The notes beneath the pieces are model-generated. The model was not told where the DNA came from. It saw nothing but the letters and a program-made list of their open reading frames with translations, and made no database searches. Source: Bdellovibrionales bacterium (GTDB lineage Bacteria > Bdellovibrionota > Bdellovibrionia > Bdellovibrionales > UBA1609). From it: a DNA stretch of 64,000 nt. Position 1 is the stretch's first letter, and the number at the start of each line of letters is the position of its first letter. Position numbers and translations under genes: made by a program. This document shows, one piece after another, positions 1 through 64,000 of this stretch. The stretch is from the NCBI GenBank assembly GCA_965205645.1, contig OZ242172.1, positions 704,122 to 768,121 of the forward strand, written 5' to 3'.

Positions 1-2
1 CG

Positions 3-1469
3 ATTCGTTTAGCTGAGCGGGGTTTTATTATTTCTGGGGATCATTATGATCGAACAAATAGTAGTAAGAACAAATTTAATAAAGCGGGTCGGAATGTTTT
101 TTTTCATAAGGGGAAATCTTATTTACCGGGTGAACGTTTAAGACAGCCTGGTTTAGCATTAGCATTAAGGCTTTTGAAAAAAGGGAAATCGGTATTTTAT
201 CGGGGTTTGATTGGAAGAGATATTGTTCGGGTTGTGCAAAAACATGGCGGGGTCATGCGCATGGAAGATTTGCACAAGTATCGGGTGCGTTGGCTTGATC
301 CGATCCGGTGGGATTTTGGTGGATATCAGTTTTACAGTATGCCTCTTCCGAGTTCTGGAGGAATTATTTTATTTAGGGCTACTCGTTTAATGGAACAGGT
401 GTTGGCACTTGGTAAACATAATTTGCAAAGTCGTGACATGGGAGCAGCGGAATCGCGGCGCCGCCGAGTCGGCGGGGACACTTTTGGTAAACATAATTTG
501 CAAAGTCGTGACATGCGTGCAAGGAATCGCGGCGCTGTAACCCCCCTTGGGGGGGTGGATGAGTGGCATTTATTAGCGGAGGTATTATCTGCTGCATTTC
601 GTCCGAGAGATCAGATGGGGGATTTGCCGGACGCAACTAAGTTATTAGAGCGTTGGTTATCGGTGAAGGATTTAGATCGTTTAGCTCGGAAAATTTCTTT
701 TCGGCGAATATTAAAATTACCTGCTTTGATCAGTAAACTTGATTTGCACAGTCGTGACATAGATGTACGGAATCGCGGCGCTGTAACCCTCCTTGGGGGG
801 GAGACGACACATTTTTCTATGATGGATGATAAGGGTCAGGTGGTATCTATGACGTTATCTTTGAACAGCAGTTATGGTTCTTATGTTGTGACGAATCGGT
901 ATGGCATTGTTTTGAACAATCAGATGGACGATTTTAATACGCATCCTGGTCGACCGAATCAATTTGGTTTGATTCAGGGTAAGAACAATTTAGTGCGTGC
1001 GCATCGTCGGCCTTTAAGTTCTATGAGTCCTACGATTGTGGAGAAGGATGGACGTGTGGTATTAGCGCTTGGTGCAGCAGGTGGTCCGATGATTATCAGT
1101 GCTGTATTTCAGGTATGTTATCGGTATTTGATTCAGGGTTTAGGTTTAGATCAGGCGGTACAGTTTCCTCGTGTACATCATCAATTTTTACCTCGTGTAT
1201 TGTATGTAGATAAGGATCGTTTTGCACCATTGGTATTAAAGCATTTAAAGAGGCGTGGGCACATTTTAGAGCAGAGGGATTTTATAGGGAGGGTGATGGC
1301 GGTTGGACGGCGGCGCCCTCCAAAAGGGAGTGATGGTGCCGCGATTGCGTCATCCTATGTTACTGTTTTGCAAGATAGTGACAATCGTGCAAGGAATCGC
1401 GTCGAAGTCACCCCCCTCTTGGAGGGGGCTTTTGATGCGCGTGGTGAAGGCGCAGTTGGTGGTTTCTGA
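3..1469 (+). CDS. ggt: gamma-glutamyltransferase, 5' end off-window, carrying three in-frame repeat insertion sites
   Basis: Frame 3 is open from base 3 (IRLAERGFIISGDHYD...) into the listed ORF 174..1469. GGT hallmarks are present: GGETTHFSMMD (nucleophile Thr), NNQMDDF, PLSSMSPT, GAAGGP. Confidence 0.9.
   Translation: MRLAERGFIISGDHYDRTNSSKNKFNKAGRNVFFHKGKSYLPGERLRQPGLALALRLLKKGKSVFYRGLIGRDIVRVVQKHGGVMRMEDLHKYRVRWLDPIRWDFGGYQFYSMPLPSSGGIILFRATRLMEQVLALGKHNLQSRDMGAAESRRRRVGGDTFGKHNLQSRDMRARNRGAVTPLGGVDEWHLLAEVLSAAFRPRDQMGDLPDATKLLERWLSVKDLDRLARKISFRRILKLPALISKLDLHSRDIDVRNRGAVTLLGGETTHFSMMDDKGQVVSMTLSLNSSYGSYVVTNRYGIVLNNQMDDFNTHPGRPNQFGLIQGKNNLVRAHRRPLSSMSPTIVEKDGRVVLALGAAGGPMIISAVFQVCYRYLIQGLGLDQAVQFPRVHHQFLPRVLYVDKDRFAPLVLKHLKRRGHILEQRDFIGRVMAVGRRRPPKGSDGAAIASSYVTVLQDSDNRARNRVEVTPLLEGAFDARGEGAVGGF
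411..557 (+). repeat. Two tandem units of the GC-rich modular hairpin repeat (head GGTAAACATAATTTGCAAAGTCGTGACATG at 411 and 486), inside ggt and in-frame
   Basis: The head is duplicated exactly. Unit 1 ends in the CCGCCG-AGT-CGGCGG hairpin and unit 2 in the CCCCCC-TT-GGGGGGG hairpin. Translated as GKHNLQSRDMGAAESRRRRVGGDTFGKHNLQSRDMRARNRGAVTPLGG. Confidence 0.9.
733..801 (+). repeat. Diverged single unit of the same repeat, in-frame in ggt, ending just before the catalytic Thr codons
   Basis: GTAAACTTGATTTGCACAGTCGTGACAT...GGAATCGCGGCGCTGTAACCCTCCTTGGGGGGG, translated as KLDLHSRDIDVRNRGAVTLLGG and followed by ETTH. Confidence 0.85.
1305..1428 (+). repeat. Composite repeat insertion near the ggt 3' end: an inverted partial unit plus a forward unit
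   Basis: Contains ...GCAAGATAGTGACAATCGTGCAAGGAATCGCGTCGAAGTCACCCCCCTCTTGGAGGGGG. It is preceded by a GC-rich segment with CCCTCCAAAAGGGAG. The insertion is absent from the ggt remnant at 6606..6713. Confidence 0.8.
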
Positions 1470-1471
1470 TT
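1428..1471 (+). repeat. Direct repeat A (att-like): the last 14 codons plus stop of ggt
   Basis: GCTTTTGATGCGCGTGGTGAAGGCGCAGTTGGTGGTTTCTGATT recurs at 5152..5195 and 6672..6715. Confidence 0.85.
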
Positions 1472-1648
1472 TTTTAATATTCTTTCAAAGAATCAGGTTA
1501 TTAATATTTCAGCGGATAAAATTTATTTTTCTTTATAAGTTTAGGTTCATGACACTTTAACAGGGTTGTTTTTAACTATTTTTGACAATAATCTATATAA
1601 GTCATCTTTTCTGTAATTGAACCTAAATTTAATAATATAACATCATAG

Positions 1649-2299
1649 TTAATCAGATAGTTCAAATAAAATAGCATTGAATGTTTGTGTAGTATTATTA
1701 TGCACAGGAATTGTTTTTACTTCTTCTAAGGAGATTATTTTATTTTCAATAGCTATTTTTAATTTTTGTTTTATCCATTCAGGAGGATAAGCACCACTTG
1801 AAATTAAGTTCTGAAAAGTTTTTCTAATATTAGTTATATATAATCCATTTTTCTCTAGTTTTTCTGAAGTATGTAAATTTTCGTAATGCAAAATTAATTG
1901 ATCGTTATTAGCAGTACGCCGGAAATTATCCGGAACAGTAATATGAAGTTTTACTGGACAATCCATTTTAAAATTCATCAAATAAAGTGCAGTTTCATAG
2001 GAAAACGTTCCTACTTGTTCACCGTTACGATTTCTAGCCCAAAGTTGAAAGAGAAAAAAATCTTTTTTTGAATCTGTTTGAATAAAATTAAGTTGATATA
2101 TTCCTCTTTTTACTCGTGACCAGTTTTCTCTTTTTAAATGATAAGAATGATTTCTAGAATCGATACCTGATTCTATTGCCTGTTGGCTAGTGAATAGACC
2201 TGATTGATTCTGAGCAATTTTTAATAAAGGATGATTAACTCTCAAAAATAGTTCCTTATTTGATATAATTATGTATTTTATGTTATATACTATCAACAA
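1649..2299 (-). CDS. AbiEi-like (type IV TA antitoxin-type) DNA-binding domain protein, no AbiEii partner nearby
   Basis: The N-terminal pattern GLFTSQQAIESGIDSRNHSYHLKRENWSRVKRGIYQL resembles the AbiEi_4-type wHTH. Judged by eye only. Confidence 0.45.
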   Translation of the reverse strand: MLIVYNIKYIIISNKELFLRVNHPLLKIAQNQSGLFTSQQAIESGIDSRNHSYHLKRENWSRVKRGIYQLNFIQTDSKKDFFLFQLWARNRNGEQVGTFSYETALYLMNFKMDCPVKLHITVPDNFRRTANNDQLILHYENLHTSEKLEKNGLYITNIRKTFQNLISSGAYPPEWIKQKLKIAIENKIISLEEVKTIPVHNNTTQTFNAILFELSD

Positions 2300-2399
2300 T
2301 AATTATAAAATAACATAATTTTTATGTATTTTATATATTTTTTTCTTGTTTTTTGCAATATATACTGGTAATTTCTATCGAAAAAGAGGGATGTCTATA

Positions 2400-3464
2400 A
2401 TGATAAAAAGCATAAAAATTCAAAATTATAAGCTTTTTAAGTCCTTTGACCTTCAGAATATTCCTCAAATTCTGTTAGTTGGTGGAAAAAATAATAGTGG
2501 AAAAACTAGCATTTTAGAAGCTGCATTTATGTCTTTGGATTGTGTGAATCCCAATATGTTTATCAGGCATCTTGGATGGAGAGGCTTGAATACTATTTCT
2601 AATGATGTAGAATCTTTATTTGGCCCTGTATATCATAATTTTGATTTAAACCAGCCTATAATTATTCAATATACTCTTAATTCAGCACAAAAAAAATTAA
2701 TATACAAGTTTCTGCCATTTGTTACACAACCTATTATCACTCGTAACGGAAGCAGTATTGAAATTAACGAGAAAGTTAGCAGATTTGGGGGGATAGAAAT
2801 TTCTTATTGGCTAGGAAGAGAACAATATCATAAGGCTTTGTTAAAACATGAAATAAAGGGACTTAATTTATCATCTGTGAATCAAGTGCTGAAATACAAT
2901 GAAGGTGTAAAAGCTGTGTTTCTTGCTTCAACTTTTTCAGATCATCAATCGGAAAATGCTCGTAGATATGGCGAGTTGGATAGAATAAATAATACAGCTA
3001 ATATTTTAACTGCATTAAAAATTTTAGAATCCAAACTTAATTCTTTGAGTGTGATACCAATGGGCAATAGATCAATGATATACGGAGATACGGGTCTCGG
3101 AAAAAAAATTCCCTTGGCACTGATGGGTCAAGGGATTAACAAACTTGTATCTATTCTTTTAGCAATTTCCAATGCTAATAATGGAGTTGTTTTTATAGAT
3201 GAGCTTGAAAATGGATTCCATCATTCTGTTCTATCCGATATATGGAAAGTTATTTCACACCATGCTATGTTTAATAATACACAAGTGATAGCTACTACAC
3301 ATAGTAGGGAGCTTATTCTAGGAGCAGTAGCAGGTATACCTGATAGGATTAGAGATAAATTTAAATATATGAGGATAGAAAGAAAAGGAAATGCATTTAA
3401 AACAAAACATTATGATTTTAATACTTTGAGTGCAGCTTTAGATTCTGAGTTAGAAATTCGGTAG
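2400..3464 (+). CDS. ABC/SMC-type AAA ATPase (AAA_15/AAA_21-like, OLD/AriA-like ATPase module)
   Basis: Walker A GGKNNSGKTS, signature-like MGQGINKL, Walker B VVFIDELENGFH, H-loop ATTHS. Start chosen at the ATG at 2400, 10 nt after GAGGG. The longest ORF starts at 2346. Confidence 0.75.
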   Translation: MIKSIKIQNYKLFKSFDLQNIPQILLVGGKNNSGKTSILEAAFMSLDCVNPNMFIRHLGWRGLNTISNDVESLFGPVYHNFDLNQPIIIQYTLNSAQKKLIYKFLPFVTQPIITRNGSSIEINEKVSRFGGIEISYWLGREQYHKALLKHEIKGLNLSSVNQVLKYNEGVKAVFLASTFSDHQSENARRYGELDRINNTANILTALKILESKLNSLSVIPMGNRSMIYGDTGLGKKIPLALMGQGINKLVSILLAISNANNGVVFIDELENGFHHSVLSDIWKVISHHAMFNNTQVIATTHSRELILGAVAGIPDRIRDKFKYMRIERKGNAFKTKHYDFNTLSAALDSELEIR

Positions 3465-3469
3465 ATTTA

Positions 3470-4123
3470 GTGAATCAGAAAAACAGATTTAGCATAAAAA
3501 TTACAGAAACAAAACTCCTTCTTGTAGAAGGAAAGGATGAAGAGTTTTTTTTTAAAACTTTCTTAAAAAAGAAAGAGATTTGTAATATTCAAATTATTTC
3601 TAGTGGTGGAAAAGATAAATTTAAGAACAAATTTCCAGCAATTAAAAACACTCCTGGCTTTGATGAAGTAACTTCATTGGCTGTCATCCATGATGCAGAT
3701 ACAAACGCTCAAGGGGCATTTCAAAGTATTTGTTCTGTATTAAAGAACAATAGCGTGGATTATCCTAAACAAATTTCATCATTTACTACTTCAAATTCCC
3801 TTAGAGTTGGGGTTTTTATTATTCCGGATGGAGGAAATCAAGGAAAGTTAGAATCTTTATGCTTATCTACAGTTGAGTCGGACAGTATTATAGAATGTAT
3901 TGATTCTTTTATGAGTTGTATAAAGCAGCAGTCACAGCTTGATATAAATAGATATAAAGAACCAAAAGATATTCATAAAGCTAGATGTAGGGCATTTCTC
4001 TCAGCTATGGAAGAGGATATTCCATCTTTGGGATTAGCTGCTGAAAAGGGTTATTGGAATTTAGATTCAGATAAATTGAATCCTATGTTGAATTTTTTAC
4101 AGGAATTAAATCGCAAAGAGTAA
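3470..4123 (+). CDS. Small Toprim-like partner protein (DUF4435/DUF3226-like)
   Basis: GTG start 6 nt after the ATPase stop. Contains LLLVEGKDEEFF (conserved Glu) and AVIHDADTN (DxD), the two Toprim acidic motifs, plus IIPDGGNQGKLESL. Confidence 0.55.
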   Translation: MNQKNRFSIKITETKLLLVEGKDEEFFFKTFLKKKEICNIQIISSGGKDKFKNKFPAIKNTPGFDEVTSLAVIHDADTNAQGAFQSICSVLKNNSVDYPKQISSFTTSNSLRVGVFIIPDGGNQGKLESLCLSTVESDSIIECIDSFMSCIKQQSQLDINRYKEPKDIHKARCRAFLSAMEEDIPSLGLAAEKGYWNLDSDKLNPMLNFLQELNRKE

Positions 4124-4148
4124 ATAATATATTAAAAAAAGCACTAAT

Positions 4149-5159
4149 ATGGAAATACCAAAGTTTTTATTATATGGTGAGACTGATCCAAAAACTCAAG
4201 AGAGAATACAGAAAACTCTTCCATGGAGAAGTTGGGATCAAGTCAGTGAAAAGGGAAAAGAAATTGCATTTCAGCAATTGATTAATGAAAATGTATTTCT
4301 ATACAAATCAGATCTTGTAGAAAATACGATAAAACGTTTGAATAATAAATTTTTAAGAAAACTATATGGAAAAAATTTACATTATTGTATGTCAGAATAT
4401 CTTGATGATTATCAAACAGCAGCAATGGGTGATTTTCGTGAAATTTTTACAACAGGAAAATCTGATGTGGTTTTTTATATGTTAAGTATATTTGCTGAAG
4501 GATTTATTAATCAGAATTATTTACGTCAAGCAAAAGAATCAAATAATAATGTAGATAGAAAAGAATATATAGAACAAGCTTTTATTCCATTTAATAAATT
4601 ACAGAACTGTTTGAATCATATTTTTGGACAATTTCATGTCAATCAACAGCTTACTTGGAGTGGTTTTATACCTCGTCAAGATGAAAGAATTTTAGATCAA
4701 ATCTATATTCCTACAATTAAATGTCTTTCCGATCCGAAATGGAGTTTAGTAAATAATGATTTAAGTAATATGTTTCAAGACTATAGAAATGGTAACTATC
4801 GGGACACTATTACTAAAGCTCATAATGTTTTACAAAGATTTCTTCAAATTTTTTTAAACAAGAGAAGTAAAAATGCTAAAGGAGAGTTAGGTAAGTTATT
4901 TTCGGAAGCTAAAAATAAAGGTGTTATATCAAATAATATTTTTATCATGAAAATCATTGAAGGTATTCAGAGCTTTGTATCTTCTGAAAGAGCAACTAAA
5001 AGCACAGCCAAACCTGCATTTAAAAATGTTACATCTGCAGATGCTTTGCTAGTAATGAATGCAGTTATGGTTTTTTTACAATACTGTTTAGAAGCAGATG
5101 CAACTGCATTGAAAGTATCTCCTGCGATTCATAAAGAGAGAGAACGGATGGCCTTTTGA
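4149..5159 (+). CDS. Hypothetical protein, third gene of the ATPase/Toprim cassette. Helical C-terminus with weak HEPN/Abi_C-like flavour.
   Basis: 336-aa ORF 25 nt downstream of the Toprim-like gene. YRDTITKAH fits Rx6H only loosely. Its stop codon (5157..5159) lies inside direct repeat B. Confidence 0.4.
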   Translation: MEIPKFLLYGETDPKTQERIQKTLPWRSWDQVSEKGKEIAFQQLINENVFLYKSDLVENTIKRLNNKFLRKLYGKNLHYCMSEYLDDYQTAAMGDFREIFTTGKSDVVFYMLSIFAEGFINQNYLRQAKESNNNVDRKEYIEQAFIPFNKLQNCLNHIFGQFHVNQQLTWSGFIPRQDERILDQIYIPTIKCLSDPKWSLVNNDLSNMFQDYRNGNYRDTITKAHNVLQRFLQIFLNKRSKNAKGELGKLFSEAKNKGVISNNIFIMKIIEGIQSFVSSERATKSTAKPAFKNVTSADALLVMNAVMVFLQYCLEADATALKVSPAIHKERERMAF

Positions 5160-5195
5160 TGCACGTGGTGAAGGCGCCGTTGGTGGTTTCTGATT
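5152..5195 (+). repeat. Direct repeat B (att-like copy of the ggt 3' end)
   Basis: CCTTTTGATGCACGTGGTGAAGGCGCCGTTGGTGGTTTCTGATT has 3 mismatches to copy A by hand alignment. Confidence 0.85.
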
Positions 5196-5264
5196 GTTTA
5201 TAGTTGTCTATTTAGTATTATTAAAAAATAGATTTGCGGTGGATGTATATTGTACAAACAGAAA

Positions 5265-6413
5265 TTACTTGATATTTTTCAGCCAGTCAGCAGCTGGCCA
5301 GATATGACATCCTGAGGTATGTAGCCTTTGTCGGCTACAAGATCTAACTAGCTGTATTTTTTTTACAGGATCAGGTATATCTTTAGTAAATAAATCAAAA
5401 TGAGATGTGAGTTTTTCATCTTTCCATTTAGTCTCTATCATTTGAAATGGCTTATTGTCTTTTGTGATTAAGAAATCTATTTCTTTTTTATCTTTATTTT
5501 TTAAGTAATAAAGTTGTCTTTTTTCTCCATAGCAGTCTTCTTTAAAGTGGTTATTTTTTAGTAAGGCGCAGGCAACAAGGTTTTCGAATCGCGCGCCTTT
5601 ATCTGAAACTTGAGCTATATCGTAAAAATAATACTTAGGCTGTTTGCGGATAGATTTTCTGATGTTTTTATAATAGGGTTGGATTTTAAAAATAAAATAA
5701 AATCCTTCTAATAGGTTCAGCATTTTTTTCACTGTTTTACCATCGCATTGTAGGATTTTTGATAAATTTTCGTATTGAATAGCGCTACCAACGGATGTTT
5801 TTAGTAACTCTAATAAGGTTTCTAATTGAGAAATTCTTTGGTATTTATCTAGCTCCAGCATATCTTCTTTTAGAATGGCTGAAGTGTGCGTGTTTGCCCA
5901 TCTTCTATAAAACTGCTTTGATCCTTTAAGATATGGTTCTGGAAATCCTCCAATTTCTAGCAGTCGGGTGAGTATTTGCTCTGGGTCTGCTTTTTTATGT
6001 ATTTGGCAAATTTCTTTTACGTCTAAAGGATGTAGGCGAAAAGGGAAAAAGCAGCCAGCTAAGGAATCTCCTGTTCTTTTATAGGCTTCAAGTCTGGCGC
6101 TACCTGTTACTATAATACCTTGTTTAAGTTCTGTTTTTTCATATAAAGCTTTTAGCCATTGTTTCCAGTTTTTTTTAATATGTAGTTCATCAAAAACTAG
6201 GTACTTGCAATAAGGATTCCATTCTTGTCGTTCTACCATTAGGCGGTCTTTGGCATCAAAGTAGTTAAAATAATCAAATTTTACTGAGGATGGGTGTAGG
6301 TGTTTTGAAAGCATTGTTTTTCCGGATTGTCGAGGACCGGTTATAATTAAAATCTTTTCTTTTAAATCTTTTTTTAAAAAGGGCTCTAGGTAGCGAGGTT
6401 TGTATTTGTTCAT
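5265..6413 (-). CDS. AAA ATPase of the AAA_14/DUF4143 type
   Basis: Walker A ITGPRQSGKTML and Walker B-like YLVFDELH. A C-terminal EIDFLI...IETKW module is typical of DUF4143 proteins. Paralog at 41867..43030. Confidence 0.75.
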   Translation of the reverse strand: MNKYKPRYLEPFLKKDLKEKILIITGPRQSGKTMLSKHLHPSSVKFDYFNYFDAKDRLMVERQEWNPYCKYLVFDELHIKKNWKQWLKALYEKTELKQGIIVTGSARLEAYKRTGDSLAGCFFPFRLHPLDVKEICQIHKKADPEQILTRLLEIGGFPEPYLKGSKQFYRRWANTHTSAILKEDMLELDKYQRISQLETLLELLKTSVGSAIQYENLSKILQCDGKTVKKMLNLLEGFYFIFKIQPYYKNIRKSIRKQPKYYFYDIAQVSDKGARFENLVACALLKNNHFKEDCYGEKRQLYYLKNKDKKEIDFLITKDNKPFQMIETKWKDEKLTSHFDLFTKDIPDPVKKIQLVRSCSRQRLHTSGCHIWPAADWLKNIK

Positions 6414-6449
6414 AGTATATAAGATATATTATCCGAGGGGGTATGTCTA

Positions 6450-6511
6450 GACTATTTCGGATATAACTACGAAAAAGTACGGACTATTTCGGAGATATCT
6501 CCGAAATAGTC
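6450..6511. promoter_or_regulatory. Putative operator: perfect 30-bp palindrome plus an extra half-site upstream of the DUF4143 ATPase gene
   Basis: GACTATTTCGGAGATATCTCCGAAATAGTC at 6482..6511 is its own reverse complement. A third half-site GACTATTTCGGATAT lies at 6450..6464. The site is 37-98 nt upstream of the ATG at 6413. Confidence 0.5.
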
Positions 6512-6605
6512 TTTCTCATTAGTGGGTATGGAAAGTGGAATATATTTGTTATTTTCATATATTGCTATTTAGATTCATGAGAGCAGGTGTGATGTGGTTA
6601 TATGC

Positions 6606-6713
6606 CAGAGCGGATTAGAGAATACTCTGGGAATAAGGTTTAGTTTGCATGTGGTGGCAATTTTAGAAGGGGCTTTTGATGCGCGTGGTGAGGGTGCAGT
6701 CAGTAGTTTATAA
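6606..6713 (+). pseudogene. ggt: Displaced, diverged 3' remnant of ggt without the repeat
   Basis: Reads ...LHVVAILEGAFDARGEGAVSSL* in frame. The live gene has ...GRVMAV[38-aa repeat insert]LEGAFDARGEGAVGGF*. There is no upstream ORF. Confidence 0.65.
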
Positions 6714-6715
6714 TT
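6672..6715 (+). repeat. Direct repeat C (att-like)
   Basis: The first 20 nt are identical to copy A. There are 7 mismatches in the remaining 24 by hand alignment. Confidence 0.8.
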
Positions 6716-6725
6716 GGATAAAGTG

Positions 6726-8003
6726 TTATCTATATATCACATGAGGATGAGATACTGTGCTAGGTGTACTTTTCTCCCAGTCATCTAAATCTACCGCATC
6801 GTCACATTCATGGAATACAAAAAATTGATCTTTATCAGACAATTCCCCCGTACTAGATATATGATCCGGTAATGAATAATATTCACAGTCAGTGCCTTCT
6901 TCTCCTCCGACATCTGGATCTCCGCGGCTGCCATTGGATTCCACAAATTTATTAAATTCTTCTTCTGTATTCCATTCTCTTACAACTAAATGGATACGAT
7001 GTATCACCTCATGCGCATTATCCAGGCATGACCAGGTAAAATACGGATATCCTTTAAATTGTGTGCCTGGGTGATTTGGCAATGGATCTGTTTCATATAG
7101 TTTAGGTAAGTTATCTAAATTAAAATCTTCTATATCTTCATAGTAATTAGCTACGACAAATGAAGGGCCACTGATTCTTAAACTGCCTCTTGTTGGATCT
7201 CCACCATCGTAAAAGCTTTCAATGCTTGGTATTTCATAAGTTTCAATGTGGCCATCTCTTTCCGTACTAGTGACTAGTGTTAGTGGAATTCCTAAATCAT
7301 TTCTAGCGTTCCAGTTAACGCGGCCTAGGCCTCCGAGGCATTGTTCCAGGCTTTCTCCCCAGGAACCATCTGATTGATCTTCTCCTGAAACTGCGTAATC
7401 ACCAATACAACAATTAGCTAAGTCATCATTTCTATCACTTAGATCGTATCCACATAAATTTTCTATTTCAGCAGAGCATGCTCCTCGTCCTGGTCCATCA
7501 GTGCAATATCTATCTTCTGTTTCTGCATTATCTCCAGTACCTATTGTGCGTTCATCTTTATGAATAATTCTCGGTCCATAACCAGCATTTTGATTAAAGT
7601 GCCAGGGTACTTGAAATCCCAGGTAGTCACACATACCAGGCGGCACATTATATTCAATAGGGGTTGGATGTCCCCATAGATCCCCTTCTATTTTTTCTAG
7701 TTGGCAAAATATATCTTCACTGGATTCTTGATCAATCGGGATTTTACAGTCTGTACCAGGCCCTGCATCTAGCTCATACAGTGCATGTTGTAAAAAGCTA
7801 TGTCCTGCATAGTTGTCTCTGGCTAAGCGAATATAAAAGAATCTATCGTTTGGAATAGATCCTTCATTCTCATCCCATGAAGGTAGTTGAGAAAATGAAG
7901 AGAAGTCACTTGATCCAAAAACATTGAGCTTGCTACAACCCATGAAGAAGGATAAAGCCAAGCCTGTTACGTATAATGAAATCAATAGAACTTTCAGACG
8001 CAT
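6726..8003 (-). CDS. Acidic Cys-rich putative lipoprotein, unknown function
   Basis: Signal peptide with lipobox (LSFFMGC). 425-aa intact ORF rich in D/E/C/G. Confidence 0.6.
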   Translation of the reverse strand: MRLKVLLISLYVTGLALSFFMGCSKLNVFGSSDFSSFSQLPSWDENEGSIPNDRFFYIRLARDNYAGHSFLQHALYELDAGPGTDCKIPIDQESSEDIFCQLEKIEGDLWGHPTPIEYNVPPGMCDYLGFQVPWHFNQNAGYGPRIIHKDERTIGTGDNAETEDRYCTDGPGRGACSAEIENLCGYDLSDRNDDLANCCIGDYAVSGEDQSDGSWGESLEQCLGGLGRVNWNARNDLGIPLTLVTSTERDGHIETYEIPSIESFYDGGDPTRGSLRISGPSFVVANYYEDIEDFNLDNLPKLYETDPLPNHPGTQFKGYPYFTWSCLDNAHEVIHRIHLVVREWNTEEEFNKFVESNGSRGDPDVGGEEGTDCEYYSLPDHISSTGELSDKDQFFVFHECDDAVDLDDWEKSTPSTVSHPHVIYR

Positions 8004-8139
8004 AATAAATATATTATCGGTGGATTAATGCAAAGTGTTTAAGAAAACAAGCTAGACTTTTAGATAGTTTTTAGTTGGATTCAGCGAGCAGATTTTTTTA
8101 ATTGCATTGAAACAAACTACTTTTTTATTCTTAAAGAAA

Positions 8140-8505
8140 TTAATGTTTTGTAGATGTTTTTGTTTCAATTGTTTTAAGGCGAGCGGCTCGTCCTTTTTGT
8201 TTTCTTAAGTAAAAAAGCCGTGCTCTGCGTATTTTTGCTTTAGATACTAGCACGACTTTCTCTAAAGCAGGGCTAGCCAGCGGAAATGTACGTTCCACGC
8301 CTACTCCACCAGATATTTTGCGCACTGTGATGGATCGCGAGGATTTTTTCCCTTGAATTTTTAATACAACACCGCTGAATACTTGCACGCGTTCCTTGCT
8401 GCCTTCCCGAAGACGTATGTGGGCATCCACTGTATCTCCAACTTGTGCTGAGTAATCTTGTTTTTTCTTAGATTGATCCAGCGTGAATTTTTCTACGATA
8501 TCCAT
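8140..8505 (-). CDS. rplS: 50S ribosomal protein L19
   Basis: VGDTVDAHIRLREGSKERVQVFSGVVLKIQGKKSSRSITVRKISGGVGVERTFPLASP is canonical L19. Confidence 0.95.
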   Translation of the reverse strand: MDIVEKFTLDQSKKKQDYSAQVGDTVDAHIRLREGSKERVQVFSGVVLKIQGKKSSRSITVRKISGGVGVERTFPLASPALEKVVLVSKAKIRRARLFYLRKQKGRAARLKTIETKTSTKH

Positions 8506-8550
8506 GGCACTTTCCTTATCTATAACTTGTGTACTTTCGTTTAGGTAATA

Positions 8551-8880
8551 TTATTTTAGATGTTGTTTATTTTTATGTATTTGATCTAAATGACGATCTA
8601 ATTGATTTATTTTGTGAATATTAGCATGGGAGGGGTAGGTATACGTTCTTTCTTGTAGTATCTTGTTTTCTATTGCTTCTTCGGTTGAAAAATTGTTGTT
8701 TAATTCTTTCATCCGCTGCGAGTGAATTGGATAATCGAGTGTGTTTTGTTTGTGTATAGCATTATGAACAGCTATTGGATTCAGGAAGGCCATTGAACAC
8801 TTTATATTTGTCAAAGAATTGCTGTAAGCGTAAGATGAAAATAATAATAATAATATATAAAATATCCAAATTTTTAACAT
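8551..8880 (-). CDS. Small secreted protein, family member 1 of 4 between rplS and trmD
   Basis: Signal peptide MLKIWIFYILLLLFSSYAYS. Shares YTYPSHANIHKINQLDRHLDQI with the other members. Confidence 0.6.
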   Translation of the reverse strand: MLKIWIFYILLLLFSSYAYSNSLTNIKCSMAFLNPIAVHNAIHKQNTLDYPIHSQRMKELNNNFSTEEAIENKILQERTYTYPSHANIHKINQLDRHLDQIHKNKQHLK

Positions 8881-9159
8881 AACAATTCCTTTTACTTCAG
8901 AACATTTTTCTTAATAATATCAGATGTTTAAATCCTTAAACCCAAGTAGGTATTAAGTTAAGTGAGGATATTTATCATACGAGTTGTCTTTATGCAACTT
9001 TAAAAAAGGGGTGGTGTAAATATTTACATTGCCAGTGTAAAAAAACAGCTATTTGCCTGGAAGCTCACGTTACTTAAGTACACATGATTGGCAAAATTAT
9101 GACATGGGAGTAGCAGATTCATAGCGCAGTTATTGATATCGTCTATCATTAGTTGTGTA

Positions 9160-9717
9160 TTATTTCATGTAATATTCTTTATATGAATTCATTTGTTGGT
9201 CTAAATGATCGATTTGTTTTTGCAATTTTTGAGATACAAAGAGTGCATGTTCATAGATTGTCTCTTCTAATTTCATTTTTAATTGTGCAATATGAATCAG
9301 CTGATTCAGCTTTGCATTGTATTTTGTGTGTGCAATAAATATTATCTTCGACGTTTCGTTTAATAGCTTCGGATTTTCTGCATGTTCTGTCACATTCTCT
9401 TCCAGCTGCTGGTCATGTTTCTGTTTATCTAGATAAGGCACAATGAGTTCTGTATGAAGAAGATCATTTACTTGATCTATTACATTGGAATATTGTTGAT
9501 TAGTTTCATCTACTTTTTTTGATAATTGTTTTAAGTCTATACCAGCTTCTTCTAGTGGTGTTCTATCTATGCCTTTAAAAGAAAATCGGCATTTTGTCCA
9601 AGAATTGCTATATGCATTCTGTGAAAGTAACAATGCACAAAATATTCCTATTATAGCTATGCTCAAACTCTCACAGCTATAATAGATAGAATGATAACAG
9701 TTTTTCCTACTCTGCAT
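9160..9717 (-). CDS. Secreted coiled-coil-like protein, family member 2
   Basis: Its N-terminus MQSRKNCYHSIYYS... is identical to the 9874 ORF, followed by a signal peptide. Confidence 0.6.
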   Translation of the reverse strand: MQSRKNCYHSIYYSCESLSIAIIGIFCALLLSQNAYSNSWTKCRFSFKGIDRTPLEEAGIDLKQLSKKVDETNQQYSNVIDQVNDLLHTELIVPYLDKQKHDQQLEENVTEHAENPKLLNETSKIIFIAHTKYNAKLNQLIHIAQLKMKLEETIYEHALFVSQKLQKQIDHLDQQMNSYKEYYMK

Positions 9718-9835
9718 GACATTCTCTTTAACAATTAGAGATTCTTTTCATTCATTCAAGCGATCGTACATCACTGAATGGGTACTCTCTTATCATAAGT
9801 GGCATAGTTGTGCAAATTTAAAGAGAGATTAATGT
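9655..9835 (-). repeat. Conserved leader plus 5' CDS segment of the paralog cassette (copy 1)
   Basis: About 180 bp are nearly identical to 10303..10488. The segment includes TTATCATAAGTGGCATAGTTGTGCAAATTTAAAGAGAGATT. Confidence 0.8.
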
Positions 9836-9873
9836 TTTGACTATAATGTTCTTATATTTTTTTTGAAGTTGTT

Positions 9874-10365
9874 TCATCTGTTAAATAGAATCCATAAGTT
9901 ATTTTGATGGATGTGGTTTAAGGTGTTAATTAGTTGTCTTGTTTGTTCGTTGTCTTTTCGATTTGATCTTTTCAGTTCCTGTAGTATGCTTCTTTTCATA
10001 GTTTCTCCTTCAGCTATTATTTGATCCAGTTTGTGATCCCATGGATTTATTTGTTCAGCGTTACTAGGGTATGTAGATTTTAATTTCTGTAGCAGATATG
10101 TTATTTTGTTTCTAAGGACGATAGATCTATCGTGAATGTGTTCTATATTTATTGGCTTTTGTGGTGTGTGAGATGGTTGGATTGCACTCTCTTTTGTTTC
10201 ATCGGTAGGCGCTGGATTGTCAAATGATTGTTGGCATTTATTTTCAGAAGTACCGTAAGTAGGGTGCGCAAATAACAATGCACAAAATATTCCTATTATA
10301 GTCGTTATGCTGAAAATCCTATAGCTATAATAGATAGAATGATAACAGTTTTTCCTACTCTGCAT
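9874..10365 (-). CDS. Secreted protein, family member 3
   Basis: STYPSNAEQINPWDHKLDQIIAEGETMKRSILQELKR...NNLWILFNR parallels the 10543 ORF. Confidence 0.6.
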   Translation of the reverse strand: MQSRKNCYHSIYYSYRIFSITTIIGIFCALLFAHPTYGTSENKCQQSFDNPAPTDETKESAIQPSHTPQKPINIEHIHDRSIVLRNKITYLLQKLKSTYPSNAEQINPWDHKLDQIIAEGETMKRSILQELKRSNRKDNEQTRQLINTLNHIHQNNLWILFNR

Positions 10366-10488
10366 GATGTTCTCTTTAACAATTAGAGATTCTTTTCACT
10401 CATTCATTCAAGCAATCGTGCATCGCTGAATGGGTACTCTCTTATCATAAGTAGCATAGTTGTGCAAATTTAAAGAGAGATTCATGTT
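10303..10488 (-). repeat. Conserved leader plus 5' CDS segment of the paralog cassette (copy 2)
   Basis: See 9655..9835. Degenerate versions of the TTATCATA..TGCAA core are also upstream of the 8551 and 10543 ORFs. Confidence 0.8.
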
Positions 10489-10542
10489 TTTTCTATGACT
10501 CTGAAGAATAAATCAATCTTCTGTTTTTCTTTTTTTGTATAG

Positions 10543-11055
10543 TTACTCAGATGGATTTTTCTTTGATAAGTTAATTTGTTGATCCTGGTATCCTTCCATG
10601 GATACTTTTAACCTGTTAGATAGAATCCATAAGTTATTTTGGTTGATATAATTAAAAATGTAATTTAATTTTACTGTTTGTTGGTTGTTATTTACATTTA
10701 TTCTTTTCAATTCTTGTATTATTGTGGTCATCTGTGTTTTTCCTTCAGCTATTATCTGATGAAGCTTATGATCTAATTGCTCTATTTTTTTAACGTCATT
10801 AGGATGTGTAGATTGTAATTTTTGTAGCAGATGTTCCGCTTCTTCCTTAAGAGCGGCAGATCGGATACTATATTGTTCTATGTTTATTGGCTGTTGCGCC
10901 GTGTGTTCAGTTTGGGCTGCACCTTTTTTTGTTTCATTACTGATAGGTGCTGAATTATTAAATGGTTGCTTGCATTTGTCTCCGGTAAAACCACCAGAAT
11001 CACCGTAAGCAGGATACGCAAATAGCAATACACAAAATATCCATATTATAGTCAT
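10543..11055 (-). CDS. Secreted protein, family member 4
   Basis: Signal peptide MTIIWIFCVLLFAYPAYG. Contains STHPNDVKKIEQLDHKLHQIIAEGKTQMTTIIQELKR...NNLWILSNR. Confidence 0.6.
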   Translation of the reverse strand: MTIIWIFCVLLFAYPAYGDSGGFTGDKCKQPFNNSAPISNETKKGAAQTEHTAQQPINIEQYSIRSAALKEEAEHLLQKLQSTHPNDVKKIEQLDHKLHQIIAEGKTQMTTIIQELKRINVNNNQQTVKLNYIFNYINQNNLWILSNRLKVSMEGYQDQQINLSKKNPSE

Positions 11056-11352
11056 TAGTATTTCCTTTTAAAGATAGTTTTTCTTCCACCGAGACGGTGG
11101 AGCTAGATTGCCATACGGTACTTATCATAAGCTATATAGCTATGCAACCCTGCAACCCTACAAAATAGTTTTTACATTTTATTTGACTGGCTATAAAGAG
11201 ATTAACATAAAAAGAAAATTTTCCTAATACAATGTTAATTTCATCAGTAAAGGCATTTAAATCATTGGTTTATTTGTGTTTGTTAGATTTAAAAAGATTT
11301 TTTAAATATTTTGTCTGAAATTGAGTCATTATCAAGCTGTTTAGCAACTGTC

Positions 11353-12183
11353 TCAATTCTTGGTTAATTTCTTGCCTTTGTCACTGGAAATCCGTTGCAA
11401 GTCAGCACGGCAAAGGCCACAGGCGATTAACTCTTCATCCAATAGCTTTTGCGCATAACTAAGCGCTGCCGGTACCTCTCGCTTAGCAGGACTAGCTACT
11501 AATAAATCTGGTCTTTTTAGTGCGGTTAATAAGACAGATATAAAGTAATGAAATTCTTTAATGTTTTGATGGTGACCGGAAAATAATATTTTTGGTATAC
11601 AATGTCCCTTAATTTCTCTGGGACGGGTCCACTGAGGACATTCTAATAAGCCATGATCTTCAAAGCTTTCATTAGTAGCGGAATATTCATTTCCTAAAGC
11701 TCCTTTAATGAACCGGCAAAGAGAATCTAATATCAATAAAGCAGCTGGTTCCCCTCCAGTGAGTACATAATCTCCCACAGAAATTTCTTCATCCACGAGT
11801 TCTTCAATCACTCGTTGATCGACTCCACCATAGCGTCCGCAAATGATAATACGTTCTTTTTGTTCCTGCTCCGCCCACTGTCTTGCCATTTCATAATTCC
11901 ATTGCTTCCCTTTTGGACTTAAATAATACACTGTTCTTTTTTTTGGTGCTGATTCAATTGCTTGTTTCAAAGGTTCATACTGAAGTACCATTCCATCTCC
12001 ACCACCAAAGGGACTATCATCCACACTCTGATGAATGTTTGTTGCAAAATTTCTAAGTGGAATTAAATTTACTTTTAATAAATTGCGCTGAATAGATCGG
12101 CCTAATATCCCAACATTCAAAGGAGAGTTAAAAAATTCTGGAAAAAGAGTAACGATATGAAATTTTAACATCACACAAACCAT
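11353..12183 (-). CDS. trmD: tRNA (guanine37-N1)-methyltransferase
   Basis: MLKFHIVTLFPEFF, GGGDGMVL, RYGGVDQRV, VLTGGEPAALLILDS. The true start may be the MLKF Met at 12171. Confidence 0.93.
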   Translation of the reverse strand: MVCVMLKFHIVTLFPEFFNSPLNVGILGRSIQRNLLKVNLIPLRNFATNIHQSVDDSPFGGGDGMVLQYEPLKQAIESAPKKRTVYYLSPKGKQWNYEMARQWAEQEQKERIIICGRYGGVDQRVIEELVDEEISVGDYVLTGGEPAALLILDSLCRFIKGALGNEYSATNESFEDHGLLECPQWTRPREIKGHCIPKILFSGHHQNIKEFHYFISVLLTALKRPDLLVASPAKREVPAALSYAQKLLDEELIACGLCRADLQRISSDKGKKLTKN

Positions 12184-12198
12184 ATTCCGTTAGTTGAT

Positions 12199-13647
12199 TT
12201 ATTTTTGCGGATTGGGTTTTTTTATTATCTGCTGGTATTGTTTCAGTGCTTTTTTTACTTTGCCGCTCAGAAATACTACACCAATTAAATTAGGGAAAGC
12301 CATGCTGAGAATCATTAAGTCACTAAACTCCATTGCATTTAAAGAGGTGGCAATAGATCCCAGAAAAACAACGATTAGTAATAGTATTTTGTAAATAACC
12401 GAGTACTTGTCACCAAAAATGAAAACAAAACATCGTTCTCCATAATAGGACCAGGAAATAATTGTAGAAAAAGCAAATAGGATGACTGCTACGCTTAATA
12501 AGTAGGGAGACCAACTCATTGTTTCCCCCATTGCTTTAAATGTTAGCGCTGCACCTTTTTGATGTTCCACTAAATCCATATAATTCGGGTTTTCATAGGC
12601 CCCTGTGATAACGATCACTAAAGCTGTCATCGTGCAAATACAAACCGTGTCAATAAAAGGTTCCAGTAGAGCGACGATTCCCTCTTCCACTGGATGGTTA
12701 ACTTTCGCTGCTGAGTGGGCAATCGCTGCAGAGCCCAAGCCCGCTTCATTAGAAAAAACCGCTCTTTGTATACCTACTATCATGACTCCCATGATTCCAC
12801 CAAGAGCGCTAGCCGGTTGAAAGGCTCCTTGTATAATGATCCAAAAAGCATGAGGAATATGATTCCAATGAACAACTAAAACAATCATCGCCATAGTGAT
12901 ATATAGAGTGCACATGAGTGGCACAATACGGCTGGCTACAAAAGCTACACTCTTTAAGCCTTTCAGAATAACAATGCCTACTAGTGCCGCCATGATCAAA
13001 CCATAGGCCCAGCCGTATGGGGAAAGCGCCGGCCATGTATCTGTAATAGCATGCATAGATTGATTGATCTGAAAGGCTGTGCCTCCACCAAAAGATCCAC
13101 CGATACATAGAAAGCAAAATATAATAGCAAGTGTTCGACCTAAACGTTGATGACCCATTTCTGCGAAACCCTTTTGTAGGTATTCCATTGGGCCACCCAT
13201 TAGTTGACCGTTAGGTCTTTTTTTACGGTACATCACGCCTAAAGTGCATTCAGTAAATTTAGTGCTCATTCCCAGTAGTCCCACGACGATCATCCAAAAA
13301 GTTGCCCCTGGGCCACCAACAGAAATTGCAATCGCTACACCTGCAATATTACCTAACCCTACTGTCGCAGATAGTGCTGTGGTTAGGGCTTTAAAATGAC
13401 TAATTTCTCCTGATTTTTTGTCTGCCTCGCCTGGCTTCATTGCTTGTACCACTAGACGAATAGCTTCTTTAAACATTCGCAAGTTTACAAAGCGCATTTT
13501 TAAAGTAAAAAATATGCCTGCACTGAATAAGATAAATATCACTAAAGGGAACTTAACTCCGTCTACAAAAAACAATAAATCCATGAAAAACAATTGGCTG
13601 ATCCAAGAATTGACTATCTTGAAAATAGAATTTATGAAATCAATCAT
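12199..13647 (-). CDS. Alanine/glycine:cation symporter (AGCS family)
   Basis: About 11 TM segments, GGPGATFWM and FSNEAGLGSA motifs. Confidence 0.88.
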   Translation of the reverse strand: MIDFINSIFKIVNSWISQLFFMDLLFFVDGVKFPLVIFILFSAGIFFTLKMRFVNLRMFKEAIRLVVQAMKPGEADKKSGEISHFKALTTALSATVGLGNIAGVAIAISVGGPGATFWMIVVGLLGMSTKFTECTLGVMYRKKRPNGQLMGGPMEYLQKGFAEMGHQRLGRTLAIIFCFLCIGGSFGGGTAFQINQSMHAITDTWPALSPYGWAYGLIMAALVGIVILKGLKSVAFVASRIVPLMCTLYITMAMIVLVVHWNHIPHAFWIIIQGAFQPASALGGIMGVMIVGIQRAVFSNEAGLGSAAIAHSAAKVNHPVEEGIVALLEPFIDTVCICTMTALVIVITGAYENPNYMDLVEHQKGAALTFKAMGETMSWSPYLLSVAVILFAFSTIISWSYYGERCFVFIFGDKYSVIYKILLLIVVFLGSIATSLNAMEFSDLMILSMAFPNLIGVVFLSGKVKKALKQYQQIIKKPNPQK

Positions 13648-13871
13648 TTAAAGATCACTCTTTCATTAAAATTGCTTTTATTATTACTTTATTTTGTAAT
13701 TTTGACTAGTCACCATTGTATTTTAATAAGACACATAGCATAAAGGTAATTCTCAACATATTGATTTTTTTAATAAAAAATTTCAGAACGATGTTAATAG
13801 GATTGGAGTCGTTCAATTATTTTTGGTTATTCTTCGTTCACTTGAGTTAGTCGTAATTGTTTCGATAAGAT

Positions 13872-14543
13872 TTAAGGGCAGGTTACTTGGTTTTGTTGAA
13901 GTAATTGATCCATTTTATTTTCTGCAGCATTGCGGGATTCCATAAAAGCTTTTAACAAGCCATGGGTTTCATTTGATTGTTTTTTTAAAGTCAAGGTGGG
14001 TCCCATCAAAAAATAATTCCAAAGTTTTTTAATATATCCAGTCTCCAGAAATTTGATTTGCAAAGGTGAGTTCGGGTAAAATTTTGCAAACGCATGCTCA
14101 TCATTCGGAGCTAAATTAATGTAAAACTCATTATGCATGTCAATAGTGCTAGATGGCGTTGTTTTTGATATAGAAACAGATCCTATTCCACCGATACCGG
14201 TCCAGATAGTATAGATTCCCACCGGACGCTGAGATGCAGGTAGTTTAGAAGCAGCGTTGGAATCACAAATAGCCTGGTAATAAGCATCTACATCTTTATA
14301 TTTGTTTAAAATATTTTCCGCTTCTGTTCGTTTGTTTCTGTTAAAAAATAATATGACAAATATTTGTTCCTGATTAGATTCATGCATTTTTTCTATCCAT
14401 ACAACAAAAGATGTATCATTATAAGACGTTGTATACTCTCCTTCTAATTGGGCAGCATCTGTTCCACCATTGAGCGCACTGTTTTCATTACAGGCAAGTA
14501 ATAAAAAAGTTGATAAAAATATAGTTTTCATTATTTGAGTCAT
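13872..14543 (-). CDS. Putative lipoprotein, unknown function
   Basis: Signal peptide with lipobox FLLLAC. Confidence 0.5.
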   Translation of the reverse strand: MTQIMKTIFLSTFLLLACNENSALNGGTDAAQLEGEYTTSYNDTSFVVWIEKMHESNQEQIFVILFFNRNKRTEAENILNKYKDVDAYYQAICDSNAASKLPASQRPVGIYTIWTGIGGIGSVSISKTTPSSTIDMHNEFYINLAPNDEHAFAKFYPNSPLQIKFLETGYIKKLWNYFLMGPTLTLKKQSNETHGLLKAFMESRNAAENKMDQLLQQNQVTCP

Positions 14544-14654
14544 CTTTACTTTATATTATTTATTGTTTATATTAATTAAGCAACACTATTTAAATAGTGT
14601 GTATATTTTTTGATAAAATTTCATTTTGCTGGTGTGTTTATTTAGGGTGTTAAA

Positions 14655-15593
14655 ATGAAGATAATATTAGCGGGTGGCACTGGTTATTTAGGTCGTATGT
14701 TACACCACTTTTTTTTGTCCCAAGGGCATGAAGTGTTGGTACTAAGCCGGCGACCAAGGGCTTGTTTAAAAAAAGGTTTTGTTAAATGGGACGCTCGTTC
14801 AATGGGGGAGTGGACAAAAGTATTAAATGGGTCTGATGCAATCATTAACTTAGCTGGTCAAAGTATTAAATGCCTTTTTACGAAAAAGAATATAGAAGTT
14901 CTGAAAAGCTCTCGTGTGGATGCTACTCGTGTCATTGGGCAAGCGATTCATCAGGCACATCATCCTCCAAAAGTGTGGATTCAAATGAGTTCTGTAACGA
15001 TTTATTCGCATCGTGTGGATGCTCCTAATGATGAATTAACTGGACGTATTGGTGAGCCAATAAATATACCTCTTGTGTGGCAAAAAATGGCAAGCTTAGT
15101 GCAAGAGTGGGAGCAGGCAATGTACGCCTTTCCAACAGAGAACACCCGAAAAACAATCGCTCGTATTTCTGTTGTAATGAGTCCAGGAGCTTATACAGCA
15201 TTTGATATATTTTTTAAACTTGCACGTTGGGGTTTAGGAGGAACAGTTGCAGGTGGCAAGGCTTATATTTCATGGATTCATGAGCAGGATTTTGTACAGG
15301 TAATTAATTTTTTATTGAAAAATGAAATAAAAGGACCTGTCAATGTCACAGCTCCATGTTCTTTGCCACAAAAAGAATTTATGGCTGTATTACGTAAAGT
15401 ACTTGGAGTGACAATAGGTCTCCCCGCAGCCAGGTGGATGATGTATCCTTTGTCCTGGCTCACAAGAGTAGATCCGGAATTGGTTTTAAAAAGTCGCTAT
15501 GTTCAGCCAAAAATTTTATTAGATCATAATTTTAAATTTCAATTTCCTGACTGGAAAACAGCAGCTAGAGAATTGATTCAGAGAAAAATGTGA
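14655..15593 (+). CDS. TIGR01777/YfcH-type epimerase family protein (SDR fold plus DUF1731)
   Basis: MKIILAGGTGYLG Rossmann motif. The C-terminal LKSRYVQPKILLDHNFKFQFPDW is typical of DUF1731. Confidence 0.8.
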   Translation: MKIILAGGTGYLGRMLHHFFLSQGHEVLVLSRRPRACLKKGFVKWDARSMGEWTKVLNGSDAIINLAGQSIKCLFTKKNIEVLKSSRVDATRVIGQAIHQAHHPPKVWIQMSSVTIYSHRVDAPNDELTGRIGEPINIPLVWQKMASLVQEWEQAMYAFPTENTRKTIARISVVMSPGAYTAFDIFFKLARWGLGGTVAGGKAYISWIHEQDFVQVINFLLKNEIKGPVNVTAPCSLPQKEFMAVLRKVLGVTIGLPAARWMMYPLSWLTRVDPELVLKSRYVQPKILLDHNFKFQFPDWKTAARELIQRKM

Positions 15594-15601
15594 GGCTTTC
15601 A

Positions 15602-15994
15602 TTATCGCACAATAAAGTGATAAATACGAGTCACTTGAATATCGTGCTTTAATGGTTTGAATTGTATTCTATTTAATACAGAGAGAATACATTTTAAAAT
15701 ATTTTTTTCTTTTAGATCTGTATGGACCACTCGCGATTTTGTTTTTCCTTGGCGAGACACACTTAGCTCAATCAGCATATCACCATTATCATTTGATTGG
15801 TTACTGTTCATACATTTGTTAATCAAGATCTTTTTTTTTCTGTGGATCACTTGATCCATATAAATTTGTTGCTGCCTAATTAGTGAATCATGAGATCTTA
15901 CGTTGGCACTGAATGAATATAATTGGCAAGGTAGTGATAAGAAAGATAATAATAAAATTTTTATTAGGAAATATTTTGAATAAAAAACAGTCAC
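15602..15994 (-). CDS. Small secreted protein with a TonB-C/AgmX-PglI-like C-terminal domain
   Basis: Signal peptide. GDMLIELSVSRQGKTKSRVVHTDLKEKNILKCILSVLNRIQF resembles that fold. By eye only. Confidence 0.35.
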   Translation of the reverse strand: MTVFYSKYFLIKILLLSFLSLPCQLYSFSANVRSHDSLIRQQQIYMDQVIHRKKKILINKCMNSNQSNDNGDMLIELSVSRQGKTKSRVVHTDLKEKNILKCILSVLNRIQFKPLKHDIQVTRIYHFIVR

Positions 15995-16449
15995 TGGTTA
16001 GTGCTATTCTCATTGGTATTTGGTACATTCGTTTTATTCATATTATCTGGAGCTGTGTTTTTTATTTTACTTGTTTCTACGTCTGGTGTGTTCTGGTTAG
16101 ATGGTTTTGTGTCTTCCGCTGTATTACTTTTTACTTTAGCATCAGCAGGAGCTGAATTTGAAGAGGTGCTGTCTGTCGTCTCAGGCGCATTAGTATATTG
16201 ATCTATCACACTGGTGTTTTTATCTGAACTTAAAGCAGCTAGATAAATGGAAGTAAAGGCAAATATAATAGCCGTCCATTTAGTCACACCGACTAAAAAT
16301 TGATTCGCGCCAGAACTGCCAAATAAACTCTTTGTTCCTCCACCTCCAATAATACCAAAAGCTCCGCCTCCTTTTGGATCTTGAAGTAAAATAAAAATTA
16401 TCATAATAAAAGAGACAATAATATGCACAATGGAAAGAAAGGTAAACAT
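15991..16449 (-). CDS. secG: Preprotein translocase subunit SecG with a low-complexity C-terminal tail
   Basis: ILLQDPKGGGAFGIIGGGGTKSLFGSSGANQFL is the SecG signature. Confidence 0.9.
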   Translation of the reverse strand: MFTFLSIVHIIVSFIMIIFILLQDPKGGGAFGIIGGGGTKSLFGSSGANQFLVGVTKWTAIIFAFTSIYLAALSSDKNTSVIDQYTNAPETTDSTSSNSAPADAKVKSNTAEDTKPSNQNTPDVETSKIKNTAPDNMNKTNVPNTNENSTNQ

Positions 16450-16483
16450 TATCCTTAGTTAAAGAAACTTTTACCCCAAAAGT

Positions 16484-16990
16484 CAACCCCCCCCTCAAAA
16501 GGGGTAACTTCGCCGCGATTCCTTGCACGCATGTCACAATTTTGCTTATAAAGTTCGTCAAGTAAGTAAGTGTCCGCCCCCCAAAGGGGGTAACTTCGCC
16601 GCGATTCCTTGCACGCATGTCACAATTTTGCTTATAAAGTTCGTCAAGTAAGTAAGTGTCCGCCCCCCAAAGGGGGTAACTTCGCCGCGATTCCTTGCAC
16701 GCATGTCACAATTTTGCTTATAAAGTTCGTCAAGTAAGTAAGTGTCCGCCCCCAAAGGGGGTAACTTCGCCGCGATTCCTTGCACGCATGTCACAATTTT
16801 TCACATAAAGTTTGCCAAGTAAGTAAGTGTCCGCCCCCCAAAGGGGGTAACTTCGCCGCGATTCCTTGCACGCATGTCACAATTTTTCACATAAAGTTTG
16901 CCAAGTAAGTAAGTGTCCGCCCCCCAAAGGGGGTAACTTCGCCGCGATTCTGCTGTACGCATGTCACTCCTTGTAAATCATGTTTATCAG
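16484..16990 (-). repeat. Tandem array of 6 units of the hairpin repeat, period 86 bp (one unit is 85 bp), co-oriented with secG
   Basis: The TGTCCGCC landmark falls at 16571, 16657, 16743, 16828 and 16914. Monomer: GTCCGCCCCCCAAAGGGGGTAACTTCGCCGCGATTCCTTGCACGCATGTCACAATTTTGCTTATAAAGTTCGTCAAGTAAGTAAGT. The last two units switch to a TTTTTCACATAAAGTTTGCCAAG linker. Confidence 0.92.
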
Positions 16991-17151
16991 TTGTCTGCGG
17001 CGACCTCGCCATGCTCTGCGGCAAAATGCATATCTGAGCTTTTGAGTGAATTTTTTAAATGGGAAAACAAATATTTACACTGTTGCAAATTATGCTTGTA
17101 AATATCCGATTGTATGTTGAGTTTTGGAATAGCTTATTATTAAATAAGGCA

Positions 17152-18150
17152 ATGCCTAAGACATCTGATTTAAATAAAGTAAAAAAATCTGCACTGCCTA
17201 AAATAGCCTTCAGTCGTCTGTCTGTTCAAGACGTAGCATCAGTATATCATATGCCAATGGTAACTTTAGTGAGTAAAGCACATGCGGTGCACTGTCGCTA
17301 CTTTGATCCACAACAAATACAAACTAGCCAACTGCTGTCCATTAAAACAGGAGGTTGTTCAGAAAATTGTGCCTACTGTCCTCAATCCGCTCATTATAAT
17401 ACAGGAGTTAATAAAGAAAAATTGATGGACTTATCTTCTGTACTGTCAGCTGCTCGCTCGGCTAAAAAACAAGGGGCGACTCGTTTTTGTATGGGAGCCG
17501 CCTGGAGAGAAGTGCGTGACGGACCTCTGTTTGATCGTGTGTTGGACATGGTGTCAGAAGTAAAAGATCTCGAATTGGAAGTGTGCTGCACCTTAGGTAT
17601 GTTATCAGAAGAACAAGCCGTGCGACTCAAAAAAGCTGGCTTGTACGCTTATAATCATAATATCGATACCTCAAAGAATTTTTATCCTAAAATTATTACA
17701 ACGCGTAAATATGAAGATCGCCTGCGAACCATTCAATCCGTTAGAAAAGCAGGAATAACAGTTTGTACAGGTGGTATTGTTGGTATGGGAGAAACAAAAC
17801 AGGATCGAATTGAATTTTTGCATCAGCTGGCCATTTTGCAGCCGTCACCGGAAAGCGTAACTATTAATAAACTTATTCCTATTCCAGGCACGCCTCTGGC
17901 ACGTCAAAAGCCACTTCCTCATTTAGAGATCATACGAGTGATTGCAACTGCCCGGATTCTCATGCCTCAATCTATGGTGCGTTTAAGTGCTGGCCGAACA
18001 GGTATGAGTGAATCCGATCAGTTTTTATGTTTTTTTGCCGGTGCTAATTCCATTTTTATTGGAGAAAAACTTTTAACCTCTGCTAACCCAGGTCTTTCTA
18101 AAGACACTGAAATGCTTCAGCGATTAGGGATGTCCGTGCGCACTTGTTAA
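17152..18150 (+). CDS. bioB: Biotin synthase
   Basis: Radical-SAM motif CSENCAYCPQS, plus MGAAWR and YNHNIDTS. The longest ORF starts at 17059, but the Met at 17152 gives a normal N-terminus. Confidence 0.92.
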   Translation: MPKTSDLNKVKKSALPKIAFSRLSVQDVASVYHMPMVTLVSKAHAVHCRYFDPQQIQTSQLLSIKTGGCSENCAYCPQSAHYNTGVNKEKLMDLSSVLSAARSAKKQGATRFCMGAAWREVRDGPLFDRVLDMVSEVKDLELEVCCTLGMLSEEQAVRLKKAGLYAYNHNIDTSKNFYPKIITTRKYEDRLRTIQSVRKAGITVCTGGIVGMGETKQDRIEFLHQLAILQPSPESVTINKLIPIPGTPLARQKPLPHLEIIRVIATARILMPQSMVRLSAGRTGMSESDQFLCFFAGANSIFIGEKLLTSANPGLSKDTEMLQRLGMSVRTC

Positions 18151-18297
18151 TCCATCTACATAAATAATAAAAAATAATGGAATAGTGACAATGATAAATA
18201 AACTAGTCATACTGAAAGCTATAGTCATAAAAGTAATTTTATAATAATTTTTCAAAGACTGTGTTCAAGGAAAGCTGCGAACTAGGGTGTATAGTGT

Positions 18298-19284
18298 ATG
18301 AAAGTGTTAGTAACAGGAGCAACCGGTTTCTTAGGTGGATGGCTGTGTAAAGCTTTGGTGAAAGAAGGGCACTCCGTGCACGCTTTAGTACGCCCTTCCA
18401 GTAATACTAGTGAATTGCAAAAACTGTCTGTTCATTTACATAAAGGGGATGTGACAGATCTTCATTCTTTCATGTCTGCCGCCAGTGGTGGGGTAGAAGT
18501 GTTATTTCATTTAGCAGGGTTGGTGGCTTATGCAGAAAGGCTGCGTTCAGCAATGCAGGCAGTAAATGTAGGAGGGACAGCTAATGCTATTGAAGTGTGT
18601 CGCCAACGAAATATTCGTTTAGTTTACATGAGTTCCGTTGCTGCTGTCGGAGCTAGTCTTACCTCGAAAGTGCTAAATGAAGAATCTCCTTATGAAATGG
18701 ACAAATTTCGTTTCGGGTATTTTGATACAAAAAGGAAAGCAGAAATATTAGTACGACAAGCTTGCCAAAAAGGTGATCTATTTGCAGTTATTTTAAATCC
18801 TTCTAATGTTTATGGTGCAGGGGATATGCGCAAAGCTAGTCGACGGACACATATCTGGGTCGCAACAGGTAGTCTTCCATTTTATACTTCCGGTGGACTC
18901 AGTGTGGTGAACGTGGAATCTGTTATTGAAACCACGATACAAGCTGTGCAAAAAGGCCGGTCTGGAGAAAGATATATTCTCAGTGGTGAAAATATTAGTA
19001 TTCAAAAATTGTTTCAATTGGTAGCGAAAGCTGCCGGTAGTCACCCTCCCTCTATTCGTATGAGTAATTTTGTTTTAGATTCACTCGTGCTGGTTGGCCA
19101 AGGATTAAAAGCGATGGGGTTCCGCTTTTTTTTAAATGATAAAGATATGCGATTAGGTCGATTTTATCACTGGTTTGATCATAGTAAAGCTAGTGCAGAA
19201 CTGGATTTTTCTCCGCAGCCAGCTGCTTACGCTATTTCTAATTCCATTGAGTGGTGGAAAAAACACTGCCAATCAAAAACATAA
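18298..19284 (+). CDS. NAD-dependent epimerase/dehydratase family (extended SDR)
   Basis: MKVLVTGATGFLGGWL and YFDTKRKAE (YxxxK). Confidence 0.8.
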   Translation: MKVLVTGATGFLGGWLCKALVKEGHSVHALVRPSSNTSELQKLSVHLHKGDVTDLHSFMSAASGGVEVLFHLAGLVAYAERLRSAMQAVNVGGTANAIEVCRQRNIRLVYMSSVAAVGASLTSKVLNEESPYEMDKFRFGYFDTKRKAEILVRQACQKGDLFAVILNPSNVYGAGDMRKASRRTHIWVATGSLPFYTSGGLSVVNVESVIETTIQAVQKGRSGERYILSGENISIQKLFQLVAKAAGSHPPSIRMSNFVLDSLVLVGQGLKAMGFRFFLNDKDMRLGRFYHWFDHSKASAELDFSPQPAAYAISNSIEWWKKHCQSKT

Positions 19285-19373
19285 AGTAGGAAGGTAGTAA
19301 CATGAGTGCAGGGACTCGCGGCGAAAGTAACCCCCTATGGGGGCGCGGCGCTGTATCCCCCCCGATTTGGGGG
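19285..19373 (+). repeat. Partial forward repeat unit spanning the argS start codon
   Basis: GTAACATGAGTGCAGGGACTCGCGGCGAAAGTAACCCCCTATGGGGGCGCGGCGCTGTATCCCCCCCGATTTGGGGG compares with the canonical GTGACATGGGAGCAGCGGACTCGCGGCGAAA... Confidence 0.8.
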
Positions 19374-21143
19374 TTGGATCAGTTTACCAGTATTGTATGT
19401 CGCGATTTATCTCGTACCATTCATAAATTATTTCAATTGGATCTGGCAGAAAATCAAATAGCTCAGTACTTTAGTGCTCCTCCACAGGAGGACTGGGGAC
19501 ATTGGGCTTTGCCTTGTTTCTTTCTTGCAAACAAACAAAAAAAAATAAACCCCGCTGCAGCTTCTGCACAAATTGCAAACGCTTATCAAGTTCCCTCTAC
19601 TATATTTGAGCGAGTTGTCGCAAAAGGTCCTTATGTAAATTTTTTTTTTCAACCAGCTTTTTTATGTCAAAAGCTACTGAATCCCATCCGTTCCGGAGAG
19701 TTATTTCAATTGCCACCTAAAAAAAATAATCCATGGTTGGTGGAATACTCACAACCTAATACACATAAGGAATTACATATCGGCCACTTAAGAAATTTAT
19801 GTTTCGGTTTAGCTTTAACCACTTTATTAAAAAAACGAGGCTTTTCAGTCATTAGCTGTACTTTTCCTGGGGATACGGGCACACATACTGCGAAATGCTT
19901 ATGGTATTTGAAATACCATAATAAAGAAAAACCTCCTGATGAAACACATCCTCCTTTTGTGCGCAAAGGGGCATGGTTAGGATATATTTATACAAAAGCT
20001 TGCTTAAAATTTGAGGAAGCTGTCAAAGAGGCGGACTCTGCTCCGATCGTTCAAAAACAAGTGACGGATATTTTGAAACAACTACAGTCCAAACAAGGTG
20101 ATATTTATGAGCTATGGAAAGAAACACGCGAATGGAGCTGTGATTTAATGAAACAAGTGTACGAGTGGGTAGGAGTGCAATTTGACAAATGGTATTGGGA
20201 ATCAGAAGTGGATGAACCTTCCGTTCAGTTGATTAAAGATCTTTATCAAAAAAAACAACTCACTAAATCTGAATCAGCTATTGGTAAAGACTTAGGTTCA
20301 AAATTGGGATTTTGTTTGCTATTAAAATCAGACGGTAATGGATTATACGCTACTAAAGATATTTATCTAGCTAAAAAAAAGATGGAAGATTATCACCCGG
20401 AAAAAAATATTTATATCGTGGACCAAAGACAAGAGCGACACTTCCAACAAGTGTTCGCTGTATTAGATCATATTGGTTGTTCAGAAATTGCCAGCCGATC
20501 TAAACATTTAAAATATAACTTTGTACAACTACCTTCTGGTCCTATGAGCTCTAGAGACGGAAATATCGTTCCTATTATGGACATAATCCAAAAAATGACA
20601 GCTTATGTGAAAAAACAGTTTTTACAAAAATATGAGAATAACTGGGATAAAGATCAACAAGAACAAGTAGCTCGTCAAGTTGCTGAAGGAGCTATTAAAT
20701 ATGGAATGAATGAGCAGGATTTAAACAAAAAAATTATTTTTAATATGCAGGAATGGCTCAATTGGGATGGTAAATCAGGGCCGTATATTCAGTATGCATA
20801 CGCCAGATCTTGCTCTCTTTTAAAGAAATTCAATGCGGATAATCAGACGATTCAATACAAAGAACCAACTGCGTTTTCACCGGAAGAACAGTCAATTATT
20901 GTGCACCTTTCTCGTTTCTCTCTCATAATGGAAAATAGCGCCTGGCAAATGAAAACCGCACCCGTTTGCCATTATTTATTCGATCTGGCTAAACAGTTTT
21001 CCCGCTTCTATCAAAATTGCCCCATCGGTAGTTTAAAAGATCAAGAGAAGAAAAATTTTCGCCTGTTTCTCGTGCAGGTCGTTCAATCAGCCCTGAAAGA
21101 AGGACTATCCTACCTGTCCATTCCCACCCCTGAAAAAATGTAA
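19302..21143 (+). CDS. argS: Arginine--tRNA ligase. The first ~24 codons are repeat-derived.
   Basis: HIGHLRN class-I motif, PMSSRDGNIV, and a DALR-like C-terminus. The ATG at 19302 is the ATG carried by the repeat. An alternative in-frame TTG lies at 19374. Confidence 0.9.
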   Translation: MSAGTRGESNPLWGRGAVSPPIWGLDQFTSIVCRDLSRTIHKLFQLDLAENQIAQYFSAPPQEDWGHWALPCFFLANKQKKINPAAASAQIANAYQVPSTIFERVVAKGPYVNFFFQPAFLCQKLLNPIRSGELFQLPPKKNNPWLVEYSQPNTHKELHIGHLRNLCFGLALTTLLKKRGFSVISCTFPGDTGTHTAKCLWYLKYHNKEKPPDETHPPFVRKGAWLGYIYTKACLKFEEAVKEADSAPIVQKQVTDILKQLQSKQGDIYELWKETREWSCDLMKQVYEWVGVQFDKWYWESEVDEPSVQLIKDLYQKKQLTKSESAIGKDLGSKLGFCLLLKSDGNGLYATKDIYLAKKKMEDYHPEKNIYIVDQRQERHFQQVFAVLDHIGCSEIASRSKHLKYNFVQLPSGPMSSRDGNIVPIMDIIQKMTAYVKKQFLQKYENNWDKDQQEQVARQVAEGAIKYGMNEQDLNKKIIFNMQEWLNWDGKSGPYIQYAYARSCSLLKKFNADNQTIQYKEPTAFSPEEQSIIVHLSRFSLIMENSAWQMKTAPVCHYLFDLAKQFSRFYQNCPIGSLKDQEKKNFRLFLVQVVQSALKEGLSYLSIPTPEKM

Positions 21144-21475
21144 CCCCCCTCAAAGGGGGAGTGATTTCGCCGCGATTCCTTGCATCCATGTCACTATTTT
21201 ATACATTATGTTCGCCAAATAACCCCCTCTGGGGGCGCCGCCCGCGAGTCGCGGGGGATACTTTCGCCGCGGCTGTATTTACGTTATTGTCACTATCTTG
21301 CACATTATGTTCGCCAAGTAAGTGTCCATGGCGACTCGTTTGAGCTTTTAAACAAGGTTTTTAAACTTAAGAGATTCACAAAATAAGCGCCAGAGCGAAC
21401 ATCTGCGGCGCAGTATTCATGGCGATCCGCCACTGGTAACCTGCTACTGCATTTACATTATTGTCACGATTTTAA
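21143..21475 (-). repeat. Cluster of about 3 inverted-orientation repeat units downstream of argS
   Basis: CCCCCCTCAAAGGGGGAGTGATTTCGCCGCGATTCCTTGCATCCATGTCACTATTTTATACATTATGTT..., then CCCCCTCTGGGGG and CCCGCGAGTCGCGGG hairpins, then a degenerate unit ending ATTATTGTCACGATTTT. Confidence 0.85.
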
Positions 21476-21531
21476 AAAAATTTATAACATTATTATTAAT
21501 TTTAGTCCCCAAATATCCGAAAGTTATATTT

Positions 21532-23445
21532 ATGTCTATAAGAATTTTAATCTTGGAAGATGATCAAAATTTAGGAAAAACTCTTAGTAATCTGTTTATG
21601 ACTCAGCATGAAGCAGTTGTACAAGTGACTCATACTGCTGAAGAAGCCGAACATCTCATGTCATTTGAAGCTTTCGATCTGCTTATCGTGGATCTCGTGC
21701 TGCCAAAAGTTAACGGTTTGGATTTTTTAAAAAATATTGTTCAAAAGAAATATTTACATTCTGAATGTGTCGTGTGGTGTATTTCTGCTATTGTAGAAAA
21801 AAATATTATACCTAGAGAAGTGATTAAATATGTGGATAGTTTTTTTAAAAAATCTACATTTAATATGGATCGGATTAATCAGGTTTTTCGTGATACTTTT
21901 TACTCAGCTAAATATAAGAAATATTTTAAATTTTTCTATATGGAATCAAAAAGCAATATATCCTATACCACATGGTTGGATCACTGTAGAATAATAGAAC
22001 CACATCATTTAATGTTTATTTATGTACATTTGTGTAATAACGGTTTTAGTGGAACATTGGAACTCAGTGGTTCAACTGATACTCCATCTAAAATCTTTTT
22101 CAAAGACGGTAAGATATTCCATTTAAAAATGAATCAAATACCATTAGGTCAATTATTAGAGGAACACAACCTTATTTCTTCTGAAGAAATTAAAACAGCA
22201 ATTGAACAAAAAGGAGATATGCCTTTAGGAAGATATCTAGTGAATCAATGTTTAATTTCTCCACATGCGATGCAAGAGATGCTTAAAAAACAATTATCTC
22301 TTGGTTTATCTAAAACTATGCAAAGTAATTCTGTCCATTTACGTTATTTTGATACGCAAATGAAAAAGACTCAGGAAGATAATGGGTATATTAATTTAGA
22401 TGATTTAATGCCATTATTAGATGAGTGGATATTTTCTAAAGTGGGTCTTACCTGGATAAAAGATTTCTTTAAAAAACATCAAGATAGAACATTAAACTAT
22501 TTGGGAAATGATGTCGGAGTTAAATATAATAAAGGAAAGTCTCGGTTATTTGAATCCGTGTTTATGAATCCTATTCAAAAAGAAATATCCATTCAAGAAT
22601 TAATGAATAGTGCTCCCTTTAAGACAGATAGTTATGTACGAGAGATATATTATCGGCTATTGATTAAAAATTGTTGTCTGTCTTTACCAAGTGAAACTGT
22701 CACACATATTAAAGCATCTCGTGATCAATCCATCCTTTATAAAAAATTAACGAATTTTATTAACAAAGCTCAATCTAAAAATTATTTTGAATTGTTTGGC
22801 TTGCCGAAAAATGTTAATCACTCTCAATTGAAAAATAAATATTTTCAATTGATTAAAGCCTGTCATCCAGATTACAGGCAAGGTAATTACCCAGATGATT
22901 TACAGAAATTATATAACGAAAGTTTAGTCATTATTAATCAAGCATATAAAACATTGATCGATCCGGAAAAGCGACAACTTTATATGGAGAAACTATCTTC
23001 TGCAGCACAAAGTGTTTTATTTTCAGTGACTAAAGAATATCGTCAAGCAAAGCGGGAATTAAAAAATGGTGCTTATGAGCAATCTTTTCAGAAATTTGAT
23101 AAGATTTTAAAATCCGATAAAGCTCCTAAAGATTCTATTTTATTTTGGATGTGGGCGGATCTAAAAAAGAATAAAGAGCAATTGAATAAACAAAAACAAA
23201 AAATATTTTCCGATCATTTTCAAAATATATCAATAGAATATCAACAAGAAAATTTCTTTTTTGTTAAGGGATTGTTTATGAAACAGTTAGGAAAGAATAA
23301 AGAAGCAACGGCTTGTTTTAATAAAGCACTGTTAATTGATCCAAGAATGATAGAGGCACGGCAAGAACGTTATTCTTTAAAATTAAATCAACAGACAAAA
23401 TCTAAACAACACAAAAAACGATGGTTCTTTAGAAGTTCTGCTTGA
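21532..23445 (+). CDS. Multidomain protein: response-regulator receiver, DUF4388-like domain, GspE-N/MshEN-like repeats, J-domain, TPR-like tail
   Basis: ILILEDD...LLIVDLVLP (REC). GTLELSGSTDTPSKIFFKDGKIFHL (DUF4388-like). LGQLLEEHNLISSEEI / LGRYLVNQCLISPHAM. YFELFGLP...ACHPDY (J-domain HPD). Confidence 0.7.
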   Translation: MSIRILILEDDQNLGKTLSNLFMTQHEAVVQVTHTAEEAEHLMSFEAFDLLIVDLVLPKVNGLDFLKNIVQKKYLHSECVVWCISAIVEKNIIPREVIKYVDSFFKKSTFNMDRINQVFRDTFYSAKYKKYFKFFYMESKSNISYTTWLDHCRIIEPHHLMFIYVHLCNNGFSGTLELSGSTDTPSKIFFKDGKIFHLKMNQIPLGQLLEEHNLISSEEIKTAIEQKGDMPLGRYLVNQCLISPHAMQEMLKKQLSLGLSKTMQSNSVHLRYFDTQMKKTQEDNGYINLDDLMPLLDEWIFSKVGLTWIKDFFKKHQDRTLNYLGNDVGVKYNKGKSRLFESVFMNPIQKEISIQELMNSAPFKTDSYVREIYYRLLIKNCCLSLPSETVTHIKASRDQSILYKKLTNFINKAQSKNYFELFGLPKNVNHSQLKNKYFQLIKACHPDYRQGNYPDDLQKLYNESLVIINQAYKTLIDPEKRQLYMEKLSSAAQSVLFSVTKEYRQAKRELKNGAYEQSFQKFDKILKSDKAPKDSILFWMWADLKKNKEQLNKQKQKIFSDHFQNISIEYQQENFFFVKGLFMKQLGKNKEATACFNKALLIDPRMIEARQERYSLKLNQQTKSKQHKKRWFFRSSA

Positions 23446-23486
23446 TTATTTGAGTCATTAGTCGTTTTTTAAAGATCATAATAATA

Positions 23487-24605
23487 TTAGAATAAATATC
23501 GTCGGTACGACACAGAGGAAATAATTCCCAGAGCTGTCATAGTGGTGATTAAACTAGATCCTCCGTAAGAGAATAAAGGCAAAGGAATGCCCACAACCGG
23601 TAAAAGTCCCATCGTCATTCCCATGTTGATAAATATATGCCAAAATAAGTAGAAAGACATGCCTACACAAAGGAATATGCCTTCTTTATCTCGCGATTGA
23701 AAAGCGGTATGAAATCCAATCAAAATCAATAATGTAAAGAGTAATAAAGTGATGACACTGCCAATAAATCCATGTTCTTCACTCAGCGCACTAAAAATAA
23801 AATCTGTGTGTCGCTCTGGTAAGAATTCCAGTTGGGATTGGGTTCCTTTTTGAAATCCTTTCCCGAAAAATTTACCACTGCCAATAGCAATTTTAGATTG
23901 AATAGTATTGTAACCAGTACCTCTCGGATCTCGTCCTGGAGAAATAAAAGTAAAAATACGATTTTTTTGATACTCTTTTAATCCAAAATGCCAGGTAATA
24001 GGAGTGACAAATATGATGAGTAATAGAGCAGACCATAGGGCATTTTTATGTACTTTAGCGAATATAATGATAGAGACAGTAATAATGAGTGTGATCATAG
24101 CTGTGCCTAAATCTGGTTGTCGTATAATAAAAGCGGTAGGAATTAAAATTAGAGCAGCTGGCTTAATCAATTCTTTAATGGTGCTGAATTGCCAGCTACG
24201 TTTAATAGATAAAATGCGTGCTAATACAATAATAAGTACTAGTTTAGCAGTTTCAGCTGGTTGATAAGAAAACCAACCGAAATCCAACCACCTTTGTGCC
24301 CCTCCAAATGAACGTCCTACTAATTCAACGGCAACTAGAGATAAGAGGTTAATGCCATAAATAATATAGGCCCATTTAATTAAATAGTGATAATGGATGA
24401 AAGACATACAGAAAAAAACTGTAAAACCAATAGCTATCCAAATAGTTTGATAATAAAATAAGTAAGTAGCATTTGCGCCAGGTCGGTGAGATACACTGTA
24501 TAGATTGATTAAGCCAATCATCACTAGCGTTAAAGTAGTGACGATCAAACTCCAATTAAGTTTTTTGATCCAGTTTTTTTCTTTATAGCGTGTTGTTTTA
24601 AACAT
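23487..24605 (-). CDS. rodA: SEDS peptidoglycan polymerase RodA
   Basis: FtsW/RodA topology, PERHTDFIFS motif, adjacent to mrdA. Confidence 0.9.
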   Translation of the reverse strand: MFKTTRYKEKNWIKKLNWSLIVTTLTLVMIGLINLYSVSHRPGANATYLFYYQTIWIAIGFTVFFCMSFIHYHYLIKWAYIIYGINLLSLVAVELVGRSFGGAQRWLDFGWFSYQPAETAKLVLIIVLARILSIKRSWQFSTIKELIKPAALILIPTAFIIRQPDLGTAMITLIITVSIIIFAKVHKNALWSALLLIIFVTPITWHFGLKEYQKNRIFTFISPGRDPRGTGYNTIQSKIAIGSGKFFGKGFQKGTQSQLEFLPERHTDFIFSALSEEHGFIGSVITLLLFTLLILIGFHTAFQSRDKEGIFLCVGMSFYLFWHIFINMGMTMGLLPVVGIPLPLFSYGGSSLITTMTALGIISSVSYRRYLF

Positions 24606-24616
24606 TATTTTTAAAA

Positions 24617-26563
24617 TTATAAGTTGTTGTATTTATTGGTTTTATAAAGATCACTTAATAGCTTATTTTTTTTCTTGTTAAAATAGAAATTAATAATATC
24701 GCGAGCGATAGGAGCGGATCCAGCGGATCCAGAGCAAGAATGTTCTGTTAAAACAGATACAACAATTTCTGGTTGTTCTGCTGGGGCAAAAGCGACGAAC
24801 CATCCATGGTGTCTGTGTTCGTAAGGGCGAGTTTTGCATTTTTTATAAATATTCTGTTTAGATAGAGAAATCACTTGTGCAGTACCGGTTTTACCGGCAA
24901 TAGATACGTTTTTCACTCGGTACCATTTAGCAGTACCATTTTCACCTTGTACTACACGTGTTAATGCTTTTTTTATTGTTTGGAAGTGAATTTTATCAAT
25001 AGAGGAATGCAGACTATGAATCATATGCGGTTGAAAAGTTTGTAATACTTGATTATTGGAATCAATAATTTGTTTAACAATAAAAGGCTGCATGATGTTA
25101 CCTTCTGTGGCAATTGCGTTGAAAGCAACTGCCATTTGTAAAGGAGTTGCAAGAATAAACCCTTGTCCAATTGCATGAGATAGATTTTCACCTGGTTGCC
25201 AGGATTCACCTAAGTTTTGTTTTTTCCATTTTCTATTGGGTATAAAACCGGGGGTTTCCCCTTCCAGTTGAATATTTGTCTTTTTTCCTAAATTAAGAAG
25301 ATGTGCATAATGTGCTATCGGATCAATACCTATTTGAATACCTAATTTATAAAAAAATACATTAGCCGATCGTTCAATTGCTGATAGGACGTTGATTGCT
25401 CCATGCCCTGTTTGCCGATAATCATGATATATACGTCCATTGAATACTAAGTGTGGTGGTGATTGAATAAGAGTATTCTTTGTGATGATACCTGTTTGTA
25501 AAGCAGCTAATGCGACGATAGGTTTAAATACAGAACCAGGTGCATAATGGTTTTGAATAGCTTTGTTTCTTAAAGGCTGCAAAGAATCACTGGCAAGTTT
25601 CATCCATTCTGTTTTAGAAAGTCCGATGGAAAAAGCATTTGGATCATAGGCCGGAGAAGAACATAAGGCTAAAATTTCTCCATTTGTTTTCATCACTATA
25701 ACAGCTCCTGTGCGAGGACCGATGGAATCTTTACGTAAAAAGCTATTATATGTTTTTTCCTGGAGTTCTTTATCAATAGTTAATACTAAATTATGACCAC
25801 GCACGGGTTGTTTTGGTTGAAAACTCCATAGTCTGGCAATGTTAGAACTGGATTTACGGTTATGGACATTAACTTCTACAAAAGAGAATCCATCCTCTCC
25901 TCGCAGTTCATGTTCCCATATGGATTCTAGCCCGCTTTTACCAACTAAATCGCCGGGTCGAAAATGAAAACGATGTTTATATTTTTTAAATTTGTTTATT
26001 TGTTTTTTAGATATTTCTCCCATATAACCAAATAAATGTGCTGCATTTTTTTTAAGAGGATAATGTCGGATAGCTGTTTGTTTTATATTCATGCCAGTGA
26101 AATTCAATTGTAAAGATTTTAGTTGTGTTATTTGGTGAATGTTCAGATGTTTTTTAATCACTGCTGGTCGAAAGGGACCATATTGTTTCTCACTTGTTTT
26201 CACTTTTTTTATAATATACTTAATAGGCTTATGGATAATAGGAGCAATGTGTTCTGCTATATTTGGTAGATCGTGAATGTATTGAGGCGTAAGTGTTAAT
26301 TTCAATCCTTGCTGATTATTTACTAAAGTATGGTGGTGACGATCTAAAATCCAACCTCTTTCTGCTAAGATGATACTTTCTTTTAAGCGATTTCTTTCTG
26401 AATATTGTCGGAGAGTTTCTCCATGTAGAATTTGCAAATACCATAATCGGCTAGTCAGTAGAAGAGCAGCACTAATTAACAACCAATAAATAAATTTCCA
26501 TCGGGGAATCATTTCCCTGAGTTCTTCTTCTATCCTCGGTAATTTTTCTCTAAATTGATTCAT
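24617..26563 (-). CDS. mrdA: Penicillin-binding protein 2 (elongasome transpeptidase)
   Basis: SxxK (GSVFKP) and KTG (GKTGTAQ) motifs. mreCD-mrdA-rodA context. Confidence 0.9.
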   Translation of the reverse strand: MNQFREKLPRIEEELREMIPRWKFIYWLLISAALLLTSRLWYLQILHGETLRQYSERNRLKESIILAERGWILDRHHHTLVNNQQGLKLTLTPQYIHDLPNIAEHIAPIIHKPIKYIIKKVKTSEKQYGPFRPAVIKKHLNIHQITQLKSLQLNFTGMNIKQTAIRHYPLKKNAAHLFGYMGEISKKQINKFKKYKHRFHFRPGDLVGKSGLESIWEHELRGEDGFSFVEVNVHNRKSSSNIARLWSFQPKQPVRGHNLVLTIDKELQEKTYNSFLRKDSIGPRTGAVIVMKTNGEILALCSSPAYDPNAFSIGLSKTEWMKLASDSLQPLRNKAIQNHYAPGSVFKPIVALAALQTGIITKNTLIQSPPHLVFNGRIYHDYRQTGHGAINVLSAIERSANVFFYKLGIQIGIDPIAHYAHLLNLGKKTNIQLEGETPGFIPNRKWKKQNLGESWQPGENLSHAIGQGFILATPLQMAVAFNAIATEGNIMQPFIVKQIIDSNNQVLQTFQPHMIHSLHSSIDKIHFQTIKKALTRVVQGENGTAKWYRVKNVSIAGKTGTAQVISLSKQNIYKKCKTRPYEHRHHGWFVAFAPAEQPEIVVSVLTEHSCSGSAGSAPIARDIINFYFNKKKNKLLSDLYKTNKYNNL

Positions 26564-26566
26564 TTG

Positions 26567-27091
26567 TTATATTATTTTTTTATGTGTTTTTTTGAGACAA
26601 AGTTGGTCAGTTTGTTGTAATAACAAAAATAAAGGGAAGCTTAATAGCCATGATATCATACCTCCTCCTATCCAATATAATACAGGAGGAAAATAAAAAT
26701 GATTTTCCAGCAAAATAGATGATATCCACAATAACGGAGGAAAAAACAGTAAACTGATCGCGCAAGCTGTGCTGAAAAAGGTCCAGCTAGTATAATATAC
26801 TCTTTTAAAAAAAAGTGTAATCAAAAATATTAACGAATGGATTAATAATAAATGGCTGATTAATACTGTGGAACTGGCAGCAACCAAAAAGGAGAGAAAG
26901 TAAATCATTAGAGTCGCTTTCCATGTTGTGCGATAAAGTAGCCAGTATATTAAGCAAGGTATCCATAGGTAAAGAGGAAGATGTTTTCCAAAGATTTCTG
27001 GCCAAAAAGAATTTTGAAAAATGATCACCAGTACCATTAAAAAAATCGTCAATGTGTCGCTTAATAAGTTGGTTTTATAAATCGTTGACAT
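26567..27091 (-). CDS. mreD: Rod shape-determining protein MreD
   Basis: 174-aa polytopic membrane protein between mreC and mrdA. Confidence 0.75.
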   Translation of the reverse strand: MSTIYKTNLLSDTLTIFLMVLVIIFQNSFWPEIFGKHLPLYLWIPCLIYWLLYRTTWKATLMIYFLSFLVAASSTVLISHLLLIHSLIFLITLFFKRVYYTSWTFFSTACAISLLFFPPLLWISSILLENHFYFPPVLYWIGGGMISWLLSFPLFLLLQQTDQLCLKKTHKKII

Positions 27092-27923
27092 GGGAAGGGT
27101 TCCTGTCCGGATTTTGGTGTGTAATAATAAGCACTTCTTCCAGTTCAGAGGGATTAATGAAAGGAGTGATGATCACTTCCTGGGTGAGGCCATAAGTTTC
27201 TTTAGTAATTTTACTCACTTTACCAATGGGAAAACCTCCAGCTAAGTTAGAATGAGTTTTTGCAGTCACAACAATATCTCCTTCTTTTACATCATCTCTT
27301 CTTTTTAGATATTTTAATTGGGCTTTATTACGGTTTATTCCTTCTACAATTCCCTGTATTCGTGAACGCTGAATAACAGCGAGAACAGCAGAATGAGGGT
27401 CTGTTAATAAAATGACCTGCGAAAATGTTGCTTGTGTGCGGAATACATAGCCAATAAATCCTTTTTCTGCAATGACTGGCATATTTTTTTCCACACCATG
27501 TTGCTTACCTCTGTTCAGCGTGATTAGTTGGTACTGTGATAAGGGATCGCGTCCGATCACTTGAGCAAATAAAGATTGCCAGTTGCCGGTTTGATTAAAT
27601 TGCATCAAATTTTTTAAACGGGTATTTTCCTGCTTTACCTCATCTAATAGAATTAATTTTGCTTTTAATTGCTTATTTTCCAATGTTAATTGTCTATTTT
27701 CTTTATTCGTATGAATTAAATATAAATACGTACTCACTGTGTTAAATATCGCAGAGGAAAAGGATTGGCTCCACATTTGTGTTTTTCCGGAGAGATATAA
27801 AAAAGATTGAAAGAATAGGTTTTTCTCCAGTTGCTGGCGATCCAAAGTGATTAAAAATAGAGGAACCAGCACTAAACAACATATCAAAAACGTCTTTTTT
27901 AAGTTGAAATTAAAAAAATACAA
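27075..27923 (-). CDS. mreC: Rod shape-determining protein MreC
   Basis: N-terminal TM, coiled coil (ENKQLKAKLILLDEVKQEN), and beta-domain GFIGYV...GIVEG. Confidence 0.85.
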   Translation of the reverse strand: MYFFNFNLKKTFLICCLVLVPLFLITLDRQQLEKNLFFQSFLYLSGKTQMWSQSFSSAIFNTVSTYLYLIHTNKENRQLTLENKQLKAKLILLDEVKQENTRLKNLMQFNQTGNWQSLFAQVIGRDPLSQYQLITLNRGKQHGVEKNMPVIAEKGFIGYVFRTQATFSQVILLTDPHSAVLAVIQRSRIQGIVEGINRNKAQLKYLKRRDDVKEGDIVVTAKTHSNLAGGFPIGKVSKITKETYGLTQEVIITPFINPSELEEVLIITHQNPDRNPSHVNDL

Positions 27924-27980
27924 TACCTTCTCCCTAATCAGACTTGATTATTACGTAGAAGATTATAAAACAAGAAGACT

Positions 27981-28994
27981 ATGTTTGAAAAAATAAGAAA
28001 ACCTTTTCGAGCTAAAACTATTATTTCTTATATTATATTTTCTGTCATTTGTCTGGTTTTTGTTTTTATTGGTGTGCCCTCTCAGCAGATGTCTTCTCTG
28101 GGTGGCGCTGCCTTAATTGTGAATAATCAAGTGATTTCTTGGTCAGAATATCAAGATTATTTGGAGCTATTGAGGAGCCAGTTAGCCGCAGATACTTCTA
28201 CTCAATTGGAAGCTAAGCGTCAAAAACAGTTACGTACGCAAGCAATTGATGCTTTGCTTAATACAGAGTTAATGGTGCAACAAGCAAGAGCTCGTGGTGT
28301 TGTGGTATCGGATCTTGCGGTACGAGATCGTATTGTTCGGTTATCTGTTTTTAAAGAAGACGGTCGTTTTTCACGTCAGAGGTATTATTCTTTTCTATCC
28401 GCTCGTCGCTGGTCTGCTACTCATTTTGAGAATAAAATTCAGCGGGAATTACAGGTCACTCGTTTGCAACAACTGTTTCATCAAGCAGTGTCTACGTCTC
28501 AAGTAGAAACCAATAAAAATCAGCGGCTGAGTGCATTTAGGACTCGCGTACATTATGTATCTTTTCCCTCTAATAGTATACGTGAACAGGAGAGGCAATT
28601 TTTAACAGAATGGATACAGCAGGGAAAAGAGGATTTACTGAATCAGATGGTAAAAGATAAAAATTGGGAATGGGAGCAAACAGAGGAGTTTGATCTTAGC
28701 CGAAGGTTTCTTCCAGGTTTACCGTCTTTTAGAAAGTTATTTGATGAGGTAGTGCGAAGCGCACCTCAAGGAGGACTAATTAGCAAGATTATTAAAATTA
28801 AAGATCAATCGTTTGTATTAAAAGTAGAGCCTTTCTATCAAAAAACATCAGATAGCAAAAATGTATCTGAACGATCTTCGGTTCCTTTTTTTACAGATAG
28901 AATAATGGGGCGGATGTTTTTTTTATCATGGATGGAATCTGTACGCGCGCGTGCAAAATTAAAATGGAATCCTCGCTTACAGAATACTCTTTAG
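27981..28994 (+). CDS. PpiD/SurA-N-like membrane-anchored periplasmic chaperone, no obvious rotamase domain
   Basis: N-terminal anchor, and ALIVNNQVISWSEYQDYL...ALLNTELMVQQARARGVVVSD typical of SurA_N. Confidence 0.6.
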   Translation: MFEKIRKPFRAKTIISYIIFSVICLVFVFIGVPSQQMSSLGGAALIVNNQVISWSEYQDYLELLRSQLAADTSTQLEAKRQKQLRTQAIDALLNTELMVQQARARGVVVSDLAVRDRIVRLSVFKEDGRFSRQRYYSFLSARRWSATHFENKIQRELQVTRLQQLFHQAVSTSQVETNKNQRLSAFRTRVHYVSFPSNSIREQERQFLTEWIQQGKEDLLNQMVKDKNWEWEQTEEFDLSRRFLPGLPSFRKLFDEVVRSAPQGGLISKIIKIKDQSFVLKVEPFYQKTSDSKNVSERSSVPFFTDRIMGRMFFLSWMESVRARAKLKWNPRLQNTL

Positions 28995-29207
28995 ATTCCT
29001 GTTGTTGGAATTTAGTTCTTTCGGTTAACTTTAGTCTTAAAACTTGAGTCTTAATATTAGGTAGATCGTCTTGTCTTTACTAGCTGTCCGGCTTAAATTC
29101 TGAGTCTGTGTTTTAAAAATCAAATATTTAAAATATTTTTTATTCAAAGTTTAACGACAGTCGCACGATATATATCAATGGATAAAACATAATCGCGGAG
29201 GTTTGAA

Positions 29208-30482
29208 ATGAAAAAGGCTATAAGGTTACTATTGTTGTCAGTTGTTATTTTATTAACTGGTTGTAATTCTAATGTTAGTTTTTTATCAGAGGAAGATGAA
29301 GGATCACCTTGGTATAGAGATTTAACCTCTCGCGTGGAAACTACCGATAAAGGGAAAATTCATATCAAGGGTAAAAAGTTTAAAAAAACTAAAAAACGGA
29401 TAAAAGGTGTTGAGAAAGATTTGGTTGAATCTAAGGTGGATAGAAAGCCGGTCTGGGTGGAAAAATTAGATAGAAAAACAACAAAGGTGCATATAAGAGG
29501 AAAAGCAAAAGTGCGTCCTCAGCAAAAAACAGTGAGTGATATTGTGACTCCTACTAAAGAGCCAAGAGCTCCTTGGGTGAAGAAGTTAAAGCGAGAAGTT
29601 ACTCAGTCATTATTAAAAAGCAAATCAAAATCTCCTCGTGCAGAAGTAAATGTTCAAACAGATATGGTTGGAGCACGCAACTTATCGCGTGGAAAGAAAG
29701 TAGATATTATTTTTAGTGTAGATACGTCGGATTCTATGTATGAATTTCTGAGTCAGGCAGAGTTTACTTTTGAGGGATTTACTCAGGAGTTAGCCCCTTT
29801 AGATTGGAGAATTTTATTTGTAAATGCAGATAATGGTCAAAATGGAGATCATTTATTTGCTTTTAATTCTCCTTATGGCCAGGGTAAGCTGCTACCACTA
29901 GAAGATGAAGATGATGGAGAATTTTTGAGTCAACATAAGTATTTATCAAAAGAAGTGAAAAACTATGAATCTATCTTTATAAATACAATTAGCCATCATG
30001 CTTTTGATAAATATTCTGATTACGGTGAAAATTATGTTACTGAATGCGAGGTTTCTCCTGGCTGTGGTGGATGGAATGAACAGCCTCTAAGTAATTTGAA
30101 AGCGGCTTTAATAAAGAATAAGAAGCTATTTCGTCCAGACGCGCATAAAGTTGTGATCGTTATTTCAGATAATGATGAAGGAGAAAATCAGACAAGCAAT
30201 GTTGGGCAAAAAGTGACTCCAGAAAATATTGTGAATGTGTTTAAAAAATTATATAAGAACAACCGGTGGGTTACTTATGGAGTGTTAATGCCTCCAGGTG
30301 ATCGAGAATGCCAACAACAAGTATATTCTGGTTGGTGGAGTACTGTCGTGGATGGGGATCAATACGGCGTTAATCATACAAGCTTGGCAAAGCTGACTAA
30401 ACTCACTGGCGGCGTGAATTTTAGCCTTTGTGAGAAAAGCTATCGGCCTTTAGCAGGTAAAATTGTTGCAGATTTTAAATAA
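29208..30482 (+). CDS. Lipoprotein with a vWA-like domain
   Basis: Lipobox LLTGC. MIDAS-like VDIIFSVDTSDSM. Lys-rich N-terminal region with the repeated motif PVWVEKL/PWVKKL. Confidence 0.6.
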   Translation: MKKAIRLLLLSVVILLTGCNSNVSFLSEEDEGSPWYRDLTSRVETTDKGKIHIKGKKFKKTKKRIKGVEKDLVESKVDRKPVWVEKLDRKTTKVHIRGKAKVRPQQKTVSDIVTPTKEPRAPWVKKLKREVTQSLLKSKSKSPRAEVNVQTDMVGARNLSRGKKVDIIFSVDTSDSMYEFLSQAEFTFEGFTQELAPLDWRILFVNADNGQNGDHLFAFNSPYGQGKLLPLEDEDDGEFLSQHKYLSKEVKNYESIFINTISHHAFDKYSDYGENYVTECEVSPGCGGWNEQPLSNLKAALIKNKKLFRPDAHKVVIVISDNDEGENQTSNVGQKVTPENIVNVFKKLYKNNRWVTYGVLMPPGDRECQQQVYSGWWSTVVDGDQYGVNHTSLAKLTKLTGGVNFSLCEKSYRPLAGKIVADFK

Positions 30483-30500
30483 ATAATTTATGACTGCTAT

Positions 30501-31475
30501 ATGAAGCATTATTTTTTGTGTTTTTTCTGCTGTATTGTATTGCTGATATTAGCTGGTGGATGTGGTTTAGTGGGGCATACAGAAAATTCCGCTTTAACAG
30601 AAGCGGCGGATGTGTCTTTGTCTCCCAAGCCACCGAAAGTTTCTGGACCAGCCGTTAAAAAGAAAATAGATATTTTATTTGTAGTAGATTCTAATCCAGC
30701 TTTAATGGATACTTATCTTAAAAACGTTAAAAACAGCTTTAAGGATTTTATTAGTATATTATCTGCCGCTGTGGAATGGAAAATTGCCTTTACCAGTGCA
30801 GATTATGATCCAGACAGTATGGATCATTATCATCACAATTTGTTTGCCGGTAATTTTATGCCTTTGGAATTAAATGGTGAAGTGACATTGGATCATGTTT
30901 TGTATTCTCATGCAAAAAATAGAGATCATATTTTTTTAAATACTTTAAAAAGATATGAGCTAGGCGATGTAAAAGGAAAGAATGTGGATCCTTGTCAATT
31001 GCCACCTTATTGCCAAAGTTATATTCGCAATCCTGTTCAATCTTTATTGCAAGCCATCACTTTCAACCCTGGCTTTTTTAGATATGATGCGCAGGCCGTT
31101 GCCGTTATTTTTACTAATGGGGATGAAATGTCTGCTGTAGCGGAGAAAAAAGACGACACTGAAAATGTAGAAGTGGTTAATGAGCAAATGATGGAAGAAA
31201 AAAATACAGAAAGTATACAAGACAGTTTAGCGGTCAAATTACAAAATGTATTTCAGAAGCATTACGGAAGTTATCGGTCCATACGAGTGTTTAGTATTTC
31301 TGTTATTCCGGATGATGAAGATTGTTTAAACCAAGTGGCGACTGAACGGAATGTACCAGGTGTTGCCTATAGCACATATATTTATGAAGTGGTAAAACAC
31401 ACTGGCGGTCGTATGGTTAGTATCTGCTTGCCACATTATTCTGCGTTGGCTTCTGCTATCGTTCACACGGAATAA
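30501..31475 (+). CDS. Paralogous lipoprotein with a degenerate vWA-like domain
   Basis: Lipobox AGGC. IDILFVVDSNPALM aligns to the MIDAS strand but lacks DxSxS. The C-terminal TGG(R/V)..S(I/L)C is shared with the upstream gene. Confidence 0.5.
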   Translation: MKHYFLCFFCCIVLLILAGGCGLVGHTENSALTEAADVSLSPKPPKVSGPAVKKKIDILFVVDSNPALMDTYLKNVKNSFKDFISILSAAVEWKIAFTSADYDPDSMDHYHHNLFAGNFMPLELNGEVTLDHVLYSHAKNRDHIFLNTLKRYELGDVKGKNVDPCQLPPYCQSYIRNPVQSLLQAITFNPGFFRYDAQAVAVIFTNGDEMSAVAEKKDDTENVEVVNEQMMEEKNTESIQDSLAVKLQNVFQKHYGSYRSIRVFSISVIPDDEDCLNQVATERNVPGVAYSTYIYEVVKHTGGRMVSICLPHYSALASAIVHTE

Positions 31476-31523
31476 GGTTTTTTATAAATATTGTAGGTCT
31501 TAAAAATAATAGTTGTTATTGTT

Positions 31524-31796
31524 ATGATACGTACGTTGTTTGTTTCCGCTCCATTAGAGCATATTAAAAGGGAGCGAGTGAAATCCAGTCGCTTAAAAAA
31601 AACTCGTTGGTGGCGAGAAAAAATCAATCAAGGCCAGTGTTATCATTGTGAAAAAAAATTTAATAAGAAAGAACTCAGCATGGATCACTTAATTCCTTTG
31701 GCGCGTGGCGGACACAGTCTTAAAAATAATGTTGTGGTATCCTGTCTAAAATGCAATGCCAAAAAGAAATATAATATTTTATTGAAATCTCATTGA
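31524..31796 (+). CDS. Stand-alone HNH endonuclease
   Basis: CYHC...MDHLIPLARGGHSLKNNVVVSCLKCNAKK gives CxxC/CxxC zinc ligands plus the H-N-N/H core. Confidence 0.8.
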   Translation: MIRTLFVSAPLEHIKRERVKSSRLKKTRWWREKINQGQCYHCEKKFNKKELSMDHLIPLARGGHSLKNNVVVSCLKCNAKKKYNILLKSH

Positions 31797-31820
31797 GTTA
31801 TATATGTAGATTTGTATTTC

Positions 31821-33656
31821 TTAAAAAGATATGTTGGTGTTTGGTAATACTGCTTGTGCTTGTTCATGTAGTGTAGGTTTTAATCCTTTAGGAAAAGGGT
31901 TGTGATCTAGTCTTAGCCATTTTAAGGAAGGCATCTTTGTGAAAAAAACCCAATGTGGAATCCATTGAAATTGATTATTATATAAGTACAACTCTGCCAG
32001 TTGAGGAAGATCGGCTGCTTTTGTTGGCAACCAACTGATGGGGTTATTTTGTAATTCTAATTTTTGTAACTTATATAAACCGTTAAAAGCTGCAGCAGAT
32101 ATTTGAGATATAGTCGTATTGTTTAGTGTGAGCCATTCTAGGTTTTGGAGATAGACAAAGCCGTTTTGTGGTAGCCATGGTATTGGGTTGTTATGCAGTT
32201 TCAATATTGTTACAGAATCTAATCTAGCAAACATGTTTTTATGTAGCATTTCTATCAGGTTATTATTTAAGTAAAGCATAAGTAGTAAACGCATATTCTG
32301 GAAACTATGTTGTGGAATTCGTTGGATATAATTATGAGATAGATTCAGAGTTTTTATGGAAGAAATTCCATTGATGCTCCATACCACTGGAATGTGTTTG
32401 ATGTGGTTGTGGTCCAGCTCTATTTTTTGTATAATAGTTAGTCCTTTAAAAGCGTTGTGCACTATTCGTTTGATGAAATTGTGACTCAGTTTTAGCCATT
32501 CTAATGCATTCAAAGAGTTGAATATATTTTTTGGTAGTTTTTCTATTTTATTATTATTTAGCTTAAGTGTTCTTAATTGAGATAAACCATTAAAGCTATT
32601 TGTCAGTAGCGTTTTTATTTTATTGTTGCTTAAATCCAGTATTTTTAAATTTTTTTGATTATAAAAAAGATATTCTGGAATGGATTCAGTTTTATTATTG
32701 CTGGCATCTAACCATTGAAGTTGAGCTAAGGTTGTAAAGATTTGCGTTGGCCATTTTGGTATTTTATTGTCGTTTATATATAACCACTTTAAAGAAGTTA
32801 GAGCTGCGAAAATATTTTCAGCCAGCTTTTCTATTTTGTTATTATACAGATACAGGTCCTGCAGTTTAGTCAGGGATGCAAAGACATTTTTTGGTAAATC
32901 TCTTATTTGATTATTATGTAAATACAGGGTTTGCAATTTGTGTAGTTGATTGAATGCATATTGTGCAATGTGGTTTATTAAATTGTTATGTAAATACAGG
33001 TTATGTAGCTGAACTTGGGGAGAAAAAAGCCCTTGTTGCAGATCTGTTATTTGATTGTGGTTCAAGTAGAGATCCTCTAACAATGAAAGTTTGTTAAAAA
33101 CACCATCTGGCAGATTTGTTTGTATTTGATTATGGTTTAGAGTTAACCATTTTAATTGAATTAAATGATCAAAAATCTTTTCCGGTAAGATTTTTATTTT
33201 ATTGTGATCTAATAACAGGTATTTTAGAGAAAACAGAAAATGAAAATCATCCGATTTTAGTGTTTCAATGTCTTTGTTAGAAAGATCTAATTTAGCTATT
33301 TTTTTTAGTTCAGTTGATGTGACATGTATGCAATTTTTTTTGAGGATTTTTCTCAAAATAGCTTGTCTGACTTGCGGTGTGCGATTGCAGATATTATGAA
33401 ACGTAGGTTTTGCCGCTGGCTCATTATTTAATTGATTGAAGCGATTGAAATGCCGGTCTATTAGACGATCAAATTGGTCATCCGAATCCGAATCCGAATC
33501 CTTATTTTGGCTGAATGTATTTGTTGTCTGATTTGTGTCCGTAGAGAACATGTTCATAGTGGCCCAGCTACTATAAGTATAAAATGCGATAGCACAGGAT
33601 AATATTTTATGAATGGTTTTTATAGTTTGATTTTTTTTAACTGTTTGTGCATTCAT
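31821..33656 (-). CDS. Secreted leucine-rich-repeat protein, about 19 x 24-aa 'typical' LRRs
   Basis: Repeating LxxLxLxxNxIxxLPxxxFxxL units (e.g. LQTLYLHNNQIRDLPKNVFASLTK). N-terminal signal-like region and a DSDSDSDD linker. Confidence 0.85.
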   Translation of the reverse strand: MNAQTVKKNQTIKTIHKILSCAIAFYTYSSWATMNMFSTDTNQTTNTFSQNKDSDSDSDDQFDRLIDRHFNRFNQLNNEPAAKPTFHNICNRTPQVRQAILRKILKKNCIHVTSTELKKIAKLDLSNKDIETLKSDDFHFLFSLKYLLLDHNKIKILPEKIFDHLIQLKWLTLNHNQIQTNLPDGVFNKLSLLEDLYLNHNQITDLQQGLFSPQVQLHNLYLHNNLINHIAQYAFNQLHKLQTLYLHNNQIRDLPKNVFASLTKLQDLYLYNNKIEKLAENIFAALTSLKWLYINDNKIPKWPTQIFTTLAQLQWLDASNNKTESIPEYLFYNQKNLKILDLSNNKIKTLLTNSFNGLSQLRTLKLNNNKIEKLPKNIFNSLNALEWLKLSHNFIKRIVHNAFKGLTIIQKIELDHNHIKHIPVVWSINGISSIKTLNLSHNYIQRIPQHSFQNMRLLLMLYLNNNLIEMLHKNMFARLDSVTILKLHNNPIPWLPQNGFVYLQNLEWLTLNNTTISQISAAAFNGLYKLQKLELQNNPISWLPTKAADLPQLAELYLYNNQFQWIPHWVFFTKMPSLKWLRLDHNPFPKGLKPTLHEQAQAVLPNTNISF

Positions 33657-34040
33657 GATTTCAGCTCGTCATTATGTTTAAGTGATAGTATTTACTGATA
33701 TACATTCACTTTGTAAAGGTAGTTATTTCAGTATTAACGAAAATAAGCTATTACTCTTGATCGTATCTTTTATTGTTGAGGTATTTTACTGTCAATATAT
33801 ATTAAATATTTTCTAAAAATAGCTATGTAATTTTTACAATATAGATCCTAACTGCGGGAACAGCTGTCATTATTACGATAGGTGTTGGATCCTCAGGGGA
33901 TGTAAAGCCAAAAATCTTAATGGAATACAAGATCTTGATATGGAGTGCACAGTCGAAAGTCTTACTTGTTGTGATAATACTCTAATTTTTATTTATCTTT
34001 TATTTTTTTTGGTATGTAATAAATTAAGACAATAAAAGCA

Positions 34041-34340
34041 ATGCGGAGAAAATATAAAATGCAATATATAAAAAAAATCATTATCTGTTGTTGTGTATTG
34101 CTTCTATCACCTCTGGCTTTCGGTGTTATTTCAGATGTACATATTACGGGCTTTATTGTGAAATATAACAAGGACACAGTTCAGTTGCAGCAAAGAGGCA
34201 ATCGCACAATCACTGTACCAAGAAGTGCTATTCCCAAGGATTTTCCATTAAAGACAGGAAGAGAGGTAACAGTTGTTATCAGTGGCAAAGAATTTATGAA
34301 AAGAATAAATCAAAAACAAGTAGCAGCAAAAAAAGAAACA
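34041..34340 (+). repeat. 300-bp near-identical duplicate (2 mismatches) of 35579..35878
   Basis: Hand alignment at an offset of 1538 bp. The differences are at 34045 (G/A) and about 34168 (A/G, giving Asn/Asp). Confidence 0.9.
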
Positions 34341-34388
34341 AAACAGATCCATAAGCATAAAAAGAGCAAATCAGACACCAGCAAATAA
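34041..34388 (+). CDS. Small secreted protein with a Lys-rich tail (family A, copy 1)
   Basis: Signal peptide IICCCVLLLSPLAFG. Near-identical to the 35579 ORF over the first 100 codons. Confidence 0.65.
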   Translation: MRRKYKMQYIKKIIICCCVLLLSPLAFGVISDVHITGFIVKYNKDTVQLQQRGNRTITVPRSAIPKDFPLKTGREVTVVISGKEFMKRINQKQVAAKKETKQIHKHKKSKSDTSK

Positions 34389-34525
34389 TTTCTGATAAGA
34401 AATATATGATGTACATCATAGTTATGAATCTGATGTTTGGAATTTAAAAATATTAATGGTAGCAGCTAGATTAAAAAACTGAGGATATAGAGTAAGAAAA
34501 GGCAAAGAAGCGAAAAGGAAATATT

Positions 34526-35443
34526 ATGAAAACTAAGATAATTAAACTCAGTATAGTAATGGGATTTTTATTTTTTTCAGCAAGCAGTTTTGGTGTGTTT
34601 GATATTGGTGCTGAGTATGTAGCAGATTGTTATGCAGAAGATAGTGCTATTCATGCTTTATATAGAGGTGCTGCTAAATTGGCTAATACTTTGTCTATTA
34701 ACTGTGGTTCTCCTAAAAATAGTTATATACCCAGAGATACAAAGTTGCAGGCGTTGAGTGTGGCTGTGGTTAGAAAAGATGAAGATGGTTATAATGTAAT
34801 TGAGCATAATAATATTACGCTTAATAAACCTCCTGGTGGCATTGTGGATTATTTACCGGGGAATATCAATAATAACCAATGGTTAAGAAAACAGCTGGGT
34901 CGTTTTCAATTAAAAGATCGGGATGAAATAAGGCTTTTATCTCATTATATAGATCCTGACTTAGTAGATTCTTTTTCTCAAGAGCGTTTGAAGAAGAACG
35001 TGCATTCTGTTGGGTTTCGGCCTATTCAGCGTCCTAAATATTCTAAACCTGTTCGCGATTATTTTCATTGCCATTATATAAACTCATCACCACATAAAAC
35101 CTTACCACCAATAATAATATATAGAAACATGAATAAAATGTGCGAACAGCCGAATAAAAATAGATATCATCTATGCTCCTCTCCTATATCTTGTATAGAG
35201 AATGGCACCAAAGTGGACTCACATACTGTTTGTTTACTAAATAAGGATGGTTCATGTCCTTCAGCTACTGAGTGTGCTCTATCGGGATCAAGCCCTAAGA
35301 GAGAGAAGAATAGCGCGATTTTAGCACATTCTACTAGGTATAATTCAGAAACAAACAGATTTGAGGAGTGGTATGCTAATGATTTATCTGCGTACGATGA
35401 GCAAGATACAGACACTAATAGCATACAAAATGCAGTACAGTGA
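34526..35443 (+). CDS. Secreted Cys-containing protein (family B, copy 1), unknown function
   Basis: Signal peptide KLSIVMGFLFFSASSFG. Paralog of the 36077 ORF (shared DCYAED, YLPGNINNN, VHS(V/I)G(F/Y)RPIQRPK, GSCPSAT). Confidence 0.6.
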   Translation: MKTKIIKLSIVMGFLFFSASSFGVFDIGAEYVADCYAEDSAIHALYRGAAKLANTLSINCGSPKNSYIPRDTKLQALSVAVVRKDEDGYNVIEHNNITLNKPPGGIVDYLPGNINNNQWLRKQLGRFQLKDRDEIRLLSHYIDPDLVDSFSQERLKKNVHSVGFRPIQRPKYSKPVRDYFHCHYINSSPHKTLPPIIIYRNMNKMCEQPNKNRYHLCSSPISCIENGTKVDSHTVCLLNKDGSCPSATECALSGSSPKREKNSAILAHSTRYNSETNRFEEWYANDLSAYDEQDTDTNSIQNAVQ

Positions 35444-35578
35444 TTGTAGTAATAAGTGCAAGACTATTAGTCGGTATATACAGATAAAAGTTTTGTTTGC
35501 TATTGGTAATTTTCTTATTTTTATTTATTTTTTATCATTTTTGATAGGTAATAAAATAAGATAAAAATCTGAGGAACA

Positions 35579-35878
35579 ATGCAGAGAAAATATAAAATGC
35601 AATATATAAAAAAAATCATTATCTGTTGTTGTGTATTGCTTCTATCACCTCTGGCTTTCGGTGTTATTTCAGATGTACATATTACGGGCTTTATTGTGAA
35701 ATATGACAAGGACACAGTTCAGTTGCAGCAAAGAGGCAATCGCACAATCACTGTACCAAGAAGTGCTATTCCCAAGGATTTTCCATTAAAGACAGGAAGA
35801 GAGGTAACAGTTGTTATCAGTGGCAAAGAATTTATGAAAAGAATAAATCAAAAACAAGTAGCAGCAAAAAAAGAAACA
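35579..35878 (+). repeat. Second copy of the 300-bp near-identical duplicate
   Basis: See 34041..34340. Confidence 0.9.
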
Positions 35879-35929
35879 CAGAAAATCAGTTTAAAACCAC
35901 AAAAGAAAAAAACAGATGTTAAAAAATAA
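35579..35929 (+). CDS. Small secreted protein with a Lys-rich tail (family A, copy 2)
   Basis: See 34041..34388. Confidence 0.65.
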   Translation: MQRKYKMQYIKKIIICCCVLLLSPLAFGVISDVHITGFIVKYDKDTVQLQQRGNRTITVPRSAIPKDFPLKTGREVTVVISGKEFMKRINQKQVAAKKETQKISLKPQKKKTDVKK

Positions 35930-36076
35930 TTTCTGATGTGCAGATGCATGAATACTAAAAGTGGATAGCAAGGTTTATGTTTGTACTTTAAGGGTGTTTT
36001 AATGACGGTAATTTAGGGGTTTCATAGTAACAGGGATATATAAAACAAGACAGGTTAAGAAAAGATATAGGGGGTA

Positions 36077-36982
36077 ATGATGACTCAAAAGATGATAAGA
36101 CTTAGTTTGGTTATGGGGTTTTTATTTTTTTCAGCAAGCAGTTTTGGTGTTGATATTGATGTTCATACTAATCTAGTGAAAGATTGTTATGCAGATGATA
36201 ATGCCAGTCATGCTCTATATCAAGGCGCTGCGATGCTTAATGATACTTTGCCGATTAATTGTGATGGTGATAAAGAGCGTTCCATATCTAGAGATACAAA
36301 ATTGCTAGCTCTTCGCGTAGCTGTCGTTGGAAAAGACAAAGACGGCTACAATATTATTAAACATAACGATATTGTGGTAAATAAACCGGCTGGTAGCATT
36401 AAGGATTATTTGCCGGGGAATATCAACAATAATACAGGATTGAGAAAAAAACTTGGATATCTTAAGGTAACAGATGGGGATGAAATAAGAGTTTTATCTC
36501 ATTACGTAGATCATTTTGTTCAGGAGCAACCAAAGAAAAATGTGCATTCCATTGGGTATCGGCCTATTCAGCGTCCTAAAGATTCTAAGTCTTCTAGTTC
36601 TTTGATCTGTCAGTATAGAAATGGACCACCAATGCTAATATATAGAAAAAATCTATGTAAACAATCGAATAAGGAAGTAAATTATGTGTGCTCTTCTCCT
36701 GTAGTGTGTATAGAGCAGATAATGGGTAAAATCAAAGTGGAGACCCATGCTATTTGTTTAGCGAATAAAAATGGTTCATGTCCTTCAGCGACTAAATGTG
36801 CTGCTGTTGAGGATGGTAAAGAGCATGAGTTATATACAGTTAATGCATTTCCTACTTATTATAATAAGACAAGTAAAACATTTAGGAATGACTTGGTTAG
36901 TAGAAATTTAGATGGAGGAAAGTTTGGTGGTCATACGCTAACTAAGGATATGAATAATGGATCCGTAGATGGAGTACAATAA
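36077..36982 (+). CDS. Secreted Cys-containing protein (family B, copy 2)
   Basis: See 34526..35443. The mature regions are only roughly half identical by eye. Confidence 0.6.
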   Translation: MMTQKMIRLSLVMGFLFFSASSFGVDIDVHTNLVKDCYADDNASHALYQGAAMLNDTLPINCDGDKERSISRDTKLLALRVAVVGKDKDGYNIIKHNDIVVNKPAGSIKDYLPGNINNNTGLRKKLGYLKVTDGDEIRVLSHYVDHFVQEQPKKNVHSIGYRPIQRPKDSKSSSSLICQYRNGPPMLIYRKNLCKQSNKEVNYVCSSPVVCIEQIMGKIKVETHAICLANKNGSCPSATKCAAVEDGKEHELYTVNAFPTYYNKTSKTFRNDLVSRNLDGGKFGGHTLTKDMNNGSVDGVQ

Positions 36983-37143
36983 TATACTGTTACATTCTTC
37001 TATAGTTTCTAATCTGTGTCTCAAAAAATACTAATTGTATTTTTTACACTCTTGTTTTGATACTCTTAGTGTATTATTTTGCTTTTATGAAAAAGATATA
37101 TTATGTTTCTTGAAAAATAGCACTTTAAAACAGAAGGTGGGTT

Positions 37144-37470
37144 ATGAAATATTTTTTTGTTTTTGGTTTGTTATTATCTGGTTCAGCTTATGCTGTAGAT
37201 GTTGATTGTGAAAAATTAATTGAGAATTATATAAAAAGTGCTAAAGCTTATAGTATGGGTGGAGATCTCACTATACGGGACAGAAGAGCGCTTTCACCGG
37301 AAGATAGAGAATCAGAGTTTAATGAATCTCTGGCCAGTTATGACATAGCTATATTAAACCTCATAACCAGTGATATTCAATTGAAACAATGTCAATTAAG
37401 TGAATCTGACACGGCTAGAATAGATAAGGTAGTATCTCGTCTTATAAACCGTCCTCTAACATTTAAATAA
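37144..37470 (+). CDS. Small secreted protein (108 aa)
   Basis: Signal peptide MKYFFVFGLLLSGSAYAVD is shared with the next ORF. Confidence 0.5.
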   Translation: MKYFFVFGLLLSGSAYAVDVDCEKLIENYIKSAKAYSMGGDLTIRDRRALSPEDRESEFNESLASYDIAILNLITSDIQLKQCQLSESDTARIDKVVSRLINRPLTFK

Positions 37471-37517
37471 TTGATAGAAATTGTTATTTACAGTAACTTA
37501 AACAAAAGGGAAAAATT

Positions 37518-37844
37518 ATGAAATATTTTATTATCTTTGGCTTGTTATTATCTGGTTCAGCTTATGCTGTAGACTGCCAAGAGGAGTTAGATAACTATTC
37601 AGCAAAGAATGCAGGTTTTAAAACAGTTTATAACACTGCAGTAGATAAAATAGCGTTTTCAGATGGGGATAGCGTATCGGCAATAATGCAGAAGGTTAAG
37701 AATGCTCATATGGATCGCTGGTATAGTCTTTATGAATTAAATGTGTGCTACTATGAAACAAAGCAATGGCGTATAGAGGGTAAATGGCCGGATCAAGAAA
37801 TAATAGAAAAAGTTATTAATGAAGCAGACAGAACTCCTTGGTGA
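37518..37844 (+). CDS. Small secreted protein (108 aa)
   Basis: Signal peptide MKYFIIFGLLLSGSAYAVD. The mature part is unrelated to the previous ORF by eye. Confidence 0.5.
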   Translation: MKYFIIFGLLLSGSAYAVDCQEELDNYSAKNAGFKTVYNTAVDKIAFSDGDSVSAIMQKVKNAHMDRWYSLYELNVCYYETKQWRIEGKWPDQEIIEKVINEADRTPW

Positions 37845-38100
37845 AGCAAGAAGCTTTGCCAGCTGAGTAAAAATTTAATTTTTTTTTAACTTGCTTTCCT
37901 AAAACTCCTTCAATAAGATTGGCTTCCCTTAAATCTATAGGTTTAAGTGGAAGCTCTTTGACAATTGAATACTAACGTAAAGAGCATTTGTGTTTCCTAT
38001 TTCTTTAGTGGGCTAAATAGTAGGAGCGTCTTCGTGTCAAATAGCCATGCTGGTAAAACAACTTGGCTAATACACAAAGGACAAGCACAAGTGTATAAAG

Positions 38101-38152
38101 TGACTCATATTTTTCATAAAAAGAGAGAATCCGACTGAAATCATTCTTAGCA
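38101..38152 (+). other. 5' half of the 23S rRNA processing stem
   Basis: CATTCTTAGC (38143..38152) pairs perfectly with GCTAAGAATG (41201..41210). GTGACTCATA (38101..) pairs 9/10 with TATGAGTTAC (41238..41247). AATCCGACTGAAA pairs imperfectly with TTTTGAGTACGGAT. Confidence 0.6.
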
Positions 38153-38174
38153 ATGTTCAGTCAAAAATTTAGAA

Positions 38175-41176
<3,002 letters not shown>

Positions 41177-41200
41177 ACTAAATCTATTGATTGTTATAAA

Positions 41201-41247
41201 GCTAAGAATGTTTTGAGTACGGATAATTTTTTTTAAGTATGAGTTAC
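41201..41247 (+). other. 3' half of the 23S rRNA processing stem
   Basis: See 38101..38152. Confidence 0.6.
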
Positions 41248-41276
41248 TTTATTTTTGTTAGTATTTAATTTTGATT

Positions 41277-41393
41277 TGCTGGTGTCTCTAGCGGCGGGGC
41301 CACACCTGTTCCCATCCCGAACACAGAAGTTAAGCCTGCCAGCGGCGATGGTACTATGGGGCTGACCCCATGGGAGAGTAGCACGATGCCAGC
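41277..41393 (+). rRNA. rrf: 5S ribosomal RNA
   Basis: CCACACCTGTTCCCATCCCGAACACAGAAGTTAAGC...CCCATGGGAGAGTAGCACGATGCCAGC, followed by a T-run. Confidence 0.95.
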
Positions 41394-41866
41394 TTTTTTT
41401 TATTTATTGAACAGTATAAGTACTTATCCCATTACCTTATATACGTATTTGTTTCGTATCCCAGATAAAATAAATTGTAATGTTTTAACCATGTCGTTTT
41501 GCCTGTTTCTCGGGACAAGGAGAAAAAACGAGCGGTGAGAAAGACGAAATAAACGCGTAAACATAGACGTCAATTTGACTGGCTTATTGACATTATGTCG
41601 AACAATATTCCTGATCATAGGTCACAGCAATCATCATGCAGCAGCTTTTTGCCTGTAAAATTTTCCTTGTATACCTGGTTACAATTTTTATCTTATGTTT
41701 AAGTTATTTTTCACAAAAGGTACATATGGATTAAATAAGTTTGGTGAAGATCCTTTAAAGTGTTACATTGTCCAGTAAAATAAATATTTGGAAGTATTAA
41801 AAATAAAATTAATTTTTTTAATTGTTTCTTCATTTACCTTCTCAGCATTCTTTTTAGCATGTTCTG

Positions 41867-43030
41867 TTAATTTTTTAGTTTAAAAATTTCTCTTAACCCT
41901 TCTTTCCATTCCATACAAATAGTGTTTTGAATTTTCTTTTTTTGCGGGTCTCTTGAAAAACAATATAATTTGGAGTTAGGAATATCTTTTCCAATACGGT
42001 TTAAATTCTGCACATCATATTTTGTGATAACAGATGATGATTTAATTTCTATACATATTGTTTTTTGCGAAGGACGATCAATAATTAAGTCTATTTCCGC
42101 TCCATCTTTGGTTAATAGGTAAGAAAACTTCCAATTTTTTCTATAATATTCTGTTAGTTTTATGCATTCTAAAATTATAAAATGTTCAAAAGTGTCTCCA
42201 AATTCATAAGTTTGAGGTAATAAAGGAACATCAATCGTTCTTTTCAACGTTCGGCAAACACCCATGTCAAATAAATAAAATTTTGGCGAGAGTCTTTGGC
42301 TTTTGCGAATAGAAGTATGGTAGGAAGGAAGATAAAATCCCACTAAAGTATCTTCAAGAATGTTATAGTAATTTTGCACGGTCGTTGTATCTACTCCAAT
42401 ATCATAAGCTATTTTAGAATAATTCAAGACTTTCCCGTTCATTTGCGCCGCTACTTCTAAGAATGTTCTAAAGGGATCTAACTTTCTGATAATTTGTTCC
42501 ATTTGGATTTCTTCCTTTAAATAAGTGAGAGTATATGATTTTAAATACTCTTTTTTATCTTGAGAAGTTTTTAACTCAAATAGCTTTGGTAAAGTTCCCC
42601 ATTGTAAAAAATGTTTTAATGGTTTGTTTAATTCAAAAGCAGTGAATGGATAGAGATGAAAAATAAACGCTCTGCCGGCTAGCATATTAGCTCCACCTCT
42701 TTTTAACTTGCGAGCAGATGATCCACTTAAAATAAATTTAATTTTTGTGCTTTCAATGAGTTGATGAACGATGTTTAAAAGTTTTGGAAGTTTTTGAATC
42801 TCGTCAATGATAACCCATTTTATAGTTGGATTGGCAGCAATTTGCTCTTTTAATGTGTGAGGATGGATTCTGTATTGATCCTCAATATTCGGATCTAAAA
42901 GATCTATATATAGATTGTTTTTATTGAAATATCTTTGTTTAATTAAAGTGGATTTACCAGATCCTCTTGGACCTAAGAGAAAAAAGCTATTTGATTTTGT
43001 TAGCTTAGCTAATCGGTTGACCATATCCAA
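41867..43030 (-). CDS. AAA ATPase of the AAA_14/DUF4143 type (second copy)
   Basis: LLGPRGSGKSTL, VIIDEIQK, C-terminal EIDLIIDR...IEIKSS module. Confidence 0.75.
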   Translation of the reverse strand: MDMVNRLAKLTKSNSFFLLGPRGSGKSTLIKQRYFNKNNLYIDLLDPNIEDQYRIHPHTLKEQIAANPTIKWVIIDEIQKLPKLLNIVHQLIESTKIKFILSGSSARKLKRGGANMLAGRAFIFHLYPFTAFELNKPLKHFLQWGTLPKLFELKTSQDKKEYLKSYTLTYLKEEIQMEQIIRKLDPFRTFLEVAAQMNGKVLNYSKIAYDIGVDTTTVQNYYNILEDTLVGFYLPSYHTSIRKSQRLSPKFYLFDMGVCRTLKRTIDVPLLPQTYEFGDTFEHFIILECIKLTEYYRKNWKFSYLLTKDGAEIDLIIDRPSQKTICIEIKSSSVITKYDVQNLNRIGKDIPNSKLYCFSRDPQKKKIQNTICMEWKEGLREIFKLKN

Positions 43031-43258
43031 TAATTATACGAAATATATTGGGTATAGTCAATAAAGTATTCATTGTGATGTCGTTTATAACAGTCATCAG
43101 AATCCTCTCCATAAAATGGGTATTTTGTGTTTCAAACATAATGCCTGAATGCGCTTTTTTTATTTTTTGCGTATTAAACTTCTTCCGTATTCGTCATAAA
43201 ACTGGATTGGCTCTCATTTTTAGTTACCTTAGTAACAGGCAGAGTGAAAGAAAAAAAA

Positions 43259-43666
43259 TTAATCACTTGTTTCTTCTTCTTTAAGTTGCTCTGCCTGACA
43301 AGCTGTACTAGGAGATGCATGTTTTACCTCTGCTGCTGTATAATAACCTAAGTCTGAACTCCATTTATATGAATCCAGGCCAAGATGTAAAATATAAGGT
43401 TTTTCATCTTTGTCACTTATTTCATTACATGAAGTTTCCATTTCTCTATAGGCTTTAACTCTGGTTTTTCCTTCACCATAAACAGTATGTTTCCCGTAAT
43501 ATATAACAGTGCTATACGCGTAAGTATTTTGTACAAGATTACCATAAGTTTTGTACTTAGTTGGCCCCCTTTCTAATCCGCCACAATACGCTTCACAATA
43601 ATAAATATCTGTAGCATTGGCAAAAGCTGCACTTAATAAAGCAAATATCAAAATAAGTGTTTTCAT
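43259..43666 (-). CDS. Small secreted Cys-containing protein
   Basis: Signal peptide MKTLILIFALLSAAFANA. Contains 5 Cys. Confidence 0.45.
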   Translation of the reverse strand: MKTLILIFALLSAAFANATDIYYCEAYCGGLERGPTKYKTYGNLVQNTYAYSTVIYYGKHTVYGEGKTRVKAYREMETSCNEISDKDEKPYILHLGLDSYKWSSDLGYYTAAEVKHASPSTACQAEQLKEEETSD

Positions 43667-44112
43667 TAGAATCTCCTTGTTTTTAGATTTATTACTTTTT
43701 ATAAAATCAAAATATAAAAATCAATAAAAAAATATTTTTTGTAAATAATACATACTATATGAAACTGTCCGATTGAAGTTTTCTCTCTTTGAAAAAACCC
43801 TAGATTTAGATTGGAAAAGCAATATAGTATTTTTCAAAGCAAAAACAACAAATAAAATCTTTAAATTTTATTCTCATCTACAGAAAAGATGAAAATTTTA
43901 CACTTTGTAAAAAATGGATAGAATATAATTTTAATAAATGGAGAGTTGTAATTGTATATTATTCATGGCTCATGAAATAGATTATTGAAACTTGGAGAAT
44001 AAGAGGAGGCGTGCTATTAAAACACAATAGCAATGTATATTGCTTAGGACTCAATTATTTGTTATGCAGATTGCGTATATAAATATTTGAATTATAAAAA
44101 TAAGAGAATAAC

Positions 44113-44736
44113 ATGAATATAACAAAATCTAATAATAAAAATATCCTATCAATCTACTGCAAGTATAAACAGTGTCGTATCGTTTGCATATTTAACTATC
44201 TAATAATAGGTAGTGTGTTTCTGTTTTTTTCTTGTTTTTCTTTTGCGATTGGTCACGAACTCTCCTTAGGTGGAGGAATGGGACACTTTCAGGAAACTGA
44301 TGATATACAAATAATGTGTCATTTGGAACGAATCATAGATGGAGTAAAGGAAAAATCCAGGTGGCCGCTTATAATATCTAATGTAAAAACAGTTCCTGAG
44401 ATGAGAGGACCTATTCCCGCAAGGCTAAATAAAATTAAAGAAGATAATAATGTCTATTGGATTTTGTCTGGTTATGGAGTGGGTGTCGGGAATGATGATT
44501 CTGTATATGAAGAACTGAATAGAAAAAAATACCCAGTTCTTTTGATATATGATGCCAATAAGGAAATATTAACCCAACATAGAATTTATCGTTATGATGA
44601 AAATTCAACTATCGCTGCAGAAGATAAATATACGATGGACGGTATATCTGGAAAATCTTTTTATGGTATCCCATGGACAAACAATTGCAAGGTAATACCA
44701 GAAATAGAACTTTTACTATATCGAGGAGCTCCTTAG
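44113..44736 (+). CDS. Hypothetical membrane-anchored or secreted protein
   Basis: Hydrophobic segment IFNYLIIGSVFLFFSCFSFAIG. No recognisable motif. Confidence 0.4.
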   Translation: MNITKSNNKNILSIYCKYKQCRIVCIFNYLIIGSVFLFFSCFSFAIGHELSLGGGMGHFQETDDIQIMCHLERIIDGVKEKSRWPLIISNVKTVPEMRGPIPARLNKIKEDNNVYWILSGYGVGVGNDDSVYEELNRKKYPVLLIYDANKEILTQHRIYRYDENSTIAAEDKYTMDGISGKSFYGIPWTNNCKVIPEIELLLYRGAP

Positions 44737-44761
44737 AATTATCAGCAAATAATTTAAACGC

Positions 44762-45865
44762 TTAAGACATAATGATAGGTATTTTGTGTTTCAAACATAA
44801 CTCTTGAATGCGCTTTTTATGTTTTTTGTTTTTCATAAATACAATTGCAGCTCCTCCTCCACCCGCACCACATAATTTAACAGATGCTTTCTCTTCCATT
44901 AATAAATTACATAGAGTAGCTACTTTTGGATTTAGCCATCCCGTAAATAAAGTTTTTCGTAAATAATATTCTTTTTTTAAAATTGAACCCCATGCGCTCC
45001 AATCTTCCCCTTCACATACACGAACTGTGCGTAAAGCATTATTTCTTAATTGATGTAGTCCTCGTAGTAATGCTTTATCGCCATCTAATACTTGCTTATA
45101 TACCTTCCAATTACTCTGACCAGAGTGGTGAGGAACTTTTGTATCTATCAATAAAATATGATCGTTAAAAAATAGTTTAGGTATTTTTTTTCTCTTCCAT
45201 TGAATACTTCCCGCTTTAGCATAAGAAATAATGTATAAAAAACCAGCCTCAGGATATAAAGCAGGAATGTAATCTTGAGTGCCAGCAGGAGTTTTTAATA
45301 CAGACGTCTCTATATCTCGGCATAACAATAATTGATCTAATTTACTTATTGGCTGTTTTGTCAGATGAGAAAACATTTTTAATAAACAAATACATAAACT
45401 GGAACTTGCACCTAAGCCAGCTCCCACTGGAGACTCCGATTGCAAATGAATGGACACATATTTATTAACTAAATCACTTAAAGAATGTTCTTTAGCCCAA
45501 TGTTGCCAGTGCGCTTTTAATAAAGATAAATGCTGATTCCGAGTCGTTAATATACCTTTTGTATCTTTAAAATAATGTGACCGAGATATTCCAGGTGATT
45601 GAATGTGAATATGGATTTTTTTTGTAGAATCAATCGATCTAATGCGTTTTGTAGTTATTTTATTTTTAGCAAAACTGGAATTAACATTCCATTGAACAGA
45701 AGTCCATATAGGAATAGAACAATTAATAACGAAACAATCGGATATTAAGGCCGGCATTGGCCAGATATCTAAAAATCCACCGGCAATATCCACCCTGGTA
45801 GGGCTTTGGATCGTGTGATATTTAACGGCTGTTTTCCTGGTTTTTTTGTTTTTCATCCTCCTCAC
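44762..45865 (-). CDS. GHMP-family sugar kinase (HddA/fucokinase-like)
   Basis: SPTRVDIAGGFLDIWP N-terminal motif, the GHMP motif SPVGAGLGASSSL, and GAGGGG near the C-terminus. Confidence 0.7.
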   Translation of the reverse strand: MRRMKNKKTRKTAVKYHTIQSPTRVDIAGGFLDIWPMPALISDCFVINCSIPIWTSVQWNVNSSFAKNKITTKRIRSIDSTKKIHIHIQSPGISRSHYFKDTKGILTTRNQHLSLLKAHWQHWAKEHSLSDLVNKYVSIHLQSESPVGAGLGASSSLCICLLKMFSHLTKQPISKLDQLLLCRDIETSVLKTPAGTQDYIPALYPEAGFLYIISYAKAGSIQWKRKKIPKLFFNDHILLIDTKVPHHSGQSNWKVYKQVLDGDKALLRGLHQLRNNALRTVRVCEGEDWSAWGSILKKEYYLRKTLFTGWLNPKVATLCNLLMEEKASVKLCGAGGGGAAIVFMKNKKHKKRIQELCLKHKIPIIMS

Positions 45866-47267
45866 TATCCAATTTGGGTGAAAAGATACCTTTAAAATCT
45901 TTTGCTGAAATAGTCATCATGTCTTTCCCAGCACTACTAAGCATATAGACTTGCTCAAAATTATCTTTTTTAAAAACGTTGCTAAATTGTAACTTCAGTA
46001 GCTGATTTTTTTCTTTATCTCTTAAAACTAAAAAATGGGTGGGAGTAAAATTTTTGATATGGCCAACATACTCATTGACAGATAAATCTGAAATACGATT
46101 CAATAGATACATTGCTGGTTCTTTGGATAAAGCTTTTAGTATTGTTTTTTCTTTGTCATCTTTTACACGGTTTTTTTCTTTATTGCTTTGTAGGGTTGTG
46201 AATAAAACCCATTGATCTTTATCTTTTTTAAATTGCAGATCCAGATTATTACCTTTCAGCTCTATCAGTTGCACTTGATTGGGGTTAAACTCAAGAGGCT
46301 TTTGATGATTTCTAACTCTCATTTCAGTGAGCAAAATTTGTTCTACTTGATTCGGTTTTAAGGTAAAAATATAATTTCTGTTGGAGAGGGAGACATAAAA
46401 CAAATTATTTTTTTTAGAAAACTTAGCCGTCCATTCTTCTATTGGTGGTGCAAACTGTAAACTCAGTTGAATAGAGGGAGTCAGTAATCTATACTTTTTT
46501 TGATTCACTTTGGTTTTAGGATAAATATTTGTTTTTTGAAATTCTATTTTAGATAGAACTGTCCAATAAGATTCTAATTCCGATTGAGAAAGAGCAAATT
46601 GTTTTTCAACTGGTGTTGCTTGTGGCCATTGCCAACTATGTTTTTTCCAATTTACGTGCAAGCGAAACTTTTTAGATTGATATTTTAAAGATAAAGGACG
46701 CTGCGAAATATTAAATAGCTGGTAGCTACGAAGTAAATTGGTTGATTGTTCCGATAACCTGGCCCAAGCGGTGCTGCCCAATAATAACTGTTTATTTTTT
46801 CTTAGAAAAAAACTTCCATCAAAAGCGCTGTAATGGCTAATCAATAGCTGTATTTTTTTGGATTCTGATTTTAGTGTAATGGTTCGTACATTATCCGTTA
46901 ATCCATACTCCGACCAGTTTATTGTATTTTCTGTTGCTGCATTTTTTTCTAATTCATTTGGTTTTAATAGTGTTCCTTTTTCAGATAGCACGTTTTCTAC
47001 CCAGTTTAATACAGCAGACGTACTGGCTATATCTTTTAATGGAGTTTGCAAATGCCATAGTGAATCTGCTGTGCGAATCAAATGGATTTTTTTTTCTGCC
47101 TGGCTAGATTGAATTTGTATTTCTTGTACATCTTGAATTTTCCAATCAGGGAAAATAAGATCTTCTTTTTCTTTTGCTTGCTTTTGTTGTCCTGCTTGTT
47201 GGTATTGATACCCAGCAAAAAAAGCCGTACTCATGACTAAGATAAAAAAGAAAAACCGGCGGCTCAT
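45822..47267 (-). CDS. DUF4340-like protein of the Gld-like ABC operon
   Basis: N-terminal anchor MSRRFFFFILVMSTAFFAGY, in the position after the GldG-like gene. The longest ORF (to 47333) would overlap the upstream gene by 55 nt. Confidence 0.55.
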   Translation of the reverse strand: MSRRFFFFILVMSTAFFAGYQYQQAGQQKQAKEKEDLIFPDWKIQDVQEIQIQSSQAEKKIHLIRTADSLWHLQTPLKDIASTSAVLNWVENVLSEKGTLLKPNELEKNAATENTINWSEYGLTDNVRTITLKSESKKIQLLISHYSAFDGSFFLRKNKQLLLGSTAWARLSEQSTNLLRSYQLFNISQRPLSLKYQSKKFRLHVNWKKHSWQWPQATPVEKQFALSQSELESYWTVLSKIEFQKTNIYPKTKVNQKKYRLLTPSIQLSLQFAPPIEEWTAKFSKKNNLFYVSLSNRNYIFTLKPNQVEQILLTEMRVRNHQKPLEFNPNQVQLIELKGNNLDLQFKKDKDQWVLFTTLQSNKEKNRVKDDKEKTILKALSKEPAMYLLNRISDLSVNEYVGHIKNFTPTHFLVLRDKEKNQLLKLQFSNVFKKDNFEQVYMLSSAGKDMMTISAKDFKGIFSPKLDSEEDEKQKNQENSR

Positions 47268-47278
47268 TAGGTAGCTTC

Positions 47279-48919
47279 TTATGCTCCTCTTCTGCGAAAC
47301 CAAAGCACGCCTCCTATAATAAATAAAATACAAGGCAAAATAATGGAAAATAATACCATACCCATTTTATCTGATTGTTTTAAGATTAATTGAGTGGCCT
47401 TCAATTTTTTAGGGCGAATGCTGATCAGATCCGATTCATCCACTAACCAGGATACAGTGTTCATAATTAAATCTTTGTTCCATCCGGCAGAAGCATGAAA
47501 GAAAGGGTTAGTCATAAAATCACTATCTCCAAATACGGCAAGTAATGTGTCCTTCTTTTCTTGATCTTTAGGGGTGTTTTTATTTTTTTTCTCTATATCT
47601 TTATTATTTGCTGTTTTTTCTGTATCTGTGTTTGGACGTTTTACTAATAAACCGACAATATGAGATGTTCTTTCACCCTTTAGCTGCTTGTTTTGTAAAC
47701 TGGGTGTAGATACAATGTTGACATTGGTTTTGACTAATTCTGTAATCGTTGCCGCTTTGTCTGAATTTTCTATTTTTAATCCACTCGCAACATTGAAAAT
47801 AACAAAAGATCCTTTTTCAAAAGAGTGTGTAATAGGGCTCTGCCGATCAAAATGTAGCCCTAAGATAGCAAGTGGACCTAAACCCATAATAGCTGGTCTT
47901 TGGCTAACTAAGTAATGCCCTGTATAGTTGACTCCAAAATCAGATAGCAATTCACTAAAACTATGTCCATGTACCTGTTTTGGCTGAGTGGTAGTGACTG
48001 AGCTAATGTGACCGCCTTTGTCGGGGTCTAAAGCAAGTAGCATTCGTCCACCGTTTTGTAAAAATTGTTTTAATGTACTTACCTCTTGAGATAACAACAG
48101 ACGATTAGGTCCCACAATCAATAAGGCAGCTGCATCAGAAGGTACAACAAAACCGTCTTTGATAAAATTTAACATTTTTACCTGAAAAGAGGATTGTGTC
48201 AGAGTCTCTCGCAAACTACTTAGCGCTCCAAAAGGATCTCGCTCTTCATGGCCAGATAGAAAATACACAGATCTTTCGCCTCTGCGAGTGGCTTGAATAA
48301 TCGCTGATGTTATTTTTTCTTCATTAAATGGCTTTAGTGCTTGCACTTTACGATCTTTATATTCAATAAAGACAAAAATATTATTTTTATCTTTATTGGA
48401 TAAATCATTTAAATATTTTTGAGCCAAAATGTTTTCTAAATGTGCGTTGTAATAACGATCTTTAACTTTAGAGCTGGTTTGTTTAAATAAGAAAAGATTT
48501 CGTTTAATGTTTTCTTTACTCTCCATTCCTTGTCGGCCTTTATAAAAAACCTTTACATATAGATCATCTTCTAATTTATCTAGTAGTTGAATTGTTTGCG
48601 GAGCCAGAGAGTTTATTTTTTCTTCTGTGATATCAAAAGATGTCTCAAACTGTGTGCTCAGATAGGCCAAAGAAACACAAAACACAATCGTGAGTAAAAT
48701 GGATAGCCCCATGGATATACCATTTTTAGCTGTCTTCATCAGCAGGAAGCTCAGATACAAGCGGTAGTCTATGACAATCGCTAGCAATAACCCTAGAAAA
48801 AACAAGCCTAGGAAGATGTATAGAAAGGGCATCCACCCACCTAGAATCCAAGTGGTGACTACCATGATAATTAAGCTGAATCCACTAAATGCTAAACATA
48901 ACTTACCGGATAAACTCAT
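47279..48919 (-). CDS. GldG-like auxiliary component of an ABC-2 transporter
   Basis: N- and C-terminal TM anchors around a large periplasmic domain. It follows the ABC-2 permease with a 1-nt overlap. Confidence 0.65.
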   Translation of the reverse strand: MSLSGKLCLAFSGFSLIIMVVTTWILGGWMPFLYIFLGLFFLGLLLAIVIDYRLYLSFLLMKTAKNGISMGLSILLTIVFCVSLAYLSTQFETSFDITEEKINSLAPQTIQLLDKLEDDLYVKVFYKGRQGMESKENIKRNLFLFKQTSSKVKDRYYNAHLENILAQKYLNDLSNKDKNNIFVFIEYKDRKVQALKPFNEEKITSAIIQATRRGERSVYFLSGHEERDPFGALSSLRETLTQSSFQVKMLNFIKDGFVVPSDAAALLIVGPNRLLLSQEVSTLKQFLQNGGRMLLALDPDKGGHISSVTTTQPKQVHGHSFSELLSDFGVNYTGHYLVSQRPAIMGLGPLAILGLHFDRQSPITHSFEKGSFVIFNVASGLKIENSDKAATITELVKTNVNIVSTPSLQNKQLKGERTSHIVGLLVKRPNTDTEKTANNKDIEKKNKNTPKDQEKKDTLLAVFGDSDFMTNPFFHASAGWNKDLIMNTVSWLVDESDLISIRPKKLKATQLILKQSDKMGMVLFSIILPCILFIIGGVLWFRRRGA

Positions 48920-49698
48920 TACGGCCTCCAGCGAGTAGATTCAATCACTCTTTGAGTGAGAAATAGGAAAAGCCCAATCGCTAAGATAAAAAAGACCATA
49001 CTACTGGTGATAATATTTCCACGGAAAAAACCTTCCAGATGGCTAGAAACAGATACATATTGGATCATCGCTGCATAAATCGTGTTATCAGAAAATTGAG
49101 CGCTCATACTAATAAAGTGTAAAGAAACATTAAAGGCAATTCCCATAAAGACACTTAACATAACTGATTCGGTTAAAGAGGAACTGAATAAGCCGATTGC
49201 TGTGTATATTCCCACTAGTAAAACGATAGAAGTATAAGAACTAATCAACAAATTAAGATTAAAATCCGCAAACCAACCAGTTAAAAGAGGAAATGAAAAA
49301 GATGCCAATATCAACAGTATGACTGCACTGTAGCTAGCGAAAAATTTTCCTAATACAATTTTGGTAGAAGTAATTGGAGATGTCATCAATAGATCAAAAG
49401 TACGTAGTTTTTTTTCTTCGGCGATAAGCCGCATAGTAAGTATCGGCACAATGAATATAAGAAGTAAGTGGGTTAAAGATAGATGGTTAATGAAGACAGT
49501 TTCATAAATATTGTATCCACCGCCTCCCATTCCCCCTTGGGCTAAGGGGCTGACACCGGCTACTAAAGCAAACTCAAACAGTCGTCTTGGAAAGACAAAT
49601 CCTAGTATCGCACAATATAATCCAGCTAATATAAAAAATACTGGAGTATAAACGGTTTGCCGAAAATCTTTTAGCCACTGATTTAAAAACTGTCTCAT
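48919..49698 (-). CDS. ABC-2 type permease (GldF-like)
   Basis: 6-TM, 259 aa, 4-nt overlap with the ATPase gene. Confidence 0.7.
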   Translation of the reverse strand: MRQFLNQWLKDFRQTVYTPVFFILAGLYCAILGFVFPRRLFEFALVAGVSPLAQGGMGGGGYNIYETVFINHLSLTHLLLIFIVPILTMRLIAEEKKLRTFDLLMTSPITSTKIVLGKFFASYSAVILLILASFSFPLLTGWFADFNLNLLISSYTSIVLLVGIYTAIGLFSSSLTESVMLSVFMGIAFNVSLHFISMSAQFSDNTIYAAMIQYVSVSSHLEGFFRGNIITSSMVFFILAIGLFLFLTQRVIESTRWRP

Positions 49699-50648
49699 GA
49701 CTTATTTTTCCTGGTGAGTTGCAGGAACACATCCTCTAAACTAAACGATTCACTTAATTCTACTAAACCCGCTCCGCTGTCTATGACTTTTTTGGCAATT
49801 TGTTCATTAATGGGAGCGCCAGTATGTGTGTCAACGGATAAACGTAGAATATCTTCGGCAGCAGTCGTTTGTGCGTCCATTACACCTTCCACTTCTTTTA
49901 ATAATTGAGGAAGATTTTTAACAACATGTCGCACTCGTACAGTAATCGTACGGTGGCCTTGATATTGTTTTTCTTTTAAGGAAGATAGTGATTCCTGTGC
50001 CGCCATTTGTCCTTCTTTGATAATTAAAATACGATCACAGCTAGCTTGTACTTCCGGTAAAATGTGAGTGGATAAGATAATTGTGTGCTTACCTTTTAAT
50101 TGATTAATTAAATGCCTGATTTCAATTACCTGATTAGGGTCTAAGCCAATAGTGGGTTCATCTAAAATCAGTATTTCCGGATCGGAAACTAAAGCTTGGG
50201 CAAGCCCCACTCTTTGTTTAAATCCTTTGGATAAGTTTTGAATCAGTCGCTGTCGTACTTGAGACAAACCTGTTTTTTCCATTGCAGAACCGACTAAAGC
50301 TGTCACTTGCTGTTTAGGGCAATTTTTTAAAACTGCTGTATAACGAAGATAGTCTTCTACACGCATATCACCATAGATAGGAGGAGTTTCCGGTAAATAT
50401 CCTATTTTTTTCTTTGCAGAAATAGGATGTTCAAAGATATCTTCTCCATCAATATAGACATCTCCAGAACTAGGAGCCATGCAGCCGGTTAAGATTTTCA
50501 TAGTAGTGGTTTTACCCGCTCCGTTTGGGCCTAGAAAACCCACTACCTCTCCTTTTTTGATGGTAAAATTTAAATCTGTAATTGCAGGGCGCAAACCATA
50601 TTGTTTGCTAATATGACGTACTTCAATCATTGCAGGTAAAGCTCCCAC
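49695..50648 (-). CDS. ABC transporter ATP-binding protein (GldA-like)
   Basis: GPNGAGKTTT, LSKGFKQRVGLAQAL, ILILDEPT. Confidence 0.9.
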   Translation of the reverse strand: MGALPAMIEVRHISKQYGLRPAITDLNFTIKKGEVVGFLGPNGAGKTTTMKILTGCMAPSSGDVYIDGEDIFEHPISAKKKIGYLPETPPIYGDMRVEDYLRYTAVLKNCPKQQVTALVGSAMEKTGLSQVRQRLIQNLSKGFKQRVGLAQALVSDPEILILDEPTIGLDPNQVIEIRHLINQLKGKHTIILSTHILPEVQASCDRILIIKEGQMAAQESLSSLKEKQYQGHRTITVRVRHVVKNLPQLLKEVEGVMDAQTTAAEDILRLSVDTHTGAPINEQIAKKVIDSGAGLVELSESFSLEDVFLQLTRKNKS

Positions 50649-50656
50649 TACTGTTG

Positions 50657-52135
50657 TTACTTAGGAATGATGATTTGTCTACCTACTTGGATCACTGATT
50701 TAAAGTTTAAAGTATTGAGTCGCATTAAATCCGGTAATGACACATTATACGCTTTAGCAATTCCAATTATGGTGTCTCCTCTTGCTACTGTATGTGTCTG
50801 ATGAGATGACTTTGTCCGTGTTCCTTTAGCCCCACGATGTGAAGCGTGTTTAGATGTAGGGCTGATAAGTCTTAACACTTGACCGGGGTGAATAACGGTA
50901 CCGCGGAGATGATTTAATTTTTTTAAACGAGAGGTTTTGACATTATATTTATTAGCAATGCGATATAAAGATTCTCCTCGTTTAACTACGTGTTTTTTTG
51001 CAAGACGTGGTTTACGTTGAGAATTATAATAAGGTATTTTGATTTTTTTTCCAGCGTATAACGTACTTGATTTAGACATTTTGTTGAGTCGTTGGATAGC
51101 AGATATACTGGTACGGTGTCGATGGGCTAAGCTAGATAAGTTATCTCCTTTCCGTACACGAAGCCAGAAATAATCAGAAGAATATGTTGGCTTCTTCATT
51201 TTAGATTGAGCAATGATTGCAGTCGCTTGTTCTTTCATACCAACAGGAACCCGAAGAGTAGTACCTTCTGAGGAGTCTAGTGGTATATATTCTCCTCGGT
51301 AACGAGGGTTCAGGTGCTGTAGTTGTTTATAATCTATATTAATATTAGCCGCTAATTTTTTTAAACTAATCGGATGGGATATTTGAACTGTGTCATATTC
51401 CATTGGTGCTTGATAAATAATATCTGTAAATCCATATTTTTCTGGATCTTTTGCAATCCGGATGACTGCAATAAGTTTTGGTATATAGTTAGATGTTTCC
51501 TTTGGAAAAGCAGATTGAGTCGCAAGATACCAAAAGTTTCGCGAGGAATGAGCTAAAATAAGACGTCCAATACGGTATTCACCTGCATTATAAGAAGCGA
51601 GTGCTAAATGCCAAGATTCAAAAGTATTGTAAAGATTTTTAAGGTATGCAGCAGCTGAACGAGTAGATAGTACAGGGTCTCGTCTTTCGTCCACATAACT
51701 GCTTATTTTTAAACCATATCGTCGTCCAGTGCCTTCAATAAATTGCCAGTAGCCAACCGCACTGGCAGTGCTATGCGCACGTGAACTAAAACCAGATTCA
51801 ATCATGGCTACATACACTAAATCCTCTGGTAATTCATATTCCCTCAAGACTTGTTTCATCATAGGGATATAGCGAGTGGATCGACTGAGATATTTTTCTA
51901 TATGTTCCCGTCCCTTGTTTTGAAAATAATTAATCCATTTATATACATTTGGATGATCCTCTGTTGGAACTTCTCCGTAAGAACTAACATAGGGTTGCTC
52001 TAGTTGTCGTCGTACTTGGTTAGAAGGTGATTCATGCTTAGAAATGTTGGCAGAAGAACGAGGGGGTACTACATTATACTGTAATCCTTGGCAAGAAATT
52101 AAAAAAATGGATAAACATAAAATGATATATTTCAT
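50657..52135 (-). CDS. mltD: Lytic murein transglycosylase with three LysM domains (MltD-like)
   Basis: SLT motif ESGFSSRAHSTASAVGYWQF...YNAG. Three LysM-like repeats (e.g. HVVKRGESLYRIANKYNV). Confidence 0.85.
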   Translation of the reverse strand: MKYIILCLSIFLISCQGLQYNVVPPRSSANISKHESPSNQVRRQLEQPYVSSYGEVPTEDHPNVYKWINYFQNKGREHIEKYLSRSTRYIPMMKQVLREYELPEDLVYVAMIESGFSSRAHSTASAVGYWQFIEGTGRRYGLKISSYVDERRDPVLSTRSAAAYLKNLYNTFESWHLALASYNAGEYRIGRLILAHSSRNFWYLATQSAFPKETSNYIPKLIAVIRIAKDPEKYGFTDIIYQAPMEYDTVQISHPISLKKLAANINIDYKQLQHLNPRYRGEYIPLDSSEGTTLRVPVGMKEQATAIIAQSKMKKPTYSSDYFWLRVRKGDNLSSLAHRHRTSISAIQRLNKMSKSSTLYAGKKIKIPYYNSQRKPRLAKKHVVKRGESLYRIANKYNVKTSRLKKLNHLRGTVIHPGQVLRLISPTSKHASHRGAKGTRTKSSHQTHTVARGDTIIGIAKAYNVSLPDLMRLNTLNFKSVIQVGRQIIIPK

Positions 52136-52599
52136 TCATTTGCTCCTAAAGCTTCTAAGATAGAAAATAAAGGCGTGATTATTTAACTATTTCTATTAAA
52201 ACTTTTTGTGTAAAAAAAGTATACAAAAACGAAGAAATAATCAAGTTTTATAACTTAGCTGTATTTATTTTTACACTATAGACAAGTCAAGCTTTGTTAC
52301 TTTTATTAATATAGTAAGACTTTTGCCTAGTTGCAATAATCTTGATTTTTTATTTAGTTACATTTTTTTCGTAAAATTATTGAGTATATATTGTCTTTTA
52401 TTATCTTATTTGATGCTACATCTTAAAAAAGCATTAAATATTTAATTTTATTAGATATTTATCTATATGAAGATTATATATTGCAGCTTGTTAATCTGTA
52501 TATTTTGTCATTTTAGTGAGATATCCAGTCAGGGTAAATATTTTACTTATTGAGGATCAACTTGGTATAGCAGAGTGTTTTTTAAGGAATCATAGAGTT

Positions 52600-53763
52600 T
52601 TATTTATTTTTTGCTGCTTGTTGTAATTTTTTCAAAGCATGTTTTATTTGTTGATTTGTCCATAAATTTTTGTCAGTGGATTTTAAGCTAAATACCAGGG
52701 CTGTTAGGCCTTTTATTAAGTGGGAGAGGGATTCGTTTCCTAAGTGTCCAATACGTAGTACACGTCCTTTCAGGATTCCCTGGCCGCCGGCAAAAGTAAC
52801 TGCATATTTTGTTTCTATATATTTTTTTAATTTCATGCCATCAATGTGAGGCGGTAAAGTGATACTTGTCATAGAAGGGGAAGGTACTTTGGCAAAAGTC
52901 TTTAGTCCAAGATTTTTACAAAACTTTGATGTCAGTTGAGACATTTTACGGCTGTGTTGGATACGGGTACTTAAATGACCTGCGCCAGATAAGAAAAATT
53001 GATAAAGGGCTTTTATATAAGACACATTAGAGCTAAATGCAGTTTGTCCTTTTTTTTGAGCGGCTTTTTCTTTTTTTAAATCTAAGTAATAAACTGGTAG
53101 GTGAGCGGTTTTATTAAACTGCCATGCTTTTTTAGAAAGGCAAATAAAAGACATTCCAGTTGGTAGGGAGAAGGATTTTTGTGATCCGCCGATGAGGACA
53201 TCAATGCCCCATTGATCCATAGGAATATTAACAGCACCGAGAGCGGAGATGGCATCCACTATTAATAACACTTTTGGATTGGTGTGTGTTAGTTGAGCTA
53301 GTTTTTGTATAGGGTGCAGCGCGCCGGTACTGGTTTCACAAGCTTGGGTTAGAACAGCTTTAATTTGAGGATCTTTTTTTAAAATAGTTTTTACTTGTTG
53401 TGCTTTCACGGATTCTCCCCACGGTATGTTTAATTTTTGTACCTGGAGTTGATAAGCAGAGGCCATGTCCGCCCATCTTTGTCCAAAGCGTCCGGCACAA
53501 ATGGCTAATACTTTATCTTTTGGGGATAAAGTGTTTAATAAGGCAGCGGACATCGCACCGGTTCCTGATGCATTTAGCATTAACACTGGTTGTTTTGTTT
53601 GAAAAATTTTTTTTAAGTGAGCACTGACTTGTAAAAACAATTTGGAAAATTCGGTGCTTCGGTGATGAATGGTTTGTTCGGACAGTGCGGATAAGACAGG
53701 TGGTATTAGCATCACAGGGCCGGGCGTCAGTAGAATAGGAGAAGAATTTAGTTTTTTGTTCAT
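52600..53763 (-). CDS. Class V aminotransferase (serine-pyruvate / alanine-glyoxylate type)
   Basis: LLTPGPV start, DAISALG, and the PLP-Lys motif GGSQKSF. Confidence 0.8.
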   Translation of the reverse strand: MNKKLNSSPILLTPGPVMLIPPVLSALSEQTIHHRSTEFSKLFLQVSAHLKKIFQTKQPVLMLNASGTGAMSAALLNTLSPKDKVLAICAGRFGQRWADMASAYQLQVQKLNIPWGESVKAQQVKTILKKDPQIKAVLTQACETSTGALHPIQKLAQLTHTNPKVLLIVDAISALGAVNIPMDQWGIDVLIGGSQKSFSLPTGMSFICLSKKAWQFNKTAHLPVYYLDLKKEKAAQKKGQTAFSSNVSYIKALYQFFLSGAGHLSTRIQHSRKMSQLTSKFCKNLGLKTFAKVPSPSMTSITLPPHIDGMKLKKYIETKYAVTFAGGQGILKGRVLRIGHLGNESLSHLIKGLTALVFSLKSTDKNLWTNQQIKHALKKLQQAAKNK

Positions 53764-53919
53764 TAGGTTTATTAAAAAAAATCACTGGTTAAAATGCAAT
53801 GGCTTTTTTCTATATTGTTCTGTAAAGTAATTATTGCAGGAATGATAAGAGTCAAAATATCTATTTGAAATAGGTTTTGGAAGCGATAAATTCACAAGCT
53901 TGTTATTAAAAGGTGTTTA

Positions 53920-54915
53920 TTGATGTTGCTCACTTTAAAAAAGTTAGATCAGCAATTAGAGAAAGGTCAAGTATCTCCTTTATATTTCATTATGGGGCCA
54001 GAGATTTTTCTTGTTCAGGAAAGTCTACGGATGATTCAGTCTCATGTATTATCTCCTGAAGCTTTAGATTTTAATTACGAGGTGTTTTATGTCAGTCGTG
54101 CATCAGTGGAGGCGATGCGTTCAGCGGTAGAAACTTTACCTGTATTTTCTAAAAAACGGGTAGTGGTATGTGAGGAGGCGCAAAATTTGAAGGAATCGGA
54201 TTGGAAGTTAATTGAGCCTATTGTAATGAATCCAGTTTCTACTTGTGTTTTAATTTTTATTTCGCGGGAATTGGATAAGCGGCGAAAGATCACTAAGCAG
54301 TTGATGTCCTGTTGTACTATGGTATCTGCTCAAACGCCTAAGGAGAGTGAATGGCCAGTATGGATTAAGTGGATGGGGCAAAAGAAGGGATTAACTTTCT
54401 CTGCTACTGCTTTGGAATTATTAAAAAATCAGGCAGGTTATCACTTAATAGTTATAAAAAATGAAATAGAGAAATTAGCGCAATTTTTAGGTGATAAAAA
54501 GCAAGTATCTATTGAAGATGTGTTAAAGGTGGTGCCACGTACACGTCCAGAAAATATCTTCGCCTTGTCTCGTGCGATTGGGCAAAGGAAATTATCTGCT
54601 GCTTTGCTGTGTTGGACACGGCTTTTAGAGGATAATCAAAGTATTCTGAGTGCATTAGCTTTAATTACTCGGCATATTCGTATTTTAGCCAGGATAAAAG
54701 AAGGGGTTAAGAAGGGGCATACGCATAAGGTGTTATGTCAGAAAGCGGGTGTACCTTTTTTTGTTATCCATGATTATATTCAGGAAGCAAGTTTATGGAC
54801 AGAGCATAAAATTATGTCTGTGATGGAAATACTATTAGAGGCGGATCGAACGATTAAATCTTCTGGTGCAACATCTGTTTGGATGGAGAATTGTATTATT
54901 AAAGCTTGTTTATAG
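53920..54915 (+). CDS. holA: DNA polymerase III delta subunit
   Basis: Size, the N-terminal PLYFIMGPEIFL pattern, and a helical C-terminus. Confidence 0.7.
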   Translation: MMLLTLKKLDQQLEKGQVSPLYFIMGPEIFLVQESLRMIQSHVLSPEALDFNYEVFYVSRASVEAMRSAVETLPVFSKKRVVVCEEAQNLKESDWKLIEPIVMNPVSTCVLIFISRELDKRRKITKQLMSCCTMVSAQTPKESEWPVWIKWMGQKKGLTFSATALELLKNQAGYHLIVIKNEIEKLAQFLGDKKQVSIEDVLKVVPRTRPENIFALSRAIGQRKLSAALLCWTRLLEDNQSILSALALITRHIRILARIKEGVKKGHTHKVLCQKAGVPFFVIHDYIQEASLWTEHKIMSVMEILLEADRTIKSSGATSVWMENCIIKACL

Positions 54916-55170
54916 CTGGTTGGTAAGGGAAGCCAAGCGGGATTTTTTTCTATCCGCTTTTCGGCGATGAGTTAATCCTTTACGGACGGATTTATCTATA
55001 GTGATACTGAACTGTTTCAGTTGTTCTGTTGCTTTAGGTTTATCTTTTTGTTGGACGGAGCCTCGTAAGTTTTTTTCTAAGGTATTGATTCGACTTTGTA
55101 TATTTTTATTAATTTTGGTGCGACGAATGGTTTTCCGAATACTTTTTTTTGTAGATGAATGATTGGCCAT
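54910..55170 (-). CDS. rpsT: 30S ribosomal protein S20
   Basis: MANHSSTKKSIRKTIRRTKINK..., basic, 86 aa. Confidence 0.9.
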   Translation of the reverse strand: MANHSSTKKSIRKTIRRTKINKNIQSRINTLEKNLRGSVQQKDKPKATEQLKQFSITIDKSVRKGLTHRRKADRKKSRLASLTNQL

Positions 55171-55289
55171 AGAGGCTAACTCCTGTTATAGGGTGTTTAT
55201 TAGCAAGTGTTATCATGGTTTTTTTTATTTTGCAAGGTAGATGAAATTCAGAGTGTATAGGGTTTTTTAATAGGGAATGGGGGACGTTT

Positions 55290-55626
55290 GATAAACATAA
55301 TTTACAAAGTCGTGACAATAGCGCAAATGGAACCGCGGCGAAAGTAACCCCCTATGGGGGCGGCGAGTCGGCGGGGACGTTTAATAAACATAATTTGCAA
55401 AGTCGTGACAATAGCGCAAATGGAGCCGCGGCGAAAGTAACCACCTATGGGGGCGGCGACTTGCCGCCGCGGCGAAGTATCCACCTCCGATTCGGGGGTG
55501 CGGTTGTATAGGTACTTAATGAGCATGATATGCACAGTAGTGACATGAAAGCAGCGGAATCACGGCGCAATGTCAGCGGCGACTTGCCGCCGCGGCGTAA
55601 TCACTCCTCCATTGGGGGGGTGCGGT
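55290..55626 (+). repeat. Three forward repeat units in the rpsT-murJ divergent spacer, running into the murJ ORF
   Basis: GATAAACATAATTTACAAAGTCGTGACAATAGCGCAAATGGAACCGCGGCGAAAGTAACCCCCTATGGGGG..., a second unit at 55383, and a third diverged unit (GAGCATGATATGCACAGTAGTGACATGAAAGCAGCGGAATCACGGCG...) at 55520. Confidence 0.9.
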
Positions 55627-57197
55627 TAGCTGTATTGATGGCCTGTGGCACTTTTATTTCACGTGTTTTGGGGTTAGTGCGTGACATGGTCATTGGTGCA
55701 TTTTTTTCCAGAACGCACACGGACGCTTTTTTTGTAGCTTTTCGTGCACCTAATTTTTTTCGTCGGTTTTTAGGAGAGGGTGCTCTTTCTATTAGTTTTA
55801 TTCCTGTTTTTATTCAATGTTTGTCTGAATCATCGGAGGGTAAGGAAGGGTCGGCGGTACGTGCCAGGAATTTTGTCAACAGTGTGTATACAATTATGTT
55901 GATTATGGTTGGTGTGTTGACTGTAGTGGGCATTATTTTCATGGATCCATTATTACGAGCTTTATTTGCTAATACGGCTTTTGCGGATATAGAGGGAAAA
56001 GTGAGAATGGTGACTGTGTTAGCCAGGTGGCTATTTGTCTATTTATTTTTAGTTACTTTATATGCTTATTTTATGGGGATTGCTAATGCTTTGGGTTCAT
56101 TTTTCATTCCGGCGGTAGCTCCGGCTTTATTAAATGTGTGTATTATTATTTTTTCATTGGTTCCTCATTCTATTGTCTCTCTTCCTCCTTTGTTGTTGTG
56201 TTGGGGGGTATTGCTTGGGGGGGTATTACAGGTATTATTAACAGCGGTTGTGCTTTACCGTTTAGGTTTTTTACCTAGGTTGACCTGGCAATTTTCTCGA
56301 TCTGATTTGAAAGTAATGGGCGTTCGATTTTTGCCAGGATTATTAGGAGTGGGTGGTTTTTCCGTCATTAGTTTATTAAATTTATATTTTGCGGCGTGGT
56401 TAGAGGAAGGTGCGCATACGTTTATTTATTATGGGGATCGTTTGTTGGAACTACCTCGTTCTTTAATTGCGATTAGTTTAGGTGCTGCTTTGTTACCGAA
56501 TCTTTCTTATTTTATGGTTGCTGGTAAAAGGGATGAGTTATCGGATTCAGCCGCTTGGCAAAGGGATATTTTATTATTTTTGATTGTGCCTTGTGCTTTG
56601 GCTTTTTGGTATTTAGGGCTTCCGATTGTGGATGTATTATTTCGGAGGGGTTTATTTGATGAGGATACCACTCGCAAGACAGCTCTCGTGTTACAAATTT
56701 ATTCTGTACTATTAATTACGTCTTCTTTAAGTCGGATATTAGCTACTTGTTTTTATGCGGTAAGAAATGTTTGGTATCCGGCTTTGGCTTGTTTTTTGTA
56801 TATTGTTTTTCATTGGTGTTTTACTCCGTTTATGATTGATTGGTTTGGTTTAGAAGGATTGGTGTGGGCAACGGTGGTTTCTAATGCATTTTTTATGAGT
56901 CTGCTTTTATTTGCTTATCCGTTTTATGTAGGGTGTTTACATGTTTGGAGAACTATTCGGCGGTGGTTATGGTCTGCGCCGGCGTTAGTTTTATTATATT
57001 TATACTTACATTTTTCTATTTATTTTTTTCCATCCTTATGGTTAGTGAGAGAAGATCGGGTGTCTACTAGTGCTTTAGTTTTTGTTATTTTATCGTCCAT
57101 TGTTTTATACATTGGGGTAGGGTGGTTGCTACGTGTACCTCAGGCATTAGAGTGTATACGATTAGCTAGTAAAAAGGCAAAATCGGTTAAAACTTAA
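55530..57197 (+). CDS. murJ: Lipid II flippase MurJ. The first ~30 codons of the longest ORF are repeat sequence.
   Basis: SRVLGLVRDMVIGAFF...AFFVAFRAPNFFRRFLGEGALSISFIPVF. A GTG at 55620 (VRLAVLMACGTF...) would give a conventional N-terminus. Confidence 0.9.
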   Translation: MHSSDMKAAESRRNVSGDLPPRRNHSSIGGVRLAVLMACGTFISRVLGLVRDMVIGAFFSRTHTDAFFVAFRAPNFFRRFLGEGALSISFIPVFIQCLSESSEGKEGSAVRARNFVNSVYTIMLIMVGVLTVVGIIFMDPLLRALFANTAFADIEGKVRMVTVLARWLFVYLFLVTLYAYFMGIANALGSFFIPAVAPALLNVCIIIFSLVPHSIVSLPPLLLCWGVLLGGVLQVLLTAVVLYRLGFLPRLTWQFSRSDLKVMGVRFLPGLLGVGGFSVISLLNLYFAAWLEEGAHTFIYYGDRLLELPRSLIAISLGAALLPNLSYFMVAGKRDELSDSAAWQRDILLFLIVPCALAFWYLGLPIVDVLFRRGLFDEDTTRKTALVLQIYSVLLITSSLSRILATCFYAVRNVWYPALACFLYIVFHWCFTPFMIDWFGLEGLVWATVVSNAFFMSLLLFAYPFYVGCLHVWRTIRRWLWSAPALVLLYLYLHFSIYFFPSLWLVREDRVSTSALVFVILSSIVLYIGVGWLLRVPQALECIRLASKKAKSVKT

Positions 57198-57204
57198 GTA
57201 ATAC

Positions 57205-57437
57205 TGGCAGGTTGCCGGTGACATTTATTTGTAAACATGATTTGCAAAGTTGTAACATGGGAGCAGCGGACTCGCGGCGAAACCACTCTCCCTTTGAGGG
57301 AGCGGCGCCGCCGAGTCGGCGGAGACACTTTTGGTAAACATAATTTGCAAAGCAGTGACATGGGAGCAGCGGACTCGCGGCGAAACCACTCTCCCTTTGA
57401 GGGAGGGGCGAAATCACTCTCCCTTTGAGGGAGGAGG
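57205..57437 (+). repeat. Two forward repeat units filling the murJ-ybeY spacer
   Basis: GTAAACATGATTTGCAAAGTTGTAACATGGGAGCAGCGGACTCGCGGCGAAACCACTCTCCCTTTGAGGGAG..., repeated from 57326. CTCCC-TTTGA-GGGAG hairpins occur 3 times. The last G-arm abuts GGAGG, 7 nt before the ybeY ATG. Confidence 0.9.
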
Positions 57438-57444
57438 TTAGGAA

Positions 57445-64000: not shown

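Follow-up and report, generated by a model that had tools for sequence, protein, structure and literature searches.

A modular family of GC-rich hairpin repeats lies in frame within genes of a small, AT-rich, Bdellovibrio-related genome

How can a gene carry several GC-rich, hairpin-forming blocks inside its coding sequence and still encode an intact enzyme? This question is raised by ggt, the gene for gamma-glutamyltranspeptidase (GGT), whose 3' 488 codons occupy positions 3 to 1469 on the plus strand of a 64-kb stretch (hereafter, the window) of a 1.56-Mb source genome. The analysis covered the window and contigs of relatives. The ArgRS of the host genome is 47-48% identical to that of Bdellovibrio bacteriovorus, and thus the host is Bdellovibrio-related. 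Its nearest named relatives, besides B. bacteriovorus itself, are MAGs with the label Oligoflexia or Bdellovibrionales.

The ggt ORF was identified by its match to Pfam family PF01019 (E = 3e-90) and by alignment to E. coli GGT (PDB 2e0w, E = 5e-59), and it matches at 100% the full-length protein of 723 aa (P0001). This protein is ~30% longer than its homologues, ~120 of which are nearly all 540-600 aa in length, and it contains insert segments at four sites that are absent from all 61 aligned GGT homologues, as proposed for lineage-specific blocks. Site 1 (P0001 residues ~120-176) lies upstream of the window; the three blocks of the original prediction were all recovered, and this fourth site has to be added to them. 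Site 2 comprises two units with a head-to-head period of 75 nt. Unit a (positions 400 to 483, plus strand) consists of a linker, a head, the middle M' (GGAGCAGCGGAATCGCGGCG) and hairpin Q (CCGCCGAGTCGGCGG), and encodes LGKHNLQSRDMGAAESRRRRVGGDTF, and unit b (484 to 557, plus strand; 73 bits) consists of a head, the middle M (CGTGCAAGGAATCGCGGCG) and hairpin P (CCCCCC-TT-GGGGGG), and encodes GKHNLQSRDMRARNRGAVTPLGGV. The block formed by these two units had been placed at 411-557; the block is real, but it starts near 400, the linker GGCACTTG being part of the unit. Site 3 (block 2; 731 to 803, plus strand) is a single unit with a head, a middle and hairpin P in the C-terminal tail of the large subunit, and it ends one codon before the catalytic Thr. 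Site 4 (block 3; 1305 to 1428, plus strand) is a palindromic inverted dimer with nhmmer matches on both strands, in which a minus-strand partial unit (1315-1374) stands head to head with a forward unit (1363-1428), and which has inverted terminal arms at 1313-1328 and 1414-1429. The suggestion that all blocks share the head and the reading frame fails for this last one, since it has a degenerate head and the shared frame is confined to its second half. Block 3 folds as one long palindrome (RNA fold of -62.4 kcal/mol, z = -4.39), whereas blocks 1 and 2 fold no better than shuffled sequences (z = -0.39) and are devoid of inverted ends.

The presence of these inserts has not broken the gene, as had been predicted. 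In addition to the open frame of 723 aa and the PF01019 match, the catalytic Thr (codon 804-806), the NNQMDDF and PLSSMSPT motifs and the GG oxyanion motif are all intact, and the catalytic columns are invariant in the 62-sequence alignment that includes P0001. In the AlphaFold model of GGT (mean pLDDT 82.7, core above 90), the inserts appear as low-confidence loops on a confident core, residues 120-168, 405-411, 479-500 and 678-686 scoring below 50, partly due to empty alignment columns. Between ggt and its counterpart in a 97%-identical relative, nonsynonymous and synonymous codon changes number 13 and 16 in the host part and 8 and 2 in the inserts (Fisher p = 0.07, a weak contrast); nucleotide divergence is similar in the inserts and the host part (3.9% and 3.2%, respectively), and one 3-nt indel was observed. 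Judging by these codon changes, the host part of ggt shows purifying selection. We infer translation of the inserts from frame conservation only; they are probably additional, disordered protein loops. Assembly or chimera errors, or the decay of ggt into a pseudogene, would be the trivial explanation. Relative contigs of low coverage do contain frameshifts, exemplified by a split murF and a fused fusA ORF, but the same four ggt inserts recur in an independent metagenome assembly, the catalytic residues of GGT are intact, and its host part appears to be under purifying selection. Moreover, four other samples carry the family and thus it is not an assembly artefact. We regard the chance of artefact or decay as next to negligible.

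The repeats are not confined to ggt. The sequence AATCGCGGCG, with at most one mismatch, occurs 18 times in the window against 1.15 expected, a number attained in none of 100 shuffles, and the 18-nt head, with at most three mismatches, occurs nine times against 0.07 expected. Searched with a profile derived from the units, the window yields 27 units, complete or partial. Together, the 10 loci of the family account for 2,144 nt (3.35% of the window), and about half of them are intragenic; this agrees with the predicted recurrence at 16.5, 19.3, 21.2 and 55.3-57.8 kb and the predicted total of about 2 kb. The GC content of the copies is 0.47-0.58, compared to 0.36 in the window and 0.42 in the host part of ggt. 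The only exception from this pattern is a decayed copy at 9078-9132 (0.40). The blocks in ggt are members of a small, previously undescribed family of GC-rich hairpin repeats that is spread through an AT-rich, small, Bdellovibrio-related genome.

Comparison of the copies revealed a common architecture: (i) an AT-rich head (TTGGTAAACATAATTTGCAAAGTCGTGACA), (ii) a middle box of three length variants that ends with (A/C)TCGCGGCG (the CGCGGCG box), and (iii) one to three GC hairpins. The hairpins belong to two types, P (C5-loop-G5) and Q (CCGCCG-AGT-CGGCGG), and their stems are preceded by a short box, GT(A/T/G)AC or (C/T)CAC. A stem of at least five pairs follows the CGCGGCG box in 56 of 59 units, and complementary stem variants, at least six for P and at least five for Q, reveal compensatory changes. 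In relatives, units are joined to module L, a palindrome of ~120 nt with double compensatory changes at 14 of 49 pairs among only four copies compared. Inverted long complementary arms were observed only in module L and ggt block 3. The head-middle-hairpin units lack the 15-30-bp terminal inverted repeats required for MITEs, and target-site duplications are absent from the two informative cases, the presence/absence boundary at 55260-55524 and a solo L copy in the relative L019; the MITE model was thus rejected for the units. No insertion-site consensus was found at the unit junctions. A promoter or terminator role was rejected as well, since sigma-70-like and intrinsic-terminator-like consensus sequences in the units are not above chance, except for the last hairpin of the 16.5-kb array.

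The loci outside ggt lie both between and within genes. The decayed, AT-enriched copy (9078 to 9132, plus strand; 17.7 bits) is located among minus-strand genes. The spacer between secG and bioB holds a tandem array of six units (16487 to 16989, minus strand) whose period of 85-86 nt is no multiple of 3. The left half of an L palindrome (17012 to 17070, minus strand; 43.5 bits, model positions 2-60) is located at the 5' end of this array. A two-hairpin unit (19278 to 19375, plus strand) is located at the start of argS; the argS ORF starts, in phase, with the ATG (19302) of the unit's GACATG box, and ~24 codons at the start of argS are repeat-encoded. The 3' side of argS is followed by two units together with a degenerate unit and L remnants (21144 to 21480, minus strand), which are antisense to both flanking genes; this locus is also occupied, on the same strand, in the 84%-identical relative L020. 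Upstream of murJ, a cluster of two units with extra hairpins (55260 to 55524, plus strand) has no counterpart in the 97%-identical relative L015. A third unit (55516 to 55625, plus strand) forms an open frame in phase with murJ, of which it is a possible N-terminal extension. The murJ-ybeY spacer contains two 103-nt units and an extra hairpin (57228 to 57440, plus strand), compared to four units in a relative. Finally, ybeY itself contains an in-frame insert of ~40 aa (57688 to 57805, plus strand) formed by a head, the middle variant M2 and three P hairpins; it is positioned between the TD(I/V)LSF strand and the strand preceding the catalytic His motif, and is missing in all solved YbeY structures. 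The repeats had been described as co-directional with the host or downstream gene everywhere but in the argS 3' cluster. This is correct for the loci listed at the time, and the weak decayed copy at 9078-9132 has to be added as also antisense to its neighbours.

What distinguishes the copies inside genes is their reading frame. All 25 of the 25 intragenic units, at no fewer than 12 independent sites, are in sense orientation and in phase 0. The frame used lacks Cys, is among the most hydrophilic (GRAVY -0.8 to -1.35), and alone among the six is free of stop codons in all three unit types; each of the two commonest types has four or five stop-free frames, and the M2 type has two. The intragenic periods are 72, 75 or 99 nt, and the intergenic ones are 85-86, 93, 99, 101-103 and 135 nt, not all multiples of 3. 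One explanation of this regularity is that the encoded peptide is functional: a shared, domesticated linker or tag, basic and flexible, with a role in, for example, localisation, proteolysis or partner binding would account for the single frame and orientation. The use of one frame in many unrelated proteins and the peptide motif KH(N/D)LQSRD...RNRG, recognisable in diverged relatives, are consistent with such a role. The changes in the inserts are nevertheless dominated by nonsynonymous ones, in contrast to the host part, modules encoding different peptides are swapped at the same site, and the number of units at one site varies by strain. Furthermore, a frame shift within the unit yields two unrelated peptide tails, NRGAVTPLGG and ESRRRRVGGD, and the same DNA forms non-coding arrays with periods that are not multiples of 3. 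A peptide function is therefore very improbable. Alternatively, the inserts might never reach the protein, being removed from RNA in an intron-like manner or bypassed in translation, as are GC-rich insertions in some AT-rich mitochondrial genes. Stable hairpins and the sense orientation of all intragenic units would suit this model, yet it needs neither an open frame nor a multiple of 3, whereas all intragenic arrays are stop-free, in phase and multiples of 3; strain differences compensate so that the frame is kept, and there is no match to a ribozyme or intron family in Rfam. We thus consider removal or bypassing extremely doubtful.

Genes occupied by the family extend beyond the window. On the close relatives' contigs, units were found inside murF-like, gcvP, nnr, xerC/D-like, TPR-like and other genes. 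Neither of the two observations named in the original prediction as fatal to it, homologous residues in unrelated GGT proteins or confinement of the motif to the window, was made: the 61 GGT homologues lack the inserts, and the family is dispersed. Some relative contigs have 1-5x coverage and frameshift errors. A 975-aa EF-G in the relative L017, initially suspected of containing further inserts, is a read-through fusion in a contig with 2x coverage.

The original prediction had also stated that the family was not recognised, and searches for described families concur. At the gathering threshold of Rfam, only the 23S and 5S rRNAs pass in the window; nothing was found at E <= 1 in the region 55200-57900, and module L gave only sub-threshold chance matches. 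Plasmid, phage and full-text motif searches gave no match to a described family. An exhaustive phmmer peptide search yielded 10 matches. The pattern GTGACATGN{7,8}GGAMTCGCGGCG has two matches in a set of genome representatives that evidently lacks the source genome and 11 in JGI metagenomes, which were dismissed as chance, since only the 25-nt pattern region is matched and the head and hairpin are absent; a scan of viral contigs with this pattern gave no match. No transposase, including RAYT (IS200/IS605-type Y1), was found among the scanned window ORFs of at least 120 aa. In one of the relatives, a PF04754-type gene is located between two arrays.

The comparison of strains suggests how the copies change. 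Relative to a 97%-identical strain, the differences are gains and losses of units and swaps of modules, and every intragenic difference preserves the frame. Site 1 of ggt differs by 73 aa, and the murJ-ybeY spacer contains two units in one strain and four in the other. The insert in ybeY differs by a middle-module swap (-2 nt) and an extra hairpin (+20 nt), resulting in an in-frame change of +18 nt, and at ggt site 3, six clustered substitutions at 753-768 convert one middle variant into another. Only one of the two strains has the 265-nt cluster upstream of murJ, a difference that could equally be a deletion in the relative, and no new insertion with clean polarity was caught in the strain comparisons. 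At larger distances, an 84%-identical sponge-metagenome relative has two intergenic loci in common, on the same strand, and a 72-80% relative has no repeat copies in the 21.8 kb examined.

These observations bear on the alternative that the repeats are not transposable, and that they spread by host recombination (templated repair, gene conversion, slippage or microhomology-mediated template switching) with no dedicated enzyme. The lack of terminal inverted repeats and target-site duplications, the lack of a transposase in the window, and the fact that all strain differences are gains, losses or swaps such as recombination produces argue for it. On the other hand, unrelated loci such as ggt, ybeY, gcvP, nnr and xer are hard to seed with no evident junction homology, and the conserved boxes and covarying stems resemble recognition features. 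This alternative overlaps the second step of the explanation proposed below and does not replace it. We consider host recombination on its own unlikely, with a modest chance of being correct.

We find it likely that these are lineage-specific, non-autonomous, modular hairpin repeats, a selfish family similar to the Rickettsia palindromic elements (RPEs), filtered by selection in genes and remodelled by recombination. In this scheme, (i) copies would land in both intergenic and coding DNA; the compensatory stems and short flanking boxes, together with the lack of terminal inverted repeats and target duplications, point to a hairpin- or recombination-dependent route; (ii) arrays then become longer or shorter and exchange modules through recombination or gene conversion among copies, as the strain comparison shows; and (iii) within genes, selection would keep sense copies with a total length that is a multiple of 3, read in the single stop-free, cysteine-free, hydrophilic and Gly/Pro-ended frame (KHNLQSRD...RNRGAVTPLGG), and situated in surface loops or termini. 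The outcome would be working genes with translated, probably disordered loops, for which a benefit to the host is not required. A more radical version is improbable, in our view: the single phase and strict sense orientation of the intragenic units, and arms that vary from copy to copy yet are complementary within each, may not be due to selection only and may be intrinsic to a new propagation mechanism that is hairpin-guided, possibly transcription-coupled or self-templating, and possibly driven by a nuclease (for example, of the PF04754 type), and that writes frame-compatible linker peptides into genes.

The family sits in genes termed essential, including ggt, ybeY and others, without breaking them. 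To our knowledge, colonisation of genes in frame by selfish repeats is well documented essentially only in Rickettsia and Wolbachia, with insertions that are old and static. The family described here adds an independent example from another phylum, in which the process appears to be still running, as 97%-identical strains differ and the frame is always kept. It provides a natural system to study how proteins tolerate and acquire loops, including one adjoining the GGT autoprocessing site and one supplying the argS start, how selection filters mobile DNA by frame, and what mobilises hairpin repeats that lack inverted ends. Annotators of such genomes need a model for these elements, since they lengthen proteins, give rise to spurious ORFs and fragment assemblies of low coverage.

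Several known repeat systems resemble this family in part. Mycobacterial MIRU/VNTR loci are intergenic tandem repeats with a copy number that varies by strain, and in yeast mitochondria GC-rich palindromic clusters have invaded an AT-rich genome, including a coding gene; both are analogies only, as their sequences and hosts are unrelated to the family. The BOX elements of Streptococcus pneumoniae have the structure boxA-boxB(n)-boxC with variable internal modules and are non-autonomous. What they share with the repeats described here is only the principle of a modular build with a variable number of modules. BOX elements occur between genes, only in Streptococcus, and show inverted similarity at their termini, whereas about half of the window loci of the present family are intragenic. 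BOX elements as modular non-autonomous elements fall within the scope of a MITE review (PMC10969869). QMITE1 of Coxiella burnetii is a small, non-autonomous, ORF-overlapping repeat of an intracellular bacterium that encodes basic peptides (PMC5896051); it is 300-400 bp long with inverted ends and direct repeats of 2-3 nt, unlike the units described here, which have neither. Short GC hairpins following a conserved box, compensatory stems and clustering in arrays are also typical of the REP/BIME/REPIN elements, and some REPs are located inside genes (PMC3733652). However, the present family has no GTAG or CGTC tag, its hairpins are part of a longer unit with an AT-rich head, its arrays are direct rather than alternating, and no RAYT gene was seen in the sequence examined.

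A large proportion of RPE-1 to RPE-10 and Wolbachia palindromic element copies reside in ORFs with the frame unbroken, in solvent-exposed parts of unrelated housekeeping proteins (PMC10969869, PMC3767692, PMC3733652). RPEs were compared by description only, and the host here belongs to a different, Bdellovibrio-related phylum, which makes sequence membership in the RPE families unlikely; the CGTC tag described for RPEs (PMC3733652) is absent from the unit ends. Further differences are that RPEs are single palindromes of 100-150 bp whereas the units here are mostly direct, modular and tandem, that one reading frame is used here throughout, and that RPE positions are reported to be conserved across Rickettsia species (PMC3767692) whereas copy number and modules here vary between 97%-identical strains. 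Palindromes of 100-150 bp over the whole length are represented here by ggt block 3 (124 nt, z = -4.4) and module L and not by blocks 1 and 2; block 3 and L, as 120-nt palindromes, are in the RPE size range. In both cases, small repeats in an AT-rich, reduced genome have a large share of copies inside unrelated housekeeping ORFs, and the units described here lie in frame in functional ORFs at positions that are predicted to be solvent-exposed. The parallels initially drawn with RPEs, for in-frame insertion, and with BOX, for modularity, are apt as analogies.

A profile made from hand-picked units and then run on the window detected 27 full or partial units of the repeat family, which occupy 2,144 nt (3.35% of the window) and have a GC content of 0.47-0.58 against 0.36 for the window, the only exception being a decayed copy at 9078-9132 (0.40). 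The motifs common to the units far exceed chance: AATCGCGGCG with at most one mismatch occurs 18 times in the window versus 1.15 expected, and the 18-nt head with at most three mismatches occurs nine times versus 0.07. Three GC-rich blocks lie in ggt (400-557, 731-803 and 1305-1428), where the original prediction placed them, and the profile recovered the other loci it had named, near 16.5, 19.3, 21.2 and 55.3-57.8 kb (~2 kb in total): (i) six tandem 86-nt units on the minus strand of the secG/bioB spacer (16487-16989), (ii) a unit at the argS start (19278-19375), (iii) minus-strand units 3' of argS (21144-21480), (iv) units upstream of murJ (55260-55625) and in the murJ-ybeY spacer (57228-57440), and (v) an insert inside ybeY (57688-57805).

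Each unit comprises an AT-rich head, (TTGG)TAAACATAATTTGCAAAGTCGTGACA, a middle box, and one to three GC hairpins. The middle box has three variants, each ending in CGCGGCG: M (TGCGTGCAAGGAAT-), M' (TGGGAGCAGCGGAAT-), in which one additional nucleotide changes the frame so that the peptide reads on as ESRR... instead of NRG..., and M2 (ATAGCGCAAATGGAGC-). The hairpins form two classes: P is GT(A/T/G)AC or (C/T)CAC followed by C5-loop-G5, and Q is CCGCCG-AGT-CGGCGG followed by GGACACTT, which joins the next head. A stem of at least five pairs stands directly behind the box in 56 of 59 units from eight sources. The P stems include CCCCC/GGGGG, CTCCC/GGGAG, CCCTC/GAGGG, CCCAC/GTGGG, CACCC/GGGTG, CCACC/GGTGG, and CCGCG/CGCGG, and the Q stems include CGCCG/CGGCG, TGGCG/CGCCA, and CGGCG/CGCCG, among others; thus, the arms covary and the stems are maintained via compensatory change. 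Blocks 1 and 2 of ggt are built of direct units without inverted ends and, taken whole, are no more stably folded than shuffled sequence (z = -0.39). In block 3, a minus-strand partial unit and a forward unit are joined head to head, and the 124 nt fold as a single palindrome (-62.4 kcal/mol, z = -4.39).

The host of these blocks, at 3-1469, is the 3' part of the gamma-glutamyltranspeptidase gene (Pfam PF01019, E = 3e-90; E = 5e-59 against E. coli GGT 2e0w), and a 723-aa protein on a 1,555,701-bp contig is 100% identical to its ORF. Nearly all of the best 120 GGT homologues have 540-600 aa. When aligned first with 11 and later with 61 homologues (47-60% identity), this GGT alone showed four extra segments: residues ~120-176, upstream of the window (site 1), and the segments at 400-557, 731-803 and 1305-1428 (sites 2-4). 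None of the 61 homologues shares residues at the insert positions, which confirms the blocks as lineage-specific in-frame insertions; the Thr nucleophile and the NNQMDDF, PLSSMSPT, and GG motifs fall in columns invariant across the alignment, so the catalytic motifs are intact, as proposed. Relative to E. coli GGT, site 2 is in a loop behind the helix ending in ...ILENF, site 3 is within the final residues of the large subunit, and site 4 is in the C-terminal hairpin ahead of AFDARGEG; the last G of the site 3 element is base 1 of the Glu codon preceding the catalytic Thr (804-806). In an AlphaFold2 model from a 62-sequence alignment (mean pLDDT 82.7, core mostly >90), segments 120-168, 405-411, 479-500, and 678-686 have pLDDT <50, in columns without depth. 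The model fits exposed, flexible loops, the low pLDDT arising partly from the depthless columns.

The last ~45 nt of ggt are present three times (1426-1476, 5150-5200, and 6670-6720), with two low-GC islands between the copies (genes at 1649-6413). The first island, also found in the relative's contig L001, encodes an AbiEi-like regulator, an AAA_15/AAA_21 ATPase, a DUF3226/OLD-type TOPRIM protein, and an exonuclease-like ORF, and the second an AAA_14/DUF4143 ATPase. The arrangement resembles a stack of defence/mobile islands at an attachment site within the 3' end of ggt. No integrase was found.

The second host gene in the window, ybeY, has ~40 extra residues separating TDILSFSF from ILGELV, two segments that adjoin each other in all solved YbeY structures, and its HGxLHLxGxxH motif is unbroken despite the insert. 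The expected dispersal beyond the window was observed on contigs of relatives, where units are in-frame in a murF-like gene (two sites), a 475-aa hypothetical gene, gcvP (two sites), nnr/yjeF, a xerC/D-like gene (two or three sites), and a TPR-like gene.

A simple pattern detected 25 intragenic units at no fewer than 12 independent sites (orthologous copies counted once), and every one of them is in the sense orientation of the host gene with the GAC of GTGACA in phase 0; P0126 and P0127, two proteins with the family peptide, are further examples. Only the inverted half of block 3 is coding sequence in reverse orientation; the suggestion that all three ggt blocks share one element frame thus holds for blocks 1 and 2 and fails for that half. 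Of the six frames, the two commonest unit types each have four or five without a stop and the M2 type has two, and only the frame in use is stop-free in all three types; this frame encodes no Cys, ranks with the most hydrophilic (GRAVY -0.8 to -1.35), and has a Gly/Pro end. By our own arithmetic, the expectation for 12 sites under freedom from stops only is about (1/4)^11, and stop codons alone are insufficient to explain the single frame. We infer that the inserts are translated and that the frame rule is an outcome of selection. Repeat periods are 72, 75 or 99 nt within genes and 85-86, 93, 99, 101-103 or 135 nt in intergenic arrays. The argS ORF is opened in phase by the unit's own ATG (in GACATG), and its first ~24 codons (19302-19375) are repeat-derived, in place of the N-terminus seen in two relatives, L020 and L022; the repeat may supply the start codon of this essential gene. 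The unit upstream of murJ is likewise open and in phase.

A 784-aa GGT of metagenome ERZ25067264 belongs to the same 90% protein cluster, and contigs L001, L015, L017, and L019 of this metagenome are ~97% identical to the window where syntenic; L016, L018, and L020 come from other samples. The relatives carry a second module, L, a palindrome of ~120 nt with an RNA folding energy of -36 to -56 kcal/mol, a conserved centre and outer arms that vary between copies and are complementary within each (double changes in 14 of 49 pairs among four copies). Copies are located in L001 (6527-6647 and 10376-10493), L017 (1965-2085, minus strand, and 16851-16970), L019 (14906-15022), and L018 (8125-8241). 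In L018 and nnr, L stands ahead of arrays or is interleaved with units, and it is in-frame inside murF, gcvP, and the 97% relative's ggt; the window contains only half-copies, at 17012-17070 and, weakly, near 21337-21366. A (TATCGTTC)n microsatellite, absent from the window, precedes L palindromes by 20-50 nt in two relatives (L018 4902-4957 and 8013-8110; L019 14779-14858) and may be a further module of a composite element. A 975-aa EF-G (L017 13559-16486) and a split murF (L001 5479-7468) were rejected as biological features, being read-through/frameshift errors at 2-5x coverage.

Comparison of the window with the 97% relative revealed several differences in the repeats. At ggt site 1, the relative has an extra 73 aa from L, the difference comprising a head, L, and one unit. 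Two units with hairpins at 55260-55524 are missing from L015; no duplication was found at the boundaries and the head of the remaining unit is truncated, so that loss from the relative would be just as probable as gain in the window. The murJ-ybeY spacer has two units in the window versus four in the relative. In ybeY, M2 is swapped for another middle variant (-2 nt) and a P hairpin is added (+20 nt), a net change of +18 nt that keeps the frame. At ggt site 3, six substitutions in 16 nt turn one middle variant into the consensus one, a cluster that looks like gene conversion; the sole ggt indel, of 3 nt, is within a hairpin. Nucleotide divergence is similar in the inserts (3.9%) and in the host part of ggt (3.2%), and nonsynonymous to synonymous codon changes are 8:2 versus 13:16 (Fisher p = 0.07), which suggests purifying selection on the host part and near-neutrality of the insert peptides.

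An exhaustive phmmer search of 1.84 billion representatives with the 53-aa ggt peptide returned only 10 proteins, all of the insert-bearing kind, which argues for a rare family confined to one clade. Contig L020, from a sponge metagenome, is 84% identical and syntenic. In both the secG/bioB and the argS-3' spacer it carries the family on the strand used in the window, and its argS start retains no more than an AT-decayed remnant; no copy was found in the 21.8 kb of L022, a 72-80% relative. Comparison with these two contigs helps to date the family. Among named relatives, the nearest are MAGs that carry the labels Oligoflexia or Bdellovibrionales, together with Bdellovibrio bacteriovorus, for which ArgRS identity is 47-48%.

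Other features of the window include 23S and 5S rRNA genes (38174-41394), with no 16S rRNA or tRNA gene anywhere in the 64 kb, so the rRNA operon appears split. A ~1.54-kb tandem duplication (33972-36982, including 300 nt at 99% identity) encodes paralogous ORFs of 305 and 301 aa, and ~650-nt repeats at 9160-11055 contain three small paralogous minus-strand ORFs (185, 163, and 170 aa), all without a Pfam match. A 611-aa minus-strand protein (31821-33656) consists almost entirely of eukaryote-type leucine-rich repeats (LRR_8), which fits a host-associated lifestyle; L020, the contig of a close relative, is of sponge-metagenome origin.

The family has no Rfam match at gathering or relaxed thresholds and no match in plasmids, phages or viral contigs, and its motif and peptide strings were not found in a full-text literature search. 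A promoter or terminator role was rejected since neither consensus is present in the units beyond chance, apart from the last hairpin of the 16.5-kb array, and a MITE-type build since they lack terminal inverted repeats and, in the two informative cases, target duplication. No transposase was found among the window ORFs scanned. In L018, a PF04754 gene (Transposase_31, PD-(D/E)XK type; 10225-11043) lies between arrays at 8125-8735 and 11135-11405 and, as a single observation, is a candidate mobilising activity. Spread of the units would be hairpin- or recombination-dependent.

We interpret the repeats as most probably a selfish family of modular hairpin repeats with a behaviour resembling that of the Rickettsia palindromic elements, which insert in-frame at exposed positions of unrelated housekeeping proteins (PMC10969869, PMC3767692, PMC3733652). 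The likeness, already drawn in the original prediction, gains support from the in-frame inserts in unrelated genes and from the low-pLDDT loops of GGT, which fit exposed positions. We regard the family as a second clear case, independent and still dynamic, of a phenomenon that has rarely been documented; it would be a new principle only if its propagation mechanism proves unusual. Features of its own set the family apart from the Rickettsia elements: its direct tandem units are built of interchangeable modules and are associated with a larger palindrome, a single reading frame is permitted, and recombinational remodelling is active.

Follow-up and report, generated by a model that had tools for sequence, protein, structure and literature searches.

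Cis-mobilizable elements (CIMEs) and tandem accretion at the 3′ ends of genes have been described, for example, in the ICESt1/ICESt3-related islands of Streptococcus thermophilus, and att sites range in length from 8 to 60 bp (PMC5704250). In the tycheposon islands of Prochlorococcus, incoming elements push older ones away from the target, leaving partial target copies behind (bioRxiv 10.1101/2020.12.28.424599). Insertion into a gene end is an already known kind of event, apparently met here in a little-studied lineage and without an insertion enzyme of its own. In the 64-kb stretch of Bdellovibrionales DNA analysed as a whole (hereafter, the window), the 3′ end of ggt, coding for a gamma-glutamyltransferase, is present three times, and the copies delimit two small islets carrying predicted defence genes.

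The window begins within ggt, whose 3′ part occupies positions 1..1469 of the plus strand (Pfam G_glu_transpept, E=2.9e-79); the full-length protein (P0001, 723 aa), 100% identical to that of the window, is encoded on a 1.56-Mb contig. A repeat search revealed that the direct repeats of the ggt end form one three-member family of 51 nt on the plus strand, with copy A at 1426-1476, copy B at 5150-5200 and copy C at 6670-6720, B and C being 92% and 80% identical to A, respectively. Copy A (annotated as 1417..1476) is the working end of ggt, with its stop codon at 1467-1469; copy B (5150..5200) is a displaced end separating islet 1 from islet 2; and copy C (annotated as 6661..6720) is the outermost displaced end, with its own stop codon (TAA, 6711-6713). 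A is proposed to be an attL-type hybrid and C the original, attR-type end. The sequence-only reading of this locus had claimed that a 44-nt segment of ggt (1428-1471) recurs at 5152-5195 with three mismatches and at 6672-6715 with its first 20 nt identical and its last 24 nt carrying seven mismatches, in the order repeat, 3.7 kb of cargo, repeat, 1.5 kb of cargo, repeat, and that copy A agrees with C in its left part and with B in its right part. All of this was reproduced: the mismatches to B fall at 1428, 1439 and 1454, A and C have none over 1425-1447 and seven in the following 24 nt, A and B are near-identical over 1440-1476, and the mosaic was confirmed by alignment of the copies. The similarity between A and C extends leftwards to 1419, where TTG GAG GGG in A faces TTA GAA GGG in C, both changes being synonymous, and about 7-10 nt past the stop codon are still common to all three copies, which indicates DNA homology and not protein constraint alone.

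The three repeats of about 50 nt are sharply bounded, and the stretches adjoining them have no mutual similarity. A 20-mer taken from the repeat was found, allowing up to three mismatches, at exactly three sites in the 64 kb and at none in 100 shuffles, which disposes of the dispersed repeat unrelated to ggt that had been named as a possible refutation. No fourth copy was detected downstream in 6725-20000, a ggt profile HMM run against the six-frame translation of 1470-6725 recovered only the short ends and no longer pseudogene remnant, and similarity to ggt upstream of B and C was no higher than in shuffled controls. The ggt frame and its stop are retained in each copy, the predicted ends being ...LEGAFDARGEGAVGGF* in A, ...FDARGEGAVGGF* in B and ...LEGAFDARGEGAVSSL* in C. 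Eight of the 11 differences between copies lie at third codon positions (binomial P ~0.009 against 1/3), and seven of these eight keep the amino acid. Copy B has two in-frame differences from A, both synonymous, and copy C has five synonymous changes, keeps the stop (TGA to TAA) and then shows GGF replaced by SSL. These mostly silent third-position changes, together with an in-frame stop in all three copies, indicate that the copies diverged while in use as gene ends; the earlier proposal of replacement gene ends was thus strengthened, the copies resembling alternative functional ends and not decaying duplicates. The sole symmetry in the repeat is TGCGC N9 GCGCA, and as single-stranded DNA the repeats form a stem of 5 bp at most (-3.8 to -6.1 kcal/mol). 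Neither Rfam, run at gathering as well as E-value thresholds, nor ARAGORN pointed to a structured RNA or tRNA-like target.

The islets also stand out by composition, with a GC content of 25-35% (25-34% in islet 1) vs about 40-50% in ggt and the flanks, returning to about 40% right of the islets. There, a putative lipoprotein gene from the ORF list (6726..8003, minus strand, 425 aa, no Pfam match) is convergent with ggt and is followed by rplS (8140-8505).

Islet 1 (1477..5149, 3.7 kb) holds a conserved four-gene module at 1636-5095, flanked inside the islet by unrelated DNA, 159 nt on the left and 54 nt on the right. By blastn, window positions 1636-5095 are 74.5% identical to positions 7440-10944 and 7445-10944 of two related loci, L021 and L022, respectively. 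The first gene encodes an AbiEi-like transcriptional regulator (1649..2299, minus strand; Pfam AbiEi_4, E=1.7e-7; PADLOC AbiEi, E=1.3e-37) and is divergent from the ATPase operon, a position that it also occupies in L021 and L022. An AbiE toxin-antitoxin system was considered and rejected, given that there is no AbiEii partner and that the neighbour, in the same order in L021 and L022, is an AAA_15/AAA_21 ATPase. This ATPase, of the AbiLi or PDC-M38A type (2346..3464, plus strand; Pfam AAA_15, E=1.6e-21, and AAA_21, E=3.7e-19; PADLOC AbiLi, E=1.5e-53, and PDC-M38A, E=1.7e-39), probably starts at the ATG at 2391. It adjoins a DUF3226 protein with an OLD-like TOPRIM domain, of the PDC-M38B type (3470..4123, plus strand; Pfam DUF3226, E=1.8e-35, and OLD-like_TOPRIM, E=2.6e-5; PADLOC PDC-M38B, E=1.1e-13), and the pair fits the profiles of the AbiL/PDC-M38 families, which are PARIS- and OLD-like, for which a defence function is predicted. 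The last gene (4149..5159, plus strand) encodes an Abi_C-like protein, possibly HEPN-like, whose homologues (316-319 aa, several recorded with Pfam Abi_C) share 64-68% identity with it. These homologues terminate in ...QYCLKAN, whereas the window protein has no native stop and continues for 19 extra codons up to a TGA within copy B. The stop was lost exactly at the limit of homology, 54 nt from copy B, which fits a deletion that trimmed the right end of the element.

Islet 2 (5201..6660, 1.5 kb), with a conserved unit at 5343-6516, carries a single gene for an AAA_14 and DUF4143 ATPase (5265..6413, minus strand; Pfam DUF4143, E=1.9e-27, and AAA_14, E=2e-20) that matches the PADLOC profile PDC-S01 (E=6e-54) over residues 7-348. 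PDC-S01 is itself a candidate single-gene defence system in PADLOC. Homologues of this ATPase, 66-77% identical, occur in many genomes of the clade, and blastn of islet 2 against two of the loci concerned, L105 and L106, showed 73-76% identity restricted to the gene and about 100-110 nt upstream; L105 and L106 likewise resemble each other in the PDC-S01 gene and its upstream stretch and nowhere else. An inverted repeat of 30 nt (6449..6512; arms 87% complementary and 4 nt apart) lies in this upstream stretch, inside the conserved unit, the homology with L105 reaching 6516, and is probably the operator of the PDC-S01 gene. A second AAA_14/DUF4143 paralogue in the window (41867-43030) is not bounded by repeats of its own.

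The cargo had been called defence-like, a description borne out by these matches to the AbiEi, AbiL/PDC-M38, Abi_C-like and PDC-S01 families. It had also been stated that neither islet encodes a recombinase, and indeed the five ORFs have no integrase, recombinase or transposase match in Pfam or PADLOC, while the non-coding gaps of 179, 46, 105 and 312 nt leave no space for a recombinase gene. Integrases were absent from the 33 window ORFs scanned with Pfam, seven of them in the ggt region, and the L022 integrase used as query (phmmer on all 88 open frames; jackhmmer on the frames and related loci) retrieved none in the window. The 16 loci examined in the ggt clade showed no integrase-bearing element at the end of ggt. 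Among IMG/VR viral contigs, the exact ggt-end pattern gave 0 matches and a degenerate pattern gave six, none tied to a ggt end, four of them being one protein family that merely contains FDARGEG; window positions 1400-6750 had no DNA match in PLSDB plasmids or GenBank phages. The absence of an integrase from the islets, the scanned window ORFs and the ggt ends examined in the clade counts against insertion by site-specific recombination. The islets are also so compact, with 54-159 nt on each side of the module, that an independent loss of all mobility genes from both is not the most economical account.

Both modules are present in related Bdellovibrionales at 66-77% protein identity, in unrelated places and sometimes in integrase-bearing islands. 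L021 and L022 match each other at 87% identity over 3.67 kb of module 1, their flanks being unrelated; the L021 copy sits, at a site other than the ggt end, in a region that also has an IS, an HTH_17 gene and a tyrosine integrase, and in L022 the module lies within a 10.3-kb stretch missing from a further relative, L004. The occurrence of both modules as discrete units in unrelated contexts indicates that they are mobile cargo. No direct repeats flank module 1 in L021 or L022, an observation that counts against the site-specific reading. As for ggt itself, the closest homologue after the source among 5.8 billion proteins was 52% identical by BLASTP (51-60% in alignment), with synteny lost; a scan of genome contigs yielded 14 loci, the best ggt match being about 50% identical, with no downstream genes in common; and a metagenome search with the ggt alignment returned distant ggt genes only (28-36% identity), 1 weak duplicate among 79 loci serving as control. 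No empty site was found, since even in the nearest relative ggt does not exceed about 50-60% identity.

A second locus of the window gives a hint that insertions at gene ends happen regularly in the source genome. At the end of a GHMP-kinase gene (43116..44828, minus strand), a 54-nt copy at 44775-44828, corresponding to codons -20 to -4, occurs again at 43116-43169 with 89% identity, and the repeats enclose a 1.6-kb islet with two ORFs without assigned function, at 43259-43666 (minus strand) and 44113-44736 (plus strand). When 68 ORF ends were scanned, ggt and the GHMP kinase were the two clear outliers, aside from one whole-gene paralogue duplication. An apparent third footprint, in the related MAG L002 (gene 2667-3812), was discarded once it had been traced to a segmental tandem duplication of 2.1 kb. 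The longest perfect run at the GHMP locus is TTATGTTTGAAACACAAAATACC, and such runs measure 23-24 nt at both loci (at ggt, A/C over 1425-1447). No junction motif is common to the two loci, which also counts against the site-specific reading, and the GHMP-kinase C-termini of relatives are too variable to settle the ancestral end. The earlier interpretation as a whole was upheld in part, with its emphasis corrected on one point: ggt is no special target, since the GHMP-kinase end has the same footprint.

Slightly better than even chances are given to an explanation in which elements were successively inserted at the ggt end through site-specific recombination and persist as CIME-like islets without an integrase. 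Two small defence-gene elements would have entered the last ~50 bases of ggt one after another, each time by an exchange in which the gene end served as attB and a similar sequence of the incoming circular element as attP, so that with each insertion ggt would gain a functional end supplied by the element and the earlier end would be shifted outwards. The right part of copy C would then be the original ggt end, copy B the junction of the two elements and copy A the present gene end, its left side resident and its right side derived from the element; such a mosaic, C-like on the left and B-like on the right, is what attL/attR hybrids predict. Islet 2 would most likely have been inserted before islet 1, as suggested by the smaller number of differences between A and B than between A and C. 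The islets hold cargo only, which points to integrase-less elements keeping att sites, and this state may have arisen either by deletion of the recombination genes or with an integrase encoded elsewhere. Observed directly are the repeats with their mosaic and coding-type divergence, the cargo, the occurrence of the modules elsewhere in related genomes and the lack of a recombinase inside the islets; site-specificity of the recombination, the sequence of the insertions and any mobility today are inferred. A bolder version, to which only a small probability is attached, would see in the islets a family of cargo-only cassettes inserting specifically at the 3′ ends of protein genes (ggt and GHMP kinase, both within the 64 kb), each with a replacement end of ~50 nt and mobilised either by host recombination or by a recombinase whose gene lies elsewhere; defence genes would then be gathered in Bdellovibrionota in an integron-like manner that targets gene ends, and the islets would not be two decayed conventional islands.

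The same repeats and the same mosaic would result from a single RecA-type host crossover with a circular DNA that bore ~50 nt of a ggt end and had, for instance, been released from another genome when the repeats flanking it recombined. With such homology-driven insertion no integrase would be needed, in line with the window searches; the longest perfect runs at both loci, at 23-24 nt, are close to the shortest length at which RecA-dependent exchange is efficient in E. coli; and two target genes without a common junction motif are easier to explain without a sequence-specific enzyme. Recombination on ~50 nt at 80-92% identity would nevertheless be very inefficient, and the circle must have gained its gene-end copy earlier, so that the origin of the repeat is only pushed back. 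This route appears fairly unlikely; it and the site-specific one are not separable by sequence.

Duplication could, on the other hand, have come first, the ggt end having made a short tandem array by slippage or unequal crossing-over, with the modules landing later in the spacers by unrelated means. There is a precedent in L002, where four tandem copies of the ggt end follow one another every 155-164 nt, and tandem duplications are numerous both in that genome and in the window. However, the remnants on the right of all three copies, and those on the left of B and C, would then be expected to resemble one another, whereas their similarity is within that of shuffled controls, on which ground the splitting of an earlier tandem array by insertions was ruled out; the L002 copies decay non-synonymously (D to N, G to E, A to T), whereas those of the window differ mainly at synonymous sites; and the mosaic of A is not expected from simple decay. 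This order of events is rated as decidedly unlikely. As the source is an assembly of an uncultured organism, strain variants with different islets might also have been joined via their common gene end during metagenome assembly, but exact common runs of at most 24 nt between copies that differ are poor bridges for an assembler, the contig spans 1.56 Mb and a second, unrelated locus has the same architecture, which together make an artefact highly improbable.

If the history preferred here, successive site-specific insertion at the gene end, is true, the ggt locus is a clean and ordered record of the uptake of defence modules, singly and at a gene end, with the gene undamaged, in a small bacterial genome of predatory type. 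The accretion/CIME picture would be widened from Firmicutes and cyanobacteria to uncultured Bdellovibrionales, ggt and the GHMP-kinase gene would join the list of protein-gene targets, and two very compact candidate defence units would be added: the four-gene AbiEi-ATPase-TOPRIM-Abi_C module and PDC-S01 with its putative operator.

Compared with known systems, the ggt islets resemble CIMEs in being arranged in tandem at one site, in the length of their 51-nt repeats, which is within the att range, and in the restoration of the gene end by the element; three 51-nt gene-end copies (0 expected by chance) and no integration or transfer genes inside were found. They differ from CIMEs in that no related integrase-bearing element was found at the same site in the loci examined, in being far smaller (1.5 and 3.7 kb) with a defence module only, and in belonging to a Bdellovibrionales MAG, with ggt as target. 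With tycheposons they share repeated integration at one site, the pushing out of older elements, partial target copies, degenerate integrase-less elements, adaptive or defence cargo and a small host genome; yet tycheposons target tRNA genes and the intact ones carry tyrosine recombinases, in contrast to the protein-gene ends and the lack of any visible recombinase here.

Like integron cassettes, the islets are compact cargo-only units in series, with a recurring recombination site between them and an enzyme that would be encoded outside the cassette. Their repeat, however, is the end of the neighbouring gene and not an attC hairpin, and their cargo has its own promoters, lies in both orientations and includes a four-gene unit, with no IntI or attI; an integron cassette array was rejected, as there is no long imperfect attC hairpin (5-bp stem only) and no integrase among the window ORFs tested, the window beginning within ggt. 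IMEX elements and dif/pdif modules, dependent on XerC/XerD of the host, are likewise integrase-less units between recombination sites that can be stacked in tandem, but the ggt repeats are direct copies of a coding gene end and are not dif-like; nowhere in the window does a site fit, with up to three mismatches, the 28-bp dif consensus of E. coli type, which may not be the lineage's own. A transposon with target-site duplication was also discarded: a duplication of 2-15 bp, identical when formed, would be expected vs the 51 nt observed at 80-92% identity with coding-type divergence, and there is neither a transposase nor terminal inverted repeats. Finally, defence islands at integrase-free hotspots between core genes are usually without clear flanking gene-end copies. 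The ggt locus is similar to them as a small variable defence locus between conserved genes, without mobility genes of its own and with modules found elsewhere in related genomes, and it differs from them in its three ordered gene-end copies, which record the history of insertion.

The three-copy layout claimed by the sequence-only reading was reproduced together with its mismatch counts: the final 44 nt of ggt (1428-1471) are present again at 5152-5195 with 3 mismatches and at 6672-6715, where the 20 leading nt are identical and the final 24 nt carry 7 mismatches. Repeat detection grouped these direct copies into one 51-nt family of three members, the working gene end (copy A, 1426-1476), copy B (5150-5200, 92%) and copy C (6670-6720, 80%). 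The concern that the 44-mer might be a dispersed repeat was not borne out, since a 20-mer probe allowing up to 3 mismatches found A, B and C alone in the 64 kb and no site in shuffled sequences; no fourth copy was detected downstream of C in 6725-20000. Moreover, the search of the six-frame translation of the islets with a ggt profile HMM retrieved solely AILEGAFDARGEGAVS (copy C) and FDARGEGAVGGF (copy B), and the DNA 5′ of B and C did not exceed shuffled sequence in its similarity to ggt. The ggt-end repeats are short and have sharp boundaries.

Each of the three copies remains in the ggt frame and retains its stop, the C-terminal readings being LEGAFDARGEGAVGGF in A, FDARGEGAVGGF in B and LEGAFDARGEGAVSSL in C. 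The two in-frame differences between A and B are both synonymous third positions, and the nine sites that differ between A and C comprise five synonymous changes, one TGA to TAA exchange and three changes within the final three codons (GGT GGT TTC to AGT AGT TTA). Third codon positions account for 8 of the 11 differences (binomial P ~0.009 against one third), which suggests that A, B and C diverged while serving as gene ends somewhere, rather than decaying in place as duplicates. The similarity extends about 7-10 nt beyond the stop (TGATTnTTTA), indicating DNA homology and not protein constraint alone. The mosaic described previously was also seen: A and C are identical across 1425-1447 and divergent after it, and the right side of A matches B almost perfectly. 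As ggt ends in relatives read GG(L/F/H), the SSL terminus of C appears to derive from a ..GGL end that underwent two G-to-A changes after displacement.

Between A and B, islet 1 (1477-5149) carries a four-gene module composed of an AbiEi-like regulator (1649-2299, minus strand), an AAA_15/AAA_21 ATPase (2346-3464, plus strand; best PADLOC models AbiLi and PDC-M38A), a DUF3226 protein with an OLD-like TOPRIM domain (3470-4123, plus strand; PDC-M38B) and a 336-aa protein (4149-5159, plus strand) whose homologues carry Pfam Abi_C. Two other Bdellovibrionales assemblies carry all four genes in this order, with 74.5% DNA identity between 1636-5095 of the window and the loci L021 (7440-10944) and L022 (7445-10944). 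These two loci share 87% identity across 3.67 kb of the module and have unrelated flanks, and direct repeats flank the module in neither of them. In L021 its region also contains a tyrosine integrase, an HTH_17 gene and an IS3-type transposase; in L022 it lies within a 10.3-kb stretch missing from the related locus L004. This stretch starts 2 kb downstream of the L022 ggt and has an integrase and a coupling-protein gene nearby. A repeat of about 150 nt, devoid of sequence kinship with the repeats of the window, was found directly to the right of the module (L021 10991-11141 and 14171-14303; L022 10991-11123, 11714-11861 and 13064-13215), returning every 0.7-3 kb among small ORFs in a cassette-like layout. 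In the window, the Abi_C-like gene lacks its native stop (relatives end in ..QYCLKAN) and gains a 19-codon tail ending at a TGA inside copy B. Because this break falls exactly where homology to other genomes stops, islet 1 may have been shortened on its right side by a deletion.

The sole gene of islet 2 (5201-6660) encodes an AAA_14 and DUF4143 ATPase (5265-6413, minus strand) assigned to PADLOC PDC-S01, with a 30-nt inverted repeat in its upstream region. Homologues with 66-77% identity were found in many genomes of the clade, and the unit shared by the related loci L105 and L106 consists of this gene and roughly 110 nt on its upstream side; the neighbours differ (IS fragments, Rpn-type genes and other DUF4143 genes). 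The family matches in both islets (AbiEi-like, AbiLi/PDC-M38A, PDC-M38B, Abi_C and PDC-S01) agree with the defence-like cargo proposed earlier, and the two modules are discrete units present elsewhere, which suggests that both islets carry horizontally shuffled, predicted defence units. The GC content is 25-35% in the islets versus about 40-50% in the flanking DNA. Nuclease genes of the Rpn/Transposase_31 type and stand-alone HTH_Rpn_C fragments are recurrent in variable regions of related genomes (L105 4286-5596; L106 7570-7869 and 19794-19973; L103 19015-19512; L002 1277-2536), where they often adjoin PDC-S01-type genes; one in L002 lies within a 2.1-kb segmental tandem duplication.

Recombinase matches were absent among the five islet ORFs, and no such gene would fit into the non-coding gaps, in accordance with the previously noted absence of integrase, recombinase and transposase ORFs. 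No integrase was found among the window ORFs searched, nor any integrase-bearing element at a ggt end in the ggt-clade loci examined or in IMG/VR.

Judging from the relatives of ggt, the window belongs to an uncultured Bdellovibrionales lineage. The source protein, P0001, has 723 aa and is encoded on a 1.56-Mb contig, and the next-closest ggt shows 52% identity by BLASTP (51-60% in alignment). No gene downstream of ggt is common to the window and 14 genome loci. Within the ggt clade a single gene end was observed at 13 loci, the exception being the MAG locus L002 (10967-11523, CBDBBW010000007.1), in which the ggt end occurs four times in tandem with a period of 155-164 nt. Within each unit an 85-nt segment of the gene end alternates with a 70-nt one that resembles it only in the first 22 and last 13 nt, and the extra copies keep a stop and decay through non-synonymous substitutions. 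This array may represent either scars of recombination at the same site or plain slippage. Among distant ggt loci the duplicated end is almost absent (one weak case in 79).

The gene-end footprint is not peculiar to ggt, since a second outlier was revealed when, for 68 ORFs, the terminal 75 nt together with 12 nt of downstream sequence were aligned against the next 12 kb. The two clear outliers were ggt (score 41) and a GHMP-kinase gene (44762-45865, minus strand; score 39), against a median of 11.5; the third score, 27.5, corresponds to a whole-gene paralogue duplication. Codons -20 to -4 of the GHMP-kinase gene are repeated 1.66 kb downstream, and the 54-nt copies (44775-44828 and 43116-43169; 89% identity, with a 23-nt perfect run) enclose a 1.6-kb islet (43170-44774) that contains no recombinase, only two ORFs of unknown function. 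The working end reads ..KHKIPIIMS and the displaced copy ..KHKIPILWRGF, each followed by a stop; the highly variable C-termini of relatives point to neither as ancestral. The junctions of the ggt and GHMP-kinase loci have no 10-mer in common. Just past the displaced copy lie a PDC-S01-like gene (41867-43030) and a 5S rRNA gene.

Other repeats also occur in the window. A GC-rich repeat of ~75-93 nt ending in a C5-7/G5-7 hairpin (e.g., GTGACATGCGTGCAAGGAATCGCGGCG..ACCCCCCTTGGGGGGG) has about 20 copies in the 64 kb, with no Rfam match and consistent folding limited to the terminal hairpin. It occurs inside ggt (409-483, 484-557, 733-805 and 1315-1429), as a 5.5-copy tandem array of period 86 (16487-16987), and at 19288-19343, 21145-21314, 55291-55620 and 57231-57803. 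One copy stops exactly at the left edge of copy A. The part of ggt covered by the window contains at least four in-frame copies and the N-terminal part further ones, thus explaining the 723 aa of the protein versus ~550 in relatives; these in-frame repeats resemble the Rickettsia palindromic elements located within genes. The rplS and trmD genes, usually neighbours in one operon, are separated here (8140-8505 and 11353-12183) by about 2.8 kb (listed at 8551-11055) with four small ORFs without significant Pfam match, three of them tandem paralogues, and ~650-nt repeats at 9577-10832. Small secreted-protein genes at 33972-37000 and 37142-37573 form segmental duplications, with a ~1.5-kb repeated unit (34039-34338 versus 35577-35876 at 99% identity, the remainder at 72-87%) and a 374-nt unit present twice (37142 and 37516) immediately 5′ of the 23S rRNA gene.

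With slightly better than even confidence, we read the ggt locus as two successive insertions in which the gene end recombined with a look-alike site on a circular element. Islet 1 would be the newer element, having displaced the older islet 2 outwards. Copy A would then join a resident left to an element right, B the left of element 1 to the earlier right, and C the left of element 2 to the original right, and integrase-less islets retaining att-type repeats would be the remnant. Against this reading stand the lack of a visible integrase anywhere in the sequence searched, the ggt ends examined, which show no integrase-bearing element, and the extreme compactness of both islets, for which trans-mobilised cargo-only cassettes would account no less well than two separate decays. 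An integrase-free, homology-driven insertion, which sequence alone does not tell from two site-specific events, is unlikely.

That the gene end was duplicated before any cargo arrived is favoured by the L002 tandem array, but the spacers lack any mutual homology and the divergence of the copies is biased to synonymous sites, making this order of events quite improbable. It is similarly doubtful that a recurrent gene-end-targeting cassette system operates here, and an assembly artefact would be a most improbable source of the three copies.

Several known systems were compared with the preferred reading of successive insertions. An integron array was rejected owing to the absence of an attC fold and of any IntI among the window ORFs searched; for the ggt islets, a transposon with target-site duplication was also rejected, as was a dif module, given no match in the window to an E. 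coli-type dif consensus, from which the host's own dif may differ. No related integrase-bearing element was seen at the ggt ends examined; module 1 lies near a tyrosine integrase at another site, in L021. In a limited literature search, no report of ggt as an attachment site was found. Published descriptions of CIMEs and of tandem accretion at the 3′ ends of genes, as well as of tycheposon islands, show the same architecture. In CIMEs and tandem accretion, att repeats measure 8-60 bp, incoming elements enter the att site holding the gene end, and elements may lose their integration genes yet retain attL and attR (PMC5704250); the ggt islets likewise have the repeats and no integrase. In tycheposon islands, later integrations drive older elements inwards and partial target copies remain (bioRxiv 10.1101/2020.12.28.424599). 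Three ordered copies at ggt, together with the second locus, provide a useful case of an already described architecture.

Follow-up and report, generated by a model that had tools for sequence, protein, structure and literature searches.

A low-GC islet at the 3' end of ggt

The window, by which we mean the whole 64-kb stretch of DNA analysed here, contains three open reading frames on the forward strand (2400–3464, 3470–4123 and 4149–5159) that read out as first described, and these encode an ABC/SMC-type ATPase of 354 amino acids, a DUF3226 protein of 217 amino acids and a two-domain helical protein of 336 amino acids. The second and third frames are separated by 25 nt, as the initial annotation had it, while the first gap is 5 nt (3465–3469) and not the 6 nt given there. 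A fourth gene lies upstream on the reverse strand (1649–2245), divergent from the ATPase, and encodes an AbiEi-family winged-helix regulator of 198 amino acids, whose only neighbours in the window are ggt and the ATPase gene. The GC content of the islet that holds these genes is 0.26–0.32, against 0.36–0.46 in the flanks. The open reading frame list and domain scan gave no helicase gene in the islet, and reverse transcriptase is absent from the window.

The boundaries are marked by a direct repeat on the forward strand that occurs just three times in the window, where chance alone would give 0 copies. Copy 1 (1426–1476) is the 3' end of ggt, encodes the C-terminal residues AFDARGEGAVGGF followed by the stop codon, and forms the left boundary of a 3.7-kb islet 1 with the AbiEi-like, ATPase, DUF3226 and HEPN-like genes. 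Copy 2 (5150–5200), which is 92% identical to copy 1, separates this from a 1.5-kb islet 2, and copy 3 (6670–6720), 80% identical to copy 1, is the right boundary of islet 2. The sole gene of islet 2 (5265–6413, reverse strand) encodes a 382-amino-acid ATPase with AAA_14 and DUF4143 domains, matched in PADLOC by the single-gene candidate PDC-S01 (6e-54). This arrangement of repeat-bounded islets suggests that one site received successive insertions. The repeat is absent from all 124 loci fetched, and no comparable repeats were found to flank the cassette in seven related loci, thus integration at ggt appears to be specific to this genome; no integrase was found in the islets. We also considered whether the three copies were part of a dispersed GC-rich repeat that directly follows in ggt, and rejected this, as a 24-nt core is confined to the three islet boundaries and the dispersed repeat is found elsewhere too.

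The ATPase and DUF3226 pair and its AbiEi-like partner

The reading frame of the ATPase (2400–3464) opens at 2346, and the ATG at 2400 is favoured as the start by an AGAGGG ribosome-binding site and by comparison with homologues. The motifs GKNNSGKT, VVFIDELENGFH and ATTHS, which had been quoted for this protein, are present; in 60 homologues their core residues show conservation of 90% or more, and the residues of the Walker A, signature-like, Walker B and H-loop elements are kept. The protein falls in the Pfam AAA_15/AAA_21 families and its top PADLOC matches are AbiLi (PDLC02336; 1.3e-53, full length) and PDC-M38A (PDLC04611; 1.2e-39, residues 1–354 on profile positions 1–383 of 383). Both AriA models are matched as well (1e-23 and 1.6e-22), the better over residues 68–306 only, and rank under AbiLi and PDC-M38A; a PDB sequence search returned no AriA chain.

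The second protein (3470–4123), which begins with a GTG codon and has the same N-terminus as its homologues, is assigned to Pfam DUF3226 (PF11536) at 1.8e-35 and 123.1 bits (cutoff 27), with residues 15–213 on profile positions 2–206 of 208, and to the PDC-M38B model PDLC04624 at 1.1e-13, with residues 4–213 on positions 4–217 of 220. The proposed VEGKDEE and HDAD motifs are present and conserved, and across homologues E20, D75 and E128 are invariant, while position 77 is D or E. The initial annotation had proposed a Toprim-like protein next to an ABC-type ATPase, a 'split-OLD' theme, and this is borne out by both profile and fold comparison. The protein matches OLD-like_TOPRIM at 2.6e-5 and 25.1 bits (cutoff 23.2), and its AlphaFold2 model (pLDDT 94) matches the C-terminal Toprim regions of OLD proteins (6njx, 6njw, 6njv and 6nk8) with a Foldseek probability of 1.0, the E values for 6njx and 6nk8 being 3.5e-5 to 3e-4. 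The top fold matches of the model are the OLD Toprim regions, retron Eco2 and PARIS, the last with an E value of 5e-3 to chain 8ux9_A, and the DUF3226 family profile retrieves PDB 2p62 (PH0156) by sequence. The PADLOC AriB model is matched at just 1.2e-4 over N-terminal residues 15–80, and neither DUF4435 (PF14491) in the Pfam scan nor any AbiLii model in PADLOC was matched at E≤1. Both proteins are shorter than AriA and AriB, as had been remarked, but this does not reflect truncation, since their lengths are typical of their families (median 360 amino acids for the ATPase; about 200–225 for DUF3226 proteins).

The two genes belong together. Of 80 metagenomic DUF3226 loci fetched, 77 had enough upstream sequence to judge, and in every one of these the ATPase lies immediately 5' of DUF3226; in 68 the two frames share 1, 4 or 16 nt, and in 75 they are no more than 40 nt apart. 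The ATPase and the DUF3226 protein form an obligate, translationally coupled two-gene module of the ABC-ATPase and Toprim kind. Judged by its sequence matches, the pair is a further member of the known PARIS, AbiL and OLD-like group, and to call it a new variant, as had been suggested, is an overstatement, because it corresponds to an existing Pfam family and to the PADLOC candidate system PDC-M38. Neither 'DUF3226' nor 'PDC-M38' was found in any paper accessible to full-text search, and DUF3226 is not on the domain list of a published survey of AAA15/21 defence systems. A defence role for the DUF3226 pair is a candidate one, drawn by analogy.

The most likely start of the AbiEi-like gene (1649–2245, reverse strand) is the TTG at 2245, not 2299, and its homologues begin MRVNHPLL. 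The protein matches Pfam AbiEi_4 (1.7e-7, 31.7 bits, cutoff 25) and, near full length, PADLOC AbiEi (PDLC02228; 1.3e-37). It had been noted as a gene next to which the cassette happens to sit; the gene does adjoin the pair, but it is more than a mere neighbour, as it lies beside the pair in divergent orientation in all eight lineage loci inspected, with different flanks each time. Close homologues number only 40, and contig matching suggests that 19 of the 22 on contigs longer than 50 kb share their contig with a DUF3226 homologue. The AbiEi-like gene is the lineage-conserved partner of the pair. No AbiEii nucleotidyltransferase gene lies beside it, either in the window or in the seven related loci.

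Two putative operator boxes, both TTATGTATTTTAT on the forward strand, lie between the divergent genes. Box 1 (2269–2281) overlaps the -10-like hexamer of the predicted AbiEi-like promoter, and box 2 (2322–2334), 53 bp from box 1, is inside the predicted promoter of the ATPase operon; they are the only exact copies in the 64 kb. Two such boxes, 51–53 bp apart, are found in 8/8 loci, a spacing of about five helical turns; the sequence around them differs between loci, as does the distance to the start of the ATPase gene. AbiEi as published represses its own promoter, to which it binds at paired repeats (PMC3985639), and we propose that the AbiEi-like protein would bind both boxes and so repress both divergent promoters.

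The HEPN-like protein and the reading of the islet

The 336-amino-acid protein (4149–5159) had been described as having no clear motif; it does have two, ERAxxSTAKP and TKAH, both of which are invariant. It consists of an N-terminal helical domain followed by a C-terminal four-helix HEPN-like domain, and it ends in a non-homologous tail of ~22 residues that runs into repeat copy 2. The motif ERAxxSTAKP corresponds to a HEPN Rx6H motif in which K has taken the place of H (R281-x6-K288), and TKAH supplies an invariant H225. In the wider family the motif position is H in 69 of 87 representatives and K in the other 18, and distant relatives carry ER-x6-HPK. The covariation of His225 and Lys288 (15 versus 0) probably goes back to one evolutionary event in a single clade and does not amount to statistical proof of compensation.

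For the window protein itself, none of the Pfam and PADLOC HEPN models gave a match, and neither did PDC-S32. PDC-S32 is matched by 7 of 20 family members (best E 2.5e-10); these are the distant ones, whose homology to the window clade is supported by E values below 1e-40. In Foldseek, high probabilities were given to HEPN proteins exclusively: four of them score 0.75–0.94, with target-normalised TM values of 0.63–0.67 and E values of about 1–3. Among 31 close homologues, a Pfam scan detected neither Abi_C nor HEPN at E≤0.1; their Exonuc_X-T_C, T4_RIIA1 and Hypoth_Ymh matches were sub-threshold and were set aside as noise or faint HEPN signal. A PDB sequence search with the family profile gave nothing meaningful, a fold search against viral structures gave nothing, PHROGs held no informative matches and NCBIfam merely a sub-threshold STM4504/CBY_0614. 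We describe the protein as HEPN-like on fold scores that are weak (E about 1) together with family-level homology. Precomputed labels of 'Abi_C (weak)' or PF14355 are attached to some of its homologues, and faint HEPN hits occur in distant members.

The region looks like a small defence islet in which two candidate anti-phage modules stand side by side, and not like one three-gene system. We favour, at a probability of roughly 0.7, the reading that the ATPase and DUF3226 module is accompanied by an AbiEi-type regulator and by a separate, stand-alone HEPN-like gene, with PARIS-like action of the pair, repression of the AbiEi type and insertion at the ggt-derived repeats. In this scheme the ATPase is the presumed sensor and scaffold and the DUF3226 protein the presumed nuclease effector. 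By analogy with PARIS (PMC11464382), an oligomer of the ATPase would keep the Toprim nuclease inactive, and we infer a PARIS-like release in which ATP-dependent sensing of a phage product would free the nuclease, which might then cut tRNA (or DNA) and so abort the infection. The HEPN-like protein would act independently, as an abortive-infection effector of the RNase type whose active site has been rearranged.

The initial annotation had instead joined all three forward-strand genes into one cassette with the 336-amino-acid protein as an appended component. If this were a true three-component system, that protein would belong to the ATPase-Toprim machine as an integral third subunit and might act as, say, a second effector or specificity factor. 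Its gene is indeed on the same strand, after a 25-nt gap, with no terminator-like site between the genes; it adjoins the pair in the same order in at least three inspected lineage loci (L039, L002 and L001), contig matching suggests three more contigs, and all four genes lie within one repeat-bounded islet. However, it is present in none of the 80 metagenomic pair loci fetched (0/77 with upstream room), and it is missing beside the pair in five of the eight lineage loci. More than 30 other genomes, including some of the same lineage, have homologues without the pair and with unrelated neighbours, among which no Pfam family occurs more than twice in 105. Within the Bdellovibrionales-like lineage each is found without the other: two homologues inspected there are each alone in another defence island, in one genome the pair lies at 0.22 Mb and the 336-amino-acid gene at 1.99 Mb, and in L002 this gene is broken while the adjoining pair is intact. 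The gene is a member of a widely scattered stand-alone family that only at times lies beside the pair, and we regard an integral third subunit as unlikely. Quite doubtful, too, is a more elaborate version in which the pair has, in this lineage, been rewired into a four-gene unit, with an AbiEi-type repressor and one ATPase sensor that governs both a Toprim nuclease and a HEPN RNase, the catalytic histidine of the latter having shifted out of the Rx6H loop, which is now Rx6K, and into TKAH on an adjacent helix; this would be a dual-nuclease PARIS-like system.

It is also conceivable, if improbable, that the unit is an AbiE-like toxin-antitoxin system, in which the AbiEi-like protein is an antitoxin for the Toprim nuclease or the ATPase, besides or instead of being a regulator, and which mainly stabilises the islet and is not anti-phage. 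In type IV AbiE, AbiEi serves as the antitoxin as well as regulating its own expression, and the related Fusobacterium nucleatum AbiLii is toxic alone (PMC3985639); the AbiEi-model match runs along the length of the window protein, and its association with the pair is strict in the lineage. However, all 77 pairs outside the lineage lack the AbiEi-like gene, so the pair does not need it; moreover the gene is divergent from the pair and not in one operon with it as in abiEi-abiEii, and the AbiEii nucleotidyltransferase is missing. We consider it very improbable that the pair is a housekeeping DNA-repair or recombination module, a RecF/Rad50-like ATPase with a Toprim nuclease, unrelated to phage defence. 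The N-terminus of the ATPase does have weak matches to RecF, Rad50 and SMC_N, and many of the pair's flanking genes are housekeeping genes. Against this, the top family matches are all defence ATPases, the islet is low in GC and repeat-bounded, distribution is sporadic, positions vary among related genomes and there is gene decay at one locus (L124). A conserved core operon is likewise not what was found, as the flanks differ in all eight lineage loci holding the pair. Neighbours of the pair are also of the BREX and restriction-modification kind and include BREX genes (two PglZ, BrxL and Eco57I/MmeI methylases) and ResIII.

To our knowledge, ABC ATPases combined with Toprim proteins (OLD, Gabija, PARIS, AbiL and MADS3-4) are a major class of phage sensors for which a mechanism has been worked out only in PARIS. 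The DUF3226 branch is the smallest version of this combination considered here, at about 360 plus about 210 amino acids, and, being so small, it is convenient as a minimal model, which could show whether a scaffold that holds a nuclease until a trigger releases it is a general principle, and what the nuclease targets. The AbiEi-type regulator and its putative boxes offer a testable case in which a regulator from an antitoxin family has been taken up by a different defence module. Should the pair prove ordinary, the defence islet would just hold another of the catalogued candidate systems.

Comparison with known systems

With the AbiE type IV toxin-antitoxin system the islet shares an AbiEi-family gene upstream and paired repeats in the promoter region, as described for AbiEi (PMC3985639). 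It differs in having no AbiEii, in the AbiEi-like gene being divergent from its partner operon and in repeats that are direct, about 52 bp apart and not inverted. The 336-amino-acid protein resembles HEPN abortive-infection proteins (Abi_C/AbiJ-like) and PDC-S32 in its helical N-domain and four-helix HEPN-like C-domain, and its distant relatives with Rx6H match PDC-S32; in the window clade, however, the motif His is replaced by K, and an invariant His has been gained at 225.

The OLD family (P2 Old in class 1, Gabija GajA in class 2 and retron-associated proteins in class 3) has the same two modules as the pair, and the DUF3226 model superposes best on the C-terminal Toprim of OLD and on retron Eco2. 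In class 1 OLD and GajA the ATPase and Toprim are fused, and GajA works with a UvrD-like partner, GajB. In the window the modules are two polypeptides with a stop codon between them, and there is no UvrD-type helicase partner.

AbiL (AbiLi and AbiLii, from Lactococcus) is likewise an ABC ATPase with a Toprim/OLD-like protein (PMC13064643), and AbiLi is the best match of the window ATPase, but the second window protein matches no AbiLii model and belongs to another Toprim family. PARIS (AriA and AriB, OLD class 4) is also a two-gene operon of a split ABC ATPase and Toprim nuclease, and is linked to the pair by the AriA and AriB model matches and by the fold match to a PARIS chain; by analogy it is the likely mechanistic template (PMC11464382). 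However, AriB is a DUF4435 Toprim whereas the window Toprim is DUF3226, the AriA match is partial, and the window proteins have 354 and 217 amino acids against about 55 kDa for AriA and 35 kDa for AriB. The window ATPase is about 100–150 amino acids below AriA and the Toprim about 80 below AriB, thus the scaffold architecture may differ. Moreover, F. nucleatum AbiLi failed to neutralise the toxic AbiLii (PMC3985639), which argues that not all ATPase and Toprim pairs act like PARIS.

With PDC-M38 the likeness is that both window genes match its A (AAA_15/21 ATPase) and B (DUF3226) models full length and are adjacent in A-B order. PDC-M38 is a two-gene computational candidate, and to this the window pair adds a lineage-specific AbiEi-like regulator and putative operator boxes.

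The ATPase-Toprim pair

ORF calling places the three co-directional genes claimed in the initial annotation at 2400-3464, 3470-4123 and 4149-5159, all on the forward strand; the gap between the second and third is 25 nt, as had been stated, but that between the first and second is 5 nt rather than 6. GC content across the region is 0.26-0.32, against 0.36-0.46 in the flanks. The first ORF (354 aa) carries the Walker A, Walker B and H-loop strings originally quoted, with core residues at least 90% conserved among 60 homologous ATPases. It matches AAA_15 (1.5e-21) and AAA_21 (3e-19) in Pfam and, in PADLOC, aligns over its full length with AbiLi (1.3e-53) and PDC-M38A, one half of a candidate system (1.2e-39), whereas its matches to AriA, GajA and PtuA are weaker and partial.

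The Toprim identity proposed for the 217-aa product of the second ORF is backed by both profile and fold. The protein matches DUF3226 over its full length (1.8e-35), also passes the Pfam OLD-like_TOPRIM threshold, and matches PDC-M38B in PADLOC (1.1e-13), with AriB and mad4 aligning at the N-terminus only. The DUF3226 family profile retrieves the structural-genomics protein PH0156 (PDB 2p62). Using a confident AlphaFold model (pLDDT 94), we found the best structural matches in OLD proteins from Xanthomonas and Burkholderia, to their C-terminal Toprim regions (E 3.5e-5 to 3e-4, probability 1.0), followed by retron Eco2 and then a PARIS chain. The VEGKDEE and HDAD motifs are both found, and across 33 family members neither E20 nor D75 varies, with position 77 holding either D or E. 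The two proteins, which had been described as markedly shorter than typical AriA/AriB or OLD proteins, are indeed much smaller than AriA and AriB, but their lengths are typical of their own families (ATPase median 360 aa; DUF3226 homologues about 200-225 aa).

The ATPase and DUF3226 genes form an obligate, translationally coupled two-gene module. The DUF3226 profile recovered 80 metagenomic loci, and in every one of the 77 with upstream sequence an ATPase gene lies directly upstream, overlapping the DUF3226 ORF by 1, 4 or 16 nt in 68 and lying within 40 nt in 75. The neighbours are otherwise heterogeneous and include BREX genes (PglZ, BrxL, Eco57I/MmeI-type methylases) and ResIII helicases, a defence-island signature. 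At one related locus, L123, a 514-aa reverse transcriptase (RVT_1) gene (2381-3925) comes immediately after the DUF3226 gene in the same orientation, which recalls retron-linked OLD class 3 systems, although a group II intron is equally possible. At another, L124, the DUF3226 gene is broken into small ORFs (3937-4498), a sign of decay.

The AbiEi-like regulator and the HEPN-like protein

The conserved partner of the pair in this lineage is the AbiEi-like gene (1649-2245, reverse strand), which lies upstream of and divergent from the ATPase gene and is assigned to the AbiEi family by both Pfam and PADLOC. It has only 40 homologues, every one at least 53% identical, and 19 of the 22 on contigs longer than 50 kb have a contig-length fingerprint in common with a DUF3226 homologue. 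All eight inspected loci show it next to the ATPase gene in divergent orientation, while the outer flanks differ. The intergenic region contains two exact copies of TTATGTATTTTAT (2269-2281 and 2322-2334), with no other exact copy in the 64 kb, which are putative operator boxes. Two boxes 51-53 bp apart are kept in 8/8 loci, although the spacer otherwise varies, as does the distance from it to the ATPase start, and each box overlaps one of two divergent promoters predicted by consensus matching alone. In published work, AbiEi binds to paired repeats in its own promoter, which it represses (PMC3985639). No AbiEii gene is present at the locus.

The 336-aa gene (4149-5159) had been proposed as an appended third component of the pair, but its context argues against this. 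The protein has more than 130 homologues, at 55-68% identity in Bdellovibrionales MAGs and 43-51% in Patescibacteria, Nitrospira, Alpha- and Gammaproteobacteria, Desulfosarcina and others. Among 38 genomic loci, the pair adjoins a homologue in only two close relatives (L001 and L002), in the second of which the 336-aa gene is split and the pair intact; at the remaining loci the neighbours vary in size, strand and family, with no Pfam family in more than 2 of 105. Conversely, the gene occurs at none of the 80 pair loci. Within the same lineage the pair is found without it (L040, L041, L122, L123, L124), and it is found without the pair (L125, L126), each time within another defence island (type II RM with AbiTii; OLD/GajA-like with SLFN_AlbA_2 and HsdR). 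In one genome the pair lies at 0.22 Mb, the 336-aa gene at 1.99 Mb. The homologue is split into two ORFs, a sign of gene decay, at L002 (6001-6970) and at L027 (5995-6942), another related locus.

In our reading, the 336-aa gene stands alone and encodes a HEPN-type abortive-infection candidate. The predicted structure of the protein is all-helical (pLDDT 80) and has no significant match among PDB structures; its only high-probability fold matches are four HEPN-domain proteins (0.75-0.94; TM 0.63-0.67 relative to target). A family profile search of 1.8 billion representatives gave 258 relatives, the distant ones carrying ER-x6-HPK, the HEPN Rx6H signature, where the clade of the window protein has an invariant ER-x6-KP. 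R281 is present in 87 of the 88 representatives covering the site; at position 288, 69 have H and 18 have K. A histidine at 225 is seen in 15 cases, always alongside K288 and never with H288, probably reflecting one clade-level event, and this sequence pattern suggests an active site that is rearranged, not dead. The single-gene PADLOC candidate PDC-S32 is matched by 7/20 family members (best 2.5e-10), and in Pfam only faint HEPN, Abi_C and AbiJ_NTD4 signals appear.

Repeat-bounded islets and other repeats

A 45-51-nt sequence of the ggt 3' end occurs in three copies in the window and nowhere else therein (1426-1476; 5150-5200, 92% identity; 6670-6720, 80% identity). The first segment between copies holds the AbiEi-like gene, the pair and the HEPN-like gene, and the second only an AAA_14-DUF4143 ATPase (5265-6413, reverse strand), which matches the PADLOC single-gene candidate PDC-S01 (6e-54). 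The 336-aa ORF runs into copy 2, which accounts for its non-homologous 22-residue tail. This arrangement points to successive insertions at the 3' end of ggt; the islets contain no integrase, and such repeats are absent around related cassettes, which sit at other positions. Just upstream of the PDC-S01 ATPase start lies a possible operator or bidirectional terminator (6449-6512), a near-perfect palindrome of 30 nt that is also found as a 32-nt tandem duplication.

The ggt ORF itself (174-1469), which codes for gamma-glutamyltranspeptidase, has three to four in-frame insertions of a GC-rich repeat of about 70 nt (409-446, 487-555, 733-801, 1357-1425; core CGTGCAAGGAATCGCGGCG..., ending in a CCCCCC..GGGGG palindrome), which add repeated peptide segments (…NLQSRDMRARNRGAVTPLGG…) to the protein and resemble the in-frame palindromic elements of Rickettsia. 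The same core recurs at 16491-16967 in an intergenic tandem array whose 86-nt unit is repeated 5.5 times (96% matches), between secG-like and bioB-like ORFs. Between rplS and trmD (8551-11055, reverse strand) lie four paralogous small ORFs of 109, 185, 163 and 170 aa with signal-peptide-like N-termini; MQSRKNCYHSIYYS is common to two and motifs such as NQNNLWIL to several, and they resemble a lineage-specific family of secreted proteins. Downstream of the cassette at the related locus L039, a 633-aa ORF contains a 114-nt unit repeated ten times in tandem (8835-10160), a segment bracketed by a 151-nt direct repeat (7693-7843, 10873-11023).

Possible mechanism and relation to known systems

For the pair, the domain identities, the obligate pairing, the conservation of catalytic-type residues, a defence context and a regulator with putative operator boxes are established, and PARIS offers an analogy for how it may act. 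In that system, AriB is held by a hexamer of AriA until ATP-dependent sensing of a phage protein releases it, whereupon AriB dimerises and cleaves tRNA-Lys (PMC11464382). By this analogy, the ATPase would sequester the DUF3226 putative nuclease and, on sensing infection, let it go. However, AriA and AriB are much larger than the two proteins here, and their Toprim family is not that of the pair; in the related AbiL of F. nucleatum, the ATPase failed to neutralise its toxic partner (PMC3985639).

The pair is not PARIS, as it has no DUF4435, nor AbiL, as it has no AbiLii, and a fused OLD or Gabija protein is likewise ruled out. DUF3226 has no mention in the searchable literature and is not in the domain list of a published survey of AAA15/21 defence systems, so that this branch is catalogued yet unstudied. 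The pair belongs to PDC-M38 and, more broadly, to the ABC-ATPase plus Toprim kind, alongside PARIS, AbiL, RloAB and MADS3-4 (PMC13064643, PMC11464382).

Follow-up and report, generated by a model that had tools for sequence, protein, structure and literature searches.

Organization of the ggt 3' locus

The window, the 64,000-nt stretch of DNA that was analysed, comes from an uncultured Bdellovibrionales lineage and opens within the live gene for gamma-glutamyltranspeptidase (ggt; 1–1469, + strand; Pfam PF01019, E = 3e-90; 100% match to P0001), the 5' part of which is cut by the window start. The locus continues in the order of live ggt end, islet A (1477–5145), a second copy of the ggt end (copy 2; 5146–5200, + strand), islet B (5201–6650), a third copy (copy 3; 6651–6720, + strand), and chromosome. 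Copy 1, at 1419–1476 (+ strand), is the functional gene end and comprises the last 16 codons, the stop codon, and approximately 8 nt, and immediately upstream of it a GC-rich palindromic repeat element lies in frame in ggt (1308–1418, + strand). The chromosomal flank beyond the islets begins with a convergent lipoprotein gene (6726–8003, − strand; ORF list), which starts 13 nt past the stop codon of copy 3, and rplS lies next beyond it (ORF list). The region upstream of the window ggt was viewed through the contig of a sister strain only.

Gene content of the islets

Analysis with Pfam and PADLOC showed that islet A contains the genes for an AbiEi-like regulator (1649–2299, − strand), an AbiLi/PDC-M38A-type ATPase (2346–3464), and a DUF3226/PDC-M38B TOPRIM protein (3470–4123). 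These defence genes are followed in the ORF list by a 336-aa ORF (4149–5159), which lies in a strain-specific segment of 1,021 nt (4132–5152, + strand; blastn of the window against the sister strain). This ORF is present in the window and absent from the sister, and its matches, to the exonuclease I C-terminal domain and the STM4504/CBY_0614 family, are below the curated cut-offs. Islet B consists of the gene for a PDC-S01/DUF4143 AAA+ ATPase (5265–6413, − strand; Pfam, and PADLOC PDC-S01 with E = 6e-54) and its upstream region. The latter includes a perfect 30-nt palindrome, GACTATTTCGGAGATATCTCCGAAATAGTC (6482–6511), with a partial copy at 6449–6470. The palindrome is 100% conserved in the sister strain and is probably an operator. 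At the locus of a distant homologue (L084), DNA similarity also continues through the region upstream of the ATPase gene.

Searches with Pfam, NCBIfam, and PADLOC found no recombinase among the ORFs that fill both islets, and the result was the same in the sister strain, where the 10 kb upstream of ggt also contained no integrase or serine recombinase. Neither islet has a recombinase beside an att site, the arrangement of an integrase-bearing genomic island.

The islet-B type ATPase is 66–77% identical across Bdellovibrionales genomes whose ggt is only 44–52% identical (L084, L085), and its homologues are often found beside further DUF4143 genes, transposase fragments, and AbiEi genes. Its distribution suggests that this candidate defence gene has spread horizontally. 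Since these homologues (66–77% identity) in other Bdellovibrionales sit at unrelated loci with no ggt end nearby, islet B is not demonstrably ggt-targeting.

Direct repeats of the ggt end

A repeat search grouped three copies of the ggt end in one family, D14 (1426–1476; 5150–5200, 92% identity; 6670–6720, 80%), and a three-way alignment showed that the copies are in register and have a common right boundary approximately 8 nt beyond the stop codon. Direct repeats of the 3' end of the target gene accordingly occupy 1419–1476, 5146–5200, and 6663–6720. Copies 1 and 2 have near-identical right parts and unrelated left parts, and copy 3 differs throughout. The live ggt translation reads ...GRVMAVGRRRPPKGS...VEVTPLLEGAFDARGEGAVGGF before the stop codon, its whole tail being ...GRVMAVGRRRPPKGSDGAAIASSYVTVLQDSDNRARNRVEVTPLLEGAFDARGEGAVGGF, and copy 2, the left side of which is truncated in the window strain, ends in PFDARGEGAVGGF.

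The first-pass annotation had described copy 3 as a displaced ggt 3' remnant in which the junction where the element was inserted is preserved empty, and the remnant and live-gene strings that it quoted are present where it placed them; copy 2, a second remnant at approximately 5146–5200, was omitted from it. The frame through 6561–6713 reads ...RFSLHVVAILEGAFDARGEGAVSSL and then stops. At the DNA level, GGTGGCAATT (6653–6662) is followed by TTAGAAGGGGC from 6663, the pair GGTGGCAATT/TTAGAAGGGGC spanning 6653–6673, and in the live gene GATGGCGGTT (1295–1304) is followed by 114 nt (1305–1418) and TTGGAGGGGGC (1419–1429). The core of the claimed remnant proved solid. Secure homology of copy 3 covers 6663–6720 (LEGAFDARGEGAVSSL, stop codon at 6711–6713, and approximately 7 nt beyond), a segment which is approximately 80% identical to the live ggt 3' end at 1419–1476. 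In a blastn comparison, 6666–6716 matched the live ggt end of the sister strain with E = 8e-8, and a profile of the 62 C-terminal residues of 119 ggt homologues recognized the frame of copy 3 with E = 1.7e-6 and that of copy 2 with E = 4e-5. On this evidence, 6663–6720 repeats the terminal ~17 codons of ggt in direct orientation without being functional, and copy 2 is the second repeat of this kind. A similarity due to low-complexity chance or convergence, not to derivation from ggt, would have nothing in its favor beyond the shortness of the match, and we consider its probability negligible: 51–58 nt match at 80–92% identity three times in register, ending at the stop codon, the profile match is in the correct frame, and the repeats are conserved in the sister strain. 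This origin of the ggt-end copies was rejected on the D14 repeats, the profile E-value, and the blastn match to the sister.

When the differences between copies that are common to both strains were classified, four of six were synonymous (26% expected; P = 0.04). This excess fits gene ends that would still have been in use as they diverged, as att-borne ones are expected to be. It is weak, and two of the four synonymous changes may instead have been caused by the palindromic element.

Comparison with the sister strain

The sister strain comes from one other metagenome and was defined by P0121, which belongs to the 90% cluster of the window ggt, and P0123, from the cluster of the islet-B ATPase. 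Its contigs L002 and L003 have the same architecture as the window at 89–97% nucleotide identity (blastn). Its live ggt also carries the element, with a terminal hairpin that is 3 nt different (CCCCCCTCGAGGGGG; protein TPLEGAFD). An empty allele of the live gene, sought among close sisters, was not found in the 90% ggt cluster, both members of which are occupied; the next homologue, the nearest non-sister ggt, is 52% identical.

Copy 3 of the sister reads CAT GTG GTT GGC CTC CTC AAT GGG GTT TTA GAA GGA GCT... and translates to HVVGLLNGVLEGAFDASGEGAVSGL before the stop codon. Its loop segment, HVVGLLNGVLEGAFD, is of normal length and free of the element. When this loop, VVG-LLNGV-LEGAFD, was set against the family pattern AV[G/S]xxK[D/E]G[L/F]LEGAFD, it had the family Gly after the strand and N-G-hydrophobic before LEG. 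In profile alignments, copy 3 of the sister reached hmm position 44 and copy 2, which reads FGKKFLEKAFDVRGEGAVGGF before its stop codon, reached hmm position 43, so that both sister remnants appear to extend into the loop. Aligned with the sister, copy 3 of the window lacks 12 nt of the loop at exactly the point where the first-pass annotation had drawn the empty junction. The tidy window junction VVAI/LEG thus appears to be the product of a later 12-nt deletion. What stands of the proposed empty site is that the remnant is element-free and, as seen in the sister strain, covers the loop. The comparison is also a caution, as a neat ‘empty site’ taken from one genome can stem from a secondary deletion, and it was the sister strain that showed the true loop.

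In copy 2, the 1,021-nt segment of the window replaces 63 nt of the sister (L003 reverse complement 2211–2273), including the loop and the L-E codons, and the stop codon of the 336-aa ORF sits inside this copy. Beyond copy 3, the lipoprotein encoded at 6726–8003 (− strand) is approximately 70% identical in amino acids to its counterpart at L003 8334–9677; between the strains, rplS is 99% and ggt approximately 97% identical. The lipoprotein, which has no family match, evolves fast and is possibly surface-exposed.

The palindromic element in live ggt

The repeat in the live gene had been proposed to be a secondary insertion, and the homologues bear this out. All 119 lack the element and have 5–10 residues between AV and LEGAFD, typically AV[S/G]xxK[D/E]G[L/F]LEGAFD, and the profile splits the live gene into hmm 1–42 (...GRVMAVGRR) and hmm 46–62 (LLEGAFD...). 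Alignment with solved GGT structures ends at ...GRVMAV, so that the insertion falls within the ~24 C-terminal residues. We take the site, by homology, to be the VGPDGE turn of Escherichia coli GGT. The live structure can be written as AVG, element, and (L)LEGAFD, the element lying in the loop of the C-terminal beta-hairpin. From repeat alignment, fold, and absence in homologues, 1308–1418 is a lineage-specific secondary insertion. The remnants add little on this point, since the homologues already make the insertion obvious.

The boundaries and the mode of insertion differ from those first proposed. When 1285–1372 was aligned to other repeat copies, the left boundary being set by the reverse complement of the copy at 57200–57440, element-derived sequence began at 1308 (CGGCGGCGCC...), right after GGA (Gly), and not at 1305. 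Furthermore, the usual 4–6 loop codons are missing from the live gene, so that the insertion was a replacement and not a clean drop-in of 114 nt into an intact site; about 15–21 nt of the loop appear to have been replaced.

The segment 1313–1430 folds as one long imperfect hairpin (z = −3.3), and the 7-bp terminal hairpin CCCCCTC/GAGGGGG extends to 1428, where it overlaps the host L-E-G codons. At these codons, TTA GAA GG(A/G) GCT is found in every remnant of both strains and in the distant relative L001, TTG GAG GGG GCT in the live gene of the window (1419–1428 = TTGGAGGGGG), and CTC GAG GGG GCT in that of the sister. Both A>G changes (TTA GAA to TTG GAG) are synonymous, and together they exactly complete the terminal stem of the element. 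Since the live TTG GAG matches the terminal hairpin, the host codons were either overwritten or reshaped. The remnants are the only element-free sequences of this ggt locus in the lineage, and it is they that show that loop codons were replaced and two synonymous positions reshaped. When a hairpin resembling the element end was sought in the remnants, no stable fold was obtained.

The first-pass annotation had suggested that a host G-run was recruited as the 3' arm of the last hairpin, and that similar runs should be looked for at other junctions. At two other insertion sites in ggt, the element finishes with a G-run of its own (...CCCCCCTTGGGGGGG followed by GTG GAT GAG TGG, and ...CCTCCTTGGGGGGG followed by GAG ACG ACA), after which the host sequence resumes. 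Recruitment at 1308–1418 is therefore plausible but not demonstrated, and the 3' arm at 1422–1428 is at least as likely to have been supplied or reshaped by the element.

The same GC-rich modular palindromic repeat has four in-frame insertions in ggt, the window sites being 400–560, 730–805, and 1308–1428. As a result of the four insertions, which stand out as separate blocks in an alignment, the ggt protein has 723 aa compared with approximately 550 aa in relatives. At 784 aa, the ggt protein of the sister (L002 10001–12355) is longer still owing to additional repeat units at the first site, indicating that the copy number varies between strains. Among 83 loci scanned for motifs of the repeat family, only the sister contig L002 had matches, apart from a single 12-mer match in L049, leaving 81–82 without a match. 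Elsewhere in the window, ~7 units of this family are arranged in tandem with an 86-nt period (16403–17036), oriented oppositely to the ggt copies, so that the family comprises scattered single units as well as arrays.

Extent of copy 3 across the insertion point

The literal form of the empty-site proposal is that copy 3 is the original 3' end of this gene and GCAATT/TTAGAA the pristine site into which 114 nt were cleanly inserted. The match between VVAI of the remnant and VMAV of the live gene covers 9 of 12 nt in frame and is the best junction-anchored match in 1100–1418, with P = 0.003, and the independently mapped left boundary of the element (1308) is only 3 nt from 1305. That P value presupposes a junction chosen beforehand. 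When the junction was free to move by ±15 nt, P rose to 0.10 (shuffles) or 0.04 (genomic decoys), which makes the upstream extension of the remnant marginal, and over the whole range it was 0.53; the G/T-rich context (GTGGTGGC/GTGATGGCGGTTGG) tolerates shifted registers. In the profile alignment, the window remnant is first matched at hmm position 45 (AILEG), and the strand before it is not included. With VVAI directly against LEG, the loop would have zero residues, and none of the 119 homologues has fewer than five between AV and LEG. Finally, copy 3 of the sister is 12 nt longer and has a normal loop, so the window junction is secondary and VVAI/LEG is not the empty site. Taken together, these results make the literal reading very unlikely.

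A local pairwise alignment of 1200–1520 against 6520–6760, of the kind that had been proposed as a check, aligned only the 51–58-nt core and nothing reliable upstream. A longer upstream alignment chain, obtained with cheap gap extension, was meaningless and was discarded. Homology of 6651–6662 (GTG GTG GCA ATT) is possible, and this segment is possibly the remainder of the strand and loop after the 12-nt deletion; for 6606–6650 there is none. Just left of the element insertion point, all copies have (G/T)TT GG(A/C) in common, each remnant has 5–7 matching bases in flank tests anchored on the right (P = 0.02–0.12 each), and 5–9 when the junction-anchored match is counted in. The remnants therefore seem to be element-free versions of the site that overlap its left side by only ~6–12 nt. 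In this overlap, HVV(G) = MAV(G) appears to be a better register than the VVAI = VMAV of the first-pass annotation, from which it is one codon away.

Origin of the repeats and islets

The best-supported model, to which we give about an even chance, is a tandem accretion of islets at an att-like ggt 3' end. Two small defence islets would have been added one after another at a site reaching from the loop of the ggt C-terminal beta-hairpin to approximately 8 nt past the stop codon. Each arrival would have restored a functional ggt end and pushed the earlier end downstream, and, just as decayed att-flanked elements do, the islets would have lost their recombinase or depend on one acting in trans. 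Under this model, the attP of the incoming islet, and not this ggt, would be the source of the left part of each remnant. Site-specific integration, a succession of events, and the identity of the native copy are what we infer from the arrangement of the locus: the three copies align in register, end at a shared right boundary, and have unrelated left flanks, the spaces between them are fully taken by defence genes with no recombinase, and the sister strain has the same architecture with remnants whose ggt-like left parts are longer. In addition, a relative whose ggt is 50% identical (L001/L005) has the same terminal segment 3.5 times with a 164-nt period, starting at the loop codons KDGLLEG. 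The retention of putative att repeats together with the absence of a recombinase is the state of a decayed att-flanked element (CIME). An element carrying the attP was searched for with the core pattern, and the metagenome and viral contig collections gave no match to the exact patterns. None of 27 related ggt loci had an integrase-bearing island at the ggt end within 10-kb flanks, and in the other ggt loci compared, neither the lipoprotein gene nor rplS, the possible ancestral neighbours of ggt, was found within 10 kb of it, so that copy 3 is no more than a candidate for the native end.

The main alternative for the repeats is a local tandem duplication of the ggt end, as in L001, with the defence genes later inserted in the spacers by unrelated means and no site-specific integration. 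In L001, the 3.5 units begin at the loop codons KDGLLEG and follow one another without intervening islets, genes of the islet type are found elsewhere without ggt ends, and the islets lack a recombinase, all of which would agree with such an origin. It would, however, need two independent insertions exactly between copies, and on the left the three copies have no more than a few bases in common. Copy 3 also differs mainly at synonymous sites, which is unexpected for duplicates that decay freely in situ, whereas the copies in L001 differ mostly non-synonymously (D>N, G>E) and look like the outcome of a different, younger process. We therefore regard tandem duplication as rather unlikely.

In L001 (9597–10153; same genome as L005), the last ~20 ggt codons start the 164-nt tandem array, the 3.5 copies of which have 91% identity. 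Each unit consists of a ggt-end copy and a spacer of ~85 nt that opens with a second partial copy (AAAAGACGGCTTGTTAGAA), with no genes between, and the array has no Rfam match.

A more far-reaching reading is the following. The terminal ~60–80 nt of ggt would be the att site of a previously undescribed family of miniature, recombinase-less defence islets of Bdellovibrionales that are mobilised in trans, and such integration would also have left the 164-nt array of L001 behind as a scar. As a separate matter, insertion of the palindromic element would proceed by hairpin- or microhomology-guided replacement, overwriting host codons with a coding-compatible terminal repeat. If true, such a codon-overwriting insertion would explain the change of TTA GAA to TTG GAG; as a whole, we hold this combination to be unlikely.

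The first-pass annotation had also offered two views of the timing, that the element was inserted after the islets displaced the original 3' end or that the copies evolved separately. Window and sister are alike in having the islets, the two remnants, and an occupied live gene, and with no polymorphism between them the order of events cannot be derived. Moreover, the left parts of the remnants would come from attP under tandem accretion, so that the absence of the element from them is uninformative on the time of insertion. Separate evolution of the copies is the safer statement.

Relation to known systems

There are good descriptions of decayed att-flanked elements and of elements that accrete in tandem at a target gene 3' end (PMC5704250, PMC3146451). 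They include the CIMEs (cis-mobilizable elements) among the ICESt1/ICESt3-related islands at fda of Streptococcus thermophilus (PMC5704250). Like these, the ggt islets have direct repeats of the target gene 3' end at their borders, lie several in tandem, have no integration or transfer genes of their own, and leave a functional gene end with displaced copies downstream. Unlike them, they are at ggt and in an uncultured Bdellovibrionales lineage, they have no known related integrase-bearing element, they are only 1.5–3.7 kb long with defence genes only, and they are no more than putatively mobile.

In Dehalococcoides, tandem genomic islands at ssrA are accompanied by multiple direct repeats of the ssrA 3' end (PMC3146451). 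There too, an array is made up of islands that each terminate in a copy of the 3' end of a single gene, an integration module is missing from some of them, and the sequence just upstream of each repeat cannot be aligned to the gene, which marks the crossover. In Dehalococcoides, the repeat spans 20 bp, taken from an RNA gene, and a serine recombinase (DsiB) is present in most of the islands (PMC3146451), whereas the ggt repeat is approximately 58 nt or more of a protein-coding end and the ggt islets have no such gene. If the islets integrated at this site, ggt would be added to the protein genes whose 3' end is a landing pad for islands, and the locus would present kilobase-sized defence islets stacked at the ggt end in an uncultured lineage of predatory bacteria.

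SCC and pseudo-SCC composite islands of staphylococci sit at the 3' end of rlmH (orfX); they have integration-site repeats of ~15–20 bp and known recombinases, encoded by ccr, and experiments have demonstrated their excision. The ggt islets resemble them in lying at the last codons of a housekeeping gene with the reading frame preserved and in having the integration-site sequences repeated between tandem elements, and some SCC elements also lack ccr. They differ from SCC in their longer repeats and in that SCC has known recombinases and demonstrated excision.

For the palindromic element, the nearest parallel is formed by the Rickettsia palindromic elements (RPEs), which were reportedly described by Ogata et al. 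in 2000 as inserted in frame in protein-coding genes. Like an RPE, 1308–1418 is a dispersed palindromic repeat of ~110 nt that lies in frame in a surface loop of a conserved enzyme and is absent from orthologues, and several insertions occur within one gene. The likeness is one of analogy: the ggt element belongs to an unrelated sequence family in a different host phylum, is GC-rich in an AT-rich genome, is modular, and also forms tandem arrays. A further difference from RPEs is that loop codons of ggt were lost to the insertion and that the terminal hairpin extends over conserved codons of the host.

Follow-up and report, generated by a model that had tools for sequence, protein, structure and literature searches.

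Four genes between trmD and rplS

trmD and rplS are separated by 2847 bp in the window, the 64,000-nucleotide stretch of a Bdellovibrionales bacterium genome analyzed here, and four minus-strand ORFs, designated A, B, C and D, lie between them (Table 1). The initial annotation had placed 2.85 kb with four same-strand genes encoding 109-185 aa between trmD and rplS, and these ORFs were confirmed at 8506-11352. It had also stated that trmD and rplS are normally adjacent in an rpsP-rimM-trmD-rplS operon. The adjacency is borne out by relatives L005-L008. The operon is not, since a sodium:alanine symporter gene precedes trmD in the window and neither rpsP nor rimM was found there or in related loci L002-L005; the four operon genes are not contiguous at this locus. 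Relative to the canonical (ffh-)rpsP-rimM-trmD-rplS cluster, the order and strand of trmD and rplS are the same, but the symporter gene rather than rpsP-rimM precedes trmD in the whole clade. The window lineage, moreover, has 2.85 kb and four genes in the trmD-rplS junction and no longer carries the promoter block that precedes rplS in relatives.

Comparisons were made with L002, a sister-strain contig, and L003, a relative whose TrmD is 79% identical. A scan for canonical terminators revealed none between trmD and rplS or between the cassettes. GC3 of the cassette genes is the same as that of their neighbors. The adjacent 425-aa lipoprotein-like protein was assigned to no family by Pfam, NCBIfam and PDB sequence searches; because its gene is also hypervariable between strains, it serves as context for the array. 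A defence island is located a few kb from the array.

Table 1. Features of the trmD-rplS region, in window coordinates.
Feature	Position	Strand	Description
trmD	11353-12183	-	Upstream flank of array; Pfam tRNA_m1G_MT, E 1e-42; 94% identity with L002 orthologue
trmD-A spacer			297 bp; holds cassette A motif; 54-82% identity with L002, indels
Cassette A promoter-like motif	11123-11147	-	TTGCATAGCTATATAGCTTATGATA; exact match
Cassette A leader hairpin	11085-11101	-	CCACCGUCUCGGUGG; minimum-free-energy fold, z-score only -1.45, weak
Gene A	10543-11055	-	170 aa; signal peptide, ~38 disordered residues with KCxxxF, then predicted three-helix bundle
Cassette B promoter-like motif	10443-10467	-	Exact match
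Cassette B 5'-proximal leader hairpin	10405-10432	-	CAUUCAGCGAU...AUUGCUUGAAUG; 11 pairs
Gene B	9874-10365	-	163 aa; full-length paralogue of A
Copy of B-type 5' module before/inside gene C	9649-9844	-	Repeated at 10297-10496
Cassette C promoter-like motif	9791-9815	-	Exact match
Cassette C 5'-proximal leader hairpin	9753-9780	-	Fold z-score -3.2
Gene C	9160-9717	-	185 aa; B-type signal peptide and KCxxxF, then unrelated predicted helical domain
Cassette D promoter-like motif	8973-8997	-	Exact match; candidate promoter also serving rplS
Gene D	8551-8880	-	109 aa; truncated A/B-type paralogue: helix 1 and part of helix 2
3' end of D and 45-bp D-rplS spacer	8506-8600	-	Lacks rplS promoter block of relatives
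rplS	8140-8505	-	Downstream flank of array; Pfam Ribosomal_L19, E 1.3e-35; dN/dS 0.03 vs L002
Lipoprotein-like orphan gene	6726-8003	-	425 aa; N-terminus ...LALSFFMGCSK; 77% aa identity, dS 0.54 vs L002

The proteins were compared by BLASTP and by profile-profile alignment. A and B are 54% identical (E 6e-51; dS 0.62, dN/dS 0.46). D resembles both A (E 9e-12) and B (E 7e-8), with similarity confined to their first ~100 residues. C matches B with an E value of 1e-17, but over residues 1-48 only, and in hhalign just the signal peptide and KC..F of C align with an A/B/D profile. A tandem cluster of adjacent same-strand genes with significant similarity is therefore present, and all four products have a signal peptide and KCxxxF in common. 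The genes had been described as four paralogues with motifs shared across all four proteins. Paralogy holds for A, B and the truncated D; judged by these alignments, C is joined to them by just the 5' module (promoter-like motif, leader, signal peptide and KCxxxF). The motifs are not general. STHP/STYP/YTYP and LD(H/R)(K/H)L(D/H)QI were found in A, B and D, IIAEG and NNLWIL are confined to A and B, and C contains none of those listed.

Signal peptides were judged by heuristic rules, namely an n-region, a hydrophobic core of 7-15 residues and small uncharged residues at -3/-1. All four proteins have the features of Sec (signal peptidase I) substrates under these rules, though A lacks a charged n-region. 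The cores (IIWIFCVLLF, IIGIFCALLF, IIGIFCALLL and IWIFYILLLL; mean Kyte-Doolittle 2.9-3.3) are directly followed by AYG, TYG, AYS and AYS, which supply the small residues at -3/-1. B and C carry 20-residue N-terminal extensions. The gene B ORF begins 20 codons further upstream because the ancestral ATG start is ACG in this genome. None of the proteins has a later hydrophobic 19-mer, and each has a single later Cys, 14-16 residues beyond the core end. This Cys is preceded by GDK, ENK, WTK or NIK, and the lipobox pattern [LVI][ASTVI][GAS]C was not found. Since they lack a lipobox, the A-D proteins are not lipoproteins.

AlphaFold2 predicted A as a three-helix bundle, with pLDDT >90 over most of H40-63, H69-99 and H105-147, and C as two long helices at low confidence (pLDDT 67). 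The rule-based signal peptides and the predicted structures support the initial description of exported, coiled-coil-like proteins to the extent that the array proteins look exported and helical. They would be small, Sec-exported and all-alpha, with two unrelated mature domains behind one 5' module. The A/B/D-type domain would be a three-helix bundle, D being a truncated copy, and the C-type domain would consist of long helices.

No relatives of A-D were detected outside this lineage among 5.8 billion and 1.84 billion proteins. Pfam, NCBIfam and PDB sequence searches gave only sub-threshold noise, Foldseek against PDB gave nothing below E 0.16, an exact-sequence look-up of protein A returned no record and a dedicated search for the C type found nothing further. 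A search of the whole genome for additional family members returned only A-D. An exhaustive profile search gave one outside match, P0127 (E 3.8e-4); this nSTAND NTPase, which contains helical repeats, was discarded as a compositional false lead. Two secreted, helical proteins of 179 and 226 aa encoded downstream of trmD in L004 have no similarity to the array family. The top Foldseek matches, syntaxin Habc/Sso1-2 N-terminal domains and mite group 5/21 allergens, have the same predicted topology as A and B; these generic three-helix bundles, however, reach an E value of 0.16 at best, with TM-scores of 0.4-0.5 and ~12% identity. Membership in a SNARE-like/Habc family was rejected on the Foldseek E value of 0.16 and on a Pfam Longin match of E 0.006 and 16.9 bits against a cut-off of 26.2. 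The predicted three-helix resemblance is one of fold only and gives no evidence for SNARE mimicry. The array thus represents an orphan family of predicted exported helical proteins from an uncultured small-genome lineage related to Bdellovibrionales.

A promoter-like motif and leader upstream of each gene

The sequence TTGCAY-N12-TATGATA has exactly four matches in 64 kb, where 0.01 are expected, and one lies upstream of each gene, 68-93 nt from the start in every cassette. L002 keeps the motif at 4/4 homologous sites, and L003 has it ahead of its C-like gene; no other stretch of the spacers is conserved across the four cassette types and L003. The degenerate cores reported upstream of A and D are real, and the motif matches exactly there too. 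The initial annotation also assigned each gene its own conserved control region. This is upheld for the motif, which is kept in L002 and L003, but not for the near-identical B/C leader, which is largely a conversion tract (see below).

The motif may be read as a -35 element (TTGCAY), a 17-bp spacer and a TRTG-extended -10 element (TATGaTAAnnn). Its geometry (17-bp spacer, TG-extended -10) matches that of the block upstream of rplS in relatives, TTGACA-N15-TGATAGC. A consensus promoter scan misses the motif because its -10 hexamer does not end in the usual T. Since the scan also misses the conserved rplS block of relatives, it is not decisive either way. Sigma-54 and sigma-28 readings were rejected by eye because the GG/GC and TAAA-N15-GCCGATAA spacings do not fit. 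TTGCAY-N12-TATGATA could also be an operator instead of a promoter.

Hairpins are present in every leader, with z-scores of -0.05 to -3.2 that are statistically weak. Across the leaders of window B, window C and L002 C, 1/11 pairs of the B hairpin is compensatory. The leaders have no match in Rfam, and only 23S and 5S rRNA reach gathering scores in the window. The shared 5' module would comprise the promoter-like element, a leader of 68-93 nt with a 5'-proximal hairpin, the signal peptide and KCxxxF in the first mature residues. Genes A-D would be co-regulated, each from its own promoter.

Strain divergence and the B/C repeat

All four genes recur in L002, with order and orientation as in the window. 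A and B are ~99% identical between strains (A 97.6%, dS 0; B dS 0.03), and dS is 0.04 for trmD, 0.12 for the symporter gene and 0.14 for rplS. C is 63% identical to its L002 counterpart, P0005 (dS 0.53, dN/dS 0.37), and 52% identical to a partial ORF in L003, and D is 72% identical to its L002 orthologue (dS 0.24, dN/dS 0.68). Both C and D are very divergent, at synonymous and non-synonymous sites alike. Strain divergence is therefore mosaic, with C, D and the lipoprotein-like gene hypervariable and A and B nearly identical. The last ~100 nt before rplS are identical between strains at 48-49/50 positions, compared with 30-43/50 in the body of D. L002 B reads through the stop to give 182 aa, and L002 C has lost the ATG used by this genome. 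The high dS in C and D, with dN/dS <1, points to recombination or old alleles and is not proof of positive selection. Judging from dN/dS values of 0.37-0.68 and ORFs that are intact in both strains, A, B, C and D are real genes.

The array had been described as expanding, a claim that these comparisons do not support. The same four genes are present in L002, dS between A and B (0.62) greatly exceeds that of the strain split (0.04-0.14), D is truncated and there are no further members. As far as gene content and divergence indicate, the array is not visibly expanding.

The near-identical 5' coding sequence and leader reported for B and C, with an inverted repeat, are real at 89-93% identity. 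Positions 9649-9758 match 10297-10406 at 89% and positions 9748-9844 match 10400-10496 at 93%; the repeat contains the CATTCA...TGAATG hairpin and the core quoted in the initial annotation. In a four-way alignment, window C is the same as window B where L002 C and L003 C agree with each other. These B-like states span about 9620-9790 and so mark a tract of gene conversion from B to C. The sister strain and the 79% relative keep a different C leader. By this alignment the near-identical B/C leader is largely a B-to-C conversion tract specific to this genome. The array would have evolved by tandem duplication long ago, by conversion of the 5' module, here from B into C, and by turnover at the level of alleles.

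Insertion history, alternative readings and analogues

TrmD homologues place the lineage beside Bdellovibrionales MAGs; the genome is 1.56 Mb, and one relative comes from a sponge metagenome. In L005-L008, Bdellovibrionales-like MAGs with 59-63% TrmD identity, the gene order is symporter-(x)-trmD-rplS and the trmD-rplS gap is 26-364 bp. Because these four relatives keep trmD and rplS adjacent, the insertion is derived, as the initial annotation had supposed in calling the genes inserted. A scan of genome contigs with TrmD gave only one match, at 45%, in an alphaproteobacterial MAG that keeps the trmD-rplS adjacency. The tandem array would have entered the trmD-rplS junction in a single sub-lineage of a small-genome clade related to Bdellovibrionales.

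The rplS promoter block is conserved in 3/4 distant relatives and absent from the window lineage. No sigma-70-like sites passing the scan were found between the D motif or the D start and rplS. Since the block has been lost in this lineage, cassette promoters now probably drive rplS, which would be transcribed from the cassette D promoter or by read-through from further upstream. If rplS truly lost its own promoter, an essential ribosomal gene would depend on an accessory array for its transcription, which would explain retention of the array. A speculative and on balance doubtful scenario is promoter capture. The first cassette would have landed between rplS and its promoter, and tandem duplication would have copied promoter and cassette together, leaving the L19 gene as the last cistron of a secreted-protein unit and dependent on cassette promoters. 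The promoter-leader-signal-KCxxxF module would be a portable recombination unit that can be grafted onto unrelated coding sequences (the C type) and exchanged between neighbors (B into C).

Overall, a lineage-specific array of exported helical proteins with one 5' module and rplS dependence is the probable explanation. Within it, we are confident of the anatomy and evolutionary history of the array, and its function and the rplS-dependence step are put forward only tentatively. By analogy, the proteins would function in the envelope or extracellularly, where the cell meets a host, prey or phage. Such a role would account for variability in this neighborhood being concentrated in C, D and the adjacent lipoprotein-like gene.

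The N-terminal segments might instead be uncleaved signal anchors, making A-D inner-membrane-tethered periplasmic helical proteins such as envelope scaffolds or regulators. A has no positive charge before its hydrophobic core, B, C and L002 C have long atypical N-terminal extensions, and the invariant Cys, located 8-10 residues past the predicted cleavage site, could equally be part of a periplasmic tether. In all copies, however, small -3/-1 residues (AYG, TYG, AYS) come right after a core of 10-12 residues, as expected for signal peptidase I, and we consider anchoring unlikely. It is likewise unlikely that the motif is a transcription-factor site or an RNA-level element and that the cassettes and rplS share one transcript from upstream of trmD. 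The spacing is that of a -35 and extended -10, as in the rplS block of three relatives, the distance to every start is 68-93 nt, and no other part of the spacers is conserved when L003 is included. These features speak against a single long transcript, although trmD-rplS lacks a canonical terminator, the motif is not recognized as a promoter by the consensus scan and, in read-through RNA, the SD and AUG of B can base-pair with the upstream arm of its leader.

Two further readings question whether the array has a present function or a fixed position. Decaying duplicated ORFs without present function, tolerated since rplS requires transcription through the region, would account for the truncation of D, the stop of B that is premature relative to L002 (or was lost in L002) and the missing ATG of L002 C. 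The strain differences in A and B are also mostly non-synonymous (10 N vs 3 S), and dN/dS of D is 0.68. Such decay is nevertheless quite improbable. Although the C and D proteins differ by 28-37% between strains, neither strain has a broken ORF among the four; dN/dS lies at 0.37-0.46 in the strain comparison of C and in A vs B; and L003 (TrmD 79%) still has a C-like ORF preceded by the motif. Mobility of the cassettes, as in an integron or island, or inversion of the B and C promoters as phase-variation switches, is suggested by the cassette-like layout, the defence island a few kb away and a 17-nt, 82% complementary inverted repeat that brackets a 124-bp segment with the B promoter and leader. 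Against both stand the absence of an integrase, recombinase or tRNA gene from the locus and the same orientation and order in L002. The cassette ends have no attC-like inverted repeats, GC3 matches that of the neighbors, and the leaders of A, D and L003 lack the 17-nt repeat. Integron gene cassettes in particular were rejected, the flanks being trmD, rplS, the symporter gene and the lipoprotein-like ORF with no recurrent short-range inverted repeat at the ends. For an invertible promoter, the repeat around the B promoter is present, no recombinase occurs among the scanned window proteins and a single orientation is seen in the window and L002. Taken as one reading, mobility or inversion appears highly improbable.

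The preferred reading, an array of exported helical proteins sharing a 5' module, is a further case of the familiar fast-evolving secreted-protein clusters and no new type of system; its findings touch no long-standing open question. The array is a compact natural case of modular evolution, in which one 5' module on unrelated mature domains would be homogenized by gene conversion. To our knowledge, such modular evolution has so far been described mainly for pathogens, e.g. Borrelia and Staphylococcus. The family also marks the genes most likely facing the outside world in this organism.

Borrelia erp and S. aureus lpl appear to be the closest architectural analogues. In the erp genes of Borrelia burgdorferi (ospE/ospF/elp, "upstream homology box"), a conserved promoter/operator, leader peptide and first mature residues precede mature domains that differ in origin; the copies recombine and the genes are co-expressed. 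The array similarly has a promoter, leader and first-residue module on unrelated mature domains, with the motif, signal peptide and KCxxxF common to the A/B/D-type and C-type domains, and with B-to-C conversion. Membership in the Borrelia Erp or upstream-homology-box family was rejected, as there is no sequence similarity, no lipobox and the setting is a chromosomal housekeeping one. The array is a chromosomal tandem of 4 copies between housekeeping genes and has no known regulator, whereas erp genes lie on cp32 prophages in dozens of copies.

The lpl genes of S. aureus are tandem paralogues, diversified between strains by homologous recombination, whose exported products are thought to act in host interaction. 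In lpl of genomic island nuSa-alpha, the evolutionary unit is the intergenic region together with the 5' part of the next ORF (PMC2568036). The array is comparable in that its conversion tract runs from promoter to signal peptide and its strain divergence is mosaic. It differs in having a conserved 5' module and helical orphan mature parts, where lpl has a central conserved region, lipoprotein products and a genomic island setting. Copy number, in addition, is equal in the two array strains compared.

Organization and distribution of the trmD–rplS array

In the window, trmD and rplS lie 2847 bp apart with four ORFs, A to D, between them, and every gene concerned is encoded on the minus strand. 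The spacers are 297 bp (trmD-A), 177 bp (A-B), 156 bp (B-C), 279 bp (C-D) and 45 bp (D-rplS). The G+C content of the insert is 31.5% compared with 36.1% for the window. GC3 of the insert genes (0.26–0.29) is the same as in their neighbours, so the insert is not compositionally foreign. The array is a real, well-defined feature. The initial annotation had placed it inside an rpsP-rimM-trmD-rplS operon. This setting was not borne out since the gene upstream of trmD is a sodium:alanine symporter, and searches of the window and of the related loci L002–L005 detected neither rpsP nor rimM. The textbook order ffh-rpsP-rimM-trmD-rplS was found in an alphaproteobacterial MAG.

Features of the window, with Nei-Gojobori estimates of dS and dN/dS against the sister-strain contig L002
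Feature	Position	Strand	Assignment	dS	dN/dS
AbiEi	1649-2299		defence island, E 1e-37
AbiLi/PDC-M38A ATPase	2346-3464		defence island, E 1.5e-53
PDC-M38B/DUF3226	3470-4123		defence island, OLD-type TOPRIM domain
PDC-S01 (AAA_14+DUF4143)	5265-6413		defence island, E 6e-54
AAA_14 gene				0.073	0.05
Lipoprotein-like gene	6726-8003	-	orphan, 425 aa	0.541	0.28
rplS	8140-8505	-	Ribosomal_L19, E 1.3e-35	0.136	0.03
D	8551-8880	-	ORF, 109 aa	0.242	0.68
C	9160-9717	-	ORF, 185 aa	0.534	0.37
B	9874-10365	-	ORF, 163 aa	0.031	0.49
A	10543-11055	-	ORF, 170 aa	0	undefined (4 non-synonymous, 0 synonymous changes)
trmD	11353-12183	-	Pfam tRNA_m1G_MT, E 1e-42	0.041	0.62
Symporter				0.119	0.14
86-bp repeat	16491-16967		5.5 tandem copies, 96% identity
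Fusion protein	21532-23445	+	response-regulator receiver + DUF4388 + DnaJ domain
Leucine-rich repeat protein	31821-33656	-	611 aa, LRR_8, E 1.6e-85
rRNA genes	38174-41394		23S + 5S

Synteny confirmed that the trmD-rplS junction is split. The two genes are adjacent in four relatives with TrmD 59–63% identical, L005, L006, L007 (an NCBI 'Bdellovibrionales bacterium' MAG) and L008 (gaps of 104, 26, 364 and 207 bp, respectively), and apart in the window and L002, so the insertion is derived within a sub-lineage. L002 (ENA ERZ25067264) comes from a sister strain with DNA 91–97% identical. Its order of symporter, trmD, ORFs of 170, 182, 212 and 109 aa, rplS, lipoprotein-like gene and AAA_14 gene is the same as in the window. 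Judged from this comparison, the insertion predates the split of the two strains, and the array, once described as expanding, is old and stable in copy number. In L003, a sponge metagenome locus with TrmD 79% identical, the symporter and trmD are followed by the upstream motif described below and a C-like ORF that runs off the end of the contig.

In L004 (TrmD 62%), other small secreted or lipoprotein-like helical ORFs of 179 and 226 aa (8920-10254) directly follow trmD and rplS lies elsewhere. Neither ORF is similar to the A–D family. Such genes may have settled repeatedly downstream of trmD in the clade.

Apart from the four proteins of this genome (1,555,701-bp contig), a profile search of 5.8 billion proteins returned only a pair encoded on a single 17.5-kb ENA contig. 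Nothing was gained from a C-specific search, no hit in Pfam, NCBIfam or PDB sequence searches rose above noise, and tblastn of the window found no further family copies. An exhaustive HMMER search over 1.84 billion representatives contributed one extra match, a repeat-rich nSTAND NTPase, which was spurious. These searches make the family an orphan, each genome having four members.

Four putatively exported proteins with a shared N-terminal module

As predicted initially, all four proteins have signal-peptide-like features by rule-based examination, namely a hydrophobic core and small -3/-1 residues. They also share a single Cys in a KCxxxF motif 8–10 residues past the predicted cleavage site. 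No further hydrophobic segment and no lipobox was observed in A–D. A and D begin right at the hydrophobic core and are preceded by an AAGGAA Shine-Dalgarno sequence. B has ACG at the position of this ATG, so its ORF begins 20 codons upstream.

A and B are paralogous over their full length (54% identity, E 6e-51, dN/dS 0.46, dS 0.62). D resembles only the first ~100 residues of A (E 9e-12) and B (E 7e-8) and is, on this comparison, a truncated A/B copy. The view that all four are paralogous fails for C, a module-sharing non-paralogue whose similarity to B is confined to residues 1–48. Profile-profile comparison of A/B/D with C aligned only the signal peptide and KC..F motif (probability 1.6%). 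When L002 9998-10639 was aligned with window C, the window start ATG was AAG in L002, whose ORF extends another 21 codons upstream and reaches an ATG within the leader hairpin. In L003 the C frame is also open upstream of the ATG, with a strong AAGGAG in front. Because the frame is open in both, a Y/N-rich N-terminal extension of C may be translated, possibly from a non-ATG start.

AlphaFold2 predicted ~38 disordered residues followed by a three-helix bundle for mature A (pLDDT >90 over most of the bundle, pTM 0.64), and two long helices at low confidence for C (pLDDT 67). Foldseek against PDB gave no match below E 0.16, the best being generic three-helix bundles, which lends nothing to SNARE mimicry. 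We infer that A–D are exported and would act in the envelope or outside the cell, at a biotic interface.

The architecture of the array matches that of Borrelia erp/UHB, a family that couples a conserved promoter/operator, leader peptide and start of the mature protein to mature portions of varied origin (PMC10016077). A second resemblance is to the tandem lpl cluster of S. aureus, which evolves in units comprising an intergenic region together with the 5' portion of the ORF that follows (PMC2568036). The array belongs to neither, as it is without homology, lipobox or a prophage/island setting. Features of integron cassettes were not found at the array, nor was a known RNA leader. The array represents a new orphan family in a known arrangement at an unusual place.

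Promoter-like motif, leaders and rplS transcription

A rigid bipartite element, TTGCAY-N12-TATGATA, is common to the eight aligned upstream regions of the window and L002. The proposal that a core precedes every ORF was upheld, with exactly four matches in 64 kb, one per ORF (0.01 expected). Outside the window, L002 has it at the four homologous positions and L003 has a single match, preceding the C-like gene; it is absent from L001, L004 and L005. Its last base lies 68–93 nt upstream of the start codon. The element fits sigma-70 geometry if TTGCAY is the -35, with a 17-bp spacer and a TRTG-extended -10 (TATGaTAAnnn). A consensus promoter scan passed over it, as its -10 hexamer does not end in T.

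The same scan misses a conserved block directly upstream of rplS in L005, L006 and L008, CTTGACATA-N12-GGTGATAGCTCTTAAAYTCTGGAG, followed by 4–6 nt and ATG. This block combines a perfect -35 with a TG-extended -10, and in L006 lies inside the trmD 3' end. It is missing from the window and L002; a search of the 64 kb that allowed 3 mismatches gave 0 matches. No sigma-70-like site passed the scan between the D start and rplS, and no canonical terminator was found between cassettes. These results suggest that rplS is now read from the cassette D promoter or further upstream, and that the promoters of the cassettes and of rplS in the clade belong to one type. Conceivably, the first cassette inserted behind that promoter ('promoter capture').

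A 5'-proximal hairpin is possible in each leader, with weak statistics (z-scores -0.05 to -3.2); for the B/C type, three sequences yielded one compensatory pair. The B promoter motif and leader lie between the arms of a 17-nt inverted repeat (82% complementary; 10363-10379/10470-10486, also 9715-9731), the downstream one of which spans the Shine-Dalgarno sequence and ATG. The minimum-free-energy fold of a read-through transcript pairs these arms (z-score only -1.9), and such pairing could silence B translation from upstream transcripts. The leaders of A, D and L003 showed no such pairing. The repeat also raised the possibility of an invertible promoter switch; the scanned window proteins included no recombinase, and the segment has one orientation in both the window and L002.

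Divergence between strains and neighbouring features

The DNA identity profile between the window and L002 is a mosaic. Identity is ~97% in trmD, 54–82% with indels in the trmD-A spacer, ~99% in A, B and the B leader, 60–85% across the C leader, C, C-D spacer and D, 96–98% in the last ~100 nt before rplS, and ~97% in rplS. A recent shared copy is indicated for A and B, whose dS is close to zero. Conversely, dS is high in C, D and the lipoprotein-like gene, which points beyond faster protein evolution to allele exchange or long-lived alleles.

The B/C repeat was confirmed (9649-9758 vs 10297-10406 at 89%; 9748-9844 vs 10400-10496 at 93%). It had been taken as a conserved control region. In a four-way alignment of the window B and C modules with the C modules of L002 and L003, window C is B-type over about 9620-9790, where the other two C modules agree with each other and differ from it. 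The near-identical leader is thus a B-to-C conversion tract in this genome.

The lipoprotein-like orphan (N-terminus ...LALSFFMGCSK) directly downstream of rplS is 77% identical to its L002 orthologue (447 aa), and its flanking genes are 99% identical between strains. Just beyond lies a defence-gene island (1649-6413), present in part in L002. Diverged copies of the 86-bp unit (CCCCCCAAAGGGGG...) are dispersed at about 409-562, 735-810 and 1369-1475 in the window. The unit also occurs in L002 (441-584 and 2882-3314), where copy number differs; it could be a REP- or MITE-like element. No tRNA gene was found anywhere in the 64 kb, and the 23S and 5S genes have no adjacent 16S, so the rRNA operon is split. 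The window also encodes a receiver-DUF4388-DnaJ fusion, and a protein consisting almost entirely of eukaryote-type leucine-rich repeats, which hints at a host-associated lifestyle.
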